The position numbers and the translations under genes were made by a program. The notes beneath the pieces are model-generated. The model ran no database searches, was not told the DNA's origin, and worked only from the letters and a program-made list of their open reading frames with translations. DNA of 63,913 bases, counting the filler, from Neolecta irregularis DAH-3 (taxonomy: Eukaryota), in assembly GCA_001929475.1 (NCBI GenBank). It is 26 parts of 26 records of this genome, joined end to end, with 100 filler letters (N's around TTAATTAATTAA, not from the genome) between each part and the next. Parts side by side here need not be neighbours in the genome. Positions count along the whole stretch, not along the records: positions 7,027 to 16,198 come from LXFE01001588.1; 25 more parts are not named here. One strand, written 5' to 3'. Shown here one piece after another: positions 1-63,913 of this stretch (the first letter of the stretch is position 1; every line of letters begins with the position of its first letter).

Positions 1-335
1 ATCTTTTCTTTTTGTTGTTATTCTTTTCTCTTTATTATTTTGTGTATATTTTTCCTTGGATTCTTGTCCTTTTTGGTATTGATTTTATTGGATAGGTGAT
101 AGTGTATGATGATTTTAACTTTATCCTTCTTTGCTGAATATCTTTGTGGTATCCTCTTGAAATGCTTGTTTGATGTGTATTGTTGTATATGCTTGTATTC
201 TTGTGGGGTGCTTTCAAATTAAGGTATTTGTTGAGATAATTGTTATAGCTCTAGTGCCTTGCTGATCTTGTTGCTTGTTGTATATTGAATTTTGAATGTT
301 TTCTTTCTTTTGAGATATTTTGTTGATGTTTTCTG

Positions 336-2420
336 CTAATTTCTTTTCCTTTTTATTGGTATTGGGTATTGCTTTAATTTCTTTTTGATTTTTCCTCTTT
401 GATAACCAATATTTGCTGGTTTTATTCTTTTTTCTTGTTTTTTGTATAGTGAGTATTCCTGGGTATATGAGTGTTCAGCTTCTTCTAGTATTGCATGGCA
501 GGTAGTCAAAACTTCTTTGACCTCTACCCTATTGATCCATGCTCTGTTTCTTTCATTGTTAGCTGCTGTAGCTCTGAACTTAACTCTTTGATAACCTTCT
601 GGATCTTTGATTGTAATCCATGTTTCCCCTTCAGCTGTATTTTCTGATTTCATTTGTCCACTTCTCTCATATGGTCTTCCCAAGAGCAAATCATACTTTG
701 CATGCTTGGTAACAAAGATGTTTGTTGGAATTGAAAATCCTCCTGTTTTGACTGGAACATCATGGCAGACTCCAACAAGTCTGCTGTTACTGCCATCAGC
801 TACACCAATCTGCCAAGCAGGTTGGTCATCCATCATCAAACCCAATCTTTTAACCATTCTGAATGGCATCAGAGATATTTCTGATCCACTATCAAAGATA
901 GCAGTGATATGCTGTCCCATAATCTGAACTTTGGCTTCTGGTGATGCAACTGAGTAGAAGGGTTTTTCCACAGTGGGTTCCTTGTATTCTTCAAATAGTA
1001 ATTCTTCTTCATTGGTAATCCATCTAGATTCCATGATTTGTCTCTTTCCTTGAACTTGTCCTGCAATAACTTTTCTGAGATCTGGTGATAATGCTAGGAG
1101 TTTTCCAATTGAGGTGGTGATTTGTGTGTTAAAAACTTCTTTGGAGAATTCATCTGCTGTGGTTTGTCCCATGATTGGTGCTCTGACTTGATATTTTATC
1201 CCTTCTTCAGTTTTTTCTTTGGTGGTAGTCTTTTTGTCTTCTTTGAATTCAATTGGTTTAGCTTTTTCCCATATAGATGATTGATGATCTGGTTTCTTTG
1301 GTTTTCTGGGTGGTTTGAGGGTTGCTGCTGGTGGAGTTCTTGCTTTTTCTGTTATAACTTCAACTACTGGTTGTTTGTATTGAACTTGCTTTACTGGTTG
1401 TTGCTTGATTGGTTGCTGTATAACTGGTTGTTGGGTAATAGGTTGTTGTTGTACTGTTTGTTGTATATCTATTTGTTCTTCATCTTCAGATTGTAGTTCC
1501 ACTGGTAGAGGTTGAATTTGCTGGTGAATCTTTTCTTTCTTCTGAGGTATTTCCCATTCATAATCATTGGTTGCTTTTCTTTTGTCTGCCATAACCCAAA
1601 CTGGTTTCCTGAAGTATTGTTGTTGCTGTGCCATATAGGAGTTGTATTCATCTTCATTGTTTGCTGAGTCTGAGTCTGAATCATCTTCATCTTCCCAATC
1701 ACTATTTGGTTCTAAGGTAACTGCATTGCTTCTGGGGTGTTGAACTCTGATAAGGTTGCTGATTTCTGGTAAGGTTCTCATGCCTCCTCTGTTCCATTGA
1801 GGTCTTAATTCTTTTCCTTCAATATCACAGATTCTGTTGTTGATTTTTTGAACTTTCCCTTCAGTTAGTGCTTCTTGTAGTTCTTGACATTCTCTTTGCA
1901 TGTGACCTTCATCACACCAAATGCATTTGATTGGTAGGTTTTGATTTCTTGGTTGCCAGGTTCTGTTGCTTGGTTGATTCTGATTTTCTGTGAGGTTCTT
2001 GAATGCAATTGATAGTGCTTTAACCTGCTCTGCTAGGTCTTGATGTTCTGGTTTTATTCTCCTGCTTGTTGCCAAAGGTGTATCTCTTGATCCAGTTGGT
2101 GGTACTTTAGGTGTTTCTTGTTTGGTGCTTCTTTCTTCTAGTTTTGCCCAGACAATATCCATTTTTACTTCTTCCATGACTTTTTTAGTGATTTCTTCAA
2201 ATGGTGGTGGTTCCACATTGATTGTTAATGCATTTTGTAGGTTGGTTGTTGTTTTTAATATCTTGTTTCTCAATCCTTTATCAAATCCACTGAGAAAAAT
2301 GTGAATTCTGTCAATTGGATAGAGTCTTTGTCTTGTGACCAGGTGTGCTGAAATAACTTGAAATTCCTGAACATATTTGAGTGTATCTGGTTTTGCTGCT
2401 TCTTTATGCTCCTGTGCAAT
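336..2420 (-). mobile_element. Ty3/gypsy-type Gag-protease ORF (partial, open to contig end)
   Basis: Uninterrupted frame from contig end 2420 to stop at 336. CCHC knuckle CIWCDEGHMQREC, retropepsin IFDSGSE...LLLGRP, and a YKKQEKRIKPA motif of the kind that precedes pol. No CpG seen in the contig. Confidence 0.85.
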
Positions 2421-2520
2421 NNNNNNNNNNNNNNNNNNNNNNNNNNNNNNNNNNNNNNNNNNNNTTAATTAATTAANNNNNNNNNNNNNNNNNNNNNNNN
2501 NNNNNNNNNNNNNNNNNNNN
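2421..2520. other. Artificial contig-joining linker (N44-TTAATTAATTAA-N44); first of 25 in the window
   Basis: Identical 100-nt N/six-frame-stop spacer with core at 2465, 3981, 6971, 16243, 17789, 19800, 21421, 22920, 26697, 28271, 30162, 31376, 32867, 34273, 36442, 41114, 42774, 46602, 51169, 52594, 54423, 57144, 58828, 61373 and 62785. Confidence 0.98.
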
Positions 2521-2576
2521 CAACAACAACAGGATCGGAATAGTGCTCCTGCTGATCCTGAGGTCTGCTTGCAGGA

Positions 2577-3936
2577 ATGACCGACGGTAAAAAGACTTCT
2601 GTCAGTCTACTTCGCAAGACAGTATATGAAATCCAAGAGTTTGATGGAATTGTAAGGTCCAATTCTGAATATTCTAGTCAGGGAAGCGATACAGAGTCTG
2701 ACTCCGAATACTCGAAAAAGAAGCATCATTCCCGGAAACGCTGGAAGCAGAAGGTCAAGAAAGATAAGAAAAAGAAGCGTTGGGATCTTCCCGAAACATC
2801 AAATTCAGAGTCGAGTGAGGATGAGGAGCGAGCATCGAAACCTAGTAAAAATAAGAAATCGAGAAAGGATTCTACGTTGGCTAAGGGAGATAAGGAGACC
2901 GAACAAAATGCAAATCAGGCACTCGACGAATTACGAACAAGTATTTCAGATCTTGGAAGTGGAATGCGCGATTTACTAGCTTTGGCAGAAAGATTCCAGC
3001 CGCCGACTCTCTCATGGACCACCATCAACCCAAGTTACTTACAAAGTAGAAACGTTGTTAATCCTCCAAAGTGCAAAAACTGCTATCAACCAAACCATGA
3101 TGCCAGAATTTGCACGATGCCATGCAAACTATGTGGGTGGCAGTTAAGCCCTCCTCATCCATTTTACCGTTGTGAGCGATATGTCTCAAGAGGACAGCAG
3201 ACTTCGAATTCAGCAGCTATGCCCCCCCTTGCTCAAGACCCTCATACTCAAGTTGCTGAAACTCGCTTCATTGTGGGAGTATTAACAACCAAATTGTCTT
3301 CGAAGAGAATATGGATTCAGGATCATTTCCAGGACGAAGAGATGAATGATGCGACTCAGGATACACAGGCTATCCCACCTATCGTTGAAACTACAGTTGC
3401 GACGAAAAAGAAGTCGAGGGTAGAACCAAACCCTCACCCCCAGGCTTTTGTCAACAACATCCTGCGAAGCGTTCCTGTTACTACCAATCTAAAAGAATTA
3501 TGTCAATACGCCCCATCAATTTCCTCCGAGATCGTACGACAGCTTTCACCCAAGAAGAGAAGCCAGAAAATGGAACCTCAGCTGCATATCGCTGAGAAGC
3601 CCGAACTAAGTGCAGAGGTTTCTTCGGCCTGCCCCAGGACTTGGGTCGGTTTCCCTTCGGTTGAAGCAAACTGCCTGCTAGATAGTGGATCCGCTTCAAA
3701 TTTAGCATCGCTAGAATTCATTAAATACCTCGGCATTCAAGAAATCTATTCAAGCAATATGACGTTCTCGCCGTTTACAGGACCCGTAGTACAAGCAGTT
3801 GGTAAAACCAATCTCCGTTTCAAATTAGGACTACTGGATTACGCAGGAGAATTCCAAGTAATTTCCCAATTAAACTATCCATTACTGCTAGGTCGGCGGG
3901 CCTTCTCTGAACTCGAAATGACTACCTTGTGGGGGG
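2577..3936 (+). mobile_element. LTR retrotransposon Gag-protease ORF (partial)
   Basis: Two Zn-knuckle-like motifs (CKNCYQPNHDARIC; CKLCG...HPFYRC), retropepsin LLDSGSASN and LLLGR. Truncated by linker. Confidence 0.8.
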
Positions 3937-4036
3937 NNNNNNNNNNNNNNNNNNNNNNNNNNNNNNNNNNNNNNNNNNNNTTAATTAATTAANNNNNNNN
4001 NNNNNNNNNNNNNNNNNNNNNNNNNNNNNNNNNNNN

Positions 4037-4135
4037 TAGCAAAGTTGAGTCACTTAGGCTAGGTATTTCAAAAGTTCAGTCACTTGGGCTAGTATATAAA
4101 CCTGGTCTTATTCGAACTGGAGCTTAACACTTGCA
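4037..4135 (+). mobile_element. LTR fragment, family A (3' end)
   Basis: Shares AAGTTCAGTCACT..GGCTAG..TAAACCTGGTCTTATTCGAACT.GAGCTT.AACACTT.CA with 22976-23120 and, inverted, with 21477-21647. Confidence 0.75.
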
Positions 4136-4539
4136 CTGTGGGTTGAATGACTTGCTCAGCTCGCAAGATTTGTCGCGGCGTTGTATGTGCAACATGCATC
4201 CACAGAAATGGCCAGATAGAATCATTTTATATTAGCAATTTTGGATATTTAGTGAATTCGGGATTTTACCTATATAAAAACGAACACTCCGGCGGGTGGA
4301 CACTTGATTTCACGGGAACACGCATTGGAATGGGGGGGAATTCCAGACCGCATGTTTAACGCGTGGTGAAATCCCGCGGGTTATTTATACAAAACAGATC
4401 CATTTCAATTTTACCCAAATCCTTCAAGATAAAATAACAGCCAATCGTCCATGATCATTTTTTCTATGTAAATTATCTTACAACTAAGAACATCATCAAC
4501 AGAAAATAAAATCATAGCACGAAAAGAAACATCAACAAC

Positions 4540-4640
4540 CGACACGAAACAAAACGATGTAAGGAAACAAAACGATGTAAAGGAAACAAACGATGTAAAG
4601 TAAACAAACGATGTAAAGGAAACAAACGATGTAAAGGAAA
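4540..4640. repeat. ~18-bp minisatellite (AAACAAACGATGTAAAGG)
   Basis: About 5 near-identical tandem copies downstream of the PDE gene. Confidence 0.9.
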
Positions 4641-4982
4641 TTGAAAACAAAACCCAACACATTGACTGACAAAAGACTGAAACACCGATTCGAACGACTC
4701 AGAATACAAAAAGTACAACAGGAATAGTAAAGAAATAGACAGATAGATAGATGAAGTGCGACCCTTGATCCTAGAAAGGAACACGTACGTACGTACATGT
4801 GGAGTAGAGGAGGAGGAGGGGAAAGGGGGATATCAGTACAAATTCCGGACCGTATTACCTTAATTCCAAACCCAAACCACAAAAAAACCCAAAAGACCCC
4901 GATAACAGAGAAACCCACAAAAGAGAAAGAAAAGAAATGGCAAGATGGTGATGGAGAACGGTTGGTGCGCGTTGGTGGGGGA

Positions 4983-6926
4983 TTACTTTTTCGAGCGACG
5001 TTTCCAGAAAAGGAGTTTTGAGAGCCAGCGGTGGGCATGCATTGTACTTGATTCGGGGTTTACTAAACAATTACTTGATTCGGGGTTTACCAGACAATTA
5101 CTTGATTCTTTGGGAACTGTATTCATGGTTGTTGTGGTTGTGGTTGCTGTAGTCGTGGTTGTCGGGTGTACTTTTCTTGTTAAATCGGGTGAACTAGCTG
5201 ATGTTCGCAATGGAATCTGTAATCCGGTAGGATGAGAGTGTAATTCGGAAGGAGGATGTAACCGTGAATGAGAGTGTAACCCGGAATGAGAGTGTAACCC
5301 CAAATGGGAGGGCCCCGAATCAGACCCCAAATGGGAGGGCCCCGAATCAGACCCCAAATGGGAGGGCCCCGAATCAGACCCCGAATCAGACCCCAAATGA
5401 GACCCCAAATGAGACCCCAAATGAGAGGACTCCAAATGAGAGGGCAACGACTGCTGCTTTAAACCAGGACTTTGTGCAGCAGAGTCAACTCTGGACCCCA
5501 ATTTCTCCGCTTCATCTTTCTGGCGCCTCCTCCAAATCTCTGTATTAAGTGCAATCGAGTCACTAGTAAACTGCAACTCTTTAAAAATTCCGCAAACGCT
5601 TCGAAACAAAGGACCTGCGAATATTTCAATAAAGGAAATTTGGGAGGCGGGCTGAGAAGGATCGGAAGGCAAGTTTGGAGAAACACCGAGACATGTTTCT
5701 AATGCGCCTTGATTTGCGAATTCTTGTCGTAGGGCATCTGACCATTTTAGAGAAATTTGGTAGGGACGGGCCTTGAATTAGTGGATGGGACAAGAGAATA
5801 TTACGGAATTGGAGATATCTGCGCATTTGATGAATGCAGAACATATCAATTTGCATTGTTTTGTTGACTGTGAATTTGAGATAGGTGAACGTAAAGGTTT
5901 GACTGTGGGTTTGACTGTGGGTTGTGAATGTGAATACTCGACTGGTATATTTGAATCGACTGGTATATTTGAATCGACAGGTATATTTGAATCGACAGGT
6001 ATATTTGAATCGACAGGTATATTTGAANNNNNNNNNNTGACTGTGGGTTGTGAATGTGAATACTCGACAGGTATATTTGAATCGACAGGTATATTTGAAT
6101 CGACAGGTATATTTGAATCGACAGGTATATTTGAATCGATATGTATATTTGAATCGATATGTATATTTGCGACAGTTGGTTTCTTGTCTGGTTCTGATTC
6201 TAATTTCTCTGATTCCAATTTCTGGAACTTTTCGAATTTCTCCACGTAATCGAAATGTTTGCTCATATCTGTGGACAATATTGCATCGATGATTAGGTTT
6301 CTCATTTCATGGTCGTTTTGGGTTGCAGGCCAGTGTTTTGACAGCAAGGCGGAGAGGGCGGCGCAGTGCAGATTTTCGAGGACGGACTGGTCGTTGTACA
6401 TCTGGGCGAGGGGCGCCTTTGTGTTTACCAGAAAGGCGTTGTTTACGCCTGGGTGGCCGACGTCGTGGCCGATGGCCGCGATAGCGAGGGCGAGGCAGTG
6501 TGTGATGGACAGGGCGGGGCGGCCTCGAGCAGGGCCGGGGGGGCTCGCGGGAGGCCGGAGAGGGGGCAGGCAGCCTGCGTGGACGAGAAAGTAGAAGGCG
6601 GCCTGGAGGACGTCTATTGCGTGGCGGAAGTTGTGGTACGGGTTTGTGGGGCGGTAGGCCTGGCGGGTGGCGGCGAAAAAGGTAGCGAGGCGGTCTAAAG
6701 TAGCAAGGGGGTTAGTGCGCGAGCAGCGTGGCGGGAGAGCGGTACCCGATTGGATCGCAAAGCGCTGCAGGCCCGGCTGGGCGAGGATGTGGTTGATGAT
6801 GAGGACGCCGGCGTTGAGCAGGTCGGCGTCGTCGAGCAGGAAGGCGTCAAAGTGCCACGAGTCGAGCACGGCGACGAGCTGCTGGCGGCGGCCGGGCGGC
6901 AGGGCCGAGTCGCTGCGGGGTCAGCG
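4983..6926 (-). CDS. PDE2: Class I (HD-domain) 3',5'-cyclic nucleotide phosphodiesterase, 5' truncated
   Basis: YHNFRHAIDVLQA, HDVGHPGVNN, SVLENLH, STDMSKH, KCADISN-ARP and QISFI motifs. Introns at 6695-6745 (in frame) and 5772-5804. Contains internal tandem peptide repeats. Confidence 0.9.
5890..6170 (-). repeat. Coding 18-bp tandem repeat (SNIPVD)n inside the PDE catalytic domain
   Basis: Unit TGAATCGACAGGTATATT repeated about 10 times around a small N gap, partly duplicated as a block. Confidence 0.9.
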
Positions 6927-7026
6927 NNNNNNNNNNNNNNNNNNNNNNNNNNNNNNNNNNNNNNNNNNNNTTAATTAATTAANNNNNNNNNNNNNNNNNN
7001 NNNNNNNNNNNNNNNNNNNNNNNNNN

Positions 7027-9917
7027 CCTCCCGCGGCTGTTCCCCGCGCGCGACTCGTGCTGCATCGCCCCCCCGGCCTCGCCCGCCGCCGCGACCGCCC
7101 CCGCGCCCGCCTCCGACTCGGACAACTACGACTCGGAGCCAGACCCGCCGTCGCCCCCAGAGTCCGCCTCCGCCTCCGCCTCCGCTTCCGCCTCCCCGCC
7201 CCTCGCCCGCGCCCGCTTCCCCTTCGAGACCGTCTACCACTCCTTTGAGCACGACCGCCTCGCCATGGCCGAGCAGCAGCAGCTCGAGCAGGCTGACCGC
7301 GACGTCGCCCAGCACTCGTTCCGCCCCAGTCTCGGCGCCGCCCAGCTCTCCCTCAAGGTATCTTTCTCTTTCTGTCCCTCTCCCTTTCTCTCATTCCCTT
7401 ATCTCCCTTATCTCCCTCATCCCACTTATCCCACTTATCCCACTTATCCACTCACATTCACTCATCCCCACTCACATCACTCACATCACTCACATCTAGC
7501 ACCTTCTCGCTGCAATTGATGCAAATCGCTCTGCCCTCGCGGTTTCAGACTCCCACCTGCGCGCCCTCCTCGTAGAAATACGCAAGAACCGCTCAAAATG
7601 GGTATCTCTCCCCCCAGCCCCGCTCACCCCAGGCCAGCGAAGACCGCTTCGGCCAGGAGGAACTCTACGAAGCCGCTGAAAAAGTCCTCCTCGAGCTCCG
7701 CGGCTACACAGAACACTCCACCCCCTTTCTCAACAAGGTCAGCAAAAGAGAAGCCCCAGACTACTTTGACTGTACCCATATTGCCCCCCCAGTATTAATC
7801 CTAGTCATCAAATCCCCAATGGACCTCGGCACCGCAATGAAAAAACTAAAAACACTCCAGTACTCAAGCAAGGCCGAATTCGTAGACGACCTCCTCCTCA
7901 TCTGGTCAAACTGCCTGCTGTACAATGCTGATCCTTGCCATTTCATGCGCACTCACGCAATCGCCATGCGCAAAAAGACCCTCGATCTCGTCCAGTTCAT
8001 CCCAGACATCACCATCCGCGACCGCCCAGACCTCGACCCCGAAGAAGATGAAAACTCTGACCAAGACCTGCCCAAACGCATAGGCAAAAAATCTGTGCAA
8101 AAAAAACATCCCTCGAGAAAATCGCAAATCCCCCTCCCCCCAGTCCGCGACTCGCCCCCTCCACAGCCCTCTCCTCCCCAACAGAATACCCTCATCCCCT
8201 GCTCCCAGATCGAAAAAGAAGAATCAAGCCGTGACGAGGACGGCGATTTGTCCACTCAAATTTGGAGAACAGAAACCCGCAAACAGCGAGCTATTCTTTG
8301 CGTACGCTTCATACTAGCTCTGCTGACACCCAGGGCGAACGGCACCAGCTATTCAAAGATGACCGCTTGCAACCTGACATGCCCGCCTTGGAACGTACCC
8401 CTCACCTCATGCTCCGTTTCCTCCAATTCGAACAACGACACGCTGGCCAAAACATGGAAGAAATAAATCTAAACATGGACGATTTAATCAACGAAATAGA
8501 AAGCAAAGAAATGAAAACTGATGATTCTGCTTTTGCCGAATACCAAGTATCGTCCGGGATCCCCGAACTCGTTTCCCAAGACGACGACGCTTTTTATCAA
8601 CAGTCTAGTGGAATTTCTCTCCACCCTTGTGATCCCAGAATCTCCCCGCCCAGAACCGGCACAAGCTGTCTTGTTGACGCAAATCTACGACAACTGTATA
8701 AAATCAGAAAAGTTTGTTTGAAAATATCTGCTGTTAAACAAATGGCTACACAGTCTTTTGTCCGTCCCTCGCGATACATTGCTGACCATAGATTCACCCG
8801 CACCATTATAAACAGTATGATTCTAAAGAATTCTTACAACAAGACGGACAACCGAGTTATTTCCTGGAAACGCCTCTCCTGGTAACTCCGCAAATCGCTT
8901 ACATCGCTTTACAAAAAGTTTCAGCGAGGATATTGTATCATACTGGATTTCAGGGTATCCTATTGTCCTGCAGGGCTGATTTCAGATTTTGAGCCGCTGG
9001 CTTTAGATGCTTTTGCGGAGATAACCGCGGAATTCTTTCATAAAATCGCGAGCACCATTCGCCTTTTTAGCGATAATCATAAAACGGGGTATTTCGGTTG
9101 CGTGTCGTGTATTTATTTCCAGGACTCGGTATTCTATGGAGCAAGTCTTGTTGCTTTCGCTGAATCGGAATGGCATCCCGGATTTAGATGTCCTTGAATC
9201 GTACGTCAAGGACGATATTGAACGGTACGGGTGTAAACTCCAAGACATCAATAAAAAAATGGTCATGTTTCTCGCTGCTTTATTGGTTTTTTCTCCACAT
9301 GCGCAAAGAGTAATTCTAGCGACCTGCCGCGGAACTGGGAGACGAAAATGCATTGTTCAATGGGAACAACGAGAGTTTTGTTAATGGCGATTTTTCAGAG
9401 ACTACCGGAGAGGACTTTTTTGGGTTCAAGGAACTTGGTTTAGACAAGGAGTTTGGAATTTCTTCGTTCAGTGTATGTTGCCCGTCGCCACTGTTGACTT
9501 TAGGTACCGTTGCATTTATTACAAGGACGCGTTCAAAATGGATTAACAACAAAGTATCTCGCTCGCTTATTAAACTTACTCCCTAGTCCCGCTCTTGTTT
9601 CAAAGTACCAGGAACCACCCCCATTCACTCCTATTTCAATCCCGATAGCAGAATCCCAAATCGGTTTAATAAAATTATTTCTCCTTTCGAAATTGGAAAA
9701 CTTTGAATCAGGAATCCTGTTGGACGACGATGATTTACCTGCAAAACAACGTGCACCAAGACTTAAACTCCCGCCTTCTGGAAAAATATCAACACCTAGA
9801 AAAAGAAATTTAACTTTTGGGTTTGCAAATGTCAAGAAGAAGAAGAAAATTGGTATCGTGGAAAATGGCGAATTATCCCAGCCCCCTGAAAGTCCCGATT
9901 CCTCTGTTGCTCAGTAA
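7027..9917 (+). CDS. SPT7: SAGA subunit Spt7 (bromodomain + histone fold), 5' truncated, ~9 introns
   Basis: [25 protein letters not shown], bromodomain [32 protein letters not shown], and [15 protein letters not shown]. Introns include 7602-7632, 7772-7804, 8302-8333, 8760-8791, 9089-9122 and 9286-9319. Confidence 0.95.
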
Positions 9918-10737
9918 TGTTTCGTTGAATTTCTCAATTATTACATAATCTACAAACATCTTGTCAAATACTCGTTGTCTATACTCTGCCCTTTGTCGAC
10001 GATTCCATTACTAGCTGATCATTCCAAACTTTCAACTCTGTCTCGGGATTATATTCGGCAGTGAGCTATGTGGCAATATCATTTCAAGTCTTGCATTTCC
10101 TCGGTTATGGCTCCTAGGATACTGGAAATATCATCCACCCGCTTGTCTGCGATGCACTCGATGACTAGTACGAAAACGCATTGGCCCAATGACTTGCGAA
10201 ATGGTATGTATACCATTTCGTGGGAGCGATAATGAAAACGAGATGTAGTGAGTGCCCTAATTCATACTATATCAATGTGGAGCCGATAACTATTGCTATC
10301 GCATAGTGAAATATATCTGGCTTTTACTTTTTAGATAGTAATACTTTGCGGAACAGAATTAACATAGAACCTGGTTATAACGATGTGGCGTTCACGGAAT
10401 TAGGACTCGTATCATATGACGTTGGATGATTTTCAAGGCGGTTGGGTTGGAATTCAGTAACGGAGGTTCCCGATCCTAGACAAATTCTCAAATTACAGTA
10501 CTCCTGCTCTGGACTCCAGTACTCCTGTTGTGGACTCTTCAATATTTATCTTGTTCTTATTATAATTCCATTGCATCAAGGCTTTTAGATGTATAAAATA
10601 GATATTTGCCGTGTTAGCTTTGAACCTGTTGACAAGAGTAATTCAGAGTCGTCAGTCGATTAACACCAACTTTTTTGCACCTGCCACAAACTGCTGCTTC
10701 ATCATTTCGTAGCAACCTTTTGTGTCTAGCATCTCAA

Positions 10738-13700
10738 ATGGCTTCAAATGACCTCGGACTTGTGGTCAGTCAGCTCTCATCGCCAGACAACCATATTCGA
10801 ACTGTGGCCGAGAACTCGTTGAATCAACTTGTAAATGATCGCCCTGACATGACAATACCTGCTCTTGCAGAACAAACTCGGCGGAATCCCGACCCGCAGG
10901 TGTGCTTTTTCGTTTTCAATCATTAAGACGAAATAGATTAGAAGTCTTTGCATCGTTTTACTTCGCAGAATGACATTTAAACCGCCTCCTAATAATTTGA
11001 ATGGTAAACTCATCTGGGTCGTCATAGGACCTGTGGCCCGAGCACAAATTCAGAATATGCTGCTACAAGGTCTTGAAACAGAACAAGACTCTGCCGTCCG
11101 GAGGAAACTTTGTGATACAGTTGCTGAATTTGCCAGACATATCATGGATGATCAAGGTGCATGCTCAGGTTTACAAGAACTGATTAATCATAGGCAGCTG
11201 GCCAGAACTCCTCCAATCACTTCTCGAATGTACAAAGTCCGCAGATCCCTCATTCAGAGATTCCGGATACCGCGTATTCATGTTCGTACCTGGTCTTATA
11301 GAGAGCCAGCATTCTTTGCATCTCGAGGCTGTTTTCAAAGCTGGACTCGAAGACTCGAATCCAGACGTATGTCTCAATTATCTTTTACTCATTAATCAAT
11401 AAAGGTTCGTCTTATTGCCCTCAAATCCTTTGCCTCCTTTCTGGTTTCTATGGATACGCAATCAGCTAAAAGGTTCACTACACTCCTCCCATCCATGATG
11501 AATGTCCTTCCCCCTCTCGCCAGACCAGAATGTGTCGAAGACCTGATACAGGCACTCATTGCTGTTGTCGAATTGGCCGGAGAACATGGCAGAATCTTCG
11601 CCGCTTTGTTTCCTAGCCTCATTCAATTTTGTATAAGCGTCGTGAAGAACAAGGAATTGGAGGACATGGCGCGCCAATCTGCTCTGGAACTCCTTGTTAC
11701 GTTCTCAGAATCATCCCCTGCAATGTGTCGCAAAACTGATCAATTTGCTCAACTTGTCATATTTGAATCCTTGTCTCTTATGACTGAAATCTCACAGGAC
11801 GACGACGATGCCACAGAATGGCGTCAATCTGATGATGTATACTTCATCTTGAACTGGTCCTAATATTTCTAGCTCGATTTTGATGAAAGCGACTCGAATC
11901 ACGTCGCTGGTGAACAGACTCTGGACAGAATCTCACGGAAACTTGGTTTGCTTGTTTTTTTCTCTTAATAACGATCTAGGTCCGAAAACTGTCGTTCCTG
12001 CAGCTTTTTCTTATTTGCCGGGTCTCATCGGTTCCCAGAATTGGAGGGAGCGACATGCTGCTTTGATGGCTATTTCCGCTATAGCAGAGGGATGTGATAA
12101 AGCTATGCGGAAAGAATTATCTCGAGTGCTGGATATGGTATTGCCAATGCTTAGAGATCCGCATCCTCGAGTAAAATGGGCTGCATGCAATGCAGTGGGT
12201 CAAATGAGCACAGACTTTGCGGATTACCTACAGCAAAATTTTCATCTTCGTGTTATGGAAGCGTTGGTGCCAATTCTTGAATCTCAGGAACCACGGTAAG
12301 CACTTCCTTAGCTATTGATCCTAAAATCAGAGTTCAAGCTCACGCTGCTGCTGCTCTCGTTAACTTTTGCGAGGCTGCTGATGATGATTTGATCGAGCCA
12401 TATCTCGATGGGATTCTAGAACGCCTTGTTGGACTTTTGAAAAGCGATAAAAGTTATGTTCGAGAACAGGCCACAACTACTATCGCTACCGTTGCCGGTG
12501 CCGCAGAGACTAAATTCGAAAAGTACTACGATCTCATTATGCCGTTGCTTTTGCAGATTTTATGGCAAGCTGATGGAGATGATCACAAGATGCTGCGGGC
12601 AAAGGCTATGGAGTGTGCTACTTTGATAGGTTTGTGTCTTGCATTGCTTCTTTTTCATTATAATAGCTACTGCCGTTGGCAAAGAGAAATTCGCACCAGA
12701 TGCTCAACAATTAATTCAAGTGCTTGGAACTATCCAGCGTAAGTCACTCTTTCATAATTTTAGCGTATATTGAAGATTTGCAGAGAATATCTCGAAAGAG
12801 GACGATCCTCAAACAAGCTATATCATTCCAGCATGGGGTCGTGTATGTAGAGCAATCGGTTCAGATTTCGTTCCCTATCTTTCCCACGTTATGCCATCGC
12901 TTATTAAATCGGCAAAAATCGAGCCAAACATCACAATCGTTGAAGGTAGTTGGTTTGATCCAAAAGTAATTCTCATACTTTAGATGAGGCCGAGGTGGCT
13001 AAATTCGATGAAGGTTGGGACTGGCTACCAACTCAAGGGCAATATCTCGGTATTAAAACGAGTTCACTCGAGGAAAAATGTTCCGCTGTCGAAATGCTAG
13101 TCGTATATGCATCTGTTTTAAAAGGGGATTTTGCACCTTATGTCCAGGAAGTTCTTTCTGATATTATCATACCTGGGCTCAAATTCAAATTCAACGAAGG
13201 AGTAAGAGAAGCTTCAGCAAAAGCATTGGCTCCCATGATTGATTCTGTCAAACGGGCATCAAATGGAGATACTAATATCGTCTCTCAAGTTTCCCGAACT
13301 TGCCTTGATAGGATTTTAGAACTCATGGAACAGGACCCAAATGTTGCTATGATTGCTGAAGCCTATCAAGCGTTTTACGAAACACTCGACGTTGTTGGCA
13401 CTCAATGCATCGCCGAAGCCGATATCAACCGCTTTATTGCCGCTACAGAAACTCAACTCCGAGATTATGTTAAACGTAAAGAGGCTCGGGATAAACATAT
13501 CGCCGAAGATGGAGAAGAAGCCGAACACGATGAAGATGTTATTGAAGAAATTGAAACGGATGAAATGCTCTTTGGAGAAATCAGCAAGGCATTGCATTGC
13601 ATGTTCAAGCTCTACAAAGCCGCTTATCTACCCCACTTCAATCGACTTTTGCCCATCGTCGATGCATTTATGAGCAGTAATGATCGAAACGCCAAAAACT

Positions 13701-14422
13701 GGTCGCTTTGTTTAATCGACGATTTGTTAGAGTTCATGGGACCTGAAGCTATAAATTACTCTCAACATTTTGCTTCTCAGCTGATGGTGGCGCTCGAAGA
13801 TAAAGGCATAATATCGATCGTCATGCGTTATTCGACTGACGGAGTAGATCCAGTGATTAGACAGGTTACGGCATACGGGATCGGTGTTGCTGCTCAATTT
13901 GGTGGTGAGGTTTTCTCTGAATTCTGTGCACATGCTTTGCCTCTGCTGTTCCAAATGACTGAAATTCCGGAAGCTCGCGACGATGACAACGTTTATGCGA
14001 CTGAGAATGCATGTGCTGCGATTGCGCGCGTATGTCGCTTTAATTCGAGTAAAATTCCGAATCTATCAAAAGTTATCAAAAGCTGGTTTTCAACTTTGCC
14101 CATTGTGAATGATGAGGAAGAAGCTCCTTTCGCATATATATTCTTGGCCGAACTCATCGAACAGTATTATGTGTTGTGCGATATAGTCCATTAACGGTAC
14201 AGGAATAACCCAGTCATCTCCGGTCACCAGGGTCAGTTGTTCCATTGCATAACCCAAGCACTTGAGGCAAATACAGTACAGGGAAAGAATGCCGAACGAG
14301 CAGTCGGGGCTCTCAAACAATTGATGACAATGTTACCCCCTGCTGAAGCACAAGCTCTCTTTCAACACATACCTCCTGAGCGGCAACAACTTCTTGCTAA
14401 TAAATTCCAGTTGTTCTGTTGA
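10738..14422 (+). CDS. PSE1: Importin beta-3 / karyopherin Kap121 (Pse1/Sal3), ~11 introns
   Basis: HEAT repeats: [98 protein letters not shown]. Includes a GC-AG intron at 13806-13847. Confidence 0.95.
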
Positions 14423-15182
14423 CCATTGCTTGTCCTTATCCAGCATGTGATTGGTGTCATAATTATAGATAATGCTATAAGTCACTTTGTATATTGATCA
14501 TGATTATTTGCATCAGACATTTTTGATAGTGACAAATGTAGTGCCTTAACCTGTGCTCAAATGTCCTGCCCACTATCGTCCTGGCAGCCCTCACTGCCCC
14601 AACTTCACCCACAGCCAGAGGTTGGTGGATGAGCAAATGGACAGGTGCAGGGGCAAGGTGATTGTATTTTGTGACGATGGGAATACACAGAGTACTAAAT
14701 GTTTGTCATTTTTCTTCTTTACCTACTGCACAAATTATACCTTTGTCTTTCCTTGACCACTTTTGCCGCGTCTCTGCTGGATAGGAGAACACTGGATGGA
14801 ATAACGGTCACACTGGTTCGCGTCCGCCCTCGTCCACAGGCATTCGTTCTCACTCACCCACCCTCACCCTTGTTAGTCGTAGCTATACTCACCCTCACCC
14901 GCCTCGCTATGTATCGCTATATATAGCCATACTCTCTTCAGACCCGCTCGCCGCCCTGCACAACGCATATGTAGCCGCCGCACAGGTTTTAGCCGCCAGA
15001 GAACTATCTTTAGAGGTTCTCATTGGACACATTGCAAACTTAGCCGCGAACCTACCCGAAATTGCAGTTTATGTGTTTCAGACGGATTAAACATTTCAGT
15101 GCCATAACTTTTTGCAAATTGGTCAGCAGTTTTCTATTTAATCGAACCCAATGCCATCGAGCATTTTCAATTCACATTCGCA

Positions 15183-15668
15183 ATGAAGTTTCTCGGTCTT
15201 CTACTATACTCCCTGTCCATTATCGCTATATCTGCAGAAGAGCATACCCACAGCTACTTTCAAATACTCGTCTCCAATTCCCAGGCCTGTGCTAAAGTTC
15301 TGGACTATCAATTAGTAATTGATTCTGCCGGGAGTCAATGTGGACGTTTCTTCATCGACCCCAAGCATAATTTGTTTTTCAGTGACCCGAATGGTGCTGC
15401 CAATAATAATATAGCCGTTTGGGAGGTCGACCATTACCAATTCCATTCCGACGATACCAAGTCCACGGATAAATTCGCGATCCAGCCCGATCAACAGAGT
15501 AGATTGACTCTGGGATTTCGGGACACCAGCGGATCCGTTCACTATAACTTTTTTCAATGTGGTTCCATGGATAACAGCCGAATTCAACAGACCGCTAATC
15601 CATTCTTAATGGACAATTTGCCAATGAATTGTTCGACCCTCACCCTCACGACTCAATTTGGAGTTTGA
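15183..15668 (+). CDS. Small secreted Cys-containing protein (161 aa), FxQC-motif family
   Basis: Signal peptide MKFLGLLLYSLSIIAISA, four Cys, NFFQCGS motif resembling the FYQC of the 52826 and 55730 proteins. Confidence 0.75.
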   Translation: MKFLGLLLYSLSIIAISAEEHTHSYFQILVSNSQACAKVLDYQLVIDSAGSQCGRFFIDPKHNLFFSDPNGAANNNIAVWEVDHYQFHSDDTKSTDKFAIQPDQQSRLTLGFRDTSGSVHYNFFQCGSMDNSRIQQTANPFLMDNLPMNCSTLTLTTQFGV

Positions 15669-15959
15669 AGTGAAATTAGCTGTTGAAAGGATTTTACTTA
15701 CGAAATAGGGTTGCTAGCAATATCGAAATTGAGGGAAGAAACACATGAATCAGACTCTCACATTAAGATTTAATATTTTTCAAGACACTGCTGAACAATG
15801 TGTCCAACCATTTTTATTTTGTTTTTAATATTGCAATACTATATCATAATGCAGGTGGTCTATATGGTTGTGAGCATAGGGTGTCTGGACTTGCCACTCA
15901 GGAGGTTTCCTTGGGAATATATGATCACAATCAGTGTTGGCAATAATATGCCAATAAAT

Positions 15960-16198
15960 ATGATATATCGTATATTGTGTGATATGATATGGGATTTTTC
16001 ATATTTTGCCAATATGATATAGGATTTTTCATATTTTGACAATATAAAATAGGATTTTTTATATTGTGACTATATGATATAAGATTTTTTCATATTGTTA
16101 CAATATAATATAAGATTATTTTCATATTGTGACCATATGATATGGGATTTTTTCATATTGTGACCATATGATATGGGTTTTTTTATATTGTGACAATA
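15960..16198. repeat. AT-rich ~30-bp tandem repeat (ATATTGTGACCATATGATATGGGATTTTTC-like)
   Basis: About 8 degenerate copies running into the linker. Confidence 0.9.
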
Positions 16199-16298
16199 NN
16201 NNNNNNNNNNNNNNNNNNNNNNNNNNNNNNNNNNNNNNNNNNTTAATTAATTAANNNNNNNNNNNNNNNNNNNNNNNNNNNNNNNNNNNNNNNNNNNN

Positions 16299-16399
16299 GA
16301 ACCGCCTATCTATATTATATACTACAATTTAATTGCCGCAATATTAATGCAAGCCTTCCTTCTGTATTGGTAATCGTGTACCAGAGGTATACGCTTAGA
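16299..16399 (-). mobile_element. LTR fragment, family A (5' part)
   Basis: Similar to 21548-21647 (GCCTATCTA..AATTGCCGCA.TATTA.TGCAAGCCTTCCTT..GGTAA). Confidence 0.7.
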
Positions 16400-17467
16400 T
16401 TGAAGGTACTCGATCAAAACCTAACTTTCTGCACCGGCTGCAACTCGATAAGGCCAAGTCTTGGTGATGGTAAAAACACTAAGGGCGCGTTTTGTAGCAC
16501 TGTCAAAATAATTTCATGAAATCAGATAACGTGAATATGTTTCGCATAATTGCAAAAAACCGTTTGTATTCCCTCGCCAAATCTTTCCAAGATCGCAGGT
16601 CCTCATCATTCAATGATCTCTTTACATCAACCACCATTCAACCAACCATATAAATGGAACACAACTCTCAAGAACTTATACATGTAATGAATTTCATGAA
16701 ATTCGAGGTGATTTTGTAAAAAGAGTTTGTCATAACGAAAATGATACACGTAGTATCATAGCGGTCATCTGATGGGTTTTCTATTGTTATACGTTTCATT
16801 GGTTTGCTACAATGACATGACTCACACTTGTAAATCTATTAGTCCTGTATCTGCACATTTGTAGGACGGGTGGATAATGTCCTATTCATCCCGCTAAGAA
16901 TTAAAGAATCGTTTCTCTCGTTTTTCCTATTTTCCGGTATGTTGCCAGAATCCTAAAATCCTCGAATACTCTACAACTACAACCTGTGTGTTACACGTTT
17001 TTGACAAAGTGGAATTTGGCAATTCTTTGAATTCCGATTTTAAGCACGTTTGGTGCGCACCGAATTTTATAGAATTTGGCAATTCTCCGAATTCCAATTT
17101 AAAGCGCGCGTTTTGTGCACCACATGAAAGAACAATTTATGAAATTAATTTATAATATCCCCACCCAACACGTTTGGCATGCATAATAGTGGGATACGGA
17201 CCAATAAAAATTGTACTTATACTTGAAAGGTATAGATGCTTAGGCTGGACATAGCAGCAAAAGAACATACAATGCTATCTCATCCTCGCCATCTTTTTCA
17301 CTCGCGATAAGGATGTAGTAGAAAACGGTCCATTGACATATAACAAAAGTCCTGTTTCTACAATGTAGAGAGAATACACTTCATAATCATTTTCTGAATC
17401 TCAAAGTCATCTGTTCACATCCTACCACTGGACACTAAAAAAAGGAGGCTCATGATCTCACTCAATG

Positions 17468-17743
17468 CTACTCAAAATCTTTCAAGTCCACCGGCCAGCC
17501 AGGCTTTTCAATGACAGTCCAGCTAGCTCTTTCCGCCATGCATTTTGCCATTGATGCAAACAGTTTGGCACTTTGAGTCTCATCACTAAAGTCAGAAGGT
17601 TCCTTTCCATGGCCAATCTGTGCATTCTGGACCCCAGACGCCATCAGGGTCATATTCATATTGGCATCGAAAGTTGGTTTAATTGCGGAGATAACCTTTC
17701 CAGATAGGATATCCTTCACGAGTTCTGGTTCCGCGCTGAGCGG
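17468..17743 (-). CDS. C-terminal fragment of an NADH:flavin oxidoreductase (Old Yellow Enzyme family)
   Basis: PLSAEPELVKDILSGKV...MASG.Q..QIGHGKEP.DFSDE resembles the C-terminus of fungal NADH oxidases. Cut by linker. Confidence 0.55.
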   Translation of the reverse strand, partial: PLSAEPELVKDILSGKVISAIKPTFDANMNMTLMASGVQNAQIGHGKEPSDFSDETQSAKLFASMAKCMAERASWTVIEKPGWPVDLKDFE

Positions 17744-17844
17744 TNNNNNNNNNNNNNNNNNNNNNNNNNNNNNNNNNNNNNNNNNNNNTTAATTAATTAA
17801 NNNNNNNNNNNNNNNNNNNNNNNNNNNNNNNNNNNNNNNNNNNN

Positions 17845-18030
17845 CAGGCCTTTTAATAGCCGCCAGCAGCAGGCTGGTATCAACCGGAACAAGTACAAAG
17901 GAAAGGAGAACGGAAACGGAAAACAGCAAAGATATAAACCCGGGAGCGGCAGAAGGCTGCACATCAGTTTACCAGCCTCCCCGGAAGTAGCGATACAAGA
18001 AACAAAAGAGAAGAAAATAGGGAACGCCAG
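17845..18030 (-). repeat. Dispersed repeat family B
   Basis: Reverse-complement homology to 41735-41890 and 33255-33365 (CTACTTCCGGGGAGGCTGGTAAACTG..TGTGC, TTTGTAC, GATACCAG..TGCTGCTGGCGGCTATTAAAAG). Confidence 0.8.
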
Positions 18031-18388
18031 TATCTTTCTAGGCCTGCCAGAATGGTGTAGAGTGACGAAGGGAGGGGGAGGAAGGTTGGGTGGTTTCTCG
18101 CGGAAAAGACGAATATATTTGTTGATCATGTTGACCGTGCCACAGGCTTAGCCCGGCCCATTAAAAGCTCGTGGGCTTAGCACTCAACTCTTTCCGGCCT
18201 ATCTCAGTCGATGTAGATGTGTTTCACATCATTTGTGGCTTTTATTTCCGAGACATTACGGAAAAGCCAGAAGCAACTATCTTGCGTCATCTATACAAGG
18301 GCTTGATCCTGGAAAAAGGTTTTACACAACTCTTCACTCGATAGGCTTATACCGCACAAATCACCTTGCAGTCCATTTACCCTATATC

Positions 18389-19684
18389 ATGTTTAAGATC
18401 TTGTGGTCGATCGTGCTTCATACGAATCTCATTTGCGCCGCCTCATACCTCGGTCATTTCACAAAGGTCGAAATTAATTTGGATAATCCTTTGGTTCGCG
18501 CCCTTGACAAATCCTTTGTACAAGAGAAGATAGAGATATGTGCAGAGAAATGCTTCTTGGAAAAGTATTTCTGTAATTCATTCGTCCTCGTCTTTACTGC
18601 GAACCAAGTCATCCGATGTGTAACATCTGAGTACACGGATTGTTATCCGCATGTTAGAACTAGTCTTCTAATGATAGCACGCGCCAAGTAAGCACCTGTG
18701 ACATATGGAAATTGATAATATAGTTTCAAGGAACCACGAAAAGTTGACTTGCAAGATGAGTTTTCCCGCAATATAAAATCCAGTACAGAGTGGATCAAGG
18801 ACGTTAAAATGGGATATCCAGAAGGCGTACAGGGAAAAGACTGGGAATCCTTTTTGCTTGGCTGCTGGGAATCTGCGGTTAAAGGAAAACCAGTAACTGT
18901 AGTCGATATTATTGAGGAAAATGGTCTTTTGTCAGCTACCCGTGATTCAGGAGAGCGAGATGCTAAACGACGCAAACTCTCTGGCGATGAAGAAATCAGC
19001 GTTGAACGCACAGTCTCAAGACATTCGATCACCGAAGAAATCGGTGTTGGCCTCAAATCATGGCCTGAATCTTCAGAATTCTCAGACATAATTGCGCTGG
19101 CTTTTCTCGATATATTCAGCCACAACATTAATGGAGACTACACTACTGTTTTCGATCCAATAAAAAAGTCTTTGTTTATCCATGGAGAAGGCAATTACCT
19201 TTTTATCGTTTCATATGGCAACGGGGATTACGTTATCATAAGTGACCGGTTGAATGCTGTACGACCACCAAGCATTTATGTAGTGGGTCCCTATCAGAAA
19301 ATCCAGTCCGTATCTGCCTTTAAAATGTTTTTAGGAGCTATGAATCTTCTAGGCCACCAACAGACCTCTCGTCGTCCTGATGAATTTCCAATAGGTGCAT
19401 ACCCTGGTGATAATACGGGATCAGCATTAGTTGTTATATTATTTGCAAGAGCCGTCCTTCTGCCGACTTCGAACTCATACTACTACACCGATATATACAA
19501 TCGCTCAGAGCCTGGTATTCTGAAATGTCTTATCGACATGGTGCCATTTGTGCTCTCGAAAGTATATGACAAGAAGATTAGATCCAAGACAACTCAGTCT
19601 CGATTATGGAAAAGCAGTGTGGAAAACCATTTTGAAAAAAGTATGCTTGATATTATTACAGTTCCCAAAAGCGATTCTGGGTAA
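18389..19684 (+). CDS. Orphan secreted protein (~420 aa): signal peptide, Cys-rich PAN-like module, basic NLS-like motif
   Basis: MFKILWSIVLHTNLICAA start. 36-nt intron 18688-18723 (GTAAGC..TAG) joins the two ORFs in frame. CAEKC..CNSF..C module, ERDAKRRKLS motif. Paralog at 21945-22875. Confidence 0.8.
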
Positions 19685-19855
19685 TAGTGTGTGGCACCGC
19701 TGACGGGATATTGACTGCCACATCAAAATTCAACTCAAAGTCGTCAACCCACTCANNNNNNNNNNNNNNNNNNNNNNNNNNNNNNNNNNNNNNNNNNNNT
19801 TAATTAATTAANNNNNNNNNNNNNNNNNNNNNNNNNNNNNNNNNNNNNNNNNNNN

Positions 19856-20258
19856 GCAAATGTTGCCACCGAAACTGCAGGTACGTTATGAAGGACCATT
19901 CAAGATCTCAAGAAAAATATCGGATCTTAATTACGAATTGGAGTTACCACCTTCATCACTCATCCACCCTGTTGTTCACATCAGTTGGCTGAAACGAAAA
20001 ATTGAAATGGCAGAATTAGTTAAGCAAGAACTGCCTGTCCCAGGACCATCAAAAATCTATAGTGATGGGTCTGGGGAGTATGAATTAGAAGCCATCCTCG
20101 ACCAGAAAAGAGTTGGGAATGGCTATAAGTACCTTGTCCGATGGAAAGGATATGGTCCTGAGGACGATTCGTGGGTTCGGAAGTCAGAGTTGAGCAAAAC
20201 TGCTTGGAAATTACCAAGTGATTGGAACTCAGCTCATGTGTCAAGGGGGGGACTGTAA
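19856..20258 (+). mobile_element. Chromovirus pol C-terminus (GPF motif + chromodomain)
   Basis: KLQVRYEGPFKI, IHPVVHISWLK, EYELEAILDQKR..YLVRWKGYGPEDDSW. Polypurine tract 20243-20252. Confidence 0.92.
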
Positions 20259-20509
20259 GGAGTGCACGCTGGTGGTTAGTATAAACACCAGATGCGGTCT
20301 AGTGGTGGAAGGTCCCGGAAGATACTGGAACCTTCCAGTATATTCTGTAGCCACTAATTAGTGGCATTATTATACTATAAGTAGATAGGCTGATGACGGC
20401 AGTACTCTTGTCTTCAACCAAGAGTACTGACGAGTCAGGTACGTAGCAATACAGGTCTTCAACCAAGAGTACTGACGTGTCAGCCCTAACTGATACATGG
20501 TATCTTACA
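20254..20509 (+). mobile_element. 3' LTR (256 bp, TGTAAG...CTTACA)
   Basis: Directly follows the PPT. Same length as, and highly similar to, 57340-57595. Confidence 0.92.
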
Positions 20510-20707
20510 ACTGGGGGATCAAGTTACCCTAGGACTGGGATTACGACACTGCCTTGCATTGGTCTTGGGAGCAATCCTTTGAGACTGCTGCTAGGTTAAA
20601 GTGGGGGAAATAGAACCGTGACGATCAGCGAGCACAGAAGCTCCACATATTGTCACTAATTAGCTTCTATAGAAAGGAGCTGGTTACAGCTCAGGCCATT
20701 CAACACA

Positions 20708-21330
20708 CTAAAACGGGAGGTTATGGATAGTTATTAGTTGAGCAAGTACTTCATGAAATGCTTTCTTATTAATAGCAGATTTAAGATAACGCTCCTGCTC
20801 AAAATCACGTCCTTCCTGTGATTGTGATTGCCGACCAAATATAAGATTCAAAGTATTCTTCTTGGCCTGTTCAACAGGTGTTAAAGCTTCACTTTGGACC
20901 TTTGTATTGTGGATATTAAGCATATGCGATCGAGCTCGACTTAGCGCTGCACATCTGTGGCCACATCTCACACAATACCAAAACTTATGCCCATGTTCGT
21001 CTCGTTGCAATTCCTGATTCTTGGCAGGGCGTGCATAGGCCCATATCACTATTGTGGTTGTTTTGCGGAGTTTCGTACTTGGTGAGAGATCAGACATATC
21101 TCTTTTCTCCCAGTTGGATCTAGATGTAGTAGATTGTGACTCTGCCAGCTCAGAATTTTGGTCAAAAAACTCTGAGTCAGAGGACTGATCAATAGGAATA
21201 GGTGATGTTGAATTTGAAGCCATTTTTGAATAGTAGTTGTAAACAGCTAAGATCCGCGATGGTTACACGAACGCGATCAGGTTACACAAGGCACACTAGC
21301 GGATCTTGTATGACACTCCAGGCTGTGTTA
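20708..21330 (-). mobile_element. hAT-like DNA transposon 5' remnant (BED finger transposase N-terminus)
   Basis: IWAYARP..FWYCVRC..RARSHMLNIH and F.EVL.QLITIHNLPF are typical of fungal hAT transposases. ORF truncated; putative left end near 21330. Confidence 0.7.
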
Positions 21331-21476
21331 CTTAATAAGCAACAATGAACAAGTCTATTATCTCAGAAGATACAAANNNNNNNNNNNNNNNNNNNNNNNN
21401 NNNNNNNNNNNNNNNNNNNNTTAATTAATTAANNNNNNNNNNNNNNNNNNNNNNNNNNNNNNNNNNNNNNNNNNNN

Positions 21477-21647
21477 GTTGAAGCTCGAGTTCGAATAAGA
21501 CCAGGTTTATTATACTAGCCTGAGTGACTGAACTCGTCTAGGTAATGAACGCCTATCTACTTTATATAATACAAATTAAATTGCCGCAGTATTATTGCAA
21601 GCCTTCCTTACGTAATGGTAAGCTCTACCTGAGGGTATATGCTTACA
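21477..21647 (-). mobile_element. LTR, family A (nearly complete)
   Basis: Begins TGTAAGC at 21647 on the minus strand; matches 22976-23120. Confidence 0.8.
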
Positions 21648-21944
21648 GTGAGTGTCTGCGATGGGTATGGGCGACAAGGGCGGACGAGTGCGGACGCGGG
21701 CGACGAGCAGGAGACAGAAATGACTATTGATGGATTCAAAATCACAAAGTGAACATGGTGGTCTATCAAGTCAAAATGATCGTTATGGGAAATAGATCGG
21801 CTGCTTGCCCTGTAGATTGATTCAATAGTCTTACAACTAGTAGTCTTACCAGTAATAATCTGCAAACAATAAAGTCTCCTAGTGAAGAAAGAAACGCACT
21901 CTGAACATACAAAATATACCAAAATAAACCTTATCTAGGTCCCA

Positions 21945-22875
21945 CTACCTATTACCAGAATCGCTTCTTGTAATAATACCAATATCTGTAAAATGGGTTT
22001 CCAGGCTGTTTTTCCATAATCGAGACTGAGCTATATTGGATCCAATGTTTTTCCCATATACTTTAGAGAGCACAAATAACACCATGTCGGTAAGACATTT
22101 CTGGGATAGAGTGGATGGGCGTGTACCCCGGTAGTTATCCCTCAGAAGAATATGTGTCGCCTCGAATATAACGGTCAACGATGGTTGACTATGATTAAGT
22201 TCTCCAACTACTGCTGAATAAATAAAGGTCTGTCTGTGGCCTAGAAGATTCATAGCTTCTTCAAATATTTTCCTGGCAGATTCGACCTGGATGTCCTGAT
22301 TGTAGCCTATTTTCCATATGACTGGTTGAAGAATGGAACTGTACTCTATCATAACGTAATTTTCCTTGCCATATGAAACAATGAGAAGGTACATGTCATT
22401 TCCATGGATAAACAAAGACTTCTTTATTGGATCAAAAACGGTAGTGAAGGGTGGAACAATGTTTTTGCTGAATATCTCGAGAAAAGCGAGCACAATTATG
22501 TCTGAGAATTCCGAAGATTTTGGCCATGATTTGAGGGCAAGGTCGATTTCTTCGGTGATGGAATGGCCACGGATTTTGCTGCTAACGCTGATTTTTTCAT
22601 TGACCAAATCTTCAGAGATTTTGAGTCGTTTGGCCTTTCGCTCTCCTGTATCATTGTCCTCAATAAAATCACCTGTATCCTTATCCTTAACAATATCGAC
22701 TACAGTTGCTGGTTTGCCATTCATCGCAGATTTCCAGCAGCCATCCAATAAAAGATCCCAGAATGGATTGAGTACCCAGCGTAAATATCCCTTTTCAACG
22801 TTATCAATCCACGTTTGACTGGGTTCCATATTGTGAGAAAACTCGTCAACAACGTTAAATTTTCGTGGTTCCTTG
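21945..22875 (-). CDS. Paralog of the 18389 secreted protein (5' truncated)
   Basis: Shared blocks KEPRK, GCW.SA..GKP.TVVDI, HSITEEI...LKSWP.SSEFSDII.LAFL, TTVFDPIKKSLFIHG, AMNLLGH.QT, QSRLWK.S.E.HF. NLS-like ERKAKRLK. Confidence 0.85.
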
Positions 22876-22975
22876 NNNNNNNNNNNNNNNNNNNNNNNNN
22901 NNNNNNNNNNNNNNNNNNNTTAATTAATTAANNNNNNNNNNNNNNNNNNNNNNNNNNNNNNNNNNNNNNNNNNNN

Positions 22976-23120
22976 TTTAATTTGTATTATATAAAGTAGA
23001 TAGGCGTTCATTACCTAGCCAAGTTCAGTCACTCAGGCTAGGTATGTCCGCAGGAAGTTCAGTCACTCAGGCTAGTATAATAAACCTGGTCTTATTCGAA
23101 CTCGAGCTTCAACACTTACA
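22976..23120 (+). mobile_element. LTR fragment, family A (ends CTTACA)
   Basis: Near-identical to the reverse complement of 21477-21580, with an internal duplication. Confidence 0.8.
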
Positions 23121-23514
23121 ATCGTAGTCATTTCTCTTATAGCCGCAACAAGCTATACAAATCCAATTTAATATCTTCCTCTAGTGAATCAAGAACTTCC
23201 CATGTTTCCGCTATAATTACTATAATCCGTTGAACAATTAACTACATAGGAGCGAAGTGACAGGCTACTTCTTCGTCAAATCATTCTTAGTTGGTTTTGA
23301 TATGCCTAGTTCTAAGGCGGTAGAGAAACTGAATAAATCGAGCCGGTCATACTTCGATGATGAACACAAATGAAGGATTTTTATCGAAATCTAAACTATG
23401 TATAGGATCTCGACAGGCTTCGGCTGTTTACCCTCAACACTTGATACTCCAATTATACTCTACATATGAGGACAAAAGCGATGTAACCCAAACTCCAATG
23501 GCCAAATAATGAAT

Positions 23515-24921
23515 TCATACATCTTTCAATAATCGACTGGAAGCAACCTTTGCAATATCCCAACGGCGCTTCAAATGGGTAGTTAAGCAACCGCGAATAA
23601 CTTCACTCAGGTCATAACCTATGGCTTGCCAGAGGCTATCCTCAAGGACAAAAGCCTCATCACCCCGTCGTCCAAGAAGGAATTCAAGCCTCCATCGAGA
23701 ATGAAATGCCCCAACTTCTTCGCGATAGAAGCCGGACATCTCATATAATACCACACCCAAAGCCCATATATCCGCCTTCTTTAAGTCCTCTTTTCGACCT
23801 CTCCTGTAGACTTGATATGACCACATTTCTGGAGCGATCATCTGTTTAGTCCCATACTCGTACTCAGTAGGAGGAGACCAACGGGTACCTTTAGTAGAGA
23901 GACCGAAATCAATGATGACTGGACGGAAGCATCGACCATCACATTGACCAAAATGAGAAACAACAGCATAATGAGTATAGGAATCCTTATAAAGGAGGAC
24001 ATTCTCTGCTTTGATATCACCATGGCCTACATTGTTCATGTGTATGTGCTTGATACCAGCCGCGATTCCGCGAACTAAATGCTTTAAGGTTTCAGGACGA
24101 AGGGCGTGACCGGCTTTATGAGGTTCATACTTTTCTTTAAGATATTGATGGAGGTCGCTATAAGCTAGGGGAGTTTCGATGAATGTGTATGGTCCAGCGT
24201 CAATCAGATTAAGGGCACTCTGAACGTTTTGATGATGAGATAGAAGCTTTGTGATCTCGACTTCAGCCTTTGCTGCACTCATGGCGTGACTGTCAGTCTT
24301 ACGAATGAACTTGATAGCTCGATATCCTGATTTGATAACAAAGCCCCCACCGCCATGAGCAATAATTTTTTCAAGTCGACAGCTGTGAAGAAAGATGCTT
24401 GAACGAATTGCTGCAGCAAAGTTGACTTGAAGGGCATGTCTTTTGGCGTCTTTGTAGTTTCGAAATTTATCATCACTGAGAATGAGCTTGCGTACATTGT
24501 CTTCTATATTGTCCAGCTCGATAAACTGTACGGTCGATATAAGTGATATGGGACGATTCTGTCAGAGTAAGCTCTGAGGTCAATTTAAGGCTGGCACCTT
24601 TTCCACTACATCAGCGGCAATCATTTTGAGAAATAGGGGATCCGGCAAGGCCATCAAGTCGGGCCTAGAAAGATCGGCATGTTCGATATCTATACCCGAG
24701 TTTTGCCACCGAATTCCCTGTTGTCGAGTACTCGAACCGACCAAGGTTCTGTCTTGCCCATAGATAGTATTTCGGCCGCTGTATACTTGCTTTTTCACAT
24801 TGATACGGAGTTTTTTGTTCATCAAACTAATGATATCCCCAATCTCATCCTTGATTTTTCGAACGACCTTGTTACGAAATTGGGTCACACGCGTCTTGCG
24901 AGGGTTTTCCCATACAGTCAT
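23515..24921 (-). CDS. Divergent Ser/Thr protein kinase
   Basis: Intron 24559-24597 (GTGCCA..CTGACAG) joins the N-terminal ORF to the kinase frame. AHGGGGFV loop, AIK, alphaC Glu, HGDIKAEN, DFG, APE, DIWALG. Confidence 0.85.
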
Positions 24922-25624
24922 GATTGAATATACGAATAACAAGAAACAGAGTGGGAGTGGAGTGTGGATGTACACAAACTGAAGGCTGCTAGCGTGGACA
25001 TTGTCTGAAACATCAACACCGTGCTGCTTCGGGCATGGCCAAGATTAATAAATTTACCGCGCAAAGGCAAAGGCAAATGCGTAAAGCCTCAAGTGTATCC
25101 GTATGGCAAGTCAGCGACACGAGGAGGCTTAATTTCTTTTCTTCCAGCATTCATATCTCTTGAAATTGCCCTACGCCCAGAAGTATCGGTGTTTGCGGGT
25201 TTTAAAATCAAAAAAGAAGAGACATCGATATAGTGGAGAACTCGGCGAAGAATCTAACTGAATGAGATCCATGTTGAACTCAACTAAAACCCTGGTCTGC
25301 AAAGCGAACAATGTATTCATTGTACAGCTTGTGACAGAATGAAGTCAGGTTTTAGTCGGGGCTTGAAAAGCTTTGGCGCCGCATTATTAAACCCTTCGGA
25401 ATATTCACCGATCAGCACCAGAAGAGACGATGCGCTCCTTCTTTCGTCCAAATGCCGACGATCTCATTGTACTATAATGAAAGGATGGACTAGTGTCTAT
25501 TGAATATAACACAAGATGAACAGGTTAAACCCAAAGTCGACCTTTGGTTGACCCATTTAATTCTACTAAGCTTTACAATCTCCCTTCTTTGAAGATGCCT
25601 GGGAACCTGTGGAGATACTGCTAT

Positions 25625-25766
25625 TGTAATCACATAAGTTCTTACCAGACACGTGGTTATCGGATTGGCAGGTATATAAACTAGTGGGCTTACGCATACC
25701 TAACCAAGTACAATTACTTAGGTTGAATATACGGGGTCTTATTCGTACTTCGGGCAATCCCTTACA
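25625..25766 (+). mobile_element. Solo LTR (142 bp) with 5-bp TSD GCTAT
   Basis: TGTAAT...CTTACA flanked by GCTAT at 25620-25624 and 25767-25771. Shares TTACGCATACCTAACC and GTCTTATTCGTACTT with 27795-27995. Confidence 0.88.
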
Positions 25767-27794
25767 GCTATCCACCTTTTCCATCACATTCCCAGATTTG
25801 CAGAGGATTTCCCATTGAGCTCTTTGTGCATTTGATTTCGGGGTTTGCAAGATACTCGAGAGAACAAGAGATCTCTGAATTGTGATGGCGAGAGATAGTT
25901 CTATAGCCCTGTATCGCAATCATCGAAAGCCTTGCGATGAAGCAGATTGTGAGCGGTTGTAAGCCTTGCAGTAAACTGTGATGATTAACAGCCAAGGACA
26001 CAATTTCAGAAGAATAGATAGGACAATTATGAACCAATCTATATCCTCAGAATACGTAAGGGTAAGGATACAGGTCAGACACGCCTCCTTCTAACTAGTA
26101 TCTCTTAGTCCCCTAACATTACCGTCAACTATATTCTTGTGTGCCATGTTACTTATTAAGTAAGCATGCTTGTTTACAGTAGTCAAACCACACATGGACA
26201 AAGTCATACTGTGTGAAATGCAAACATCTAGACATAACTGCACAGTACCAAGATGAATGGATAGTAGACAAAGGCATGTGAAGTGGCGGAAGCAGAATAA
26301 AACCTCACAAAAATGGAGGACCTTGTTTTAGTGATTAGAGTGATTTTAAACAAGTAGGAGTAGAGGTTTTAAAAAGCAAAATAGGCTACTTTACATTTGG
26401 AGTACAAGTAGTGGTGAAATTTGATAGAGTAGGACAGTTCGTGAAGAACCGAAGGATAAACCAACTAACTACCCTAGACTACCAAGAAAAGCAAACCACA
26501 ACCAAACTCAATCATTCGATCTAACTGAATGGCTTATCTCCCACATTTCATTCCACCAAACACTGCACTTTTTATTCACCCAACATCCTGCAAAGTGCAC
26601 AACCAAATCTCCCTCGTGCCATTTCATATTATCACCCCCTTCATAATACGCANNNNNNNNNNNNNNNNNNNNNNNNNNNNNNNNNNNNNNNNNNNNTTAA
26701 TTAATTAANNNNNNNNNNNNNNNNNNNNNNNNNNNNNNNNNNNNNNNNNNNNCACCAACCAGCAATTTATTATCCTATAAACGCCTACAACATCTAACTA
26801 CACCCTGCGTGCAACAAGTTTAACTTACACCCCCGAAACCAGCCACCACATATATTTGTCTAATTCAAAGTTTAGCTGCCATTCAAAAAACCTGCAGTTA
26901 TCAATACTAGCTCTTTCTAATGTCTTTGCTGTTTTGTCATAGCACAGTGACTGCACAACCAAAGCATGTGTTATCAAACTAGATCATATAAAACTGAATA
27001 GAATCATCAACTGTTATATATGAAATAGTTTGATGTTTTAATCACAGTCCCATATCTCCCGTGGGACTCTGTGAAAACAAATTCAGTAATTTTGAAATCA
27101 AATGTGAACAACATTCATGGAAAAAACCTCATGCAAATTTAACCTCTCTTGGCAACGTTTAATACCGTAGTAAGCATGCAAGAGTGTATGCTTACACTGA
27201 GCTTGTTCTTTCTTCTTGTGGTCTGCAATCCCGTCAATAAGATCGATCGGTTAAAATAGCCCCAAGGCTAAATAGATATTCCTTTTCATTCACTGTATTT
27301 CTGAAATAATTAGCTGGACTATAATAGCATGCAGCGGCTGACGGTAGTGGTTCAACTACAGCAAAGTGTTCGACGTCAAGTCAACTCGAACCGCCACTAT
27401 GTGGGAATGAATGTTTTACCGTATTACGGTAAAACATTATCCTGCAACTGCTTTTTCAAAAAGTTTGGGAAGAACGAGTAGGAAGATATCTGAATGAGTG
27501 TTTTAGTTGAGACACTTCACCGGGATGACGAGGGTCTTTGGCTACCACGGATTGTGCAGCAATTAATTTTAATGCTAGCCCAATTTGCGATAGGTGTTTT
27601 TTTCATTAGAATGATGATGAATATTGTGAGTATAAACTATAAACTGATCGTGTGTATTGATAGTTTGCTTCACTGCTCAGACTTGGGTTTTAGGTTGCTT
27701 CAGAATAGAGATTGCTGGCTGAGTCGTGCTGGATCTGAGCCAGCTGCAGGACGTCGCCGCTGTCGTGGCCAAGGTGGAGGGCGCAGTGCCCCCG

Positions 27795-27995
27795 TGTAAG
27801 AGTCAGAGTTCTTACGGTAGGAATCGTGAAGGCATATCTCAGTGATGTTATCGGTTGTACATAAACCTGTCACATTACGCATACCTAACCCATGTCCACG
27901 TACTGAGGTTAGGTATGCTCTCATGTATATACACGTCCACGTACTGAGGTTGGAATAAACCCTAGTCTTATTCGTACTTGGGTCCTCTTCTTACA
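27795..27995 (+). mobile_element. Solo LTR (201 bp) flanked by duplicated CCCG
   Basis: TGTAAG...CTTACA with CCCG at 27791-27794 and 27996-27999. Internal GTCCACGTACTGAGGTT duplication. Confidence 0.85.
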
Positions 27996-28662
27996 CCCGG
28001 CAGGCTCGACCGCCAAGCCGAAGAGCACAAGGCATGCATTACCGCCCGCCGCGGCTGCCTGGCTGACTGCTCGAGGTGCTCTCGTCGCCCGCCCGCCTTC
28101 AAGCTGCCCATCTACGCCCGCTTAAAATACTAATTTTTGGAAAGTATATTTTATAAAATGGCGCCTGAAATTCCAATGTTTTAAAAAGCCACATTTATGT
28201 GGAGCGAACCAAACGTGCGCCTGAAANNNNNNNNNNNNNNNNNNNNNNNNNNNNNNNNNNNNNNNNNNNNTTAATTAATTAANNNNNNNNNNNNNNNNNN
28301 NNNNNNNNNNNNNNNNNNNNNNNNNNCCCCCCATAATCCTACCCCCCCAAAAAGTTACCCCCCCATTAATTCGGGTAATATGAAAAACTCTCCAAGTCCA
28401 ACAACCTACTACTATAAAAACCTACCCCCCCATAATCCTACCCCCCCAAAAAGTTACCCCCCCCAAATTCCGGGGAAAATAATAGAAACATCCTCAAGAC
28501 TAAAAACAAAGCTACCAAAGAAGTGGAATAGCAATACCAGAACAAATAAATACAGCTACCCCTATAAAAACCAAAGTAGATACAACAAACACAATATAAA
28601 GATAAACATGACTGAGGGAAAACCAAAGAAGAGATACCTCAAAAAGCATACCAAAGATAAAA

Positions 28663-30117
28663 ATGTCCTTTACATTAGCGACACTGAACTGTAGGGGATT
28701 ATCAAACCCAACCAAGTATGCAAATCTAATGAGATATGCAACTGAAAGAAACATAGACATACTCATAATGCAAGAAACCCACTTATGTGAGGAAAAAGCA
28801 AATAGAATTGAAGGAAGATTCCCAAGGATCACACTCATTCATAACTGCCCAAATAGCAATTCTACAGGCATATCTGTGGCAAGTCTGAACCCAAAAAACA
28901 AAATACAAAAACTAAATGACCTACAGTGGGATATAGAAGGTAGGACAATAAAATTCAAACTCTACCCAGAAGGTGGGGGAGAATACACAATCGTGGGAAT
29001 ACATATCCCAAATGGAGACCAGCTAATATGCCAATTCTTAGAAAAATTAGAAATATCAGAAAGGGAAAACCAAACAAATGAAAACAAAACAGATATAATC
29101 TGTGGTGACTGGAACTGTGTAGAAAGAAGTTGGGATAGACTACCTAACAGAGTAGACTCACTACCAATTAGAGAAGCAATTAGCAAATTAAAAATCTCCC
29201 TAGAAATCGAGGATGAATGGGTAAAGCTAGAGGAAGACCAAGAGTTTACCTTTAAAAACTATAGAAACTGTCATAGTAGATTGGATAGAATATACACACA
29301 TAAACAACTAGAAAATTGCCTAGTAAACTGGCAAACAAGGAAGGTACCAATAAAAACTGACCACAAGATGGTATCAGTAATGATAAACAAAGATCACCAA
29401 ATACAAAGAGGCAGAGGACCCTGGAAATTAAACCCAGAATCCCTTGAAGACAAGGAGTTCATAACCCAATTGGAGAATGAACTAGAAAAAGTACAAGAAG
29501 AAAACCCAATAGAAAGTCTGAAAAAAAGAAAGGAAATAATAATTACAACAGCCAAGAAATGGACTGTTAAACAAGCAAAGAAGAGAAAAACGAAAGAAAA
29601 AGCACTTAAAAGGAAGATCTTGGTAATAAACCAAGAAATCCAGAATAACACAGCAAACCCAAGCAGAATAAGAACTAGGGATGAAGCTGAAAAAGTACTG
29701 GGTCAATGGATAAATAAAAATTTTGACCTAGAAAAGACAATCTCAATGGGAAGATTTAAAGAAAAGTCATCAAGATACTTCTACCAAGCAGGTAAATTAA
29801 AAACCAAAAAACAACCAATAAAAGGGTTGAGAAATGAACAAGATGTATACTGTACAAGGGAAGCATCAAAGAGAAAAGTTGCAGAAAACTACTATGAAAA
29901 GTTAATGAGCAAGGGAATAACAATGCCCCTGGCACAGAGTGAAATGGTGTCTCATATCAAAGTATGTATAACAGAGGAATCACAAAACAAAATAACTGAA
30001 GAAATAACAGAAGTGGAACTAGAAGACCACCTGGCCAAATGCAAAAATGACAGGGCAGCTGGTATTGATGGAATACCTTATGAGATATACAAAAACTCAG
30101 ACCTCAAAGATCTGATA
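28663..30117 (+). mobile_element. Non-LTR retrotransposon ORF2 (APE endonuclease + start of RT), L1/Tx1-like
   Basis: TLNCRGL, MQETH, GDWN, SRLDRIY, TDH, GRGPWKLN, AAGIDGIPYE.YK. Intact to contig end; only about 6 CpG in the 1.8-kb contig. Confidence 0.92.
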
Positions 30118-30217
30118 NNNNNNNNNNNNNNNNNNNNNNNNNNNNNNNNNNNNNNNNNNNNTTAATTAATTAANNNNNNNNNNNNNNNNNNNNNNNNNNN
30201 NNNNNNNNNNNNNNNNN

Positions 30218-31331
30218 AAGTTCCGATAGGGGTGCTGAGATTGTTGCGAAGTTCGGAATGAAGCATTGATAAAACCCTAGCATTCCCAAGAATGCTTAAG
30301 TTTCTTTGACATTTGTTGGCTCTTTCCATTCCGAAATCTCTGCAATCTTGGCATCTTGAGCTTTAATACCCTTCTGGGATATCTTGAATCCTACCCACTC
30401 AATAACTTTCTTCTTGAATTCACATTTCTTCAATTTCGCGAAGAATTTCTTCTCACGAAGTCATTCAAGTATTGCCTAGACATCCTTAATGTGCTGACTC
30501 TGTGATTTGGAGAATATCTGTACATCATCCATGAAGACATTACAGCATTGTTCTAACCCCACTAATGCCCTATTCATCATCTGCATAAATATGGCTGGCT
30601 CGTTTGCCAAGCCAAATGGTAACACTTTAAATTCAAAATATCCCATCTTCGTCTGAAATGTCAAGAGGGGTATGGTGTCCAGGTGTAGTCATTGCTGAAA
30701 ATATCCAGATGCCTGGTCGAGTTTAGAGAACCAACCTGCATTACAGATCCGGTCTAACAGTTCATCTTTCCTTGGTAGAGCTGTGTTATTTTTAAGAGTA
30801 TTGCTATTAATATCGCGATAGTCAATACACATGTGTAATTCGCCTGATTTCTTCTTGACGAATAGGCACAAGGAACAGTAAGGAGATGTACTATGCTGGA
30901 TGAATCCCTTTTTTAGTAGACTTTGTAGCTCTTCTCTCATTGAGTTTTCTTCTGCAATTGAGAGTCGAGGGATTGGTCTGTTTCAGGGTAATCTAGCTGG
31001 GTTGAGCAGGGAGATTTTATGGTCTTCCTCCCTCTTTGGAGGGAAGGGGAAGTTTCCGTTAAAGACGTCATTGTATTCCGTTAACAGTGTTCTCATTCCA
31101 CTTAAAAGTTGCATTTGTGATTCTGGTGGCTGTATTTTTTCAGCCACCGCCAGAAAGAGTTTATCCGATTCGATTATTTCTGCCAGGTTGCAAGTCATGA
31201 CTTCATTACGCGCGGAATGGGTAATCAGATCATGGCCTGCAATCTTGCAAGAGTTTTCGCAATAATGTAAGCATGCCACCAGGGCATGCTTCACTGATAG
31301 GACTAGAGTAACTTAGAACCAGTGTATAACA
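30218..31331 (-). mobile_element. Degenerate Ty3/gypsy RT
   Basis: LFVKKKSGELHMCIDYR, FSKLD, KVLPFGLAN, FMDD, broken by several stops and a frameshift. Related to the intact RT at 61429. Confidence 0.9.
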
Positions 31332-31430
31332 NNNNNNNNNNNNNNNNNNNNNNNNNNNNNNNNNNNNNNNNNNNNTTAATTAATTAANNNNNNNNNNNNN
31401 NNNNNNNNNNNNNNNNNNNNNNNNNNNNNN

Positions 31431-32822
31431 NCAGAAACCCGCAGAGAAAGCTATGAAAGAACTGAACGGCATCATAATTGATGGACGGACTGTTGCTCTT
31501 GACTTTGCATTATTGCCTAAGGACCAATGGGAAGAAGTGCAGAGAGAAAGCGAAGAAGAAGACATGCTCAAACGTAAGCGTGAAGATGCTGGGTTGGAAA
31601 GGAGGAACATGAAGACCCCTCAGAGGTAGAGGCTGAAACTATCGATTCTGCAGAACATTCAGATGAAGAAATGTCATCTAACGGGGATAAGACACCCCAA
31701 AACGAAAAACAAAATAAATCATACGACGATTGCACCCTTTTTGCCCGCAATTTACTATTCGAGACCACAGAAGACGAACTGAGTCATCACTTCTCAAAAT
31801 TTGGACGTTTACGCTATGCCAAAATTGTTATTGATCCACGTATGAACTAACCTCGAGGAACGGGTTTTATATGTTTGTTCAGACCCGAAAATGCCAAGGA
31901 ACTGCTGTGTCTCGCGTCAAAGTTGCCAAGAGTCAATGCAATTGGTGATTCAATTATGGATCCTCAGGATCCAGACCTCATTGCAAATCAGTTTCGACTG
32001 AACGGTCGAGTTCTCTTGGTTTCGAAGGCAGTCAAACGAGACGAAGCCGTAAAACTCAAAGATGATTTTGTGAGTAAAAAACTTTACAAAGAAGAAAGAG
32101 TTGATAAAAGAAATTATTCCTGTTAAATGAGGGAGGCATGTGATATGGATGCTGACGAACTACTAATAAGTAGCTATTCCAACAAATCATCCTTTGGCTC
32201 AAGTGCTATCGACTACAGATCTCCAACTTCGGTCCCAGTCACTAAAACAAAGAAGGTACCTTCTCGTCAAAAACCCTACGCTTCATCTATCCCTAACCCG
32301 TCTTTCAGTTCGCAATATTCCTCGACATTATTACATCAACAGATCTCAAAGCCTTGGGCCGAAACTCTGTTGTGCAATTTGTGACTGAAGTCAAATCTCA
32401 AGAGCGTGCCCCTCTGACAGTTGAAGAAAAGCGACGTGACAGGGTTATTCAGAAAGGGAAGAAAGGTATCGTCAAGCAGGCAAAAATAGTCACCGAGGAT
32501 AATGGCTGAAGCCGAGGCTATGGATTTATCGAGTTCACATCGCATCGTCATGCACTGATGGGTCTACCTTGGCTTTAAAATGCTCGAGAAATTGCTGTTT
32601 CTGACTCTTCTGAGGAAAATCCTGATAGAACCGACTGTAAACGACTTCTGATAGTTGAATTTTCTATCGAGAATGCACAGGTCGTTAAGAGACGTGCGGA
32701 GAGAGAAAAGAAGGCACGCGACAATGCTACATCGAGTAAATTCGCTGAAATCACTTAACAGAAAAAAAGGAAACGAGAGGAGGAGGATATCCAGGATAAT
32801 TTAGAACAGGATACAAAAAGAA
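31431..32822 (+). pseudogene. NOP4: NOP4/RBM28 (multi-RRM) pseudogene fragment
   Basis: [85 protein letters not shown]. In-frame TAA near 31848 and several frameshifts; retains a GC-AG intron at 32136-32173. Confidence 0.85.
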
Positions 32823-33052
32823 NNNNNNNNNNNNNNNNNNNNNNNNNNNNNNNNNNNNNNNNNNNNTTAATTAATTAANNNNNNNNNNNNNNNNNNNNNN
32901 NNNNNNNNNNNNNNNNNNNNNNATGTGGCGGCTGTGGCGCCGCTCCGCCACATTTCGGCAGCCTCTAAAGCCACAGATTCAGGCGATGCACGTGTGGCGC
33001 TGCCCAAGAGATATTCTGGGCAACACCAATTTCAACGAATTATAATCAACTA

Positions 33053-33718
33053 ACACGATTAAAGCCCCCCAGCTAGCCAGATGTAGACCTAACTATATAG
33101 TAGTGCCTTAGCACATTTCGTTGCTGTCTATTCGCTCCTTCCTCTACGGAAACGAAAAAGTCCCCAACCCACTCACCCGCCCTTTGCACTCCTTGACCGG
33201 ATCCAGGATGATGGTGGCAGGATTTCCTTTTCTTATTTCCAGTTCGCTATTTATCTCTACTTCCGGGGAGGCTGGTAAACTGCTGTGTGCCGCCTCCGAG
33301 TTTTTAACTCTGTATTTTCTATTCCGACCATCTCTTCTTTCTCTTTGTACTTTTTGCGTCTGTTAGACCGCCGTCCACATACAGGTCCGTTTTCCCTGAT
33401 TTGGAGAACGTCATTGGTTCGTTACGCCCTCCAGGCCGGATCCTGCATCCTGTCGTTCGGGGGCCGTGAGACTTGTTAGCCACAGCCACCAGGGACAAAC
33501 AATCACCGCCACTAATAAACAGATCGCCAATACTGACGATAAGCAATCAATCAAATGGAGGGACGAGCACAAGAAGAGCTAATGAGCTCATTGAGGAGAA
33601 GTACGGAACGGATGGAGATCCGTAGAGGAAGGAGCGAATAGACAGCAACGAAATGTGCCTCAAGGAATTACTGTATGGTGAGGTCTACATCTGGCTAGCT
33701 GAGGGGCTTTAATCGTGT
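33053..33718. mobile_element. ~670-bp element bounded by ~98-bp inverted repeats, containing repeat family B
   Basis: 33053-33150 is the reverse complement of 33619-33718 apart from one mismatched patch. Confidence 0.8.
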
Positions 33719-34055
33719 AAATTGAAGGTAACTACCTTCATTCCAAGTCACCTCCGCACTAATGATATACCAACCCAAGTCTACGAGCGTCAAAAAGGGT
33801 ACACCTGAACGCTCACCCCTGGTACTCTTGCTACCCAACGCAGCCCTAATATCGTTACTATAATTTTTTATAGTACCATTGTCAACATCTAACTAGACCA
33901 AACTGCACATCTTGTGAACTTGAGCCGTCTGGATGACAGGTTATCCTATACAATACGTTTGCTCTGTTCATCGCCCGCATAAACTTTTATATGAATTTAT
34001 TCCGGAAATAATGCTCTGCACAAAGCTTTATATGCATTTATCGGAAACTAGGATC

Positions 34056-34170
34056 AGCATTCCTAACCGACTGGACCAAATAGACCGTCCAAGTAGACCA
34101 GACCAGACCGGCATTAATTTCGGTCCAGACGGACCAGACCAAAGGTCAAGTTGGTCTGGATGGTCTGATA
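34056..34170 (+). repeat. Putative DNA-transposon end (CAGC.TTCCTAACCGACTGGA + GGACCAGACC subterminal repeats)
   Basis: The same start motif recurs at about 41644-41720. Confidence 0.6.
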
Positions 34171-34329
34171 GACTGAATAATTCATATACATAGTTAATAG
34201 TTAAGAAGAAATAGTAGAAGAGAAAAGGNNNNNNNNNNNNNNNNNNNNNNNNNNNNNNNNNNNNNNNNNNNNTTAATTAATTAANNNNNNNNNNNNNNNN
34301 NNNNNNNNNNNNNNNNNNNNNNNNNNNNA

Positions 34330-36397
34330 CTATCATCCATCCACTTGTCAACTTAAAGTCCCATAAGAGAGTTTTTACCTTCAACAAGACAAAGACTCTC
34401 ACAATTAACCTTGTATTCTGGTTCCTCCCTTCTGTGCCCATTGGCTGCTATTGTCTGTTGAGTTCTTGCCTGAATCAGATTATCTTGAGTGATCTCATTA
34501 TATATTTCTATTCTGGCAAGCCATGTGTCTGCCGCCAGGATCATGTCATCTGTCGATGAGAAAGGTGGGAATGAACATACTCTGCATCCATATAGTAATT
34601 CAAATGGCGAGAATCCCGTTGACATGGAAACCATGGTATTCATTGAGTACTCAATTTCCAATAAGTAGTTTGCCCAATCTGTCTGTCGGCTATTTACATG
34701 ATGGCGAAGTAGTTGAATTGCTGTTTTATTAGATCTCTCCAATACCCTGTCTGTTTCCAGATGAAAGGCAGTCGACATCTTTAATTGAATGCCGATTCTC
34801 TTATATATCTGTTTCCAAAATCTTCTTGTAAAACGTGTATCCCTGTCTGAGATAATCGATCGAGGCAGACCATATAATCGTTACCAATGATGATATACCA
34901 AATCCGCTACATTATATGCAGATGCCATCATATTCGTGGGGTGAATCTGTACAACATTGGTGAATAGATCAGTAATAACCAGTAAAGCATTATAACCATT
35001 TGATTTCGGCAACGGTTCCACAAAGTCCATTCCAATAGATTCCAAATGTGAACCCGGAACTGGTAACGAGTGCAAAAATCCTGCTGGCAGAAGAGTGGTA
35101 GCTTTCAGTCTTTGGCATTCATCGCACGATGATACATACTTTTCTGTATCTTTAGATAACCCTGGCCAATAATATTCAGAACATATTGCCTTGTATGTCT
35201 TATCTAACCCAAAATGACATGAGCAATCATGATGGGCATAAAGCAGTCGTTTGCGGATCCCTTTGTCGCGCGGGATACATAAGCGTTGACCAATGTAAAA
35301 AAAACAGTTCTTATTCTCATAGGCCGGATATCGTTAGGGATGGAAAACTACGTCAGCTATAAATGGATCTGTCGTGTAAGCCATCTTGATCTTGTGTCCT
35401 TCACTTTAGGATAGATGAACGGTAGTGGTGATCTGTAATAATTCACCCTCCTGTGGTTGACTTTCATATCATGAGAGAGCGTCAGCCGCCACGTTGAGGC
35501 GACCCTCCAAATATTGTACGTCGAAATCAAAATGACTGAGAAAATCTAACCATCGTAGCTGGCGATAAGACAGATGCATTTGAGAATGCCAGTGCTTCAG
35601 TGGTTAGTGGACCGTTAGGACCACGAACTTGAACCTGATGAGGTGGTGAGCCCACTTCTTTAATGTGAAGATAATGGCCAGCATTTCTCGCTCATGTGTT
35701 GGATAATTAGCTTCTGCCGGTGTATATTAGAGGCTTTCAAATGATGCAGGTTTGGCAGTATGCCATGTTGATCCCTATGCTAATATACACCCCACTCCTT
35801 TTTTACTTGCGTCTGTAATCACCCATATTGGATCTTCGAGTTGTTCGTTTATTGGTGTGAGCTATGCAGTGGTTGTCGTAAGTTACTTTATCTCTTTAAA
35901 TGAGTTTTCTTCTGTCAGAGTCCAACGAAAAGGTGTTCCCTTCCTTGTGAGGCGTGTTAACGGAGCTGCATAGTTTGCTAATCTGGGCAGGAACTTCGAA
36001 ATATAGTTTATGAATTCCATAAAACATTGGATCTCTTTGATCAAGTGTGGCCATTTACAGTTTTTTATTTTATCTACCTTATCCAGGTCTACACTTATAC
36101 CTTGATTCAAGATTACATGTCCTAAGAATTGGAGTGCATCTGCAAATGGAACTGACTTTTTACGAGATGCTAATATACCATTCGTCCTCAAGAGATCCAA
36201 TATCGTTGTGAGGTTCTTCCTGTGCTCTTCGATAGAGTTCGACCATATTAATATATTATCGAGATATACAGCACACATTATAGCGATGTATTCCCTTAAT
36301 AGATGATTCATGAATCGTTGAAAGGTTGCAGGGGCATTACAAACCCCCTGCGGCATCACTGTCCATTCGAATAAACCAAATGGTGTCTTAATGGCTG
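34330..36397 (-). mobile_element. Degenerate Ty3/gypsy pol (RT-RNaseH-integrase)
   Basis: MPQGVCNAPATFQRFMN, YLDN, TDASKKGVG, NYPTHEREMLAII, H....HFG, IGMDFVEPLP, IISDRD, MSTAFH, GFSPFELLYG. Many stops and frameshifts. Confidence 0.92.
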
Positions 36398-38612
36398 NNN
36401 NNNNNNNNNNNNNNNNNNNNNNNNNNNNNNNNNNNNNNNNNTTAATTAATTAANNNNNNNNNNNNNNNNNNNNNNNNNNNNNNNNNNNNNNNNNNNNTAC
36501 TACTGCATTGGTAAACTTGCCGAAAAAGGAAGCGTCAACAACACTGCCTTGGGGCAGAATAGCCGCCAAGAGGAGTAAGCAAAGTATCAGCATGGTCTAG
36601 GTAATACAGTACGAATGTCGGAAAGCCAGTCCGCAAAGTATATAAAGAGTCATAGTGGCTCATTTTCACCAATGTCCCAGTCTGAGACTCTCAATCTGAG
36701 ACACACAAGAATGAGACTTATCTGGAATAATGTCAGATTGATTTGCTTGGATCGAGACAAACATTAACCGTGGAGTTTAAGCGAGTTCGTCTATGAAGAG
36801 ACACCAATATGCTTTTTATTTTCAACAAAACCAGCTTTCCGGGCATGAATTATCGTAAAAGCAAATGTTGCGACGGCGGTGCAATTTTCGTTCTTGTCTC
36901 ACTTTTTCTCTATTGAGTTCACCCCGGAGACAATTCTTTCTCATTGCTCCGCTTCAGTAACCCTCCTCAGTCATCACTTCATATTTCCATTTGAAGCTCC
37001 TTACCTTTATAGTTCAGCCTCCCTGTTTTTCACCTGTCTTGAATCCGATTATTCTCATATTTCTCCTCGATAGAAGGTGTTGAACGGCTATGAAAGACGC
37101 CTGTTTTCCTCTCCTGTTAGCCGCCATTATATACCTATTTCTGTACCCGAGCGCAGCGATCCCGGAAAGCCTTTTGCAGTGCTCCGATCGCCCCTCCGCG
37201 GGGGTATGGGGTGTGGTGGATGGGGCGGCGGAGTTTGTATTTCTTCATACCAAATAGGAATAATTAGATATCACGCCGAGGTGCGAGACATTTTCCCCAC
37301 AATGCCATGATAACCAACCCCCTCCCTCCACCTCGCCGCATTACTAATTCACTGCCGCAATNNNNNNNNNNACAATGCCATGATAACCAACCCCCTCCCT
37401 CCACCTCGCCGCATTACTAATTCACTGCCGCAATTTCCCTCTCCCAGCATGCTGCCACTTTATACAGCCCTTTGCAAATCCCACCTTGCCCGCGCGCTCT
37501 CTCCCACGACGTCGACGCAATACCCGCCCTCCCTTCTCCCTCCAAGGCCGCACTCTCGATCCCTTCTCGCAACCAGCTGCAATCCTCGCCCCTTTTCCTC
37601 CCCCGCACATTTGGAAGCCCATTTCTACCGGAACCCCGACGGCGTTGCCTAATCCCTGGCCCCAGTCTCTTTGTAAGAGGCGCCCAACGGTCATTTCTCT
37701 TCTTTCTCCCCTTTCTCTGCACTAAACCCCATACACCCGGAGTGGGGTCGGGTATTCGGAGCACTGGCCTTGTTCGTCTGCGCTTACTCGATATATTACT
37801 ACTTGTTCCCTGAATCTAGAACTACACTATAAATTTGAGCTACAACCTGCGCCGACAGATACGTGCGCAATTCCACAGCTCGGTCGGTAGTAATTTCTAA
37901 CCAGAGATTATTGGATCCAGATCCAGTGCAGTATCCAATGGAAGGAGGCCTGTGCAAGAGAACAGTATTTGGTTTTGAAAATATTAAGTGTCCTGAGGAA
38001 CGACTTCTACATGCTACATTATGTAGAGTGGGGTTAATTTCTAATTAATTTCTTGCTTGCCCGTCAACCTTGCATCTCCTGCCTCCGTTCATATCCAGTT
38101 CTTGGTGTTTATTGTCTTAGCCCCATTATTCATCATTGGCATGTCGACATGTTTATCATGAAATTAGGATACGCCAGGGACAGAATCCCTGTCTTTCAGT
38201 CCAAAGAACATACCCAATAGCATCTCAAGAAAACCTTGAGCAGGCGATGGTATTCTCTGATGTAAGATATCTAGTGGATTAGAAATAAGACCAACGCATT
38301 TTTTTCTTTCTCCAAGCCTGCTGATTTTATATCCGACTCCGCAGCTTCCTTTACCACCTTTTGTCTCGGCCTGTCTCACTTTTGATCCGAACTAGACTTG
38401 GAGTCAAATGGAATGAATGTACACCAAAGGATAGTGTCCGGCAATAGGTCCTTAAAATATGTCTCTGTTTCTCTATGATCTACAAGAATATCGTGCAGGC
38501 CGAACAATCAACCTTAAAATTCTCTAAAATATCATGGTGGAGGGGAAAAGTAGCGATCTGTGGTCAGGTGCTCCATCGACTACTCCAAATTTTGACTTTT
38601 GCTGGCCTGGCT

Positions 38613-41069
38613 ATGTTTTCAGTCCAACCCCAGAAATCGCATAATAGAACCCGCTCAAATGCAAGAAATACAAGGAATAAGAGAATCACGCCCTCAATTT
38701 CGCATGTTCCTGCAGAAAACCCCGAATCAGGCGTGATGGAATGGACAAAAAACACCCACTATTGCGTTTCGAAATTGCCCGGGTATCCGCGATTTTTCGA
38801 AAAGATGAATCTCAATTCGCCAATATCCGGCTCTACCGATTCGACGACGGGCTACTCTATGGTTATCACACTTTCCAGTGTATTTATATGGTCGTACATT
38901 TCAAATGAACCAGATCCTCCTGCGATTGAATTTCCGCTGCCCGAGCAGTCTTCACCTCCTCTTGCTAACTTGGTTACTCCTAGCGCAGGCGCTGATGAGC
39001 CGGGGCTGCTTATTGTCATGGCAAATGGTTATGTGGCATATTGGGAAAGTATCGGGGATGCTGTCGCCGAAGTCATGATGAAAAAACGAGGTGTGGAAGG
39101 GCAGATCAGCATCCCGCAGACAGACATCTGCGTGGGTATTTGTAATGCTGAGGTATGTTCTCATGGAGCCTTGTAGTCATCTTTTAGCCCGCTGGTTTTG
39201 TTGTCAGGACGAACGTGGGGAAACTGTTTCATCTCGCATTGAGAGACCCATCCGGGCGACCGAGCATCAATATCACACATATGGGCGCTTCGAGTTTCTG
39301 GCGATATTTTAGTTCGACGAAAGAAGGTATTGTTGCCCTTCGTGCCGGGAAGATTTGTGGACGAGGAGAACGCCAAGTATTAGTCATGACACATAATGGC
39401 AGCGTGGATATCTGGGACATTTCTCGGACGGGAGAGAATAAGGTATATGTTTGACAGTACTAGGTTAATGATTAAGTTAAACCTTCAACTTCAACTTGAA
39501 GTCCCAGTAAATCAGCATTTGCAGAACTCGGATATTCAAACGGGAACGCTCGAATTCCACGACATCGCGCACGTTCCAGATACTAACACCATCATTTTCC
39601 TATTTTCTTCTAATGGAACGAATTATATCTCCACGTTCGACTACAACGACATCCATGTTACATCCCTAATTCATTTGCCTGCAAATCCAACCTCGCCGGG
39701 TCGTCTCCACCTTCCCCAACCTGGAAAGTCAGTGTTTGTGGTATACTCTAATATGATTTTGGTATTGAACGATCCTGGTTCATATACATTTCAAGACGTG
39801 ATTGAGTTTACCTGCGATATCAATCTCCTTTGTTCGGGTCAAGAAGACATCATGCCAAAGAAACGGAATCCTGGTGTTATTGTCATTTCCAAAAATGATG
39901 GGGTTATTCGTGTTGAAACCTTTCAAGTAGATGCACAGACGGGAGATTTAATGAAAAGTAAAATTGAGCAAGCTGTGTTTTACAGTTTTGTTGAAAAAGT
40001 ATGTCTTGTGGGGGTTAGTAATACTTATAGCCAGAATCCGATAAAATTTTCAAGACCGGTAGACGGTACTGAGATTCAAACCCTTGTCGTCGAAGTCAGT
40101 AAAGAAATCATCTCTTCCAGTATGGCCTTTGAGATATCTCAACTGACTGTTAGGATCCAAGTATCTACCACCACTTCTTCCTTCCCTAAAAGACCACCTT
40201 GCACTTCGTTCGAAATCCCTTGTGCGTCTGGCGACTTATCTTCAACATACCTCTCTTCCTCAGGAAACCCGGCATATTCTTCTACATGACCTCGAGAAAA
40301 TTGAGGCAGCTCGGAAATTATGGGACGCGTGGAACGATTTTCGTGATGACAACGAGGATATCCTTGCAAACGTCGTCAAGACCATTGTGAGCGATCAGGT
40401 TTCAGGAGATATCCTTCGATTATTCTTTACTTCATTTGTTGATAAAATCGCGAAAATCGTTTGGAAAACAAATAAACTCGCCGTCGACAAAAGTCTCGGC
40501 GAACATGACATTTTGGGAAAAATTTGTGAAGCAAACGAGATTATCTTGGTACCACACCCCTCCACGTATAATCCTTAATCCCTAGAAAATTTTGCGGACA
40601 GCATATAAAGTTCGAGACGAACGACGCAATTTATACCAAATTACCGAGGAAAGTCGAGTCGAGCCGTGGACTTGCACGGAAGCTGTTCTCCAAGCTGTTT
40701 CAACTCAATACGAACTTGCGATTGAGGTTGTCAAAGGAGCAAAGGAAGCCGAATTGTTTGACAAGATTGTTGGGCAGATTGTTGGAATGGCCGATGTCCT
40801 TTGTCGAGGGTTCGAAGAACGGATTCAATGGGGCGCTTCTGAGTATCGTGGGAAATATGAGTCCAGAAGAGGGGGTTGGATTAAAGCTTTGAGTGTGTAG
40901 TATTTTCCAGGATGAGTGCTAATTCCGCAGCCGAACTGGGTCAAAATGATAAGGCTTTCGAGATTGCTGAGCGGTACCGCGATTTCCAGATATTAGTGGA
41001 AATGTGTATTGAAGAAGAGGAAGAAGCTAGAGTTCGACGGCTATCGTGGTACCTGTATATCTTTAAAGA
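38613..41069 (+). CDS. NUP133: Nucleoporin Nup133/Nup132, 3' truncated, >=6 introns
   Basis: WTKN..Y.VSKLP, EPGLLIVM..G..AYWESI, EPAGF, KSKIEQAVFY, NPI.F, EPWT, LAERYRDF-like (IAERYRDF). Short GT-AG introns link the ORFs. Confidence 0.9.
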
Positions 41070-41369
41070 NNNNNNNNNNNNNNNNNNNNNNNNNNNNNNN
41101 NNNNNNNNNNNNNTTAATTAATTAANNNNNNNNNNNNNNNNNNNNNNNNNNNNNNNNNNNNNNNNNNNNGCGGCTGGCATACTAATCCTTCCACAGTGTT
41201 GTGGATGGACCATGGACTTTAATCCAGTCCATTAAGAGTCCATGGAGTGGACTATGGAAAAGCCCGGCCCATGGTCCATGGGCCAAATGGGCGGTATCAC
41301 GTGATATTATATTGTTGGGATTTATCGTTTATCAGTGACATGGAAAAGGCTCTGCTTGCTTCCTCTTAC

Positions 41370-41640
41370 TCCCCTACTTGCTTCCTCTCACTCTCCTGCC
41401 CATTACTGGCCCGCCCTCCTCGCCCGTTATCGCCTGCCCTCCTCGCCCTGCCCTCGCCCGTTATCGCCCTACCCTCCTCGCCCATTACTGCTCCCCCTCC
41501 TCTCTCTTTACCGCCCTGCCCTCTCACCAGTTATCGCCTGCTCTTCTCACCCGTAATCGCCTGTTCTCTCCTGCCCTCCTTGCCTGCTATCGCCCCGCCC
41601 ACCTCACCCATTACTTCTCCAGGCGGGTGGGAGGTCCTCC
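41370..41640. repeat. C-rich low-complexity dispersed repeat (CCTCGCCCGTTATCG-like)
   Basis: Shares CCTGCTATCGCCCCGCCCACCTC.CCCATTACT with 44815-45030. Related G-rich copies at 43790-44030 and 46658-46910. Confidence 0.75.
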
Positions 41641-42185
41641 GGCCAGCGTTCCTAACCGACTGGATCAGACAGGCCAAGCCCTTGGTCTGGTCCGTCTGGA
41701 CCGCTGGATTCCTTGGTCTGGAGCAAGCAAATTCTACTTGAAAGTTTTATTTATTAGCAAGTCTGTGTGCAGCCTACTGCCGCTCCTGGGTTTCTATCTC
41801 TGCCACTTTCAATTTCCGTTATCTCTCCTTTCACTTTGTACTCTTTCCGTTTGATACCAGCTTGCTGCTGGCGGCTATTAAAAGGGCTGGTCTTCTGTAT
41901 TGGTAGCTAGCCAATTGTATTAACTTGCTTCCGTTCTAAGTCTTGACGACCCAAGAGATTGAAAGCCCATACAACCGCGCTCACCAATCAACAATATAAT
42001 AATCCTATACGACAACTAGGTACACCCTGCGTGTTTCAAGTGTAAGAACGATATCCTACCATGCACGTGACGATTTTATTTTATTTGCCGACATTAATAT
42101 TGGGAGTATAAACTCTTGTATGATTACGCGTTCCTAACCAAGTTCACAACTTAGGTTGGATAGCCAAATATTCGGTCTCTCAATC

Positions 42186-42729
42186 ATGCGTTTCCTTGCA
42201 CGTCCACCAAGTTTGTTAATGTTTGCATCTTACAACCGATTAAGAGGCTCAACGAGCGGTAATGGCTCTCTTACCTCAATTTTATACATCATTCGCTTTA
42301 TTGGAGCCTTTCTCTTCGTGTTCATTGTAATGTTTAAGTACAGTCATCATTAAAACAGCCTATTCTGAATAACTAGTTCGGTTTTCATATTTCGGCGAAC
42401 TTTCTCCGATTCTCGCTCTATATCCACACTAAATTCCACCCTAGGATTTTCTCACATCTATGTCATCATAGCAAATTCAGATCGAGGCGAATATGCAGAT
42501 AAAATATTACAATATCACAATCTCAAATATGAAGTATTTCCTGCTGTCACAAGGGAAAGCGATTTTGTGAACGCCACTGTCTCCTCCATGTGGGAAAAAA
42601 ATGAAGGAAAGGAAGATCCAAAGATTTGGGGAAAAATTGGATGTTGGGCTTCTCATCGAGCAGTATGGACGGACGCTCTTGAGAAGAAACACTCAACGTT
42701 CTTGGTGCTAGAAGATGACATTGATGTGC
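42186..42729 (+). CDS. Glycosyltransferase family 25, 3' truncated
   Basis: N-terminal TM segment, intron at about 42338-42376, NSTLGFSHIYVI, GKIGCWASHRAVW, LVLEDDID. Confidence 0.8.
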
Positions 42730-43319
42730 NNNNNNNNNNNNNNNNNNNNNNNNNNNNNNNNNNNNNNNNNNNNTTAATTAATTAANNNNNNNNNNNNNNN
42801 NNNNNNNNNNNNNNNNNNNNNNNNNNNNNTTGGAGTCATCGTTATATATCAAGATTCATATCTTCCCTAAGCATGTCGTGAATACAGATGTTGGTATAGT
42901 CGGTTGGGATATATATCAGCGTGAAATTGTCAATACGCGAGAAGGTAAATTGATTTCGTCTACGTATATGAGTCAGTCTTCTAAGTAGAATTGACTCGAA
43001 ATACTCTTTTGATATGCAATTGAATGGTGTGGTTCGTATTCTGCGATTCCGTTAAGGGCCGTGCATGGTGTGCTTAAAACCACAAACACGAAAGCCAGTG
43101 CAAGCACTGTGGTAATCAAGATGATTAACCGGTAAGGACACTACTCGGGAAGATAGGATAAGGACAAATACACTCTGTATGGCGGCGGTTTGTTTCCTTG
43201 CATTACGAATGACAAACGGCACTCAGATGGTTTGCGTGAACCGATCAACCTTACGCTTTAGGAGAAGTGCTTCTGCATCTCTTTCTCTGTTAGAAAATGA
43301 AGGTGGTCTCTACTTACAT

Positions 43320-43740
43320 CCATGCAAGTATGATGGTGAGATTATTTATAATACTAGTCTTGGTAAGATCGCGAATCGAACCCGTGTGATTATCCTGAAC
43401 GTGAAAAGTTGTTTTTCCAAACGCAATACGACGTCAACGCGCACCAAGAGGATTCGCAAATTGTAAAGCTTTCCCAAGGCTTGGATTCTGTTGTAGACAT
43501 ACTCAGGATAAAGGCGATGCTATTTCAAGCTTTCATTCAGCAAATGGCCATATCCGAAACTATAATATACCTCAGAAATAATGCGCAAGTGGTTGCTCCC
43601 ACAACAAAATCAGACTGAAGTTCATATCGTATTCCCATGGAACATTTCTGATATGATCCAGTATTCGATTTCCTTTCTCTCCAGTGAGCGTCTTTTTCAA
43701 AAGGTTTTACTCGTACTTGTCATGGATTGACTAAGATGGT
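43320..43740 (-). pseudogene. ERCC1: ERCC1/Rad10/Swi10 pseudogene fragment with introns
   Basis: Manual translation: TILVNP*Q|KGNRILDHIRNVPWEY..DFVVGATTCALFLS|LK*HRLYPEYVYNRIQALGKLYNLRILLVRVDV|DNHTGSIRDLTKTS..NNLTIILAW. Two stops, at least one frameshift, three introns. Confidence 0.88.
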
Positions 43741-44489
43741 ATTAGGTCCGCCAGGTTTATTTAGTCTTCGTGGGGTGGGCTGTTGAAAGCCGCTATCGGG
43801 ACAATTGGAACAAGGCGGGACGGGCAGGACGAGCAGGAGGGACGCGCGAGGCGGGCGAGGCAGGAGGGACGCGCGGGATAGGCGAGGCAGGACGGGACGT
43901 GCGGGACGGGAGAGGAGGCAGGGGGGATGGAAGAGGCGGGCGGGACGGGAGTGCGAACAGCATCGATGCGTGGACCGGCAGGCCGGGAGGGACGGGCAGG
44001 ACGGGAAATTGAGGGGAAGGGTTGCCCAAATAGTATTATCTATAAAGCCCGTTTCGGCCGATGGGCCGGGTCAAGCCCAGGGCCCGTCTCCAACACTGCG
44101 TGACAAGCCCGACATATGGGTTGAAACACTCTAGGCACGGTGGGCACTTTCAGGGTTAAACCTTCCGGAGAAAGCTACTCATTTTGGTTATGGAACGGAT
44201 AAATGGTGTCTTGTTCATTCATAGGTGCCTGAGTGAGGTCCAAAGCGGATATATTATTACCAAATTGAGTAATCGCCTGCTAGATGCGGGAAGAATTTTG
44301 ACCGAGCGACAAAAATGAGAAAGCCAATTGTAAATATGCGGTCTTGAGGCGTGACCGGATTCTACGTTTATAAGACATGCGGGATAAGTATAATGATTCG
44401 CTCTCGTGCTCCAGGTCCCAGTAAATCATCTCTATCGAACCAAGCACATTATAAAACGCCATAGCTTCTGGGTACAACAAGCTCACAGT

Positions 44490-44681
44490 ATGAGGCTACA
44501 TCTTGCGTCGTCATTATTACTTATTGCTACTATGTCATCGTTATTGGAAGCAAGACCAGTGCCGAAGGGTAGTCACCTGCAACTATATCTGGACTCTCGG
44601 AGATCAATAGCCGGGCTGCCTCTGGAAAAGGTAGGCCTTCAGAAACGAGAAGCAATGATATTCCCTACCGCATTACTGTGA
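44490..44681 (+). CDS. Small secreted propeptide (63 aa) with KR-EA site
   Basis: MRLHLASSLLLIATMSSLLEA signal followed by ...LQKR-EA-MIFPTALL*. Confidence 0.45.
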   Translation: MRLHLASSLLLIATMSSLLEARPVPKGSHLQLYLDSRRSIAGLPLEKVGLQKREAMIFPTALL

Positions 44682-45361
44682 TGGAAGAAAGAATTATTTC
44701 GGGCTGCTTGCATCTGTTCGAGGATAGATCTATTTCTTGGGCAACGGTTATTCGACATTTTGCATTTGTGAGAGGCTAGTAATCCATGTATCATATCATA
44801 TTTTGTTGCATCTCGAGTGATCGCCTGCCCTCCTCGCTTGTTACTGCTCTGCCCACTAGGCCGTGACTGCTCCCCCTCCCCCTCCTCGTCTTTTCTCGCC
44901 CCGCCCTCTCGCCCGTCGTCGCCCGCCTCTCGCCTGCTATCGCCCGTCCTCTCGCCTGCTATCGCCCCGCCCACCTCGCCCATTACTGCTCCCCTTCCCC
45001 CTCCTCGCCCTTTATTGCCCCGCCTTCTATATACTTTTTGGGAAGGGTGTTAACTTCCAGGGGTGTCAACTTCTAGGGTCACAAGCTTATCCATTTTGAA
45101 GAGATAGTAGTGGAGAAAGATCTTTATTTTATTTTTATTATATATTTTTATTGTGTTGGGTTTAGGGGGGTGTCCCTTGTTGGTTAAATCGCTGCTGAGC
45201 GTATCACAAGATATTAATATTAACTAGCGGATATGATATTCCCTGTTGTAGAATATCATGATATTTTTTCCTGGTGACTGGCGAACACACCCTTATTCTT
45301 TTGGTGGAGTGTCGACTTCTGGGGGTGTCAACTTTCAGGGTGGTGAGTTTAATCAGTCCAG

Positions 45362-46192
45362 ATGTCTCCAAGAACGTGGAACACCTATTTACCTCTTTAC
45401 AGACATCCATTCAGCATATCCACGCGTCGAACTTCGCGTAGATTGCGACGTCGCATGCTTCTGTTATCTATACTCTTGTGTATCCCGCTTTTCTGCTTGC
45501 CTCTGTATATCGTTTATAAACCTCCGCAGATCGTCATACGTGCTCTCGCTAGAAGATATCCTGATGTCCTGTGGTTCGTCGATGTAGTGGCCGCAGAAAA
45601 GGTCATCGCCTTGACAATTGACGATGCCCCAAGTCGGTTTACTCCTGAAATCCTCAGACTATTAAGAGATCATGATTCGCATGCAACATTCTTCTGTATT
45701 GGTAGTCAAGTCACGCCAAACTCGCTGCAGGCAATTATTTCGCAAGGACATGAATTGGGAAATCATGCAATGCGCGATGAAGCCTCAGTTGATTTACCAC
45801 CCGACAAACTTAGAGTCCAAATAGAACAGGTCGATGAGATGATTGACGAAGCGTATTCGGAACTCGGTATTGAGAGGCAATCCAGGTTCTTCCGACCTGG
45901 TTTTGGATTCTTTTCAAATGTAATGATCGAAATGGTGCAGTCGATGGGATATCAGACTGTTCTCGGCAATGTTTACCCTCATGATGCGCAGATACCTTAT
46001 CCTAAAATCAATGCACGGCATATTTTGAGCATGGTTCAACCAGGTTCGATTATAATCGTTCACGACCGACGAGAATATACTACTCGTATGCTTCAAGTAG
46101 TTCTACCAGCATTGAAAAGACGAGGCTATGAGATAGTAACAATGTCACATCTTCTATCGCTAGGCAAGTCCACAAAGCGCCGAGAAAATTAG
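45362..46192 (+). CDS. CE4 polysaccharide (chitin/NodB-like) deacetylase, intronless, N-terminal TM anchor
   Basis: ALTIDDAP, ATFF, GHELGNH, FFRPGFG, GSIIIVHD, GYEIVTMS. Confidence 0.9.
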   Translation: MSPRTWNTYLPLYRHPFSISTRRTSRRLRRRMLLLSILLCIPLFCLPLYIVYKPPQIVIRALARRYPDVLWFVDVVAAEKVIALTIDDAPSRFTPEILRLLRDHDSHATFFCIGSQVTPNSLQAIISQGHELGNHAMRDEASVDLPPDKLRVQIEQVDEMIDEAYSELGIERQSRFFRPGFGFFSNVMIEMVQSMGYQTVLGNVYPHDAQIPYPKINARHILSMVQPGSIIIVHDRREYTTRMLQVVLPALKRRGYEIVTMSHLLSLGKSTKRREN

Positions 46193-47100
46193 TGCAATAT
46201 TTTGTCAGAGTCTAAGAAATTTAAGCTGCATTTCATCTCAAACAGAGTTTTGCGATATAGGCTCCATGACCTCAGTCAACTTACTAATGTGACCGATGAG
46301 ATTCACATGGATATCTTGAAGAGATTCCCATCTATGTCTCAGGACCTTCGATCATCAGTCTCTGAAAAATGTAGTCTGCATGATCATTCATCCCGACTCG
46401 AGTTTAAAATGTTTAGCATTTTAAATAGTCATGAAAAATACAGAAAATAGCATGCATCATATAGAAAACGCGACATCCTTGAAAGTGGCTTTAGTTATTT
46501 TTAATGAATGGCATTTTGCAAGAAATATGCTCAATATTATGATCTCGAATGAATTAANNNNNNNNNNNNNNNNNNNNNNNNNNNNNNNNNNNNNNNNNNN
46601 NTTAATTAATTAANNNNNNNNNNNNNNNNNNNNNNNNNNNNNNNNNNNNNNNNNNNNACAGGACAGGCGGGCGGGAACAGCGGGAGAGGTGGACGGGATG
46701 GGCAGGAGACGACCGGCAAGGCGAGCGGGACAGGCGGGAGAGACGGGCGCGCGGGCGGGAGAGACGGGCAGGACAGTGAGGCGCGCGGGCGGGACAGTGA
46801 GGCGTGCGGGCGGGAAAGACGGGCGCGAGTCCCGCTTGTCCCACCCGCCTCTCCCGCCTTTATCGCTTGCCTGTCTCGTGCGTCCCGTCCTGCCTTGCCT
46901 ATCCCGTTCAATATACGTAGTTACTCTCTTTAACAGTATCTACGGCAGCATATCCAATCTAAGTCCACATCAGTGCTCAACCTACAGTTGAGTACTGACA
47001 CCATCCTTCTTGAATCTGAATCCGATTCAATTGATTCATTCATGTGATGGTTTTGGGGATGGGGTAACAAAGTGTTAGAAATTGAGATACTATCTAGACT

Positions 47101-47399
47101 AGGCAGGTGGTAACAGGCAGTGTTGTGGACAGGCCATGGTGTAATCTTAACGCCAGAAGTTACAAATAAGACCAGGATTTATTTCTTAAGTCTGACCCGG
47201 CTGGTGCTGTTGTGTGGGGGTGGTGGGACCTGATAGTGCCCACACTGACTTACAACACTTAGGCTAGGTATGTCCCTGTACGGAGTTACAACAGGTAGGC
47301 TCTAAGGCTAGAAATAAATCCTGGTCTTATTTGTAACTTCTGGCGTTAATTAAGCTTACACCATGGCCCGTCCACAACACTGCCTGTTACCACCTGCCT
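47101..47399. repeat. Fold-back (~90-bp inverted arms) built from a hAT-like TIR and an LTR end
   Basis: 47101-47188 is the reverse complement of about 47309-47399. Each arm contains CAGTGTTGTGGAC.GGCCATGG and a family-A-like CCTGGTCTTATT...TTACA. Confidence 0.85.
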
Positions 47400-47656
47400 G
47401 TCACTACCTGCCTGTTACCACCTGCCAGTAACCTCATGAATAAGAACATGGTTGGTGAGAGTTGGAAAAAGCCACGAAATCCACCCAGAAGGGGTGGGCG
47501 TCTTCGGGATCCGGTCGAGTCAAAGCGGCCTATCTCCGAGGTTCCCTCCACAGAGAGTAAATTTCTATTTCTCCATCCGCCTTATCCTATAAGCAAGTTT
47601 TTTGTTGCTCTTTCCTTTCTTCTCAGTAAATCGTAGCCGGCTAGAAACAGTCCACT

Positions 47657-50600
47657 ATGGGTTCTGGTAGTATTAATCAAGAAAAAATTCAAGAGTACCC
47701 AATAACGCAGCTGTCCCCCGAAGAACGCGATATAATTTGGCAGCAGTCGAATACTCAAGTACACAATGTCTCCTATTTTTCATTATATCGATATTCAACA
47801 CCATTAGATAAGGCTCTGATGGTTCTTGGACTGGTCATGGCAGTTGTTTGTATCTCTCCGAATGAGCTGAAGGATGTTGACTGTTGCGAATAGCTGGATC
47901 TGCAATTCCCCTCCTCACTGTTGTGCTTGGTCAACTTACTAATTCGTTTGCAGCTGTATGAACATTCTTCTGCTGTTTCATCGACTGATCAAAGTTCACC
48001 AGTGGAAACGGATCTATCAGCCGCGATCAGTTCCAGAAAGACGTTGATCAACATACTTTGTATTTCGTCTATATTGTATTCTCCTTTGCTTGACTGCTGT
48101 ACTCACGTCAAGGCCATCCCTATTTTCTGTTCTACCTTTATTGCCACGTTCTCGTGGCTATATACTGGAGAGCGAATAACTAGACAAATACGGGAGCGCT
48201 ATTTGCGGGCAGTTTTACGACAAAACATCGCATACTTTGATAAGCTCGGTGCTGGAGCAGTCACTACTCGTATTACAAGGTAGTTCAATTCTTACAACGA
48301 CTCAACTAAAATTTAGGGATACTGCTCTTATCCAGGACGGTATTTCGGAGAAGGTCACTGTTGTCGTCGCAGCTATTGCAAAGTTCATCAGTGCTTTCGT
48401 TATTGCTTTTATCAAGAGCTGGAAACTCACATTAGTCATCTCCTTTATCATACCACTCCTCGCCGGCACACAGGGCTTGATCGCCAAATTGCTCAGTAAA
48501 TACTCCAAAGAATCACTAAATGTTTATTCCGTCGGAGGGACTTTAGCCGAGGAAGTTTTTAGCAGTATTCGTAGCGTTCAGGCTTTTGGAACTCAAGATA
48601 AGCTTTCGGCAATATACTATGGTCATCTTACACTTGCATACAAAGTAGGTAAAAAGAAGGCTGTTGTTGTTGGGTTTATGTTTGCTGCTCTTTGGTTTAT
48701 TTTGTTCTCAGCATATGTAAGTATTTCTTACCTTTCTCGATTACTTATAGGAGCAGGCACTTGCATTTTGGGAAGGAGCTCGAATGCTTCTTCGAGGAGA
48801 ACTTGAACCTGGTACCATTATCAACGTCTTCCTTGCCGTTGCCCTTGGGTCCTTTTCACTAGGCCAAGTTGGGTCGAATGTTACAGTATTTACATCTGCT
48901 TCAGGAGCGGGGAAGAAGATTTTTGAAACTATTGACCGGAAAACTACCATCGATTCAATGGCAGATGAAGGTTTAAAGTTTTCCGAAGTCCGAGGAGAAA
49001 TAGAACTTAAGAATGCCAGTTTCATATATCCAAGTCGACCCGAAGTCGTTGTCCTGGATAACCTCAGCATTAGCATCCCAGCTGGACAGACAGTTGCCCT
49101 GGTTGGAGCTAGTGGCAGTGGGAAGAGCACCATCATCGGCCTAGTTGAACGCTTTTACGATCCTTATCGAGGAAAGGTTCTATTCGATGGCCATGATATC
49201 AAAGACTTGAATCTCAAATGGCTTCGTCAACAAATATCACTCGTCTCGCAAGAACCCATTCTCTTTGCTACCACGGTTTTCGAGAATGTCTGCTACGGCT
49301 TAACAGGAACTTTATATGATGATGCAAACGAGGAAAAGAAACGAGAGCTGGTTTATGATGCCTGCAAGATGTCCAACGCTGATGGATTTATTCGAAGTCT
49401 CCCTGAAGGCTACGAAACCCAAGTTGGAGAACGAGGAATATTATTATCAGGGGGTCAAAAACAACGAATTGCAATTGCTCGAGCCATTGTTTCCGATCCA
49501 AAAATCTTACTTCTCGATGAAGCCACCAGTGCACTAGATGCAAGATCTGAAGGAGTTGTACAAGATGCTCTCGATCGGGCAGCAAAATTTCGCACAACTA
49601 TAGTCATCGCACATCGGCTCTCAACGATTAAAAATGTAGATTGCATCATGGTAATGTCAGGCGGACGAATTGTTGAACAAGGAACTCATAATGAGCTCCT
49701 TGTGAGAAAAGGAGCATACTGGAAACTTGTGGAAGCTCAACGAATCAACACTGAACAAGCACAAGATGATGAAATTGATGAAGTGAGCGAAATCAATCCA
49801 AAAGTTGAAGTTGCAGCCGGGCTCAAACGAAAATATACTGAAAGTGGCGCAACTTGTGAGGATTCCCAATCAGAGCTCAATAAGAAGAAATACTCTGGAA
49901 TCAGTCTCGTTTATCGGATTTTGAGTTTCAATAAGCCAGAAAGGTTTCTTTTTGCAATCGGTTTCGCCGCTGCCGCTGTATGCGGAACTATCACCATTGC
50001 ACAAGCTCTAGTACTCTCCCATTTCGTAAAGGTTTTGTCTTCGGTCGGTTCTCCAGCACATCTCCAATCTCGAGCGAGTTTTCTTGCCTCCATCTGGTTG
50101 ATGATAGCTATTGTTTCCTTCCTCAGCTATTTTCTCGTTGGTTTCATTTTCGAGTATTGCGCCGAAAAGATGATTCGTCGAGTTCGTGACCAGAGTTTCA
50201 GGAAGCTTATTTATTCCGACATCGAATTTTTTGATCGTGAAGAAAATGTTAGTGGTGCTCTACTTGCTGCCCTTGCTACAGATACACCCAATTTAAGAGG
50301 GTTAAGCGGAAGCGTCCTTCGTATGTATTTTTGTTACCTACCTGGTATATTAATTTTCTAATAGATACTATGGTTTCTATCACTCTCCAAATTTTTGGTG
50401 GTCTTATTTTGTCATTAATTGTTGCATGGAAGCTCGCTCTGGCTGTAATGTGTACGATCCCTGTTCTGTTAACCACAGAATACCTTCGATTTGCTTTACT
50501 GCAACGGTTTCAGGTCTCGATCCAAGAAGTTTATCAGAAATCCGCGCAATTTGCTTGTGAAGCAACTGCGAACATTCGAACTGTCCAAAGTCTCACCCGA

Positions 50601-51124
50601 GAAACTTGTCTATGGGAAGAATATTCGCAATGTCTTTCCGGTCCATCGAGGGCTTCGGTTATTTCTAGTGCAAAGAGCTCTCTTCTGTATTCTTGCTCGA
50701 CCTGTCTAACGTTTTTATTCTATGCTCTTGCATTCTGGTGGGGTTCAACTTTGATTATACGAGGCGAACTAAGCTTCCTCGACGTAATTGTTATTTTCTG
50801 TCCTTAACTAAGTGGTAGTTCTGTATTGCCTTAGTTTCAGTGGTTTTTGGATCTCAAAGTGCCGGTCAACTATTCAGTTTCTCGCCAGATATCGGCAAAG
50901 CAATTACATCAGCCTCCAATATCTTCCGTTTGTTAGATAGTCAATCGGTCATTGGCGCAGGTGGGGGGGATAAAAGATCCTTTTTGAAGAGCGGGACTAT
51001 TACCTTTAACAAAGTTCACTTTCAATACCCTACCAGACCTCGTGTTCCCGTTCTTCAAGGCCTGAACCTCGAAGTTAAGCCAGGACAATTTGTTGCTTTG
51101 GTCGGCCAATCCGGTTGCGGAAAA
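47657..51124 (+). CDS. ABCB1/MDR-type ABC transporter (Pmd1/Mdr1-like), 3' truncated, ~7 introns
   Basis: [63 protein letters not shown], second Walker A GQSGCGK. Confidence 0.95.
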
Positions 51125-51224
51125 NNNNNNNNNNNNNNNNNNNNNNNNNNNNNNNNNNNNNNNNNNNNTTAATTAATTAANNNNNNNNNNNNNNNNNNNN
51201 NNNNNNNNNNNNNNNNNNNNNNNN

Positions 51225-51296
51225 GTTGAAGGCGGTTGAAGGCGGTTGAAGGCGGTTGAAGGCGGTTGAAGGCGGTTGAAGGCGGTTGAAGGCGGT
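51225..51296. repeat. (GTTGAAGGCG)7 tandem repeat
   Basis: Perfect 10-mer array at the contig start. Confidence 0.95.
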
Positions 51297-51344
51297 GATG
51301 TCTGACGGTTTCATGATATAGACAGAAATATGGAATAGAATGGA

Positions 51345-52549
51345 TTACTCTTCTAGCAGATTCCCCAATTCAAACATTTCCCCCTCCTCCCCCTCCCCCT
51401 CCATCTTCTTCGTCCGCGGCGGTCCTTGCGTGCTTTCATACACATGAATCAGAAACAACACGTCTGCGTCAGCAACACCAACAGAGACACCCACAAAAGT
51501 ACACCACAAAGGCCGCGCTGTACACCAGCAGCACATCCGTCACCGCATCAATATGCATGCTGTCCAACAGTTGAAGCTGCTCCTCGTTCGCAGACATAAA
51601 CATCAGCCCAGAACACACCAACAGCTACCAGTCAGACCGAAACATACTGCCCTACAAATGGCGCCAAATACTGATAGCTCTTGATTTCACGCCCCTCAAA
51701 GAACCCCTCGACAAACCTCGCTAATCCCGCACCTACAAGAGTCCACCCAAAGGCTGCATGCACCCTTGTAGAAATCTCAAGGTGCTGCGCATGTTGGCTC
51801 ATCGCCCACCCAGTTAGTATAATCACCAACGACGGCACAAATGTCCGGCTTGGTCCATTCCGCTGCGATAAAAACATGCCCAGTAGCCCGGCTGTCCACC
51901 AGATAATTCCTACCCTCAACAGACATTGACAAATTCATACCAAGCGAAGTGTGCTGGAGATCTTTGTGACTCCACGCCTCATTCCACCGATGTTCCGTGA
52001 ACGTATTAACAAATCCTGCCGTCAATAAACATCCCACATTTCATACCCCATATACATATCACCGCCGAGTCGTAAAAGTCCATACTCTTGCCCCGTCGTT
52101 TAAGCCACTCTTGACCAAACACCAACATCAATGTCATCACTATCCCGTAGCCCAAAAAGCTGCTCCCCATAATAAAATGTGCAATACACTGCCCCGTGTG
52201 ATCTGAACGGCAAAACCCAAGAACAGTAATACCCCCAAATAAAATCTGCACGTACGACAACACTGGTATCAACTTTCCCGTTATAGAGTGTACCGGAACA
52301 ACAAACAACCGTAATTTGCCAAATGGAGGATTGTTGTAATGGCCTTTTAAAAATATCCCAAATGATACTTGAAAAATTATTACCGTAAGAAACCACGGTG
52401 CGAAATTCGAGTGAATATTGGACTGGAATTGTCGGCCTTTATGCGCATGTCCTAGAAAATATCCCAAAACTACTTCAACCCCCATCGGAACGACAACGTA
52501 CCCATTAATACCGTCCCTGTAATCTGCACAGGAACATGCCATCGAGACT
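51345..52549 (-). CDS. YTP1: YTP1-like multipass membrane protein, 5' truncated
   Basis: [65 protein letters not shown]. Several introns. Confidence 0.85.
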
Positions 52550-52825
52550 NNNNNNNNNNNNNNNNNNNNNNNNNNNNNNNNNNNNNNNNNNNNTTAATTA
52601 ATTAANNNNNNNNNNNNNNNNNNNNNNNNNNNNNNNNNNNNNNNNNNNNGGTGTTGATCCGGCGATCCGGTTAGTTCGTAGGTAAGATTCCACTAAGGGC
52701 AAGTATTTGTGGGTAGACATTGAGGATGTTGCCTAATCATGGGCATTCGCTATTAGAGGATAATATAGAAAATATGCTAAAGAGACCTAATAAAACGGTC
52801 TTGTTCGCACCAGAATCATCATTCA

Positions 52826-53684
52826 ATGAATTATATCGCTATCCTCGTTAGTTTCGGTTTGACATTTTGTGTCGCAACAGGCGAACCTTCGACAACCGTA
52901 CCTCCAGGAAATGGGGCATATTGCAGTGTCGAATTTCCCACACAAGGTTGGCTTTTTAAGAACATGGGTGAAGGAAATTTTTCCGTGAACTTGGCGGATG
53001 ATGGTTTTCTCGTGGCTGTAGAATCAGAACTGAATATTGACATGATCGAAAGACAAGGACAGTTGATTGCTAGATCTTTTTCCACTTTCGAAGAAATGTC
53101 AATGGACGTCATCCTCGCCAAAGGTGGTCAAATAAGTAAAGTCAGCGGTACAAACACATACAGTCATTTTTCCAAAGATGCTCACGGTGGGCTTTTACAT
53201 GGTGGAGTCAACTCGTTCTATCAATGCTCGGCAACAAACAGGATATCCATCAGCTGGTCGATTGAATGTATATCATGGGGAACAATTATTCCTGCATGAA
53301 TGTGCAAGTTCAGACATGTGCTAACAGAAAGCAGCGACTGGACAAACTTCATACTTGAATTTAGCGGATGATGGGTTTCTCGTGGCCGGGGAAGCAGATC
53401 CGAAGATTAGCATTGTCGTAACAAGTGATGGACAGCTGAATATCATTCTTCAAATTGGAGCAGGACAGACAATACTGATGGATGTCGACGACAACGGTCA
53501 AATAAAAAAAGCCATAGGATCACCCAAACACAGTGGTTTTTCCGTAGGAGGTGGTGTTCTTGCATTCAATAACTTTCTTTTGTTCTATCAATGTACGAAG
53601 ACAAATAGGTTATCGATCAAGTCGTCGCCGGAATGTTCAGAAGTGCGAGTTGTGCACCTGAAACCTCCTGAAATACCCTGGTAA
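52826..53684 (+). CDS. Secreted protein with two tandem FYQC domains
   Basis: Signal peptide and two repeats of NLADDGFLVA...G.I.K..G...HS.FS...L......FYQC..TNR.SI..S.EC. Joinable in frame by an intron at 53294-53327 (GCATGA..CTAACAG). Confidence 0.75.
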
Positions 53685-53877
53685 GAAGGTGGAGGTATAT
53701 AGTCATGTATATTTAAACTACCAAAGAATAGATGCAGATCCCGAGATGAGTTGACAAGGTGGAGGTATAATCAAGGACAAGAATAGTATGTCAAGAATGG
53801 ATGCTCGATGAGATGATAAATCACGTGATGTAATTACCACTAATTACAGTAATGGTTGATAATATCTAGAAACCGCC

Positions 53878-54378
53878 ATGACACTTGCGGAATACGAGGA
53901 TGACAAGCCGATGGTTGATGAAGGGATGTACGTCACCGCTGGAGATGCGAGGCTGATAGCAGCATACGGTGTATATGCACGTACGACCACGACGACGGGT
54001 TTACGATCCAGTGCGAGGAGTGTCTGTGCTGGCAGCATGCGGACTGCGTGCTGGCGAACCCGCGGGTGGTGCCGGACAAGTATTTCTGCGAAGAGTGCCG
54101 GCCGCGGGCGATCGACGTGAAGCGGGCGCAGGAGCGGCAGCGGAAGAAGGGGTGGCCGAAGAAGAAGCGGGGCAAGGCGAAGAAGAGCGGCGCGGACAAG
54201 GAGGAGGATGACGAGGGGTGGCGGGTGGAGTTTTCCGAGACGGCCAAGTGTATTCTGGCCGCGGGGGCGGAGGAGGTGCTGCGGGGGATCCGGGAGGCGA
54301 GCGCGCGGGAGGAGATTGACGGTATGCGGCGGGCGGGACAGGCAGGCTGACGGCAGGGACGCGCAGGCCGCCGATCCC
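53878..54378 (+). CDS. SET3: PHD-finger protein, Set3/Set4-like N-terminus (truncated)
   Basis: After a GTACGT..CAG intron: IRCICTYDHDDGFTIQCEECLCWQHADCV..PDKYFCEECRPR.IDVKRA.ERQ. Confidence 0.75.
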
Positions 54379-54478
54379 NNNNNNNNNNNNNNNNNNNNNN
54401 NNNNNNNNNNNNNNNNNNNNNNTTAATTAATTAANNNNNNNNNNNNNNNNNNNNNNNNNNNNNNNNNNNNNNNNNNNN

Positions 54479-54570
54479 CAGACATCACAGATACAGACAC
54501 TACAGATACAGACATCACAGATACAGACACTACAGATACAGACACTACAGACTTTGCGGATACAGACATC
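54479..54570. repeat. 15-bp tandem repeat (CAGATACAGACACTA-like)
   Basis: About 6 copies at the contig start. Confidence 0.9.
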
Positions 54571-55284
54571 ACGGGTACATAGTGCTGTCCTCCCTCTACC
54601 CCGATGCCACGCTGCTGCGGATTGCCCCCAACGGATGTTGCAAAGACAACACCTTGCAGAGACGCCGCCCTTTCTGGCCACACTCACTGTCCTCCCACAC
54701 TGTGACCCTCCGCCGTCCTGCATGCTGTCCTGCTCCTCTGCCCCCGCAGACTACGACCCGCTTCTCCAGACTACAGCCCGCGTCTCGTCCCCGAGGACGA
54801 CGTGCCCCCGCCCTGCACTAATATCTGGGTCCCTGAGCTACATGGGGAAATATTGATTTATATTAGAGATCCATGCACTTCCATGAACGGTGTTCCCTCC
54901 AAATATAATTCAGCCTCGCCTCGTCCCCGCCCCGTAATCCGCAGCCTCCGCCTCGACTGACCCGCTTCCGGCTCCGCGAAACCATCCAGTACCTGCTCCT
55001 CGCCGTTGTATTCGTCTAACCCTAACCTTGTTCTGCTGCCCTACACCGTCTCGTCATTTCACTTTGTCTCCCTGCGATCAAACGTCCCGCCCGCTATCGC
55101 CACCTCCGCCCTCTCAATTCTGACCTCCCCCGCAGATTGTCCTTGGATGAGGAGTTGGGTGTTTCTGGGGCAAGGTGATGTTTAGAATCAATTACAATAA
55201 AAGTCTGTCCTTGTACTACAGGCGTGTGTATTTACTATAGTTCTCTTCATCTGCGTCAGAGCTAGTATTATGCTTTCTGTCAGT

Positions 55285-55730
55285 TCAAAGTCGGGGTTTT
55301 GCAGATACCATCACTCCAATCGTACCCCATGTTGGACATTCATTCAACGAGGTCAAGGTTACGACATTTGAACCATCGCATTGATAGAACGACTCGACCC
55401 CATCATATCTAAGCAGGTTGCCCGCAGTATCAAACAATAGTCACAGCTCTTAGCATTAAAACTCTATCGGCCCTGTCCGTTGAGACTCATGCAAAACCTT
55501 GCCCTGGGATCCATCAAGCTTCCAGCCAGCAATGACCATTCGGTCGTGTTAGGTGAGGACTGAGCTACGAGAAAATAGTTAACATCCAGATTCAAGTTGA
55601 AAATTCCTACACCGGTGTTTTTAAATCGCAAGACATTCACGGAAGATGTAGATGCAGTTGCAGTTGCAGGTGCAGGCTGTGCAACACGGGGCATCAAAGC
55701 GAAGCTGGCGAGGATAGCGAGAAAATCCAT
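55285..55730 (-). pseudogene. Disrupted member of the secreted FYQC family
   Basis: MDFLAILASFAL..FKNTGVGIFNLNL..FLVA, then TAG at 55464 and a frameshift, then LRYDGVESFYQC..ECPTWGTI. Matches domain 1 of the 52826 protein. Confidence 0.75.
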
Positions 55731-55819
55731 CGATTATAGATTAGGTGTGCTGCGCAAGCTGTGCAGCTTGCCACAAAAGCTATGGGTATCATTACTTCAA
55801 GGATTTACTGAATATAAAG

Positions 55820-56222
55820 CGAATTGGCCACCTCATCCAGCTCTTCAGTAACTGATCTCGTTGAATTCGAAACCAGGAGAGCCTCGGAATAGCTTTAGGG
55901 AGATCGACAAAAAGCTCGACAGTACAGTGCGGTCCTTGTTTTAAGAGAACTGGCTCAAAACTCGACAATCATCATCTCCTCTCATTTAGCGAAGTATTTG
56001 ATCTCATGTGGGTTGCATTGCCTGATATACGCATGACAGTTCGAGAGGCTGCGGCGGAAGCATTAAGAGCCTGCTTGGATATCATCTATACTCGAGAAAG
56101 TCATCAATGAGCCTGATCACTACAAATAAACTTCTCCGAGAGGCTCAAAATGAGCTCAAGATGGGCACTGTCAAATGCATCCATTCAAGTTTTTTGACAT
56201 ACAGAGAGCTTTTTACATGGCG
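55820..56222 (+). pseudogene. TOR: TOR kinase N-terminal HEAT fragment, disrupted
   Basis: DLVEFETRRASE*L*GDRQKARQYSAVLVLRELAQNS..VFDLMWVAL.D.R..VREAAAEAL.ACL.II..RE..LLREAQ..LK..IHSS.L.YRELF. Confidence 0.85.
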
Positions 56223-56299
56223 CTGGGTTAGAGCAAGTAAGTGTAACATTGATAACGTCGCACTATGTATAAGAATGGGGAATGCAGATAGCACGACTG

Positions 56300-56390
56300 C
56301 TAGAAGGTACATTATATGAAAATCTTCAAGAATACATCAATGCTGAGATCGGTTTGGGAATAATCACCACTCTACAATCTGCTACCGCCA
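56300..56390 (+). pseudogene. Short Mer3/HFM1 helicase-like fragment
   Basis: LEGTLYENLQEYINAEIGLGIITTLQSA resembles the Mer3-family LES.LH.NL.EH.NAEI.LGTI motif. Confidence 0.5.
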
Positions 56391-57339
56391 AGTTTGTTAC
56401 ACATTGAGATTCTCAATGCGTAAGGGTTAGGATTTAGGGTCAAGGTTGACCATTTTGGTATTAGGGCTATGAATAGCTTCACATGGGCCCATCCGCAACA
56501 CTGATTTCTGCTCACAGTAGCTTCATCTCCATGGGCGGTGGGCTTGACCCTCATAAAAAGTGCACATGCTTTGGCCCATCCACAACCCTGTTGATTGCAA
56601 GATGTGCTTAGGATCATATTTGGATTGCAAGCCTTGAGCTGTGGTCAATGTCTTTTATCTATTTCGTTGTTGAATTCAGACATCTAAACAAAGGAAAAAC
56701 ATCAACATTGATTGCAAGAGGGAGGGAGGAGAAACGATGTGAGGTGGTCAGAGGTAACATAATACTAACGTGTAGAAGATAGGGAAACCCCAATAAAAAT
56801 ATGTTTTGTTTTACTATAGTACTATCAAGTCTACCAAATCCATTCAAGCTAGTCTCTTGGTGACTGGAGGGGATTCTATTTTGGTAATTAATAGTCTAAT
56901 TAATCCTACCAATGTCATGTTAAGCCTATGGCACACCCAATGTCCACCCCGCCTTGACCCCCTGGAGTGGATGGATTGTTGTTCACCCCAGGGTGGTATT
57001 CAGAATAAGACCCAATCCTGTGAGGGGGCGTAAAAAACCAGAAGCGGCTCAAATGTAGACCCAAACCGGACGCAGAAAACCATAAGCGGCTCAAATGTAN
57101 NNNNNNNNNNNNNNNNNNNNNNNNNNNNNNNNNNNNNNNNNNNTTAATTAATTAANNNNNNNNNNNNNNNNNNNNNNNNNNNNNNNNNNNNNNNNNNNNA
57201 TAGAATATTTACAGTGAAGTTAAAGCTCTTGTATTCAAACCAGTGATTAACTATCTAAATTGATGGAGAAGATCAAAGAGTGACTTAATCTATTCAGACA
57301 CTCAATCAAAAACCTGATTCCTTAGTAGAATTATCAGAG

Positions 57340-57595
57340 TGTAAGGAGCGCACGCTGGTGGTTAGTATGAACACCAGATGCAGTCTAGTGGCGGAAGGTC
57401 CCGGAAGATACCTGAACCTTCCAGTATATTCTGTAGCTGCTAATTAGCAGCATTATTGTACTATAAGTAGATAGGCTAACTATGGCAGTACTCTTGTCTT
57501 CAACCAAGAGTACTGACGAGTCAGGTACGTAGTAATATATGTCTTCAACCAAGAGTACTGACGAGTTAGCCTTATCTGATACATAGTATCTCACA
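57340..57595 (+). mobile_element. 5' LTR (256 bp) of the chromovirus family seen at 20254
   Basis: TGTAAG...TCACA, followed by a PBS and gag. Confidence 0.92.
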
Positions 57596-57597
57596 AT

Positions 57598-57610
57598 TGG
57601 AGGTCCTACC
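57598..57610 (+). promoter_or_regulatory. Primer-binding site TGGAGGTCCTACC (tRNA-Gln-like)
   Basis: Starts 2 nt after the LTR; reverse complement GGTAGGACCT-CCA matches my recollection of the fungal tRNA-Gln 3' end. Confidence 0.7.
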
Positions 57611-57686
57611 ATGTGGATGCTCATAAATCAGAACTCGCTGAATACCCTAAAGAACTAAAATAGATCTTTACACATTCACGCGAATC

Positions 57687-58783
57687 ATGGAGCAGATATC
57701 TACATCCATCAGCATAGCCGTAGCCTCAGCCATCGACCAGGCAATCGTACGAACTCAGGAACACCAGGCTGCAAATACCGCAGCCTTGGAAAATCACTTC
57801 ACGGCTACAGTGGCACAGGCAGTCACTGAAGCTGCAAAAACAATGGCTTTGACAGTCCAAAGGGCTGCCCATGTGCCGCAATTCCCAAAGTTCTCTGGTA
57901 AATAGGACGTTAATGACTGGTGATTTGCAGTAGTAGAAATCTCAACAGGAAACCAGTTTGAAATAGCAGAATTCAAGAGATTGATATTCGAATGTTTGAA
58001 TGGATATGTGAAGGAATGGTAGCGGGCAAACAAAGATGCTCTGGATACCGCCAGTTCTTCTGAAAGAATTATTGAGTTGTTTCATGGGGAATTCATCCCC
58101 TGAGGTTACTTATTCAAGCAGCGGGTAACATTCGATAACTTAAAAGTCAGAAATTCGATCACTGGATTCATAACCACCTTTCAGAAATTAAAACTCCGGG
58201 TTGATTATTCTGAACCAGTCCTAGTCTATGACTTTATTCAAGCATTCACGAGCATCCCTGCCTGTCAAGATAAGTTAATTGACAGAGCACCTGAAACTAT
58301 TTCGGCAGCAATCACAATTGCTCGTGAATAAGAATTAAAGAAATCAATGGTCAAGGGCACTAATGGTGATAGGGGTGGGTATGCCCCCATGGAAATTGAT
58401 GCGGTTTGAAAGAAAGGATACTGCAACTGGTGCAAGTCCAGTAAGGGGCACACGAAGAAGGACTGCTTCTTCTACCCCGGAAATAAACCCCTACGCAGTT
58501 TTGCCTTTAAGAAGAAAGGAGTCAGACAACGACGAAAAGTTAATGCAGTTGAGTCAGGAAAAGAGCAGGAGGGAATGGATGGAGAAGCCTACCCCCTTTA
58601 GTAAATGTGTCTGTCAGTGGTTATATAGATAAATCAAACACTGTTGAAAAAACTTCTCCGCCACTTGAAATTGTGAATGTAGCCCTATTTGGCAAAGGTC
58701 TCATCAAATTCCCTTGTACCATAAGTCAAAAGAAGGTGCAAGTGGAAGCCTTGGCACTAAAAGATGATGGCGCTACCCATAAT
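57687..58783 (+). mobile_element. Degenerate gag-protease
   Basis: PKFSG, APMEID, Zn knuckle CNWCKSSKGHTKKDC, protease DDGATHN. Multiple TGA/TAG/TAA stops. Confidence 0.88.
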
Positions 58784-59308
58784 NNNNNNNNNNNNNNNNN
58801 NNNNNNNNNNNNNNNNNNNNNNNNNNNTTAATTAATTAANNNNNNNNNNNNNNNNNNNNNNNNNNNNNNNNNNNNNNNNNNNNCACTTCTTGATATCGTA
58901 CTGGGAATATTCATCTACATGCATTGTCCAAGTGCCTAGAATAGCGTAATTGAAGTTCGTCACGTATTGGTCAAATGTATCCGAAGTACGCGAGATTGGA
59001 AACCGCACATCAATAAAAATAAAAGCCTTGTAGGAACACTGGACTTGATAGCTGCGAAATATCCCAAAAAAATCCATCAATGCCGCTAATGATGTCCAGC
59101 CAAGGATTCCATCTTAAAACAGCTGATCAGTCTAACCAAATTGCCAGCTATTGTCTCATCGCTCCAGCTTTGTATCAGGCTCAAAACTCTCCACCACGCG
59201 AAGGTGGTTGCCAATTGCCGCAAATTAACTTTTCCATCAGATTTGATCATCAATGAAGAATTCACAGTCCCCATCTAAGCGGACCGCCACCCAGAGACAA
59301 CAAAGACA

Positions 59309-60379
59309 ATGGTACGCTGCGGACCCCATAGCTCCTTAGCAGAATCGTACTGATGTTGATTCTCTGCAGCCTTTCGTCAAAGAAGTCAAGAATAAAGCTT
59401 ATTATAAGCGTTTCCAAACTAAATTCAGAAGACGCCGCGAAGGGAAAACCGGTATCTTTTTTTTGGTCTGTACGGGATAAATTCTGACCCATAGATTACT
59501 ATGCGCGGAAGCGGTTGATTACCCAGGCCAAGAACAAGTACAATTCTCCCAAATATCGTCTCGTTGTGAGATTCACCAACCGCGATATCATTTGCCAAAT
59601 TGTCTATGCAAAGATTGAAGGAGATGTCGTCCTCGTTTCAGCTCATTCTCATGAACTTCCCAAATACGGCATCAAGCACGGTCTCACAAATTGGCCTGCC
59701 GGTGAGTCTAGGAAATTGAACTTGTTGCTGATACTGCAGCCTATGCTACGGGTCTACTTGTTGCTCGACGCGCTTTGACAAAATTGGGTCTTGCTGAGAC
59801 TTACCCTGGTGTCCAGGAGATTGACGGGACTTACTCTCTTACCGAGCCTGTGGAAGGTGAAAATCGACCCTTCCGTGTCTTCCTCGATGTCGGTCTTGGA
59901 CGAACGTCTACTGGAGCTCGAGCGTTTGGTGCGCTAAAGGGTGCTTCTGACGGCGGCCTTTCTATTCCATATTCTGAGTCCCGCCTAGCTGGATATGATC
60001 CCGAATCCAAGGAACTGGACTCGGAGGTTTTGAGAAAGTACATCTTTGGTGGCCATGTTGCAGAATACATGGATATGCTTCTCGACGATGATGAAGAGCG
60101 ATATAATAAACAGTTTTCAGGGCTTATCGCTGATGGAATCGAAAGTGATCAATTGGAAGATATCTATGCCCAAGCTCATCAAAAGGTGTGTTTTTGTTTC
60201 TTTGTAATCCCCACGACTGATGAAAATAGATCCGGGCTGATCCTTCGTTTACGCCAACAGAGAAGAAAGCTGATTACAAGTCATTCGCCAAATACAAGAC
60301 CCAGAAACTTACGAGAGAAGAGAAACAGAAGCGGGTTGAAGACAAAATTGCACGAGTCCAGAACGCGATGGAACAATGA
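59309..60379 (+). CDS. RPL5: 60S ribosomal protein L5 (uL18), 4 introns
   Basis: [95 protein letters not shown]. Confidence 0.97.
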
Positions 60380-60534
60380 CAGTCAAACTCTATATAGTAT
60401 TTGATTCTTCAATGAGAGAAAAAGTTAGTGCCTTTGGTATGCTATCATAGTTGTCGCTTCGTTGGTACGACTCGACGCTTGAGTAAGTTGGTCTTGTTTC
60501 AGACATCAATCCTAAAATCCTCCCTTTTTTCTTT

Positions 60535-61277
60535 ATGTATTCCTCTAGTCCAGGTCAAGCATCAGCCTTTGCCACCCAAGAATTGGTGATAGAATTGTCA
60601 AGTTCATCTTATTTCAACTTTGGTTTATTGCTAGTTCGTCGTTGAAAAACCCACTTCATTCGCCCACCGGAGTCTACGTCAGTGTTTCACCCAACAATCC
60701 TCGGAGTACCTCGTCTCAAACGCAGACTACTCTAATCCCTTAGATTGGTACGGTGTCATATTTATCCACAGTGGTGCGCTTTCTTTCGATGTATTGTGAA
60801 AGGCTTAATAGGGTAGGACCTTATAAATTTGGGGTTTTCAAGTTCATATTGTCATTTCCAGATATCTATCCCGCTCTCCCACCGGCAGTGCAATTCACCA
60901 GCGAAGTATACCATCCATTGATTTCACATAATGGAATTTTGTCTCTTCGAAATGGATTCCCCAAATGGATTCCTGGGCAACATTATGTATTCCATCTTCT
61001 CCATTATATTAAAAACTCGTTTCGGACGGTTGTCCTAGATATTCTAACGGTCGAGGAGGTTAACAATGAGTTTGCGTGGATGACATACAATGGAGACAGA
61101 AAGCTCTTCTCACGGCTTGCTCAGCAGAGCGTCGATGTAAGTCTTTCGCCCACGGTGATTGGGCATGATGACGGAGGAATGATTGTATTCCAAGGAGAAG
61201 CGAGTGAAGAAAAACAGATGGAAATTCTTGAACTCGAGCGGAAACGAAAGAATGGAGAGTCGATGCAGCAGACATAG
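60535..61277 (+). CDS. AKTIP/Crossbronx-like ubiquitin E2 variant (no catalytic Cys), 3 introns
   Basis: QELVIEF|SSLKN..PTGVYVS..WYGVIFIHSGPY..GVFKF..FP..YP..PP..F.SEVYHPLI..G.LSL..FPKW. Donors GTCAAG, GTACCT, GTGCGC. Confidence 0.85.
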
Positions 61278-61428
61278 TGTTGAAGGCTGTGAAGTTGGCT
61301 TCAGTGTAGGCAATGAATAATAAATCAANNNNNNNNNNNNNNNNNNNNNNNNNNNNNNNNNNNNNNNNNNNNTTAATTAATTAANNNNNNNNNNNNNNNN
61401 NNNNNNNNNNNNNNNNNNNNNNNNNNNN

Positions 61429-62740
61429 TTCTACAAAACTCAAAATATGATATTATTCTTGGCAAATCATGGCACTCTAAGCAACAACCAGTGGTTGATT
61501 ATAACAATAATTCATTCAGAATTAGAAACCAAACTTTCATTGGCATTCATTATCCTAAGAAAATACCTGAAATTTCTGTACTAGAATTAGAAGAAGCTCT
61601 AGCAAATGATGCAACAGCTTTTGCAGTTTTCATTGAACCTGCAAACTCAAAGGAAAATTCTCATCAAACTGATCCTGATCTTAGAAAATTACTAGAAGAA
61701 TATAAGGATATATTCAAGTCTAAATTTGGATTACCAGATCAAAGACTATATGACCATAAGATTGAACTTATTGACAAGTCAATCCAACCAAAAAATAGAC
61801 CAATCTTCCCACTTTCAATTGCAGAAACTGAATTTCTCAGAAAAGAGATTGCAGACTTACTAGAAAGGGGATTCATAGAACCAAGTACATCACCATATGG
61901 AGCAGCAGTTCTTTTTGTCAAAAAGAAAACTGGAGAGCTAAGAATGTGCATTGATTATAGACAACTTAATCAAAATACAGTTAAAATTGCTGCTGCACTC
62001 CCCAGGGTTGATGAACTTCTTACAAGGATTGGAAAATCAAGAATCTTTTCAAAATTGGATCTAGCATCAGGATATCACCAACAACTACTAAACCCAGAAA
62101 CTAAACATTTAACAGCTTTCAAGACTAAATTTGGCCACTTTCAATTCAAGGTTCTACCATTTGGATTGGCAAATGCCCCAGCAACATTCCAAGAAATGAT
62201 GTCAGAGGTATTAAGAAATTTAGATCATATATCAGGAGTCTTTATGGATGACATTATTATCTTCTCAGAATCAAAAAAGTCACATATGGAACATTTGAGA
62301 ATAGTTTTCAATAGACTCAAGCAGAACAAACTTTATATCAAAGCAAATAAATGTGAATTCTTGAAAAATGAAATTGAATGGTTAGGACATAAAATATCTG
62401 GCAAAGGTATACAAGTTGTTGAATCTAAAATCAAAGCTATATCAGATTGGCCAACCCCATCAAGAGCAAAGGATATCCAAAGCTTTCTGGGATTAGCTGG
62501 CTACTATATGAACTTTGTTAACAATTATGCAACAATTGCTGGTCCACTTACAGATTTACTAAAAAAGGACTGTGAATGGAAATGGACTCAAAAAGAAATC
62601 TTATCTTTTGAAACTCTCAAAAAAGCATTAATCTCAACACCAGTCTTGGTTAGACATAACCCAAGCAGAAAAACTATCTTAACATGTGATGCATCAGGAA
62701 TAGGAATTGGAGCAGTACTCTCACAGCAACTTGAAAATGG
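61429..62740 (+). mobile_element. Intact Ty3/gypsy pol segment (protease end-RT-RNaseH start)
   Basis: YDIILG, SPYGAAVLFVKKK.GELRMCIDYR, FSKLDL.SGYHQ, PFGLANAPATFQ, FMDDIIIFS, SFLGLAGYY, TCDAS.IGIGAVL. No stops and no CpG seen. Confidence 0.95.
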
Positions 62741-63913
62741 NNNNNNNNNNNNNNNNNNNNNNNNNNNNNNNNNNNNNNNNNNNNTTAATTAATTAANNNN
62801 NNNNNNNNNNNNNNNNNNNNNNNNNNNNNNNNNNNNNNNNGACATTATAATAAGTCTGAGACATATGCATAAGTCCTTCATATGAGAGAGATGACATGTC
62901 ATCCCTGACATGCAAGCATTGAGAGGGAAAGTATTGAAACTGAATTAAATTGAGTATCTGGATCCATATACATATTTATATCCATATCCATATTCATCCA
63001 CTTCAATGGTAAAGTCTTGACCTTTTTACTCTACTACAGCTGTGCATCAAGCAGCAGGAACAACAGAAATACCAGCTCTATACACAATACTGAACATCTG
63101 TGCTATGTAATCCAGTAGTTGTGACTTGTCTTAACAAGTAACAAGGAGTTTTCTGTTAAATTAACTAACCATTTGTGCTCACTTCCTAGGTGTTAGTCTT
63201 TTATCTTTACTAGGTAACTAACTGAGAAAATTAGTTCTTCACCTTATGCGAGGAAGGGTAAGGAATCAAGCTCAGTGTTTGAATGTGTTCAGACACTGTG
63301 GTATGATAGGGGAAGGAGGGTATATAAATTATGTATGATATATAGAGAAAGAGGAGGGATTAATGGAGTTACCAGAACTGCTGGACCTATACTAATAAGC
63401 AATGGCAAAATACTCAGTAGGGAGTGTTGACAATAAGGGAAGTACTTTGGAAGGATTCTGAGTATTTCCCAGAATCACTCCAACCTTAAGAAAGATTCTA
63501 AGTTCAATAAACAGAAGCAATAGGACAATAACTCTGGATACAATAACAATTTATATGGACAATAATACAGTGAAAAGATCAGTCTCAAGGAGCTATATCT
63601 GGACGTTGTAGGCTAGATAACTCAGATGCGATACAACGACTAACCGAGTTATGCGAAGTTACCGAAACTTACTAAACTCAGTATAATAGGGACAGTCCCA
63701 ATAAACTTCAGATAAACTTGATACGACGGTCGATTCCTGATACTAATGCCACAAGTAAGATTTAGGTCCTTCTTTTCTTAACTAAGAAAAACTGACAAAA
63801 GTTGAACAAGAAGTCGATTCTGACTGTGTGGCAGTGATTCATTATATACTGTTAGATCCTCATCAGAAGATAATTCCTGGGACTCTGAAGACTTCAGCCT
63901 CAGTACCACCAGT

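Follow-up and report, generated by a model that had tools for sequence, protein, structure and literature searches.

The window, by which we mean the whole stretch of 63,913 nucleotides analysed here, is not one locus: it consists of 26 unlinked small contigs from Neolecta irregularis DAH-3 (assembly GCA_001929475.1, made from field-collected fruiting bodies), placed end to end, with 25 artificial linkers of the type N44-TTAATTAATTAA-N44, such as the one at 2421 to 2520, joining unrelated contigs. The first-pass annotation had compared the sequence at 1 to 2420 with host genes in the window; this sequence is one whole 2420-bp contig (LXFE01001583.1), separated from the rest of the window by a linker. 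Because the contigs are artificially joined, the SPT7-like, importin and ABC genes of the window have no physical linkage to it, these "host genes" being only co-assembled with the CpG-free transposable elements (TEs) described below, and we saw no CpG-free TE joined to a Neolecta gene anywhere in the window. Differences between a gene and a TE that lie side by side in such concatenated windows are therefore no evidence for local chromatin or compartment effects. The labelling of the host as a Taphrinomycotina fungus, a possibility raised in the first-pass annotation, is supported by an importin exon that is 100% identical to a Neolecta irregularis DAH-3 protein, with Saitoella, Pneumocystis and Protomyces supplying the next-ranked matches.

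The contig at 1 to 2420 appears to derive from an LTR retrotransposon of Ty3/gypsy type, of which it holds the gag-protease part. Its minus strand carries an open gag-protease frame of 694 codons (339 to 2420, stop at 336 to 338), a length that would stay open by chance with a probability of about 3e-21 at this composition. The frame runs off the contig at its 5' end, at 2420, so that the N-terminus of the gag-protease is not seen (the first Met is residue 82). The translation contains a CCHC-like zinc knuckle of gag, C-x2-C-x3-H-x4-C, at 1887 to 1925 (minus strand, residues 166 to 178), which is one residue shorter than CCHC knuckles with the usual x4 spacing. On the same strand we observe a weak DUF4100-like gag region at 1035 to 1520 (E = 3.5e-5, under Pfam's cut-off), a domain that passes this cut-off in P0243, P0283 and P0321 out of six scanned relatives, and a retropepsin domain (Asp_protease_2) at 672 to 932 (E = 1.5e-6; 29.2 bits versus a cut-off of 24.3), with the protease active-site D-S-G at 882 to 896 (minus strand, residues 510 to 512). 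Neither RT nor integrase was found on this contig, including the 335 bases past the stop; the domain order in a relative (P0259) is PR-RT-RH-IN. The "intact" ORF of about 695 codons proposed earlier thus stands as an open frame of 694 codons, but it comprises gag-protease only, without RT, integrase or LTR on the contig. No repeat of this contig was found elsewhere in the window, and it holds internal sequence only.

Over its whole length the contig is devoid of CpG, as the first-pass annotation had reported, with 0 CG dinucleotides versus 79.4 expected from base composition (GC 0.363), and the untranslated stretch 3' of the ORF (1 to 335, minus strand) also has 0 versus 6.5 expected. Across 1000 mononucleotide shuffles of the gag-protease ORF, the lowest CpG count was 50 (observed 0). 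A second CpG-free contig, at 61429 to 62740 (plus strand, CpG 0 versus 36.8 expected), belongs to another Ty3/gypsy element than the first, and its open 436-codon frame covers the protease end, the RT and the RNase H start; the RT aligns to RVT_1 over the entire model (2e-37), with 173 of 261 conserved columns retained. In both contigs the CpG deficit is accompanied by an excess of TpG (observed/expected ratio, o/e, 1.39 and 1.30, respectively) and of CpA (1.34 and 1.31), the window-wide values being 1.16 and 1.10, and the rise of both dinucleotides agrees with deamination on both DNA strands. A LINE contig at 28327 to 30117 (plus strand) is nearly CpG-free (6 versus 58.3 expected) and has an open frame of 502 codons (28612 to 30117, plus strand) with an APE endonuclease and the start of an RT. 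These three contigs share a GC of 0.34-0.36 and third codon positions that are 46-51% A, unlike other TE contigs, and the coding strands of the CpG-free elements are 43% A. The non-coding contig at 62841 to 63913 is CpG-free in its first 408 bases (62841 to 63248), and its 11 CpGs are mostly clustered at 63604 to 63731. Two candidate sources of such a deficit were rejected: classical RIP of the Neurospora type (CpA to TpA), as TpA is depleted (o/e 0.64) with CpA and TpG in excess, and a bisulfite-like or assembly artefact, as C is normal in non-CpG contexts (GpC o/e 0.92 in 1 to 2420).

CpG avoidance in these TEs is coding-aware, and the proteins look functional. All 90 Arg codons in the three CpG-free or nearly CpG-free ORFs are AGA or AGG, comprising 39 of 39 in the gag-protease frame, for which the absence of CGN Arg codons had been correctly called, and 33 of 33 in the LINE frame, while Arg makes up 4.1-6.6% of residues; in three host exons, 59 of 71 Arg codons are CGN. 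NCG codons are absent from both gypsy ORFs, and C|G codon joints number 0 versus 32 expected. When synonymous codons were shuffled, such joints averaged 28.8 (minimum 19) in the gag-protease ORF and 15.8 (minimum 8) in the RT ORF, with 0 observed in either. There are 273 possible CpG-creating silent transitions in the two gypsy ORFs, none of which is present, and by our own arithmetic (95% upper bound on zero = 3) CpG loss or counter-selection outruns ordinary transitions roughly 90-fold or more. With Arg kept as AGR, RT motifs retained and frames open, the pattern fits long-term purging while purifying selection acts, or avoidance of a defence aimed at CpG, not plain decay.

With respect to the other contigs, CpG o/e is 0-0.10 in the three TE contigs, 0.52-0.71 in four degenerate TE contigs, 0.77-1.09 in gene contigs and 0.85-0.98 as the median of host windows. 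CpG-bearing TE relics lie, among other places, at 19856 to 21376 and 30218 to 31331. The SPT7-like, importin and ABC host genes, previously described as CpG-rich, turned out to be ordinary (o/e 0.88-1.06). In a GC-matched comparison of 400-bp windows (GC 0.34-0.40; n = 15 for host, n = 9 for CpG-free TEs), the host median was 0.98 versus 0 in the CpG-free TEs, which are thus not at the level of composition-matched host DNA. The deficit is restricted to some TE contigs, with genes normal, and the intact exception among TEs is a gag-protease-like ORF of 458 open codons at 2521 to 3936 (plus strand), which has ordinary CpG (o/e 0.83) and uses CGN for 15 of its 25 Arg codons. The suggestion that CpG silencing or mutation is repeat-directed agrees with the TE-specificity of the loss, but the loss is not uniform among TEs. 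Within a single LTR pair, differences fall on 4 of 9 CpG sites and on about 8% of other positions, the latter by hand count, in a tiny sample.

We further observe a degenerate RT pseudogene at 30218 to 31331 (minus strand), with five in-frame stops in 352 codons (three of them TGA), a CpG o/e of 0.55 and a host-like GC of 0.41. It shares 46% identity with the CpG-free RT, to which it is sister both in a FastTree phylogeny (support 100, with 84 other relatives) and in an IQ-TREE phylogeny (SH-aLRT 99, with 44 others). At 18 Arg-consensus columns, this dead copy has a stop, His, Gln or Cys at 8, the top value of 86 rows (median 0.056), and CGN still accounts for 5 of its 12 Arg codons; the CpG-free RT has Arg at 8 of the same columns, Lys at 3 and a deamination product at 1. 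Judging from these columns, the dead sister appears to carry deamination-type damage at Arg positions.

The contig at 1 to 2420 was found in both DNA runs of one study with zero differences, at high word depth and with variants of ≥5% absent from both runs; the depths (X1, 185; X2, 688 over 1 to 502 and about 1215-1225 over the rest) are not convertible to copy number. It is contained in longer read-derived contigs that reach past both of its ends, by 790-1043 further bases. A HMMER search with the gag-protease gave 1191 matches (E ≤ 0.001), of which the best, self apart, have 29-31% identity, and the only similar-length homologues obtained were its own protein and a 30%, protease-only match in the liverwort Riccia. 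Among relatives of the gag region, those with a species name belong to fungi (Smittium culicis, Pleurotus djamor and Pleurotus pulmonarius; 4 of 20 clusters looked up). For the RT, the best-ranked named entries among the 120 matches listed come from green algae and plants, at 45-49% identity, and none of the named entries listed is fungal; the closest matches that lack a species label are metagenomic. A metagenome scan yielded 44 RT relatives, none of them close and with best-segment identities of 30-51%, whose CpG o/e over the matched part spans 0.03-1.62, with only the degenerate L035 near zero; neither these loci nor 8000 scored candidates include an RT relative above 52% identity. In a protein atlas, the LINE has arthropod and cnidarian clusters as neighbours, which is a lead only, and the neighbour taxa of the RT are uninformative. 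Viral contigs scanned with the gag-protease and the LINE gave no match.

We see evenly balanced chances that these TE lineages are resident and lost their CpG under a defence that acts by CG-directed methylation or hypermutation. The purging and escape proposed in the first-pass annotation is in this respect upheld by the TE-specific loss, with Arg (as AGR), motifs and frames retained, and weakened by the TEs that keep normal CpG. Counted for a CG-directed defence are the intermediate o/e of the degenerate TE contigs, the placement of the CpG-free RT as sister to a decayed copy of the same assembly, the fungal named relatives of the gag region, the unvaried presence of 1 to 2420 in both DNA runs and within longer contigs, and its CpG-free untranslated part at 1 to 335, as well as the PF00145 DNA methylase proteins that the revised version of a 2024 Pneumocystis preprint attributes to N. 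irregularis, together with the CG-only action of Dnmt5 (10.1101/149385). Counted against it are the unlinked nature of the contigs, with no CpG-free TE/Neolecta gene junction seen, the field-collected material, in which a co-sampled organism is possible, the shared composition of the three contigs, which would fit one foreign source too, the intact gag-protease ORF with o/e 0.83, the modest CpG hypermutability in the one LTR pair (tiny sample), and the algal and plant affinity of named RT relatives, the closest ones being metagenomic (among the matches listed). The preprint also counts against it, since the corresponding statement of its first version, reversed on revision, was that no Taphrinomycotina have DNA methylases, and since the revised passage leaves the class of the proteins unnamed, so that they could be DNMT2-like.

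It is unlikely, in our estimate, that the source of the three CpG-free contigs is a different organism in the fruiting bodies, for instance a second fungus or a small animal. On this view, their lack of CpG would stem from the biology of that other genome, and they would have passed contaminant filtering because TE-only contigs lack informative matches. Field collection would allow for such a source, as would three short TE-only contigs whose common GC and A-rich third positions are unlike those of other TEs, the lack of a host-gene junction within the window, the arthropod and cnidarian atlas neighbours of the LINE (lead only) and the lack of close relatives in the databases searched. In a contaminant of low abundance, however, a TE present in many copies would be expected to show copy variants, and the invariance of 1 to 2420 at high word depth in both DNA runs argues against this origin, as do the fungal gag-region relatives and the fact that the CpG-free RT has its nearest relative within this assembly, on a TE contig whose GC is host-like. 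A foreign origin would, moreover, only move the CpG-free state to another host, where it would need the same kind of explanation.

A recent horizontal transfer into Neolecta from CpG-methylating donors, whose signature the elements would still bear, appears decidedly improbable to us. Intact frames and the lack of read variants, which indicate that the copies are young or single, are what such a transfer would leave, the composition again sets the elements apart from other TEs in the window, and a 2025 preprint is said to report extensive horizontal TE transfer in fungi. Nevertheless, three families from two classes would each have required a CpG-purging donor, the closest RT relative lies in the same assembly, and no donor-like relative exceeds 52% identity in the 8000 scored candidates and 44 metagenome loci.

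Still harder to sustain is CpG avoidance without DNA methylation, whether through an intrinsic A-rich, CpG-poor bias of retroelements or through an RNA-level CpG sensor, to which we give little probability. The A-richness of the coding strands and third positions, and the extension of the deficit over the entire transcribed unit, with its 3' untranslated part, are compatible with it, and lentiviruses and mammalian LINE-1 combine A-rich coding strands and a strong CpG deficit with continued function. Their deficits are, however, partial, and occur in vertebrates, whose genomes are CpG-methylated throughout and which have a known RNA CpG sensor. No fungal RNA CpG sensor is known to us. Other retroelements in the window do contain CpG (o/e 0.52-0.83), CGN codons for Arg were in use in the sister RT lineage, and TpG and CpA are both raised, as in two-strand DNA deamination. 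Finally, that these are dead copies stripped of CpG by deamination, with frames open by chance, is extremely improbable: CpG decay is by our reasoning fairly gentle on frames, as only CGA to TGA yields a stop, but Arg is kept entirely as AGA/AGG, which cannot be derived from CGN by deamination, the CpG-free RT has a deamination product at only 1 of 18 Arg-consensus columns, a 694-codon frame would hardly stay open at this composition, and the truly dead sister has five stops in 352 codons.

Returning to resident lineages under a CG-only defence, the elements would have resided for a long time in a genome that is most probably that of N. irregularis, with CG-specific cytosine methylation of repeats followed by deamination as the candidate agent, or possibly an enzyme-driven, RIP- or MIP-like hypermutation. 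Copies bearing CG would die, through either mutation of CG to TG or CA or silencing, and only lineages with CG-avoiding codons and codon joints would continue to transpose. CG-free elements would offer no substrate to a CG-specific methyltransferase. Of this scenario, the absence of CG, its coding-aware character, its confinement to some TE contigs and the deamination-type decay of the dead sister are observed; methylation as the agent, Neolecta as host of the three contigs and present activity of the elements are inferences.

Horns et al. are said to have described, in 2012, a RIP-like TpCpG hypermutation of Microbotryum retrotransposons. As outlined for Microbotryum by Horns et al. 2017 (PMC5381629), the target contains CpG and the process is TE-specific, as in the Neolecta contigs, and the C-to-T mutations lower TE fitness; target-site shedding was predicted for Microbotryum as an outcome of the TE-host arms race. 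Unlike here, few of the 35 targets per Microbotryum copy are mutated according to the 2017 account and many remain, whereas two open gypsy ORFs of the Neolecta assembly have lost all of their CpGs, whatever the context, and the host is a Taphrinomycotina ascomycete. In Tuber melanosporum and other fungi, Amselem et al. 2015 (PMC4352252) describe a TE-restricted CpG loss with CpG-normal genes, similar to our observation, and attribute the CpG-to-TpG signature to MIP-like/Masc2-like methylation followed by deamination, but that signature is described as a bias affecting some of the copies, most of which are degenerate, in contrast to the complete, coding-aware absence in intact ORFs. Dnmt5 of Cryptococcus neoformans, as summarised from Catania et al. 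(10.1101/149385), performs maintenance methylation at CG only, in TE-rich repeats, and, a CG-free element being no substrate for such an enzyme, it offers a concrete route from CpG loss to escape; the Cryptococcus TEs, by the same summary, keep their CGs, with methylation conserved by selection, unlike the CpG-free Neolecta contigs. In the literature searched, we found no description of a completed case of target-site shedding, and no paper on TE methylation or CpG content in Neolecta.

Neolecta is an early-diverging ascomycete. S. pombe, its model relative, is without 5mC, and Taphrinomycotina are usually regarded as DNA-methylation-free on account of S. pombe and Pneumocystis. We tentatively propose, giving it somewhat less than an even chance, that Neolecta has a CG-specific, repeat-directed defence by methylation or hypermutation and that at least three retrotransposon families of two classes independently shed every CG and thereby became invisible to it. 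If the elements are Neolecta's own, they would provide sequence-level evidence of an active CG-directed genome defence in Taphrinomycotina, and a clean natural case of TE escape by complete removal of the target dinucleotide with the proteins kept. If true, this would also make target-site shedding testable, since the CpG-free families would be expected to be unmethylated, transcribed and the youngest.

The first-pass annotation had reported that the contig at 1-2420 holds an unbroken gag-protease frame of about 695 codons with no CpG at all, and both observations are borne out, with 0 CpGs found against 79.4 expected and 694 open codons counted. Observed/expected (o/e) ratios of other dinucleotides on this contig are 0.92 for GpC, 1.39 for TpG and 1.34 for CpA, and 1000 mononucleotide shuffles of the ORF never gave fewer than 50 CpGs (observed, 0). 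The ORF lies on the minus strand (339-2420, stop at 336-338), with its 5' end off the contig and its first Met at residue 82, and it encodes a CCHC-like knuckle, a weak DUF4100-like gag region and a retropepsin domain with D-S-G. Relatives share 29-31% identity and are mostly metagenomic, those named being from Pleurotus and Smittium. Because the relative P0259 has the domain order PR-RT-RNase H-integrase and DUF4100 scores above cut-off in three of six scanned relatives, the element is, judged by sequence, of the Ty3/gypsy type; contig 1-2420 itself carries no RT, integrase or LTR.

The zero-CpG observation is confirmed and extends to further contigs. Per-contig statistics give 0 CpGs against 36.8 expected for a Ty3/gypsy RT contig (61429-62740, plus strand) and 6 against 58.3 for a LINE contig (28327-30117, plus strand). 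The RT contig has a single open frame of 436 codons, which runs from a protease end through an RT matching the full RVT_1 model (2e-37) into the first part of RNase H; this protease end is unlike that of contig 1-2420, so the two gypsy contigs represent separate elements. In the LINE contig, an open frame of 502 codons encodes an APE endonuclease and the beginning of an RT. Upstream of this frame, at 28327-28611, we observe 16-bp repeats rich in C, as well as an exact direct repeat of 38 bp whose copies lie 99 bp apart; this stretch has just two CpGs, each at the same offset after a 38-bp copy. The first 408 bases of a non-coding contig (62841-63913) are also CpG-free.

CpG avoidance in these elements is coding-aware. 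Arginine is as frequent as usual, at 5.6% (gag-protease), 4.1% (RT) and 6.6% (LINE) of residues, and is always encoded by AGA or AGG (39/39, 18/18 and 33/33 codons, respectively), in agreement with the earlier claim that the gag-protease frame uses no CGN codons; in three host exons, CGN makes up 12/15, 26/31 and 21/25 of the Arg codons. NCG codons number zero in both gypsy ORFs, and the gag-protease ORF has no C|G codon joint against 32 expected. When synonymous codons were swapped among positions, a procedure that alters neither the encoded protein nor the codon usage of the element, the mean number of CpGs was 28.8 for gag-protease (1000 runs; minimum 19, observed 0), 15.8 for the RT (minimum 8, observed 0) and 19.8 for the LINE (minimum 9, observed 4). 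CpG counts in the CpG-normal gag-protease ORF and in two host exons equalled or came close to the mean of their own shuffles. Deamination of CGN gives Cys, Trp, His, Gln or stop, and never AGR, so that arginine kept as AGR implies long evolution under selection on the protein, as opposed to the decay of a dead copy. The two gypsy ORFs hold 273 sites at which a silent transition could create a CpG, with CpG present at 0, which puts CpG removal at about 90 times or more the rate of ordinary silent transitions (taking 3 as the 95% upper limit for the true number). If the corresponding ratio for methylated CpG in mammals is roughly 10 to 15, passive deamination would probably not be enough by itself, and the pattern would point to enzyme-driven hypermutation or selection against CpG-bearing copies.

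The first-pass annotation had named a CpG o/e equal to that of AT-matched host DNA as refuting its reading, and the CpG-free TEs do not show it: GC-matched (0.34-0.40) host segments of 400 bp have a median CpG o/e of 0.98 (n = 15), versus 0 in segments of the CpG-free TEs and medians of 0.52-0.60 in those of degenerate TEs. The other TE contigs comprise an intact gag-protease-like ORF of 458 codons (2521-3936; CpG o/e 0.83), a degenerate RT (30218-31331; 0.55), a degenerate RT-integrase (34329-36397; 0.71), a chromodomain integrase end with an LTR (19856-21376; 0.56) and a copy of that LTR (57200-58783; 0.52). The RT-integrase is a third gypsy fragment, on the minus strand, with an RT end, RNase H, an integrase zinc finger and in-frame stops, and it shows 33% identity to the CpG-free RT.

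The degenerate RT at 30218-31331 shares 46% identity with the CpG-free RT and has five in-frame stops, three of them TGA. The two are sisters with support of 100 in a FastTree phylogeny with 84 other relatives, namely 55 of 115 database matches (alignment of at least 300 query residues, picked by identity) and 29 of 44 metagenome loci (match of at least 280 residues), and they pair again in a 46-row IQ-TREE tree (SH-aLRT 99). CGN still accounts for 5 of the pseudogene's 12 remaining Arg codons, and its lineage was therefore not CpG-free while alive. At 18 Arg-consensus columns it has three stops, one His, three Gln and one Cys, and this share (8/18) is the highest of all 86 rows (median, 0.056); the CpG-free RT has eight Arg, three Lys and one deamination-type product at the same columns. 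On contig 19856-21376, the end of a chromovirus integrase (Tf2-type SH3 plus chromodomain) precedes an LTR of about 256 bp, with TG as its first and CA as its last two bases, which is about 90% identical to its copy in contig 57200-58783; the pair differs by CG/TG or CG/CA at 4 of 9 CpG sites, against differences at about 8% of the other positions, a modest effect from a small sample counted by hand. Between the two copies of a short palindrome within the LTR, CA and TG replace each other in pairs, which would fit an origin of both from CG. These patterns are evidence that CpG decay would be acting on TEs of the same assembly. Matched regions of the 44 environmental RT relatives range in CpG o/e from 0.03 to 1.62, the sole near-zero case being the metagenome contig L035. 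This contig is a graveyard of degenerate TEs whose frames are broken, and it illustrates how CpG-stripped repeats usually look, in degenerate form. Its positions 1-11430 have a CpG o/e of 0.07 over 11.4 kb with broken gypsy frames, and by eye some fragments may resemble a helicase.

The 63,913 bases are 26 small contigs of 1.1-9.2 kb each and not one chromosomal stretch. Artificial linkers (2421-2520, 3937-4036, 6927-7026 and 22 more), of the form N44-TTAATTAATTAA-N44, place a stop in each of the six frames and join unrelated contigs, so adjacency within the window is biologically meaningless. The host genes that the first-pass annotation listed in the window (a bromodomain SPT7-like gene, an importin and an ABC transporter) are thus co-assembled with contig 1-2420 and lie on separate contigs, physically unlinked to it. 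Its guess of a Taphrinomycotina host is right: the importin exon at 12959-14194 (contig 7027-16198) is 100% identical to 'Importin subunit beta-3, partial [Neolecta irregularis DAH-3]', followed by Saitoella, Pneumocystis, Protomyces and Schizosaccharomyces at 43-46%. Elsewhere, the minus strand of 4037-6926 encodes a cyclic-nucleotide phosphodiesterase and then coding tandem repeats (SNIPVD-like peptides); a gap of 10 Ns (6028-6037) breaks this gene. A small gene family with no Pfam match is represented on contigs 17845-19755 and 21477-22875 by two paralogues, with ORFs of 321 and 309 aa, that have diverged to 73% identity at the DNA level across 657 bp. The ends of contigs 4037-6926, 16299-17744, 21477-22875 and 22976-26652 share short stretches (54-138 bp, 74-93% identity), probably a small dispersed repeat where the assembly broke.

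The genome derives from DNA and RNA of author-collected fruiting bodies, with 199-fold coverage, 14.5 Mb and an N50 of 16 kb as reported (Nguyen et al. 2017, PMC5309816). Contig 1-2420 is found in two DNA runs, both from one study. In the first (X1), one 3994-base contig includes all 2420 bases with zero differences and overhangs by 531 bases past position 2420 and 1043 bases past position 1. In the second (X2), pieces span 1-2420 with overhang at both ends and no variant at 5% or more, at a word depth of 688 over 1-502 and about 1215-1225 over the remainder, depth not being equal to copy number; the step near 503, within the ORF end, suggests a second structural form departing from the window sequence there. 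Presence in both runs, the absence of copy variants, fungal gag relatives and a nearest RT relative in the same assembly argue for residence in Neolecta. Against it count the field origin of the sample, the TE-only content of all three CpG-free contigs, their common odd composition (GC 0.34-0.36, 46-51% A at third positions) and the lack of any junction between a CpG-free TE and host sequence within the window. On balance, we consider residence in Neolecta reasonably likely.

Our literature search found no account of TE methylation in Neolecta. The first version of the Pneumocystis centromere preprint states that DNA methylases are absent from all Taphrinomycotina; the revised version reports methylase proteins in N. 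irregularis at the level of the family PF00145. In Microbotryum, mutation of CpG to TpG confined to TEs is well established, with TpCpG as target, and the same is inferred for Tuber and rust fungi (Amselem et al. 2015, PMC4352252). Horns et al. (2017, PMC5381629) explicitly propose that TE variants with fewer target sites may be favoured by selection. Cryptococcus Dnmt5 is described as methylating CG only (Catania et al., 10.1101/149385). The present case differs in degree and setting: CpG removal is complete and protein-preserving in no fewer than two gypsy lineages and nearly complete in a LINE, in a Taphrinomycotina assembly. The proposal that the family was purged of CpG or evolved to avoid it gains from AGR-only arginine, codon-joint avoidance and the decayed sister RT, and is qualified by the intact gag-protease-like ORF with ordinary CpG (o/e 0.83). 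The data lend partial support to that interpretation, and the contigs would be a case of a known kind of process, TE-directed CpG loss, taken to completion in intact elements.

Follow-up and report, generated by a model that had tools for sequence, protein, structure and literature searches.

How does a spliceosome recognise introns little more than 30 nt long whose 5' splice sites (5'SS) often bear scant resemblance to the GTRNGT donors usual in fungi? The question is raised by several conserved genes in a stretch of 63,913 nucleotides from Neolecta irregularis DAH-3, filler included (the window), in which the part at 7027-16198, corresponding to a 9172-base contig and bounded by N44-TTAATTAATTAA-N44 spacers, carries the Spt7 and importin beta-3 genes. 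Neolecta is intron-rich: the comparison of PMC7940399 counted 4202 introns across 1211 orthologs, where S. pombe has 862.

Introns were called by spliced alignment of the DNA to ortholog profiles (11 orthologs for Spt7 and importin), the deposited Neolecta protein being excluded. The aligner accepts GT or GC donors and AG acceptors and has no further donor model; other boundaries are invisible to it. The resulting homology-supported set comprises 31 introns in four genes: 11 in importin, nine in Spt7, seven in an ABC transporter and four in RPL5, three of the last from spliced alignment and one from frame logic. Eight second-tier introns extend this to 39 in six genes, all in the one window. 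As controls, 50 metagenome importin genes were put through the same pipeline, giving 140 introns from loci that are all Pezizomycotina-like, with the Taphrinomycotina (S. pombe, Pneumocystis, Saitoella) outside the set.

The gene for the SAGA subunit Spt7 (7028-9917; like the five other genes considered, on the + strand) is 5'-partial at the contig start and has nine introns, as judged from the deposited protein P0121 and the ortholog-profile alignment. Deposited and ortholog-based models agree on a 142-nt intron with CT-rich repeats (7358-7499, donor GTATCT), whose LSLK/HLLA junction is conserved, and on five shorter ones: 7772-7804 (33 nt, GTACCC), 8302-8333 (32 nt, GTACGC), 8760-8791 (32 nt, GTCCGT), 9089-9122 (34 nt, GTATTT) and 9286-9319 (34 nt, GTTTTT), the last with a conserved LL/RPA junction. 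The intron at 7772-7804 is in frame and free of stops; it had no alternative solution, and its removal restores the bromodomain sequence PDYFDfIKSPMDL. Spliced alignment places three more. That at 7602-7632 (31 nt, GTATCT) restores KNRSKW/ASED where the deposited model has 7572-7617; 8955-8985 (31 nt, GTATCC) restores a histone-fold stretch and is absent from the deposited model; and 9473-9503 (31 nt, GTATGT) restores a conserved stretch where the deposited boundary is at 9471.

The importin beta-3 gene (10738-14422), an exon of which is 100% identical to the deposited 'Importin subunit beta-3, partial [Neolecta irregularis DAH-3]', has 11 introns in 1103 codons, ten of them GT-AG and found both in the deposited model and by alignment. 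Several occupy positions also used in the control loci: 10900-10936 (37 nt, GTGTGC; 39 loci), 11157-11193 (37 nt, GTGCAT; 23 loci, one column off), 11367-11404 (38 nt, GTATGT; 28 loci), 11837-11872 (36 nt, GTATAC; eight loci), 12630-12666 (37 nt, GTTTGT; one locus), 12739-12783 (45 nt, GTAAGT; one locus) and 14164-14202 (39 nt, GTATTA; 38 loci). The others are 11946-11979 (34 nt, GTTTGC), 12296-12330 (35 nt, GTAAGC) and 12946-12983 (38 nt, GTAGTT). In all, seven of the 11 introns match introns of other fungal importin genes in alignment column and phase, and at these shared positions +5G is present in 131/138 control introns and in four of the seven from Neolecta. The eleventh, a candidate GC-AG intron picked by spliced alignment (13806-13847, 42 nt), is in frame, lacks a stop and has CTGAC 8 nt from its 3' end. 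The deposited model reads it as coding, as a 14-residue insert that is missing in 11/11 orthologs.

In the pmd1-like ABC transporter, ortholog-profile alignment gives introns at 47850-47893 (44 nt, GTATCT) and 47956-47994 (39 nt, GTATGA), and alignment and deposited model together give 48076-48112 (37 nt, GTATTC), 48280-48316 (37 nt, GTAGTT), 48717-48756 (40 nt, GTAAGT), 50321-50364 (44 nt, GTATGT) and 50784-50818 (35 nt, GTAATT). The acceptor of 48717-48756 is preceded 6 nt upstream by a second AG (48750), which is the one chosen by the ab initio parser. RPL5 has aligned introns at 59452-59494 (43 nt, GTATCT), 59702-59739 (38 nt, GTGAGT) and 60186-60229 (44 nt, GTGTGT). A fourth, immediately after the ATG (59312-59369, 58 nt, GTACGC), follows from frame logic: an in-frame stop lies upstream of PFVKEV with no intervening ATG, while orthologs begin M.FVK.

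The second tier consists of ab initio predictions in Nup133 and frame-based assignments in a UBC-fold (UQ_con) gene. Those in Nup133 are 39153-39187 (35 nt, GTATGT), which separates exon 1, matching Pfam Nucleoporin_N positions 1-146, from exon 2, matching from 147; 39443-39476 (34 nt, GTATAT), across which the Pfam coordinates are approximately continuous; and, from the parser alone, 40120-40153 (34 nt, GTATGG), 40549-40585 (37 nt, GTACCA) and 40893-40930 (38 nt, GTGTGT). In the UBC-fold gene, 60597-60634 (38 nt, GTCAAG) and 60706-60743 (38 nt, GTACCT) are assigned by frame logic and the ab initio translation, and 60774-60816 (43 nt, GTGCGC) precedes an exon that begins at UQ_con profile position 41. 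The preliminary description had cited the GTCAAG and GTGCGC donors as examples of aberrant starts, and both fit frame and domain logic. Its GTGCCA and GTAGGG examples correspond to introns predicted ab initio only, at 24559-24597 (- strand) and 28691-28733, respectively.

By their termini these appear to be U2-type introns, 30 of the 31 being GT-AG and one the GC-AG candidate under an aligner restricted to GT/GC-AG, and their removal restores open reading frames. U12-type introns have an extended RTATCCTT donor and, 10-15 nt before they end, a TCCTTRAC branch site. Five donors here begin GTATCY, of which that at 8955 alone runs on as GTATCCT. The branch regions of these introns, which are 31-44 nt long except for the 142-nt 7358-7499, read CTCAC, CTGAT, TTGAC or CTGAC, not the U12 box, and a U12-type identity was rejected.

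The donors differ from those of the controls. GTRNGT is found in 7/31 introns (7/30 of the GT-AG ones) compared with 82/140, and only 3/31, or 3/39 with the second tier, start with GTAAG, in keeping with the earlier estimate of about five in some 50. At +5, G occurs in 15/30 GT-AG introns, around 50% (95% CI 31-69%), as against 131/140 (Fisher p=7e-8), and at +4, T occurs in 19/31 against 26/140 (p=1e-5), the control introns being orthologous among related species and so not independent. The +5 counts over all 31 introns are A3, C6, G15 and T7; A at +4 is found in 5/31 compared with 65/140. Elsewhere the donors carry -1G in 17/31 (55%), +3A in 23/31 and T or C at +6 in 28/31, with G at +6 in none. 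Donors with -1G and a non-G at +5 (-1G/+5H) number 10 and those of the converse -1H/+5G kind 8, whereas the respective figures for the controls, whose exon-side frequencies reflect shared codons, are 7 and 80. The Neolecta donors thus fall outside the typical right-handed GTRNGT class of fungi both in their +5G and GTRNGT frequencies and in their exon-side bias, and positions +3 to +6 hold around 2.0 bits of information compared with 3.3 in the control fungi. Judged from sequence, they are much looser than those of the other fungi examined, all Pezizomycotina-like. A +4U preference together with abundant -1G/+5H donors is unusual for a fungus, and no description of it was found in the literature searched.

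It does not follow that anything goes. The donors had been characterised as nearly unconstrained, which holds in so far as they are much weaker than the GTRNGT norm but overstates the case, since there is a preference for -1G, +3A, +4T and +6Y, and real donors clearly outscore other GTs: in a leave-one-out test their mean score was +1.84 bits, against -3.78 bits for 431 exonic GTs (Mann-Whitney p=1e-14). On average, Neolecta donors match the nine-position U1-complementary consensus at 5.0 positions, decoys at 3.5 and the donors of control fungi at 5.5. Four or fewer matches are seen in 11/30 Neolecta GT donors compared with 20/140 controls. Six of the 31 donors lack both -1G and +5G and have 3-6 matches, three of them only 3; such matching is scant for standard U1 pairing and leaves room for changed machinery.

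Much of the specificity is carried by geometry, which lends support to the suggestion in the preliminary description that length and branch point may chiefly define these introns. Lengths of 31-45 nt account for 29/31 introns (median 37). In 28/31 the A of a branch-like yTnAy, a motif expected of U2-type introns, falls 6-13 nt short of the 3' end, the sequence being CTRAY or TTRAY in 21/31 and a looser match in the remainder; position -3 is C or T in 28/31. The median distance from 5'SS to branch A is 27 nt. Once the acceptor is fixed, a mean of 2.5 GTs fall within the permitted distance; the true donor is the sole GT there in 8/29 cases and the top-scoring one in 23/29. Taken by itself, a geometry filter accepts 21/31 real introns along with 21 pseudo-introns per 9837 exonic nt.

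There is thus a good case for viewing these as ordinary U2-type GT-AG introns of an intron-rich fungus, near minimum size and with a relaxed 5'SS, that are recognised by intron definition; we consider this probable, and the most likely agent would be a spliceosome of unaltered type, its U1, U5 and U6 snRNAs presumably unchanged. On this account the introns would have contracted almost to the smallest size that still works (31-45 nt), and constraint on the 5'SS, on +5G above all, would have been largely lost, leaving a weak consensus G/GTATnT. Recognition would proceed by intron definition, with a yTrAy branch point 6-13 nt before YAG, from whose A the 5'SS would have to sit about 22-35 nt upstream. 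With its distance so restricted only two or three GTs would compete, and weak distributed contacts (-1G, +3A, +4U and +6Y; on average 5/9 U1-consensus matches) could suffice to choose between them.

A more mundane possibility is that faulty gene models have produced the odd donors, nearby canonical donors being the ones used or some 'introns' being translated. The deposited models are indeed partly wrong, that for Spt7 erring at four sites and that for the ABC transporter fusing two introns and an exon, and two introns of length 3n without an in-frame stop, 7772-7804 and the GC-AG candidate 13806-13847, which the deposited model treats as coding, could in principle be coding inserts. Against this, conserved protein sequence, invariant motifs included, is restored at every junction of the 31, and the shared importin positions point the same way. 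No frame-compatible GT-AG alternative with a different GTRNGT donor was found within 45 nt on either side for any of the 31 introns; retention would introduce a stop or frameshift in 29/31; a donor-blind ab initio parser recovered 26/30 GT-AG introns exactly; and the same pipeline gives canonical donors in other fungi. Lengths of 3n are seen in 6/39 introns, a deficit confounded by detection bias. The seven Spt7 and importin introns singled out between 7338 and 14212 in the preliminary description all reappeared at identical coordinates in the ortholog-guided alignment, and six are in deposited NCBI models too, the exception being 7602-7632. Overall, the deposited models share 10/10 importin, 6/9 Spt7 and 5/7 ABC introns with ours. 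At the level of sequence, then, the artefact reading is already largely refuted, and we regard it as highly improbable.

If the donors are real, their pattern might still have a specific cause in a changed trans-acting protein factor, an idea compatible with intron definition by an otherwise ordinary spliceosome, to which it would add a cause. If METTL16, which writes m6A on U6, or SNRNP27K were lost or altered, the preference at +4 could move from A to U and the reading of +4 to +6 by U6 could differ; the excess of +4U over +4A in Neolecta, the reverse of that in controls, matches the donor phenotype linked to such losses, which accompany +4U preference across Saccharomycotina in the survey of PMC10581693. 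That link comes, however, from intron-poor yeasts and may not transfer. Alternatively, a retained LUC7L3-type protein might support donors strong at -1G and weak at +5, as the balance of -1G/+5H and -1H/+5G donors would suggest, but exon-side and intron-side strengths showed no anticorrelation (Spearman rho -0.09, p=0.6, n=38). A role for a changed protein factor is possible but doubtful. Still less plausible, and indeed very unlikely, is a change in the Neolecta snRNAs themselves, at the 5' end of U1 or in the ACAGAGA box of U6, that would let the donors pair well. The excess of donors with at most 4/9 U1-consensus matches would fit, and C. merolae, a red alga, has a comparable U6 change according to work cited in PMC10581693. 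Yet an altered snRNA predicts a new consensus, while +5 shows a lost preference and the standard -1, +3 and +6 preferences are kept. Furthermore, PMC10581693 describes U1 ACUUACC and U6 ACAGA as invariant in 236 and 240 species, respectively, despite 5'SS shifts, so that a changed snRNA is the less likely cause and a changed protein factor (METTL16, SNRNP27K or a LUC7 subfamily) the more likely one. The window itself contains no snRNA genes.

A bolder reading, which we put forward tentatively and think rather unlikely to hold in full, is that Neolecta is the first intron-rich fungus with a spliceosome working largely as a molecular ruler. The branch point would be set 6-13 nt before the 3' end, with the donor a further 22-35 nt upstream, and pairing with U1 over as little as three bases (GUA) would be tolerated through a lineage-specific change in U6 or U1 accessory factors. 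Were it true, the donors of this ascomycete would resemble those of plants or animals (+4U, +5G missing from half, left-handed donors about as common as right-handed), and the fungus would have lost METTL16 or SNRNP27K function, kept a LUC7L3-type protein unlike other Dikarya, or both. More practically, all three deposited models checked deviate from the ortholog-supported structure; standard gene predictors mis-splice this genome, and the Neolecta proteomes on which comparative studies draw probably have numerous errors. The very looseness of its intron start signals makes Neolecta a natural test case for intron finding with little sequence help.

Among better-known systems, S. pombe and Pneumocystis, as Taphrinomycotina relatives, likewise have short introns whose branch point lies near the 3' splice site, and use intron definition. 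The introns in the window are shorter (median 37 nt), and S. pombe donors are much nearer GTAAGT or GTATGT. The tight clustering of intron lengths close to a physical minimum, with most introns of non-3n length or carrying in-frame stops, recalls the tiny introns of ciliates and nucleomorphs, which are shorter still and keep strong GTA(A) starts. In intron density, Pneumocystis is similar to Neolecta (PMC7940399). High density with a degenerate donor is what is seen in intron-rich eukaryotes generally, the 5'SS being more conserved in intron-poor species (Irimia 2007, as cited in PMC8476143), a co-evolution of intron number and splice sites attributed to Irimia, Penny & Roy 2007 in PMC8476143 and bioRxiv 10.1101/2021.03.19.436190. 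Current models tie 5'SS shape to U6 m6A by METTL16, SNRNP27K and LUC7 subfamilies, with fungi right-handed and +5G near-invariant, and +4U accompanying intron poverty. Neolecta shares the +4U preference of yeasts without METTL16 or SNRNP27K (Parker et al. 2023, PMC10581693) but, unlike them, is intron-rich and relaxed at +5 as well. Like animals and plants, it has left-handed as well as right-handed 5'SS, in similar numbers (Kenny et al. 2025, PMC11842720), while the fungi in the panel of that study, to which Neolecta does not belong, show strong right-handedness, have little bias on the exon side and are without LUC7L3. With +5G in only about half of its donors, it also departs from published fungal panels as from the Pezizomycotina-like fungi examined here, in all of which that base is near-invariant. 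As an ascomycete rich in introns of 31-45 nt, with +4U and many -1G/+5H donors, Neolecta is a natural exception to these models.

As deposited gene models are themselves predictions, we wrote a spliced aligner that places a protein profile on DNA, scored as the mean BLOSUM62 over 11 orthologs with the Neolecta protein excluded; its donors are limited to GT or GC and its acceptors to AG, and it carries no donor weight matrix. The resulting main set comprises 31 homology-supported introns from this one window, in the genes for importin β-3, Spt7, a pmd1-like ABC transporter and RPL5. A second tier of eight, in Nup133 and a UBC-fold gene, brings the total to 39; these are supported by frame logic, in part by Pfam coordinate continuity, and by an ab initio parser that is donor-blind and relies on codon usage, a length prior, the branch motif and YAG. 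Ab initio introns in weak-scoring or unverified genes (an RRM gene at 31432-32758, 17846-19684, 45258-46559, 52726-54211, 57687-58786, a kinase at 23515-25320, and retroelement ORFs) were left out of the counts.

About 27 short contigs make up the window, separated by six-frame-stop spacers of the form N44-TTAATTAATTAA-N44; 52 N runs lie across 2421-62840 (e.g. 6927-7026), and features are not readable across the joins. The importin exon matches, at 100% identity, the deposited Neolecta irregularis DAH-3 ‘Importin subunit beta-3, partial’, which adjoins ‘Transcriptional activator spt7, partial’ on one 9172-base contig (window 7027-16198). The ABC transporter gene, at 46658-51124, corresponds to the deposited ‘Leptomycin B resistance protein pmd1, partial’ of N. 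irregularis. A search of the window with Rfam gave no matches at the gathering threshold and none at E<=0.1. Long intron-less, retroelement-like ORFs are found at 339-2420 (-), 28612-30117 (+), 34356-36449 (-), 61431-62738 (+), 21948-22874 (-) and 18719-19681 (+); the first has Pfam matches to aspartyl-protease and DUF4100 families, and in the remaining ones reverse-transcriptase- or integrase-like motifs were recognised only by eye. In the RRM-protein gene (31432-32758, + strand) the introns, predicted by the donor-blind parser only, are longer (43-126 nt) and have the odd donors GTTAAA, GTCAAA and GTTTAC; this gene could be mis-modelled, or its contig could belong to a different organism present in the material collected in the field.

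Most of the introns are already present in public annotation. Exact matching of protein to DNA shows that the deposited importin model requires 10 GT-AG introns of 34-45 nt, and the aligner returns the identical 10 plus a GC-AG candidate. The deposited Spt7 model also requires 10 introns, of which six recur among the nine found by the aligner. Introns at 7602-7632, 8955-8985 and 9473-9503 take the place of the deposited 7572-7617, 8882-8918 and 9471-9503, bringing back strongly conserved protein stretches, and the deposited intron 9554-9605 is absent from the aligner structure. Because it is mis-spliced at these four places, the deposited Spt7 protein lacks the PF07524 domain present in most orthologs. 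For the ABC transporter the aligner gives seven introns, five in common with the deposited model, in which a single 119-nt intron (47876-47994) stands for two introns and a skipped 62-nt exon. RPL5 has three introns by alignment and a fourth, immediately after the ATG, demanded by frame logic. All seven introns named for the Spt7 and importin region in the preliminary description were recovered at exactly the same coordinates.

Two local features deserve mention. The sole long Spt7 intron (7358-7499, 142 nt) forms a CT-rich array in which short units (CCCACTTAT and CACTCACAT) are directly repeated; it sits in the 5' part of the gene, which is GC-rich (55%). At 48745-48756 two AG acceptors lie 6 nt apart (TTATAG|GAGCAG), the distal favoured by homology and the deposited model and the proximal picked by the donor-blind parser; the pair may provide alternative 3' splicing, with a gain of two residues.

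Whether unusual donors could be artefacts of mis-placed introns was assessed by enumerating, for each of the 31, all GT-AG pairs 25-160 nt apart within +/-45 nt that leave both flanking frames open. In none of the 31 did these frame-keeping alternatives include a different donor matching GTRNGT. The donor-blind parser reproduces 26 of 30 GT-AG introns exactly, and retention of the intron would introduce a stop or frameshift in 29/31. Seven of the 11 importin introns share profile column and phase with importin introns of other fungi and are therefore old, orthologous introns. Lengths divisible by three are found in only 6/39 introns (binomial p=0.01), four of the six having an in-frame stop; the deficit resembles selection against translatable retained introns, and was excluded as evidence because stopless introns of this length class are harder to detect. 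The two such introns, 7772-7804 and 13806-13847, are formally ambiguous in status. The latter is the GC-AG candidate of importin (GCATAA...CTGACGGAGTAG), 42 nt long and in frame, with CTGAC 8 nt before the AG; it is translated in the deposited model, where it encodes a 14-residue insert missing in 11/11 orthologs, and judged from sequence it is a probable intron.

Intron length lies between 31 and 45 nt in 29 of the 31 (median 37), with outliers of 58 and 142 nt. Their donors comprise 23 different hexamers; GTRNGT accounts for seven, GTNNGT for nine, and only three begin GTAAG, in agreement with the five or so in fifty estimated previously. Inclusion of the second tier leaves the pattern unchanged (of 39: +5G 19, GTRNGT 9, GTAAG 3). 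These donors had been described as nearly unconstrained, which overstates the case. Counting from the first intron base as +1 and the last exon base as -1, preferences are kept for -1G (17 of 31), +3A (23) and +4T (19); at +6, T (19) and C (nine) predominate and G never occurs, and +7 to +10 are pyrimidine-rich. With a leave-one-out weight matrix, real donors score +1.84 bits on average and 431 exonic GTs from the same genes -3.78 (Mann-Whitney p=1e-14), just 2.6% of the latter reaching the median real score. No compensation between -1G and +5G was seen (2x2 counts 7, 10, 8, 6; rho -0.09).

For comparison by the same method, 80 fungal importin loci were taken from metagenome contigs and 50 were run with the identical aligner, the other 30 being partial genes or near-duplicates. 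All 50 are nearest to Pezizomycotina references and have 0-7 introns each, giving 140 unique GT introns, none shorter than 40 nt (median 55), after removal of four ‘introns’ of 27-30 nt (GCAGGT, GTTCTT, GTGATG, GTACTC) as probable in-frame indels. Against these controls, which are orthologous among related species, hence non-independent, and represent one subphylum without Taphrinomycotina relatives, the main departure is at +5G, found in 15/30 Neolecta introns versus 131/140 (94%; Fisher p=7e-8). Neolecta is also richer in +4T (18/30 versus 26/140; p=1e-5) and poorer in GTRNGT (7/30 versus 82/140; p=5e-4) and +3R (26/30 versus 137/140; p=0.019), while +6T does not differ (19/30 versus 87/140; p=1). 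At the seven shared importin positions +5G is present in 131/138 control introns versus 4/7 in Neolecta. Intron-side information (+3 to +6) amounts to 2.0 bits versus 3.3 in the controls, the gap lying nearly all at +5 (0.21 versus 1.55 bits). Matches to the U1-complementary consensus (-3 to +6) average 5.0 of nine in Neolecta, 3.5 in decoys and 5.5 in the control fungi: overall U1 complementarity is modestly below that of controls and distributed differently.

A different class of intron might be suspected from the five donors that start GTATCY, namely that at 8955 and four GTATCT (7358, 7602, 47850, 59452). The donor of 8955-8985 continues as GTATCCT, much as a U12-type donor begins. The U12-type reading was rejected: the branch regions are unlike the U12 box and, apart from the 142-nt intron at 7358, all five measure only 31-44 nt.

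How such donors might be found is suggested by the geometry at the other end of the intron. The yTnAy motif takes the form CTRAY in 11 introns, TTRAY in 10 and looser forms in 10; a branch-like A lies 6-13 nt from the 3' end in 28/31, and mostly 22-35 nt (median 27) from the 5' end. When geometry alone is required (GT, 31-45 nt, yTnAy at 6-13, YAG), 21/31 real introns pass, and 9837 nt of exon yield just 21 pseudo-introns; seven of the latter score at or above the 10th percentile of the real donors, and none as high as their median. Seen from the acceptor, an average of 2.5 GTs fall within the interval that would give a 28-60-nt intron; in 8/29 cases the real donor has no competitor there, and in 23/29 it is the top-scoring GT. 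The scarcity of GTs in this interval and of pseudo-introns therefore favours intron definition with a tight ruler, for which we infer the order of recognition and the factors. Recognition of the branch point and 3' splice site would fix a narrow search space, within which a weak, distributed donor signal would be enough. The preliminary proposal that introns are defined by length and branch point thus stands in part: geometry narrows the donor search to about 2.5 GTs, and acts as partner to the donor signal rather than its replacement.

Literature searches on Neolecta returned no paper with its splice signals as a subject of the title or the start of the abstract. The words ‘intron’ and ‘splice’ have no occurrences in a term search of the main text of the genome paper (PMC5309816), and the accessible text of PMC5309816, PMC8476143 and PMC7940399 does not describe these signals. 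The deposited Spt7, ABC transporter and importin models all differ from the ortholog-supported structures, and gene prediction throughout the genome is probably led astray by weak donors.

Neolecta is intron-rich, with 4202 introns in 1211 orthologs versus 862 in S. pombe and 639 in Taphrina (PMC7940399). Donors are reported to be more conserved in intron-poor than in intron-rich species (PMC8476143, citing Irimia 2007; bioRxiv 10.1101/2021.03.19.436190), so that weak donors in Neolecta are the expected case under this rule. From the 31 (39) introns of one window, Neolecta nevertheless appears to be an outlier among fungi, combining weak donors with an intron-rich, short-intron genome, and two details of its donors counter recent generalisations. 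Kenny et al. 2025 (PMC11842720) report strong intron-side and little exon-side bias in the fungi they analysed; in two intron-rich fungi, -1H/+5G donors (H, not G) are 4-15 times commoner than -1G/+5H, which is linked to the absence of LUC7L3. The corresponding numbers in Neolecta are 8 and 10, versus 80 and 7 in our controls. According to Parker et al. 2023 (PMC10581693), -1, +3 and +5 vary little across 240 species, the U1 and U6 pairing sequences are invariant, and preference for +4U characterises intron-poor species and is associated with the loss of METTL16 or SNRNP27K. Because of these contrasts with both studies, a putative change in a protein factor seems a more plausible cause than the altered U1 or U6 suggested earlier: Neolecta is intron-rich, yet prefers +4U and has a relaxed +5G.

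Follow-up and report, generated by a model that had tools for sequence, protein, structure and literature searches.

An open Ty3/gypsy pol fragment wholly without CpG among CpG-poor retroelement contigs of a putative ascomycete

We describe a 1312-nt retroelement contig, 61429-62740, which is open to translation over its whole length and contains not a single CpG. The absence of CpG is non-random, it is accompanied by an excess of TpG and CpA, it carries no RIP signature, and it contrasts with the composition of host genes. The catalytic residues are conserved, and the divergence of two subfamilies is biased towards synonymous changes. Additionally, CpG purging is not peculiar to this contig, as at least two unrelated retroelement families are purged as well. 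On balance, it appears probable, though far from assured, that retroelement lineages were purged of CpG by a CpG-directed methylation/deamination pressure while they remained under functional selection.

The window, i.e., the whole stretch of 63,913 nt that was analysed, consists of 26 small contigs of 1.1-9.2 kb joined end to end by artificial linkers. The linker unit is 100 nt long and occurs in 25 copies, and its central 12-mer is what we take to be the usual six-frame stop spacer for contig joining. An internal 10-N gap is present in 2 of the 26 contigs, and an Rfam scan of the entire window gave 0 matches. The CpG-free element is exactly one contig, with the following features:

61329-61428: artificial linker, not biology (44 N, TTAATTAATTAA, 44 N)
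61429-62740, plus strand: Ty3/gypsy pol fragment, the whole 1312-nt contig, bounded by linkers, with 0 CpG
61431-62738, plus strand: ORF P0001, 436 codons, open at both contig ends, with 18 AGR and 0 CGN arginine codons and 0 NCG codons
61431-61478, plus strand: retropepsin C-terminal tail with the KYDIILGKSW motif, which aligns with the D.ILG..WL consensus of homologues
61917-62396, plus strand: reverse transcriptase, Pfam RVT_1 (E = 2e-37, residues 163-322, full profile 1-205)
62241-62252, plus strand: catalytic FMDD, a motif read in the sequence
62583-62735, plus strand: first half of an RNase H-like domain (Pfam RT_RNaseH_2), the rest of which is cut off by the contig end
62741-62840: artificial linker, the same 100-nt unit as at 61329-61428

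The relative of this element at 30218-31331 is another contig. As the contigs are unlinked and artificially joined, position, adjacency or distance in the window carries no inference. The preliminary description had placed the element in an unrelated region, a phrase without genomic meaning, since both stretches are separate small contigs between linkers. The practical lesson holds regardless of the origin of the DNA: positional inference from a chain of unlinked contigs is invalid.

In P0001, a protease tail is followed by RT and then by the first part of RNase H (RT_RNaseH_2, E = 1.1e-13, residues 385-435, profile positions 1-51 of 100), and the contig stops before any integrase. This order, the combination of RVT_1 and RT_RNaseH_2, and FMDD as a YxDD-class catalytic motif are shared with Ty3/gypsy (Metaviridae-type) elements. 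So is the likeness to hundreds of homologues at 40-50% identity, some of which are labelled Ty3/gypsy at their source. The KYDIILGKSW motif is similar to KYDLLLGR in the gypsy gag-protease at 339-2420. Judged by these features, 61429-62740 represents part of a Ty3/gypsy LTR retrotransposon, which the assembly of an ascomycete genome has placed in a repeat contig of its own. It differs from known elements of this type in that the contig has no LTRs, gag or integrase and in that its closest relative is no more than 51% identical; no protein above that value was found among 5.8 billion sequences, and the nearest protein clusters come from mixed eukaryotic phyla. The contig had been described as an intact gypsy pol. 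The frame is indeed open throughout, but it covers only about one third of pol, without integrase or LTR.

The host is taken to be an ascomycete from sequence comparisons. Named homologues of the chitin deacetylase encoded in the window come from ascomycetes (identity of at most 58%, one-member cluster), and the matches of an importin fragment reach no more than 45% identity.

The contig has a GC content of 0.335 and contains 0 CpG, against 36.8 expected from its base composition (Poisson P ~1e-16). Thus, the earlier claim that 1312 nt of stop-free RT-RNase H sequence hold no CG is correct, the open frame being 436 codons long. GpC is normal (o/e 1.12), and both TpG (1.30) and CpA (1.31) are in excess. 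In 2000 synonymous-codon shuffles, with protein and codon usage held constant, the number of CpG averaged 15.7 with a minimum of 7, and zero was reached in 0 of 2000. Therefore, CpG is avoided even across codon junctions in 61431-62738, where C|G junctions number 0 against 15.6 expected. All 18 arginine codons of the ORF are AGA or AGG, and the absence of NCG codons stands against 63 NCA codons.

As a compositional baseline, and for the decay simulation described below, we used 43 related gypsy pol loci from metagenomes that are 30-51% identical to P0001. Their CpG o/e has a median of 0.71 (range 0.15-1.62), and many of them combine an open frame with an o/e near 1. Since none of the 43 falls below 0.1, the total absence of CpG is extreme for the gypsy superfamily.

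Three further contigs of the window are depleted of CpG in whole or in part:

1-2420, minus strand: different gypsy family, gag-protease, separate contig; 694 codons open; 0 CpG against 79.4 expected
28327-30117, plus strand: LINE-type element with an AP-endonuclease ORF, separate contig; 502 codons open; 6 CpG, o/e 0.10
62841-63913: contig with a composition switch, a purged part followed by an ordinary part

The ORF in 1-2420 has 39 AGR and 0 CGN arginine codons, and that of the LINE has 33 and 0, so that the three purged ORFs together use AGR 90 times and CGN never. Pfam gave weak matches to aspartyl protease families for 1-2420, with DUF4100 below the Pfam cut-off. In the last contig, 62841-63603 (763 nt) holds 1 CpG against 24.5 expected, and 63604-63913 (310 nt) holds 10 against 12.0; the switch near 63604 may be the edge of a purged repeat in ordinary DNA. 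We identified no coding content in 62841-63913, and its purged part is apparently non-coding. When the four CpG-poor stretches are pooled, 7 CpG are observed against 199 expected.

Host genes show a different picture. Five host-gene contigs (importin, ABC transporter, chitin deacetylase, kinase, RPL5/UBC) have a pooled CpG o/e of 0.93. In host-gene exons, which include 12959-14191, 48751-50358, 45455-46189 and 23518-24561, CGN is used for arginine 70 times and AGR 20 times, and CpG at codon junctions is as frequent as expected. Since CGN is preferred over AGR and junction CpG is not reduced, no CpG-depleting pressure acts on host coding DNA.

Many retroelements and RNA viruses avoid CpG. The avoidance might accordingly have been selected elsewhere, through RNA sensing or stability, or be a by-product of an A-rich coding strand, with no DNA methylation at all. 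The coding strands of the purged ORFs are indeed A-rich (0.39-0.46), with a GC3 of 0.23-0.33. A-richness alone nevertheless fails to account for the loss, given the GpC o/e of 1.12 and the 15.7 CpG expected in shuffles with the same codon usage, and none of the 43 related gypsy loci comes close to it. An effect at the level of RNA is hard to reconcile with the purging of two apparently non-coding stretches, part 1-335 of contig 1-2420 and 62841-63603. To our knowledge, no CpG-sensing RNA pathway exists in fungi. We regard explanations of this kind as very improbable.

The window also contains several repeats of less clear nature. A repeated gene family occupies 17845-19755 and 21477-22875, with a DNA identity of 73-79% and ORFs of 321 and 324 aa; Pfam found no match in these ORFs and their CpG content is normal (o/e 0.82-0.90). 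They may stem from the expansion of a gene family or from a so far unclassified mobile element. At 4037-6926, long minus-strand frames are packed with short tandem repeats, and the same 116-nt segment lies on both sides of a 10-N gap, the two occurrences being 96.6% identical; the region has the appearance of a tandem array that was collapsed or wrongly scaffolded. One of its frames carries an HDVGHPG motif, presumably of HD-type phosphodiesterase appearance, and Pfam gave no match for 5778-6026, the only piece of this region that was scanned.

The sequence composition of the purged contigs bears on the mutation process. Canonical RIP is defined by TpA/ApT above 0.89 together with (CpA+TpG)/(ApC+GpT) below 1.03. 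We found 0.67 and 1.82 for 61429-62740 and 0.64 and 1.59 for 1-2420, and classical CpA-type RIP was rejected as the origin of the purged contigs on both indices. A CpG o/e of 0.00 with TpG and CpA in excess, next to host-gene contigs at 0.93, is instead a MIP-like footprint.

Two other gypsy contigs, on the other hand, have retained CpG and lost their reading frames:

30218-31331, minus strand: gypsy RT, other family, separate contig; 26 CpG (o/e 0.55), 6 in-frame stops, 0 frameshifts
34329-36397, minus strand: gypsy RT-RNase H-integrase, third family, separate contig; o/e 0.71, 10 in-frame stops, 0 frameshifts

Both are broken by in-frame stops only, and in 34329-36397 a single frame can be followed, with 8 of the 10 stops being TAA or TAG. 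Some stops in the dead copies take the place of an Arg in the homologues (TGA, as if from CGA), others that of a Gln (TAG or TAA, as if from CAG or CAA). With these presumed ancestral codons, the pattern would fit killing by C-to-T transitions. A further pair of contigs, 19856-21376 and 57200-58783, both with a CpG o/e of 0.52-0.56, shares a 267-nt repeat at 89.9% identity. Its 27 differences include 21 transitions; CpA/TpA context accounts for 12 and CpG context for 4. This spectrum is RIP-like and may be a sign that a CpA-type process is at work in this genome too.

Canonical RIP of the Neurospora type (CpA to TpA) resembles what we see in being a repeat-directed fungal defence that works via C-to-T change, and it would fit the TAG and TAA stops at Gln columns as well as the 12 of 27 differences in the repeat pair. 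The CpG-free contigs, with TpA/ApT of 0.64-0.67 and a substrate index of 1.59-1.82, are not RIPed.

A closer parallel is offered by Tuber melanosporum. Its transposable elements are reported to undergo CpG-targeted methylation with secondary, MIP-like C-to-T change, and a process of this kind has been deduced from CpG signatures in several fungi (Montanini 2014, PMC4165359; Amselem 2015, PMC4352252). The likeness extends to an ascomycete host, an effect on repeats and not on genes, a CpG rather than CpA context and no signal in the RIP indices. The bias reported for Tuber is partial, concerning a share of copies and a higher C>T SNP density, whereas here whole open ORFs of three families have an o/e of 0-0.10.

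The second parallel is the TpCpG RIP-like hypermutation of repeats in Microbotryum and rusts, as reported by Horns 2012 (PMC3318451) and Horns 2017 (PMC5381629). The latter proposes that variants of transposable elements that shed target sites might evade the RIP-like defence. Both the CpG-centred C-to-T change on repeats and the idea of escape through target-site-free variants recall our case. In contrast, the hosts there are basidiomycetes and most sites remain (35 in the ancestral fragment, 1.7 mutated per copy; PMC5381629), while the loss described here is complete and concerns all CpG, not TCG alone. In the open-access literature, we found no completely CpG-free yet open transposable element lineages described in an ascomycete.

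The preliminary description had seen in 30218-31331 a clear relative that contains CpG and is broken by stops, and in the two contigs a natural paired comparison in which the CpG-free lineage persists and the CpG-bearing one is inactivated. The relative is as described: it has 26 CpG and a single minus-strand frame that is interrupted by 6 stops, and the motifs LFVKKK.GEL.MCIDYR, KVLPFGLAN and FMDD are common to both contigs. The pairing itself does not stand. P0001 and 30218-31331 share 47.3% protein identity (165/349) and 55% DNA identity, about the same distance as that from P0001 to its best database matches. Since protein identity is only 47%, the two contigs are, on sequence grounds, different families and not sister subfamilies. 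At the 26 CpG sites of the relative, P0001 has CA at 4 and TG at 3 (27% vs 14% background), which at 55% DNA identity appears too weak to be a usable signal.

The wider contrast is anecdotal. Retroelement ORF contigs in the window are open in 3 of 3 CpG-purged cases and in 1 of 3 CpG-bearing cases (Fisher p = 0.4). The one open CpG-bearing case is the following:

2521-3936, plus strand: probable retroelement gag-protease ORF, separate contig; contig CpG o/e 0.83

The ORF, at 2562-3935, is open over 458 codons and contains 59 CpG and 5 CGA. It aligns collinearly with the gypsy protease region (E = 7e-5), and a zinc knuckle matches as well; a Pfam scan of the ORF gave no match. The preliminary description had set intact, young, CpG-rich copies against its own view. 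This ORF is open and CpG-rich, and with its probable assignment it would be a counter-example to the notion that CpG-bearing elements are dead and, if young, one of the kind named.

An open frame can also outlast decay. CpG to TpG or CpA changes give a stop codon solely from CGA. We simulated saturating decay in 17 intact homologous ORFs, each CpG being mutated at random. The probability that a frame remained open was 0.01-1.0 and exceeded 0.2 in 7 of the 17, at a cost of about 39 missense changes per 436 codons. The open frame alone is therefore weak evidence for selection, and, because frames often outlast simulated CpG decay, it is the missense burden that discriminates.

We aligned 45 sequences, P0001 included, and defined 150 conserved columns at an identity of at least 80%. 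P0001 keeps 38 of the 38 invariant columns. At the conserved columns it matches in 117 of 150 (78%), the lowest value of all, the other 44 sequences reaching 92 +/- 4%. None of its 33 mismatches is of the deamination type (R to C/W/H/Q, A to V/T, S/P to L, T to M, V to I/M, D to N, E to K, G to S/R), and three are R to K. The single candidate change is R350Q, at a column with 80% Arg. Several of the mismatches are common to the relative at 30218-31331. Because many are shared with the window's own relative, we read the 78% as clade distance; some functional decay may have contributed too. When all three purged ORFs are considered (1632 codons in total, all open), the joint chance of such an outcome for decayed, once CpG-normal sequences is 0.0001-0.05.

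Sequencing reads provide a view of further copies. Two runs of one study contain 61429-62740, with 1.00 of sampled words found in X1 and 0.90 in X2, and X2 is labelled as another organism than X1. X1 may be where this DNA came from. No RNA run was listed as containing the stretch, which has no bearing on its expression. In X1, one unbranched read-assembly contig of 4698 nt contains all of 61429-62740 with 0 differences, and a second contig matches the RT core only, at ~89% identity, which makes it a second subfamily. In X2, 58 pieces aligned to 61429-62740, of which 43 are at least 99% alike, 10 are at 95-99% and 5 are below 90%. The depths (576 vs 126 in X1 and ~4600-6100 for exact pieces in X2) come without a single-copy baseline and give no copy number.

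Six differences are listed for the second subfamily. Five are synonymous, one is a Q-to-E change to the consensus residue, and 0 create a CpG. As synonymous changes make up 23% of those possible in that stretch (P = 0.003 for 5 of 6), the differences point to purifying selection between the subfamilies. They have the signature of two already CpG-free lines that would have diverged under such selection, in a small sample from the most conserved part of RT.

These results bear on the possibility that 61429-62740 is a dead copy, i.e., a once CpG-normal element which underwent saturating CpG-specific hypermutation in place and kept its frame by chance. In such decay a stop can arise from CGA alone, and 7 of the 17 simulated ORFs remain open in more than 20% of trials; TpG and CpA are in excess, and R350Q falls at a mostly Arg column; the TGA stops at Arg columns of the relatives also indicate that C-to-T killing occurs here. 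Decay in place would nevertheless be expected to leave about 39 missense changes among the 436 codons, against the 0 of 33 mismatches of decay type. Every conserved Arg that is retained is AGR-coded, and the three independent ORFs would all have had to remain open. It would also predict TG/CA mosaics between copies, against which stand the unbranched contig in X1 and the 43 of 58 nearly identical pieces in X2, as well as the synonymous bias of the subfamily differences. We consider a dead copy quite unlikely. The lack of CpG seems to characterise a lineage that remained functional, with 38 of 38 invariant columns and five of six synonymous differences in favour of this view. In that part, the earlier claim that the CpG-free lineage persists finds support.

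The identical sequence in a run with a different organism label raises the question of whether the CpG-free contigs derive from an organism that was sequenced along with the ascomycete, such as a contaminant, a symbiont or a host with a CpG-poor genome. A contaminant or symbiont common to both runs would be compatible with the label. No contig is linked to any other, the CpG-free ones are AT-richer (GC 0.34-0.36) and have no DNA similarity to the others beyond a distant RT match, and the nearest clusters of P0001 come from mixed eukaryotic phyla, a mixture that is uninformative about origin. Other observations argue against foreign DNA. The CpG o/e of the repeat contigs is graded (0.00, 0.00, 0.10, 0.52-0.56, 0.71, 0.83) and not bimodal, and contig 62841-63913 changes along its length from nearly CpG-free (1 CpG over 763 nt) to CpG-normal (10 over 310 nt). 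The lack of any match above 51% among 5.8 billion sequences means that the source is not a commonly sequenced host or laboratory organism, and the relative within the window (47%) is no more distant than the database matches. Finally, three retroelement families are purged, yet the window holds no CpG-free ordinary gene. A foreign source seems to us fairly unlikely, though less so than decay in place.

The reading we prefer, CpG-directed pressure on lineages under functional selection, would work as follows. The host would methylate cytosine at the CpG of repeated DNA and thereby bring about C-to-T deamination there, in a MIP-like process of the Dnmt1 type as described in Tuber and distinct from CpA-type RIP. 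Functional copies would go on founding new copies, round after round. Each CpG in turn would be replaced by TpG, CpA or a synonymous alternative, with the protein under purifying selection. In the CpG-free end state no CpG would be left to methylate or mutate, which may aid persistence. We infer here the methylation, the host enzymes, the current activity and any benefit of escape. Several findings count against this scheme, among them the differently labelled run with the same sequence and the low match of P0001 at conserved columns (78%). In addition, no contig physically joins a purged element to a host gene, and the 267-nt repeat pair is more CpA-type (12/27) than CpG-type (4/27), so that the dominant repeat mutation process of the host may not be CpG-specific.

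A bolder version holds that two gypsy families and one LINE family of one ascomycete have wholly shed CpG under purifying selection and are hence invisible to a CpG-directed defence, with the CpG-bearing families killed by point mutation as an internal control. We put it forward tentatively, as a possibility that we ourselves doubt.

As a Ty3/gypsy fragment, the element is ordinary, and fungal repeats are already known to lose CpG; it is the footprint that is extreme. If the purged contigs are foreign DNA, or open but dead copies, the finding amounts to an ordinary compositional footprint. If the purged elements are resident and active, they would show how an arms race against a dinucleotide-specific defence ends, namely with target-free elements. 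This would be an extreme, realised case of escape through shed target sites, which has so far only been proposed (PMC5381629). The proposed evasion route would then be testable by a census and a methylome in one organism.
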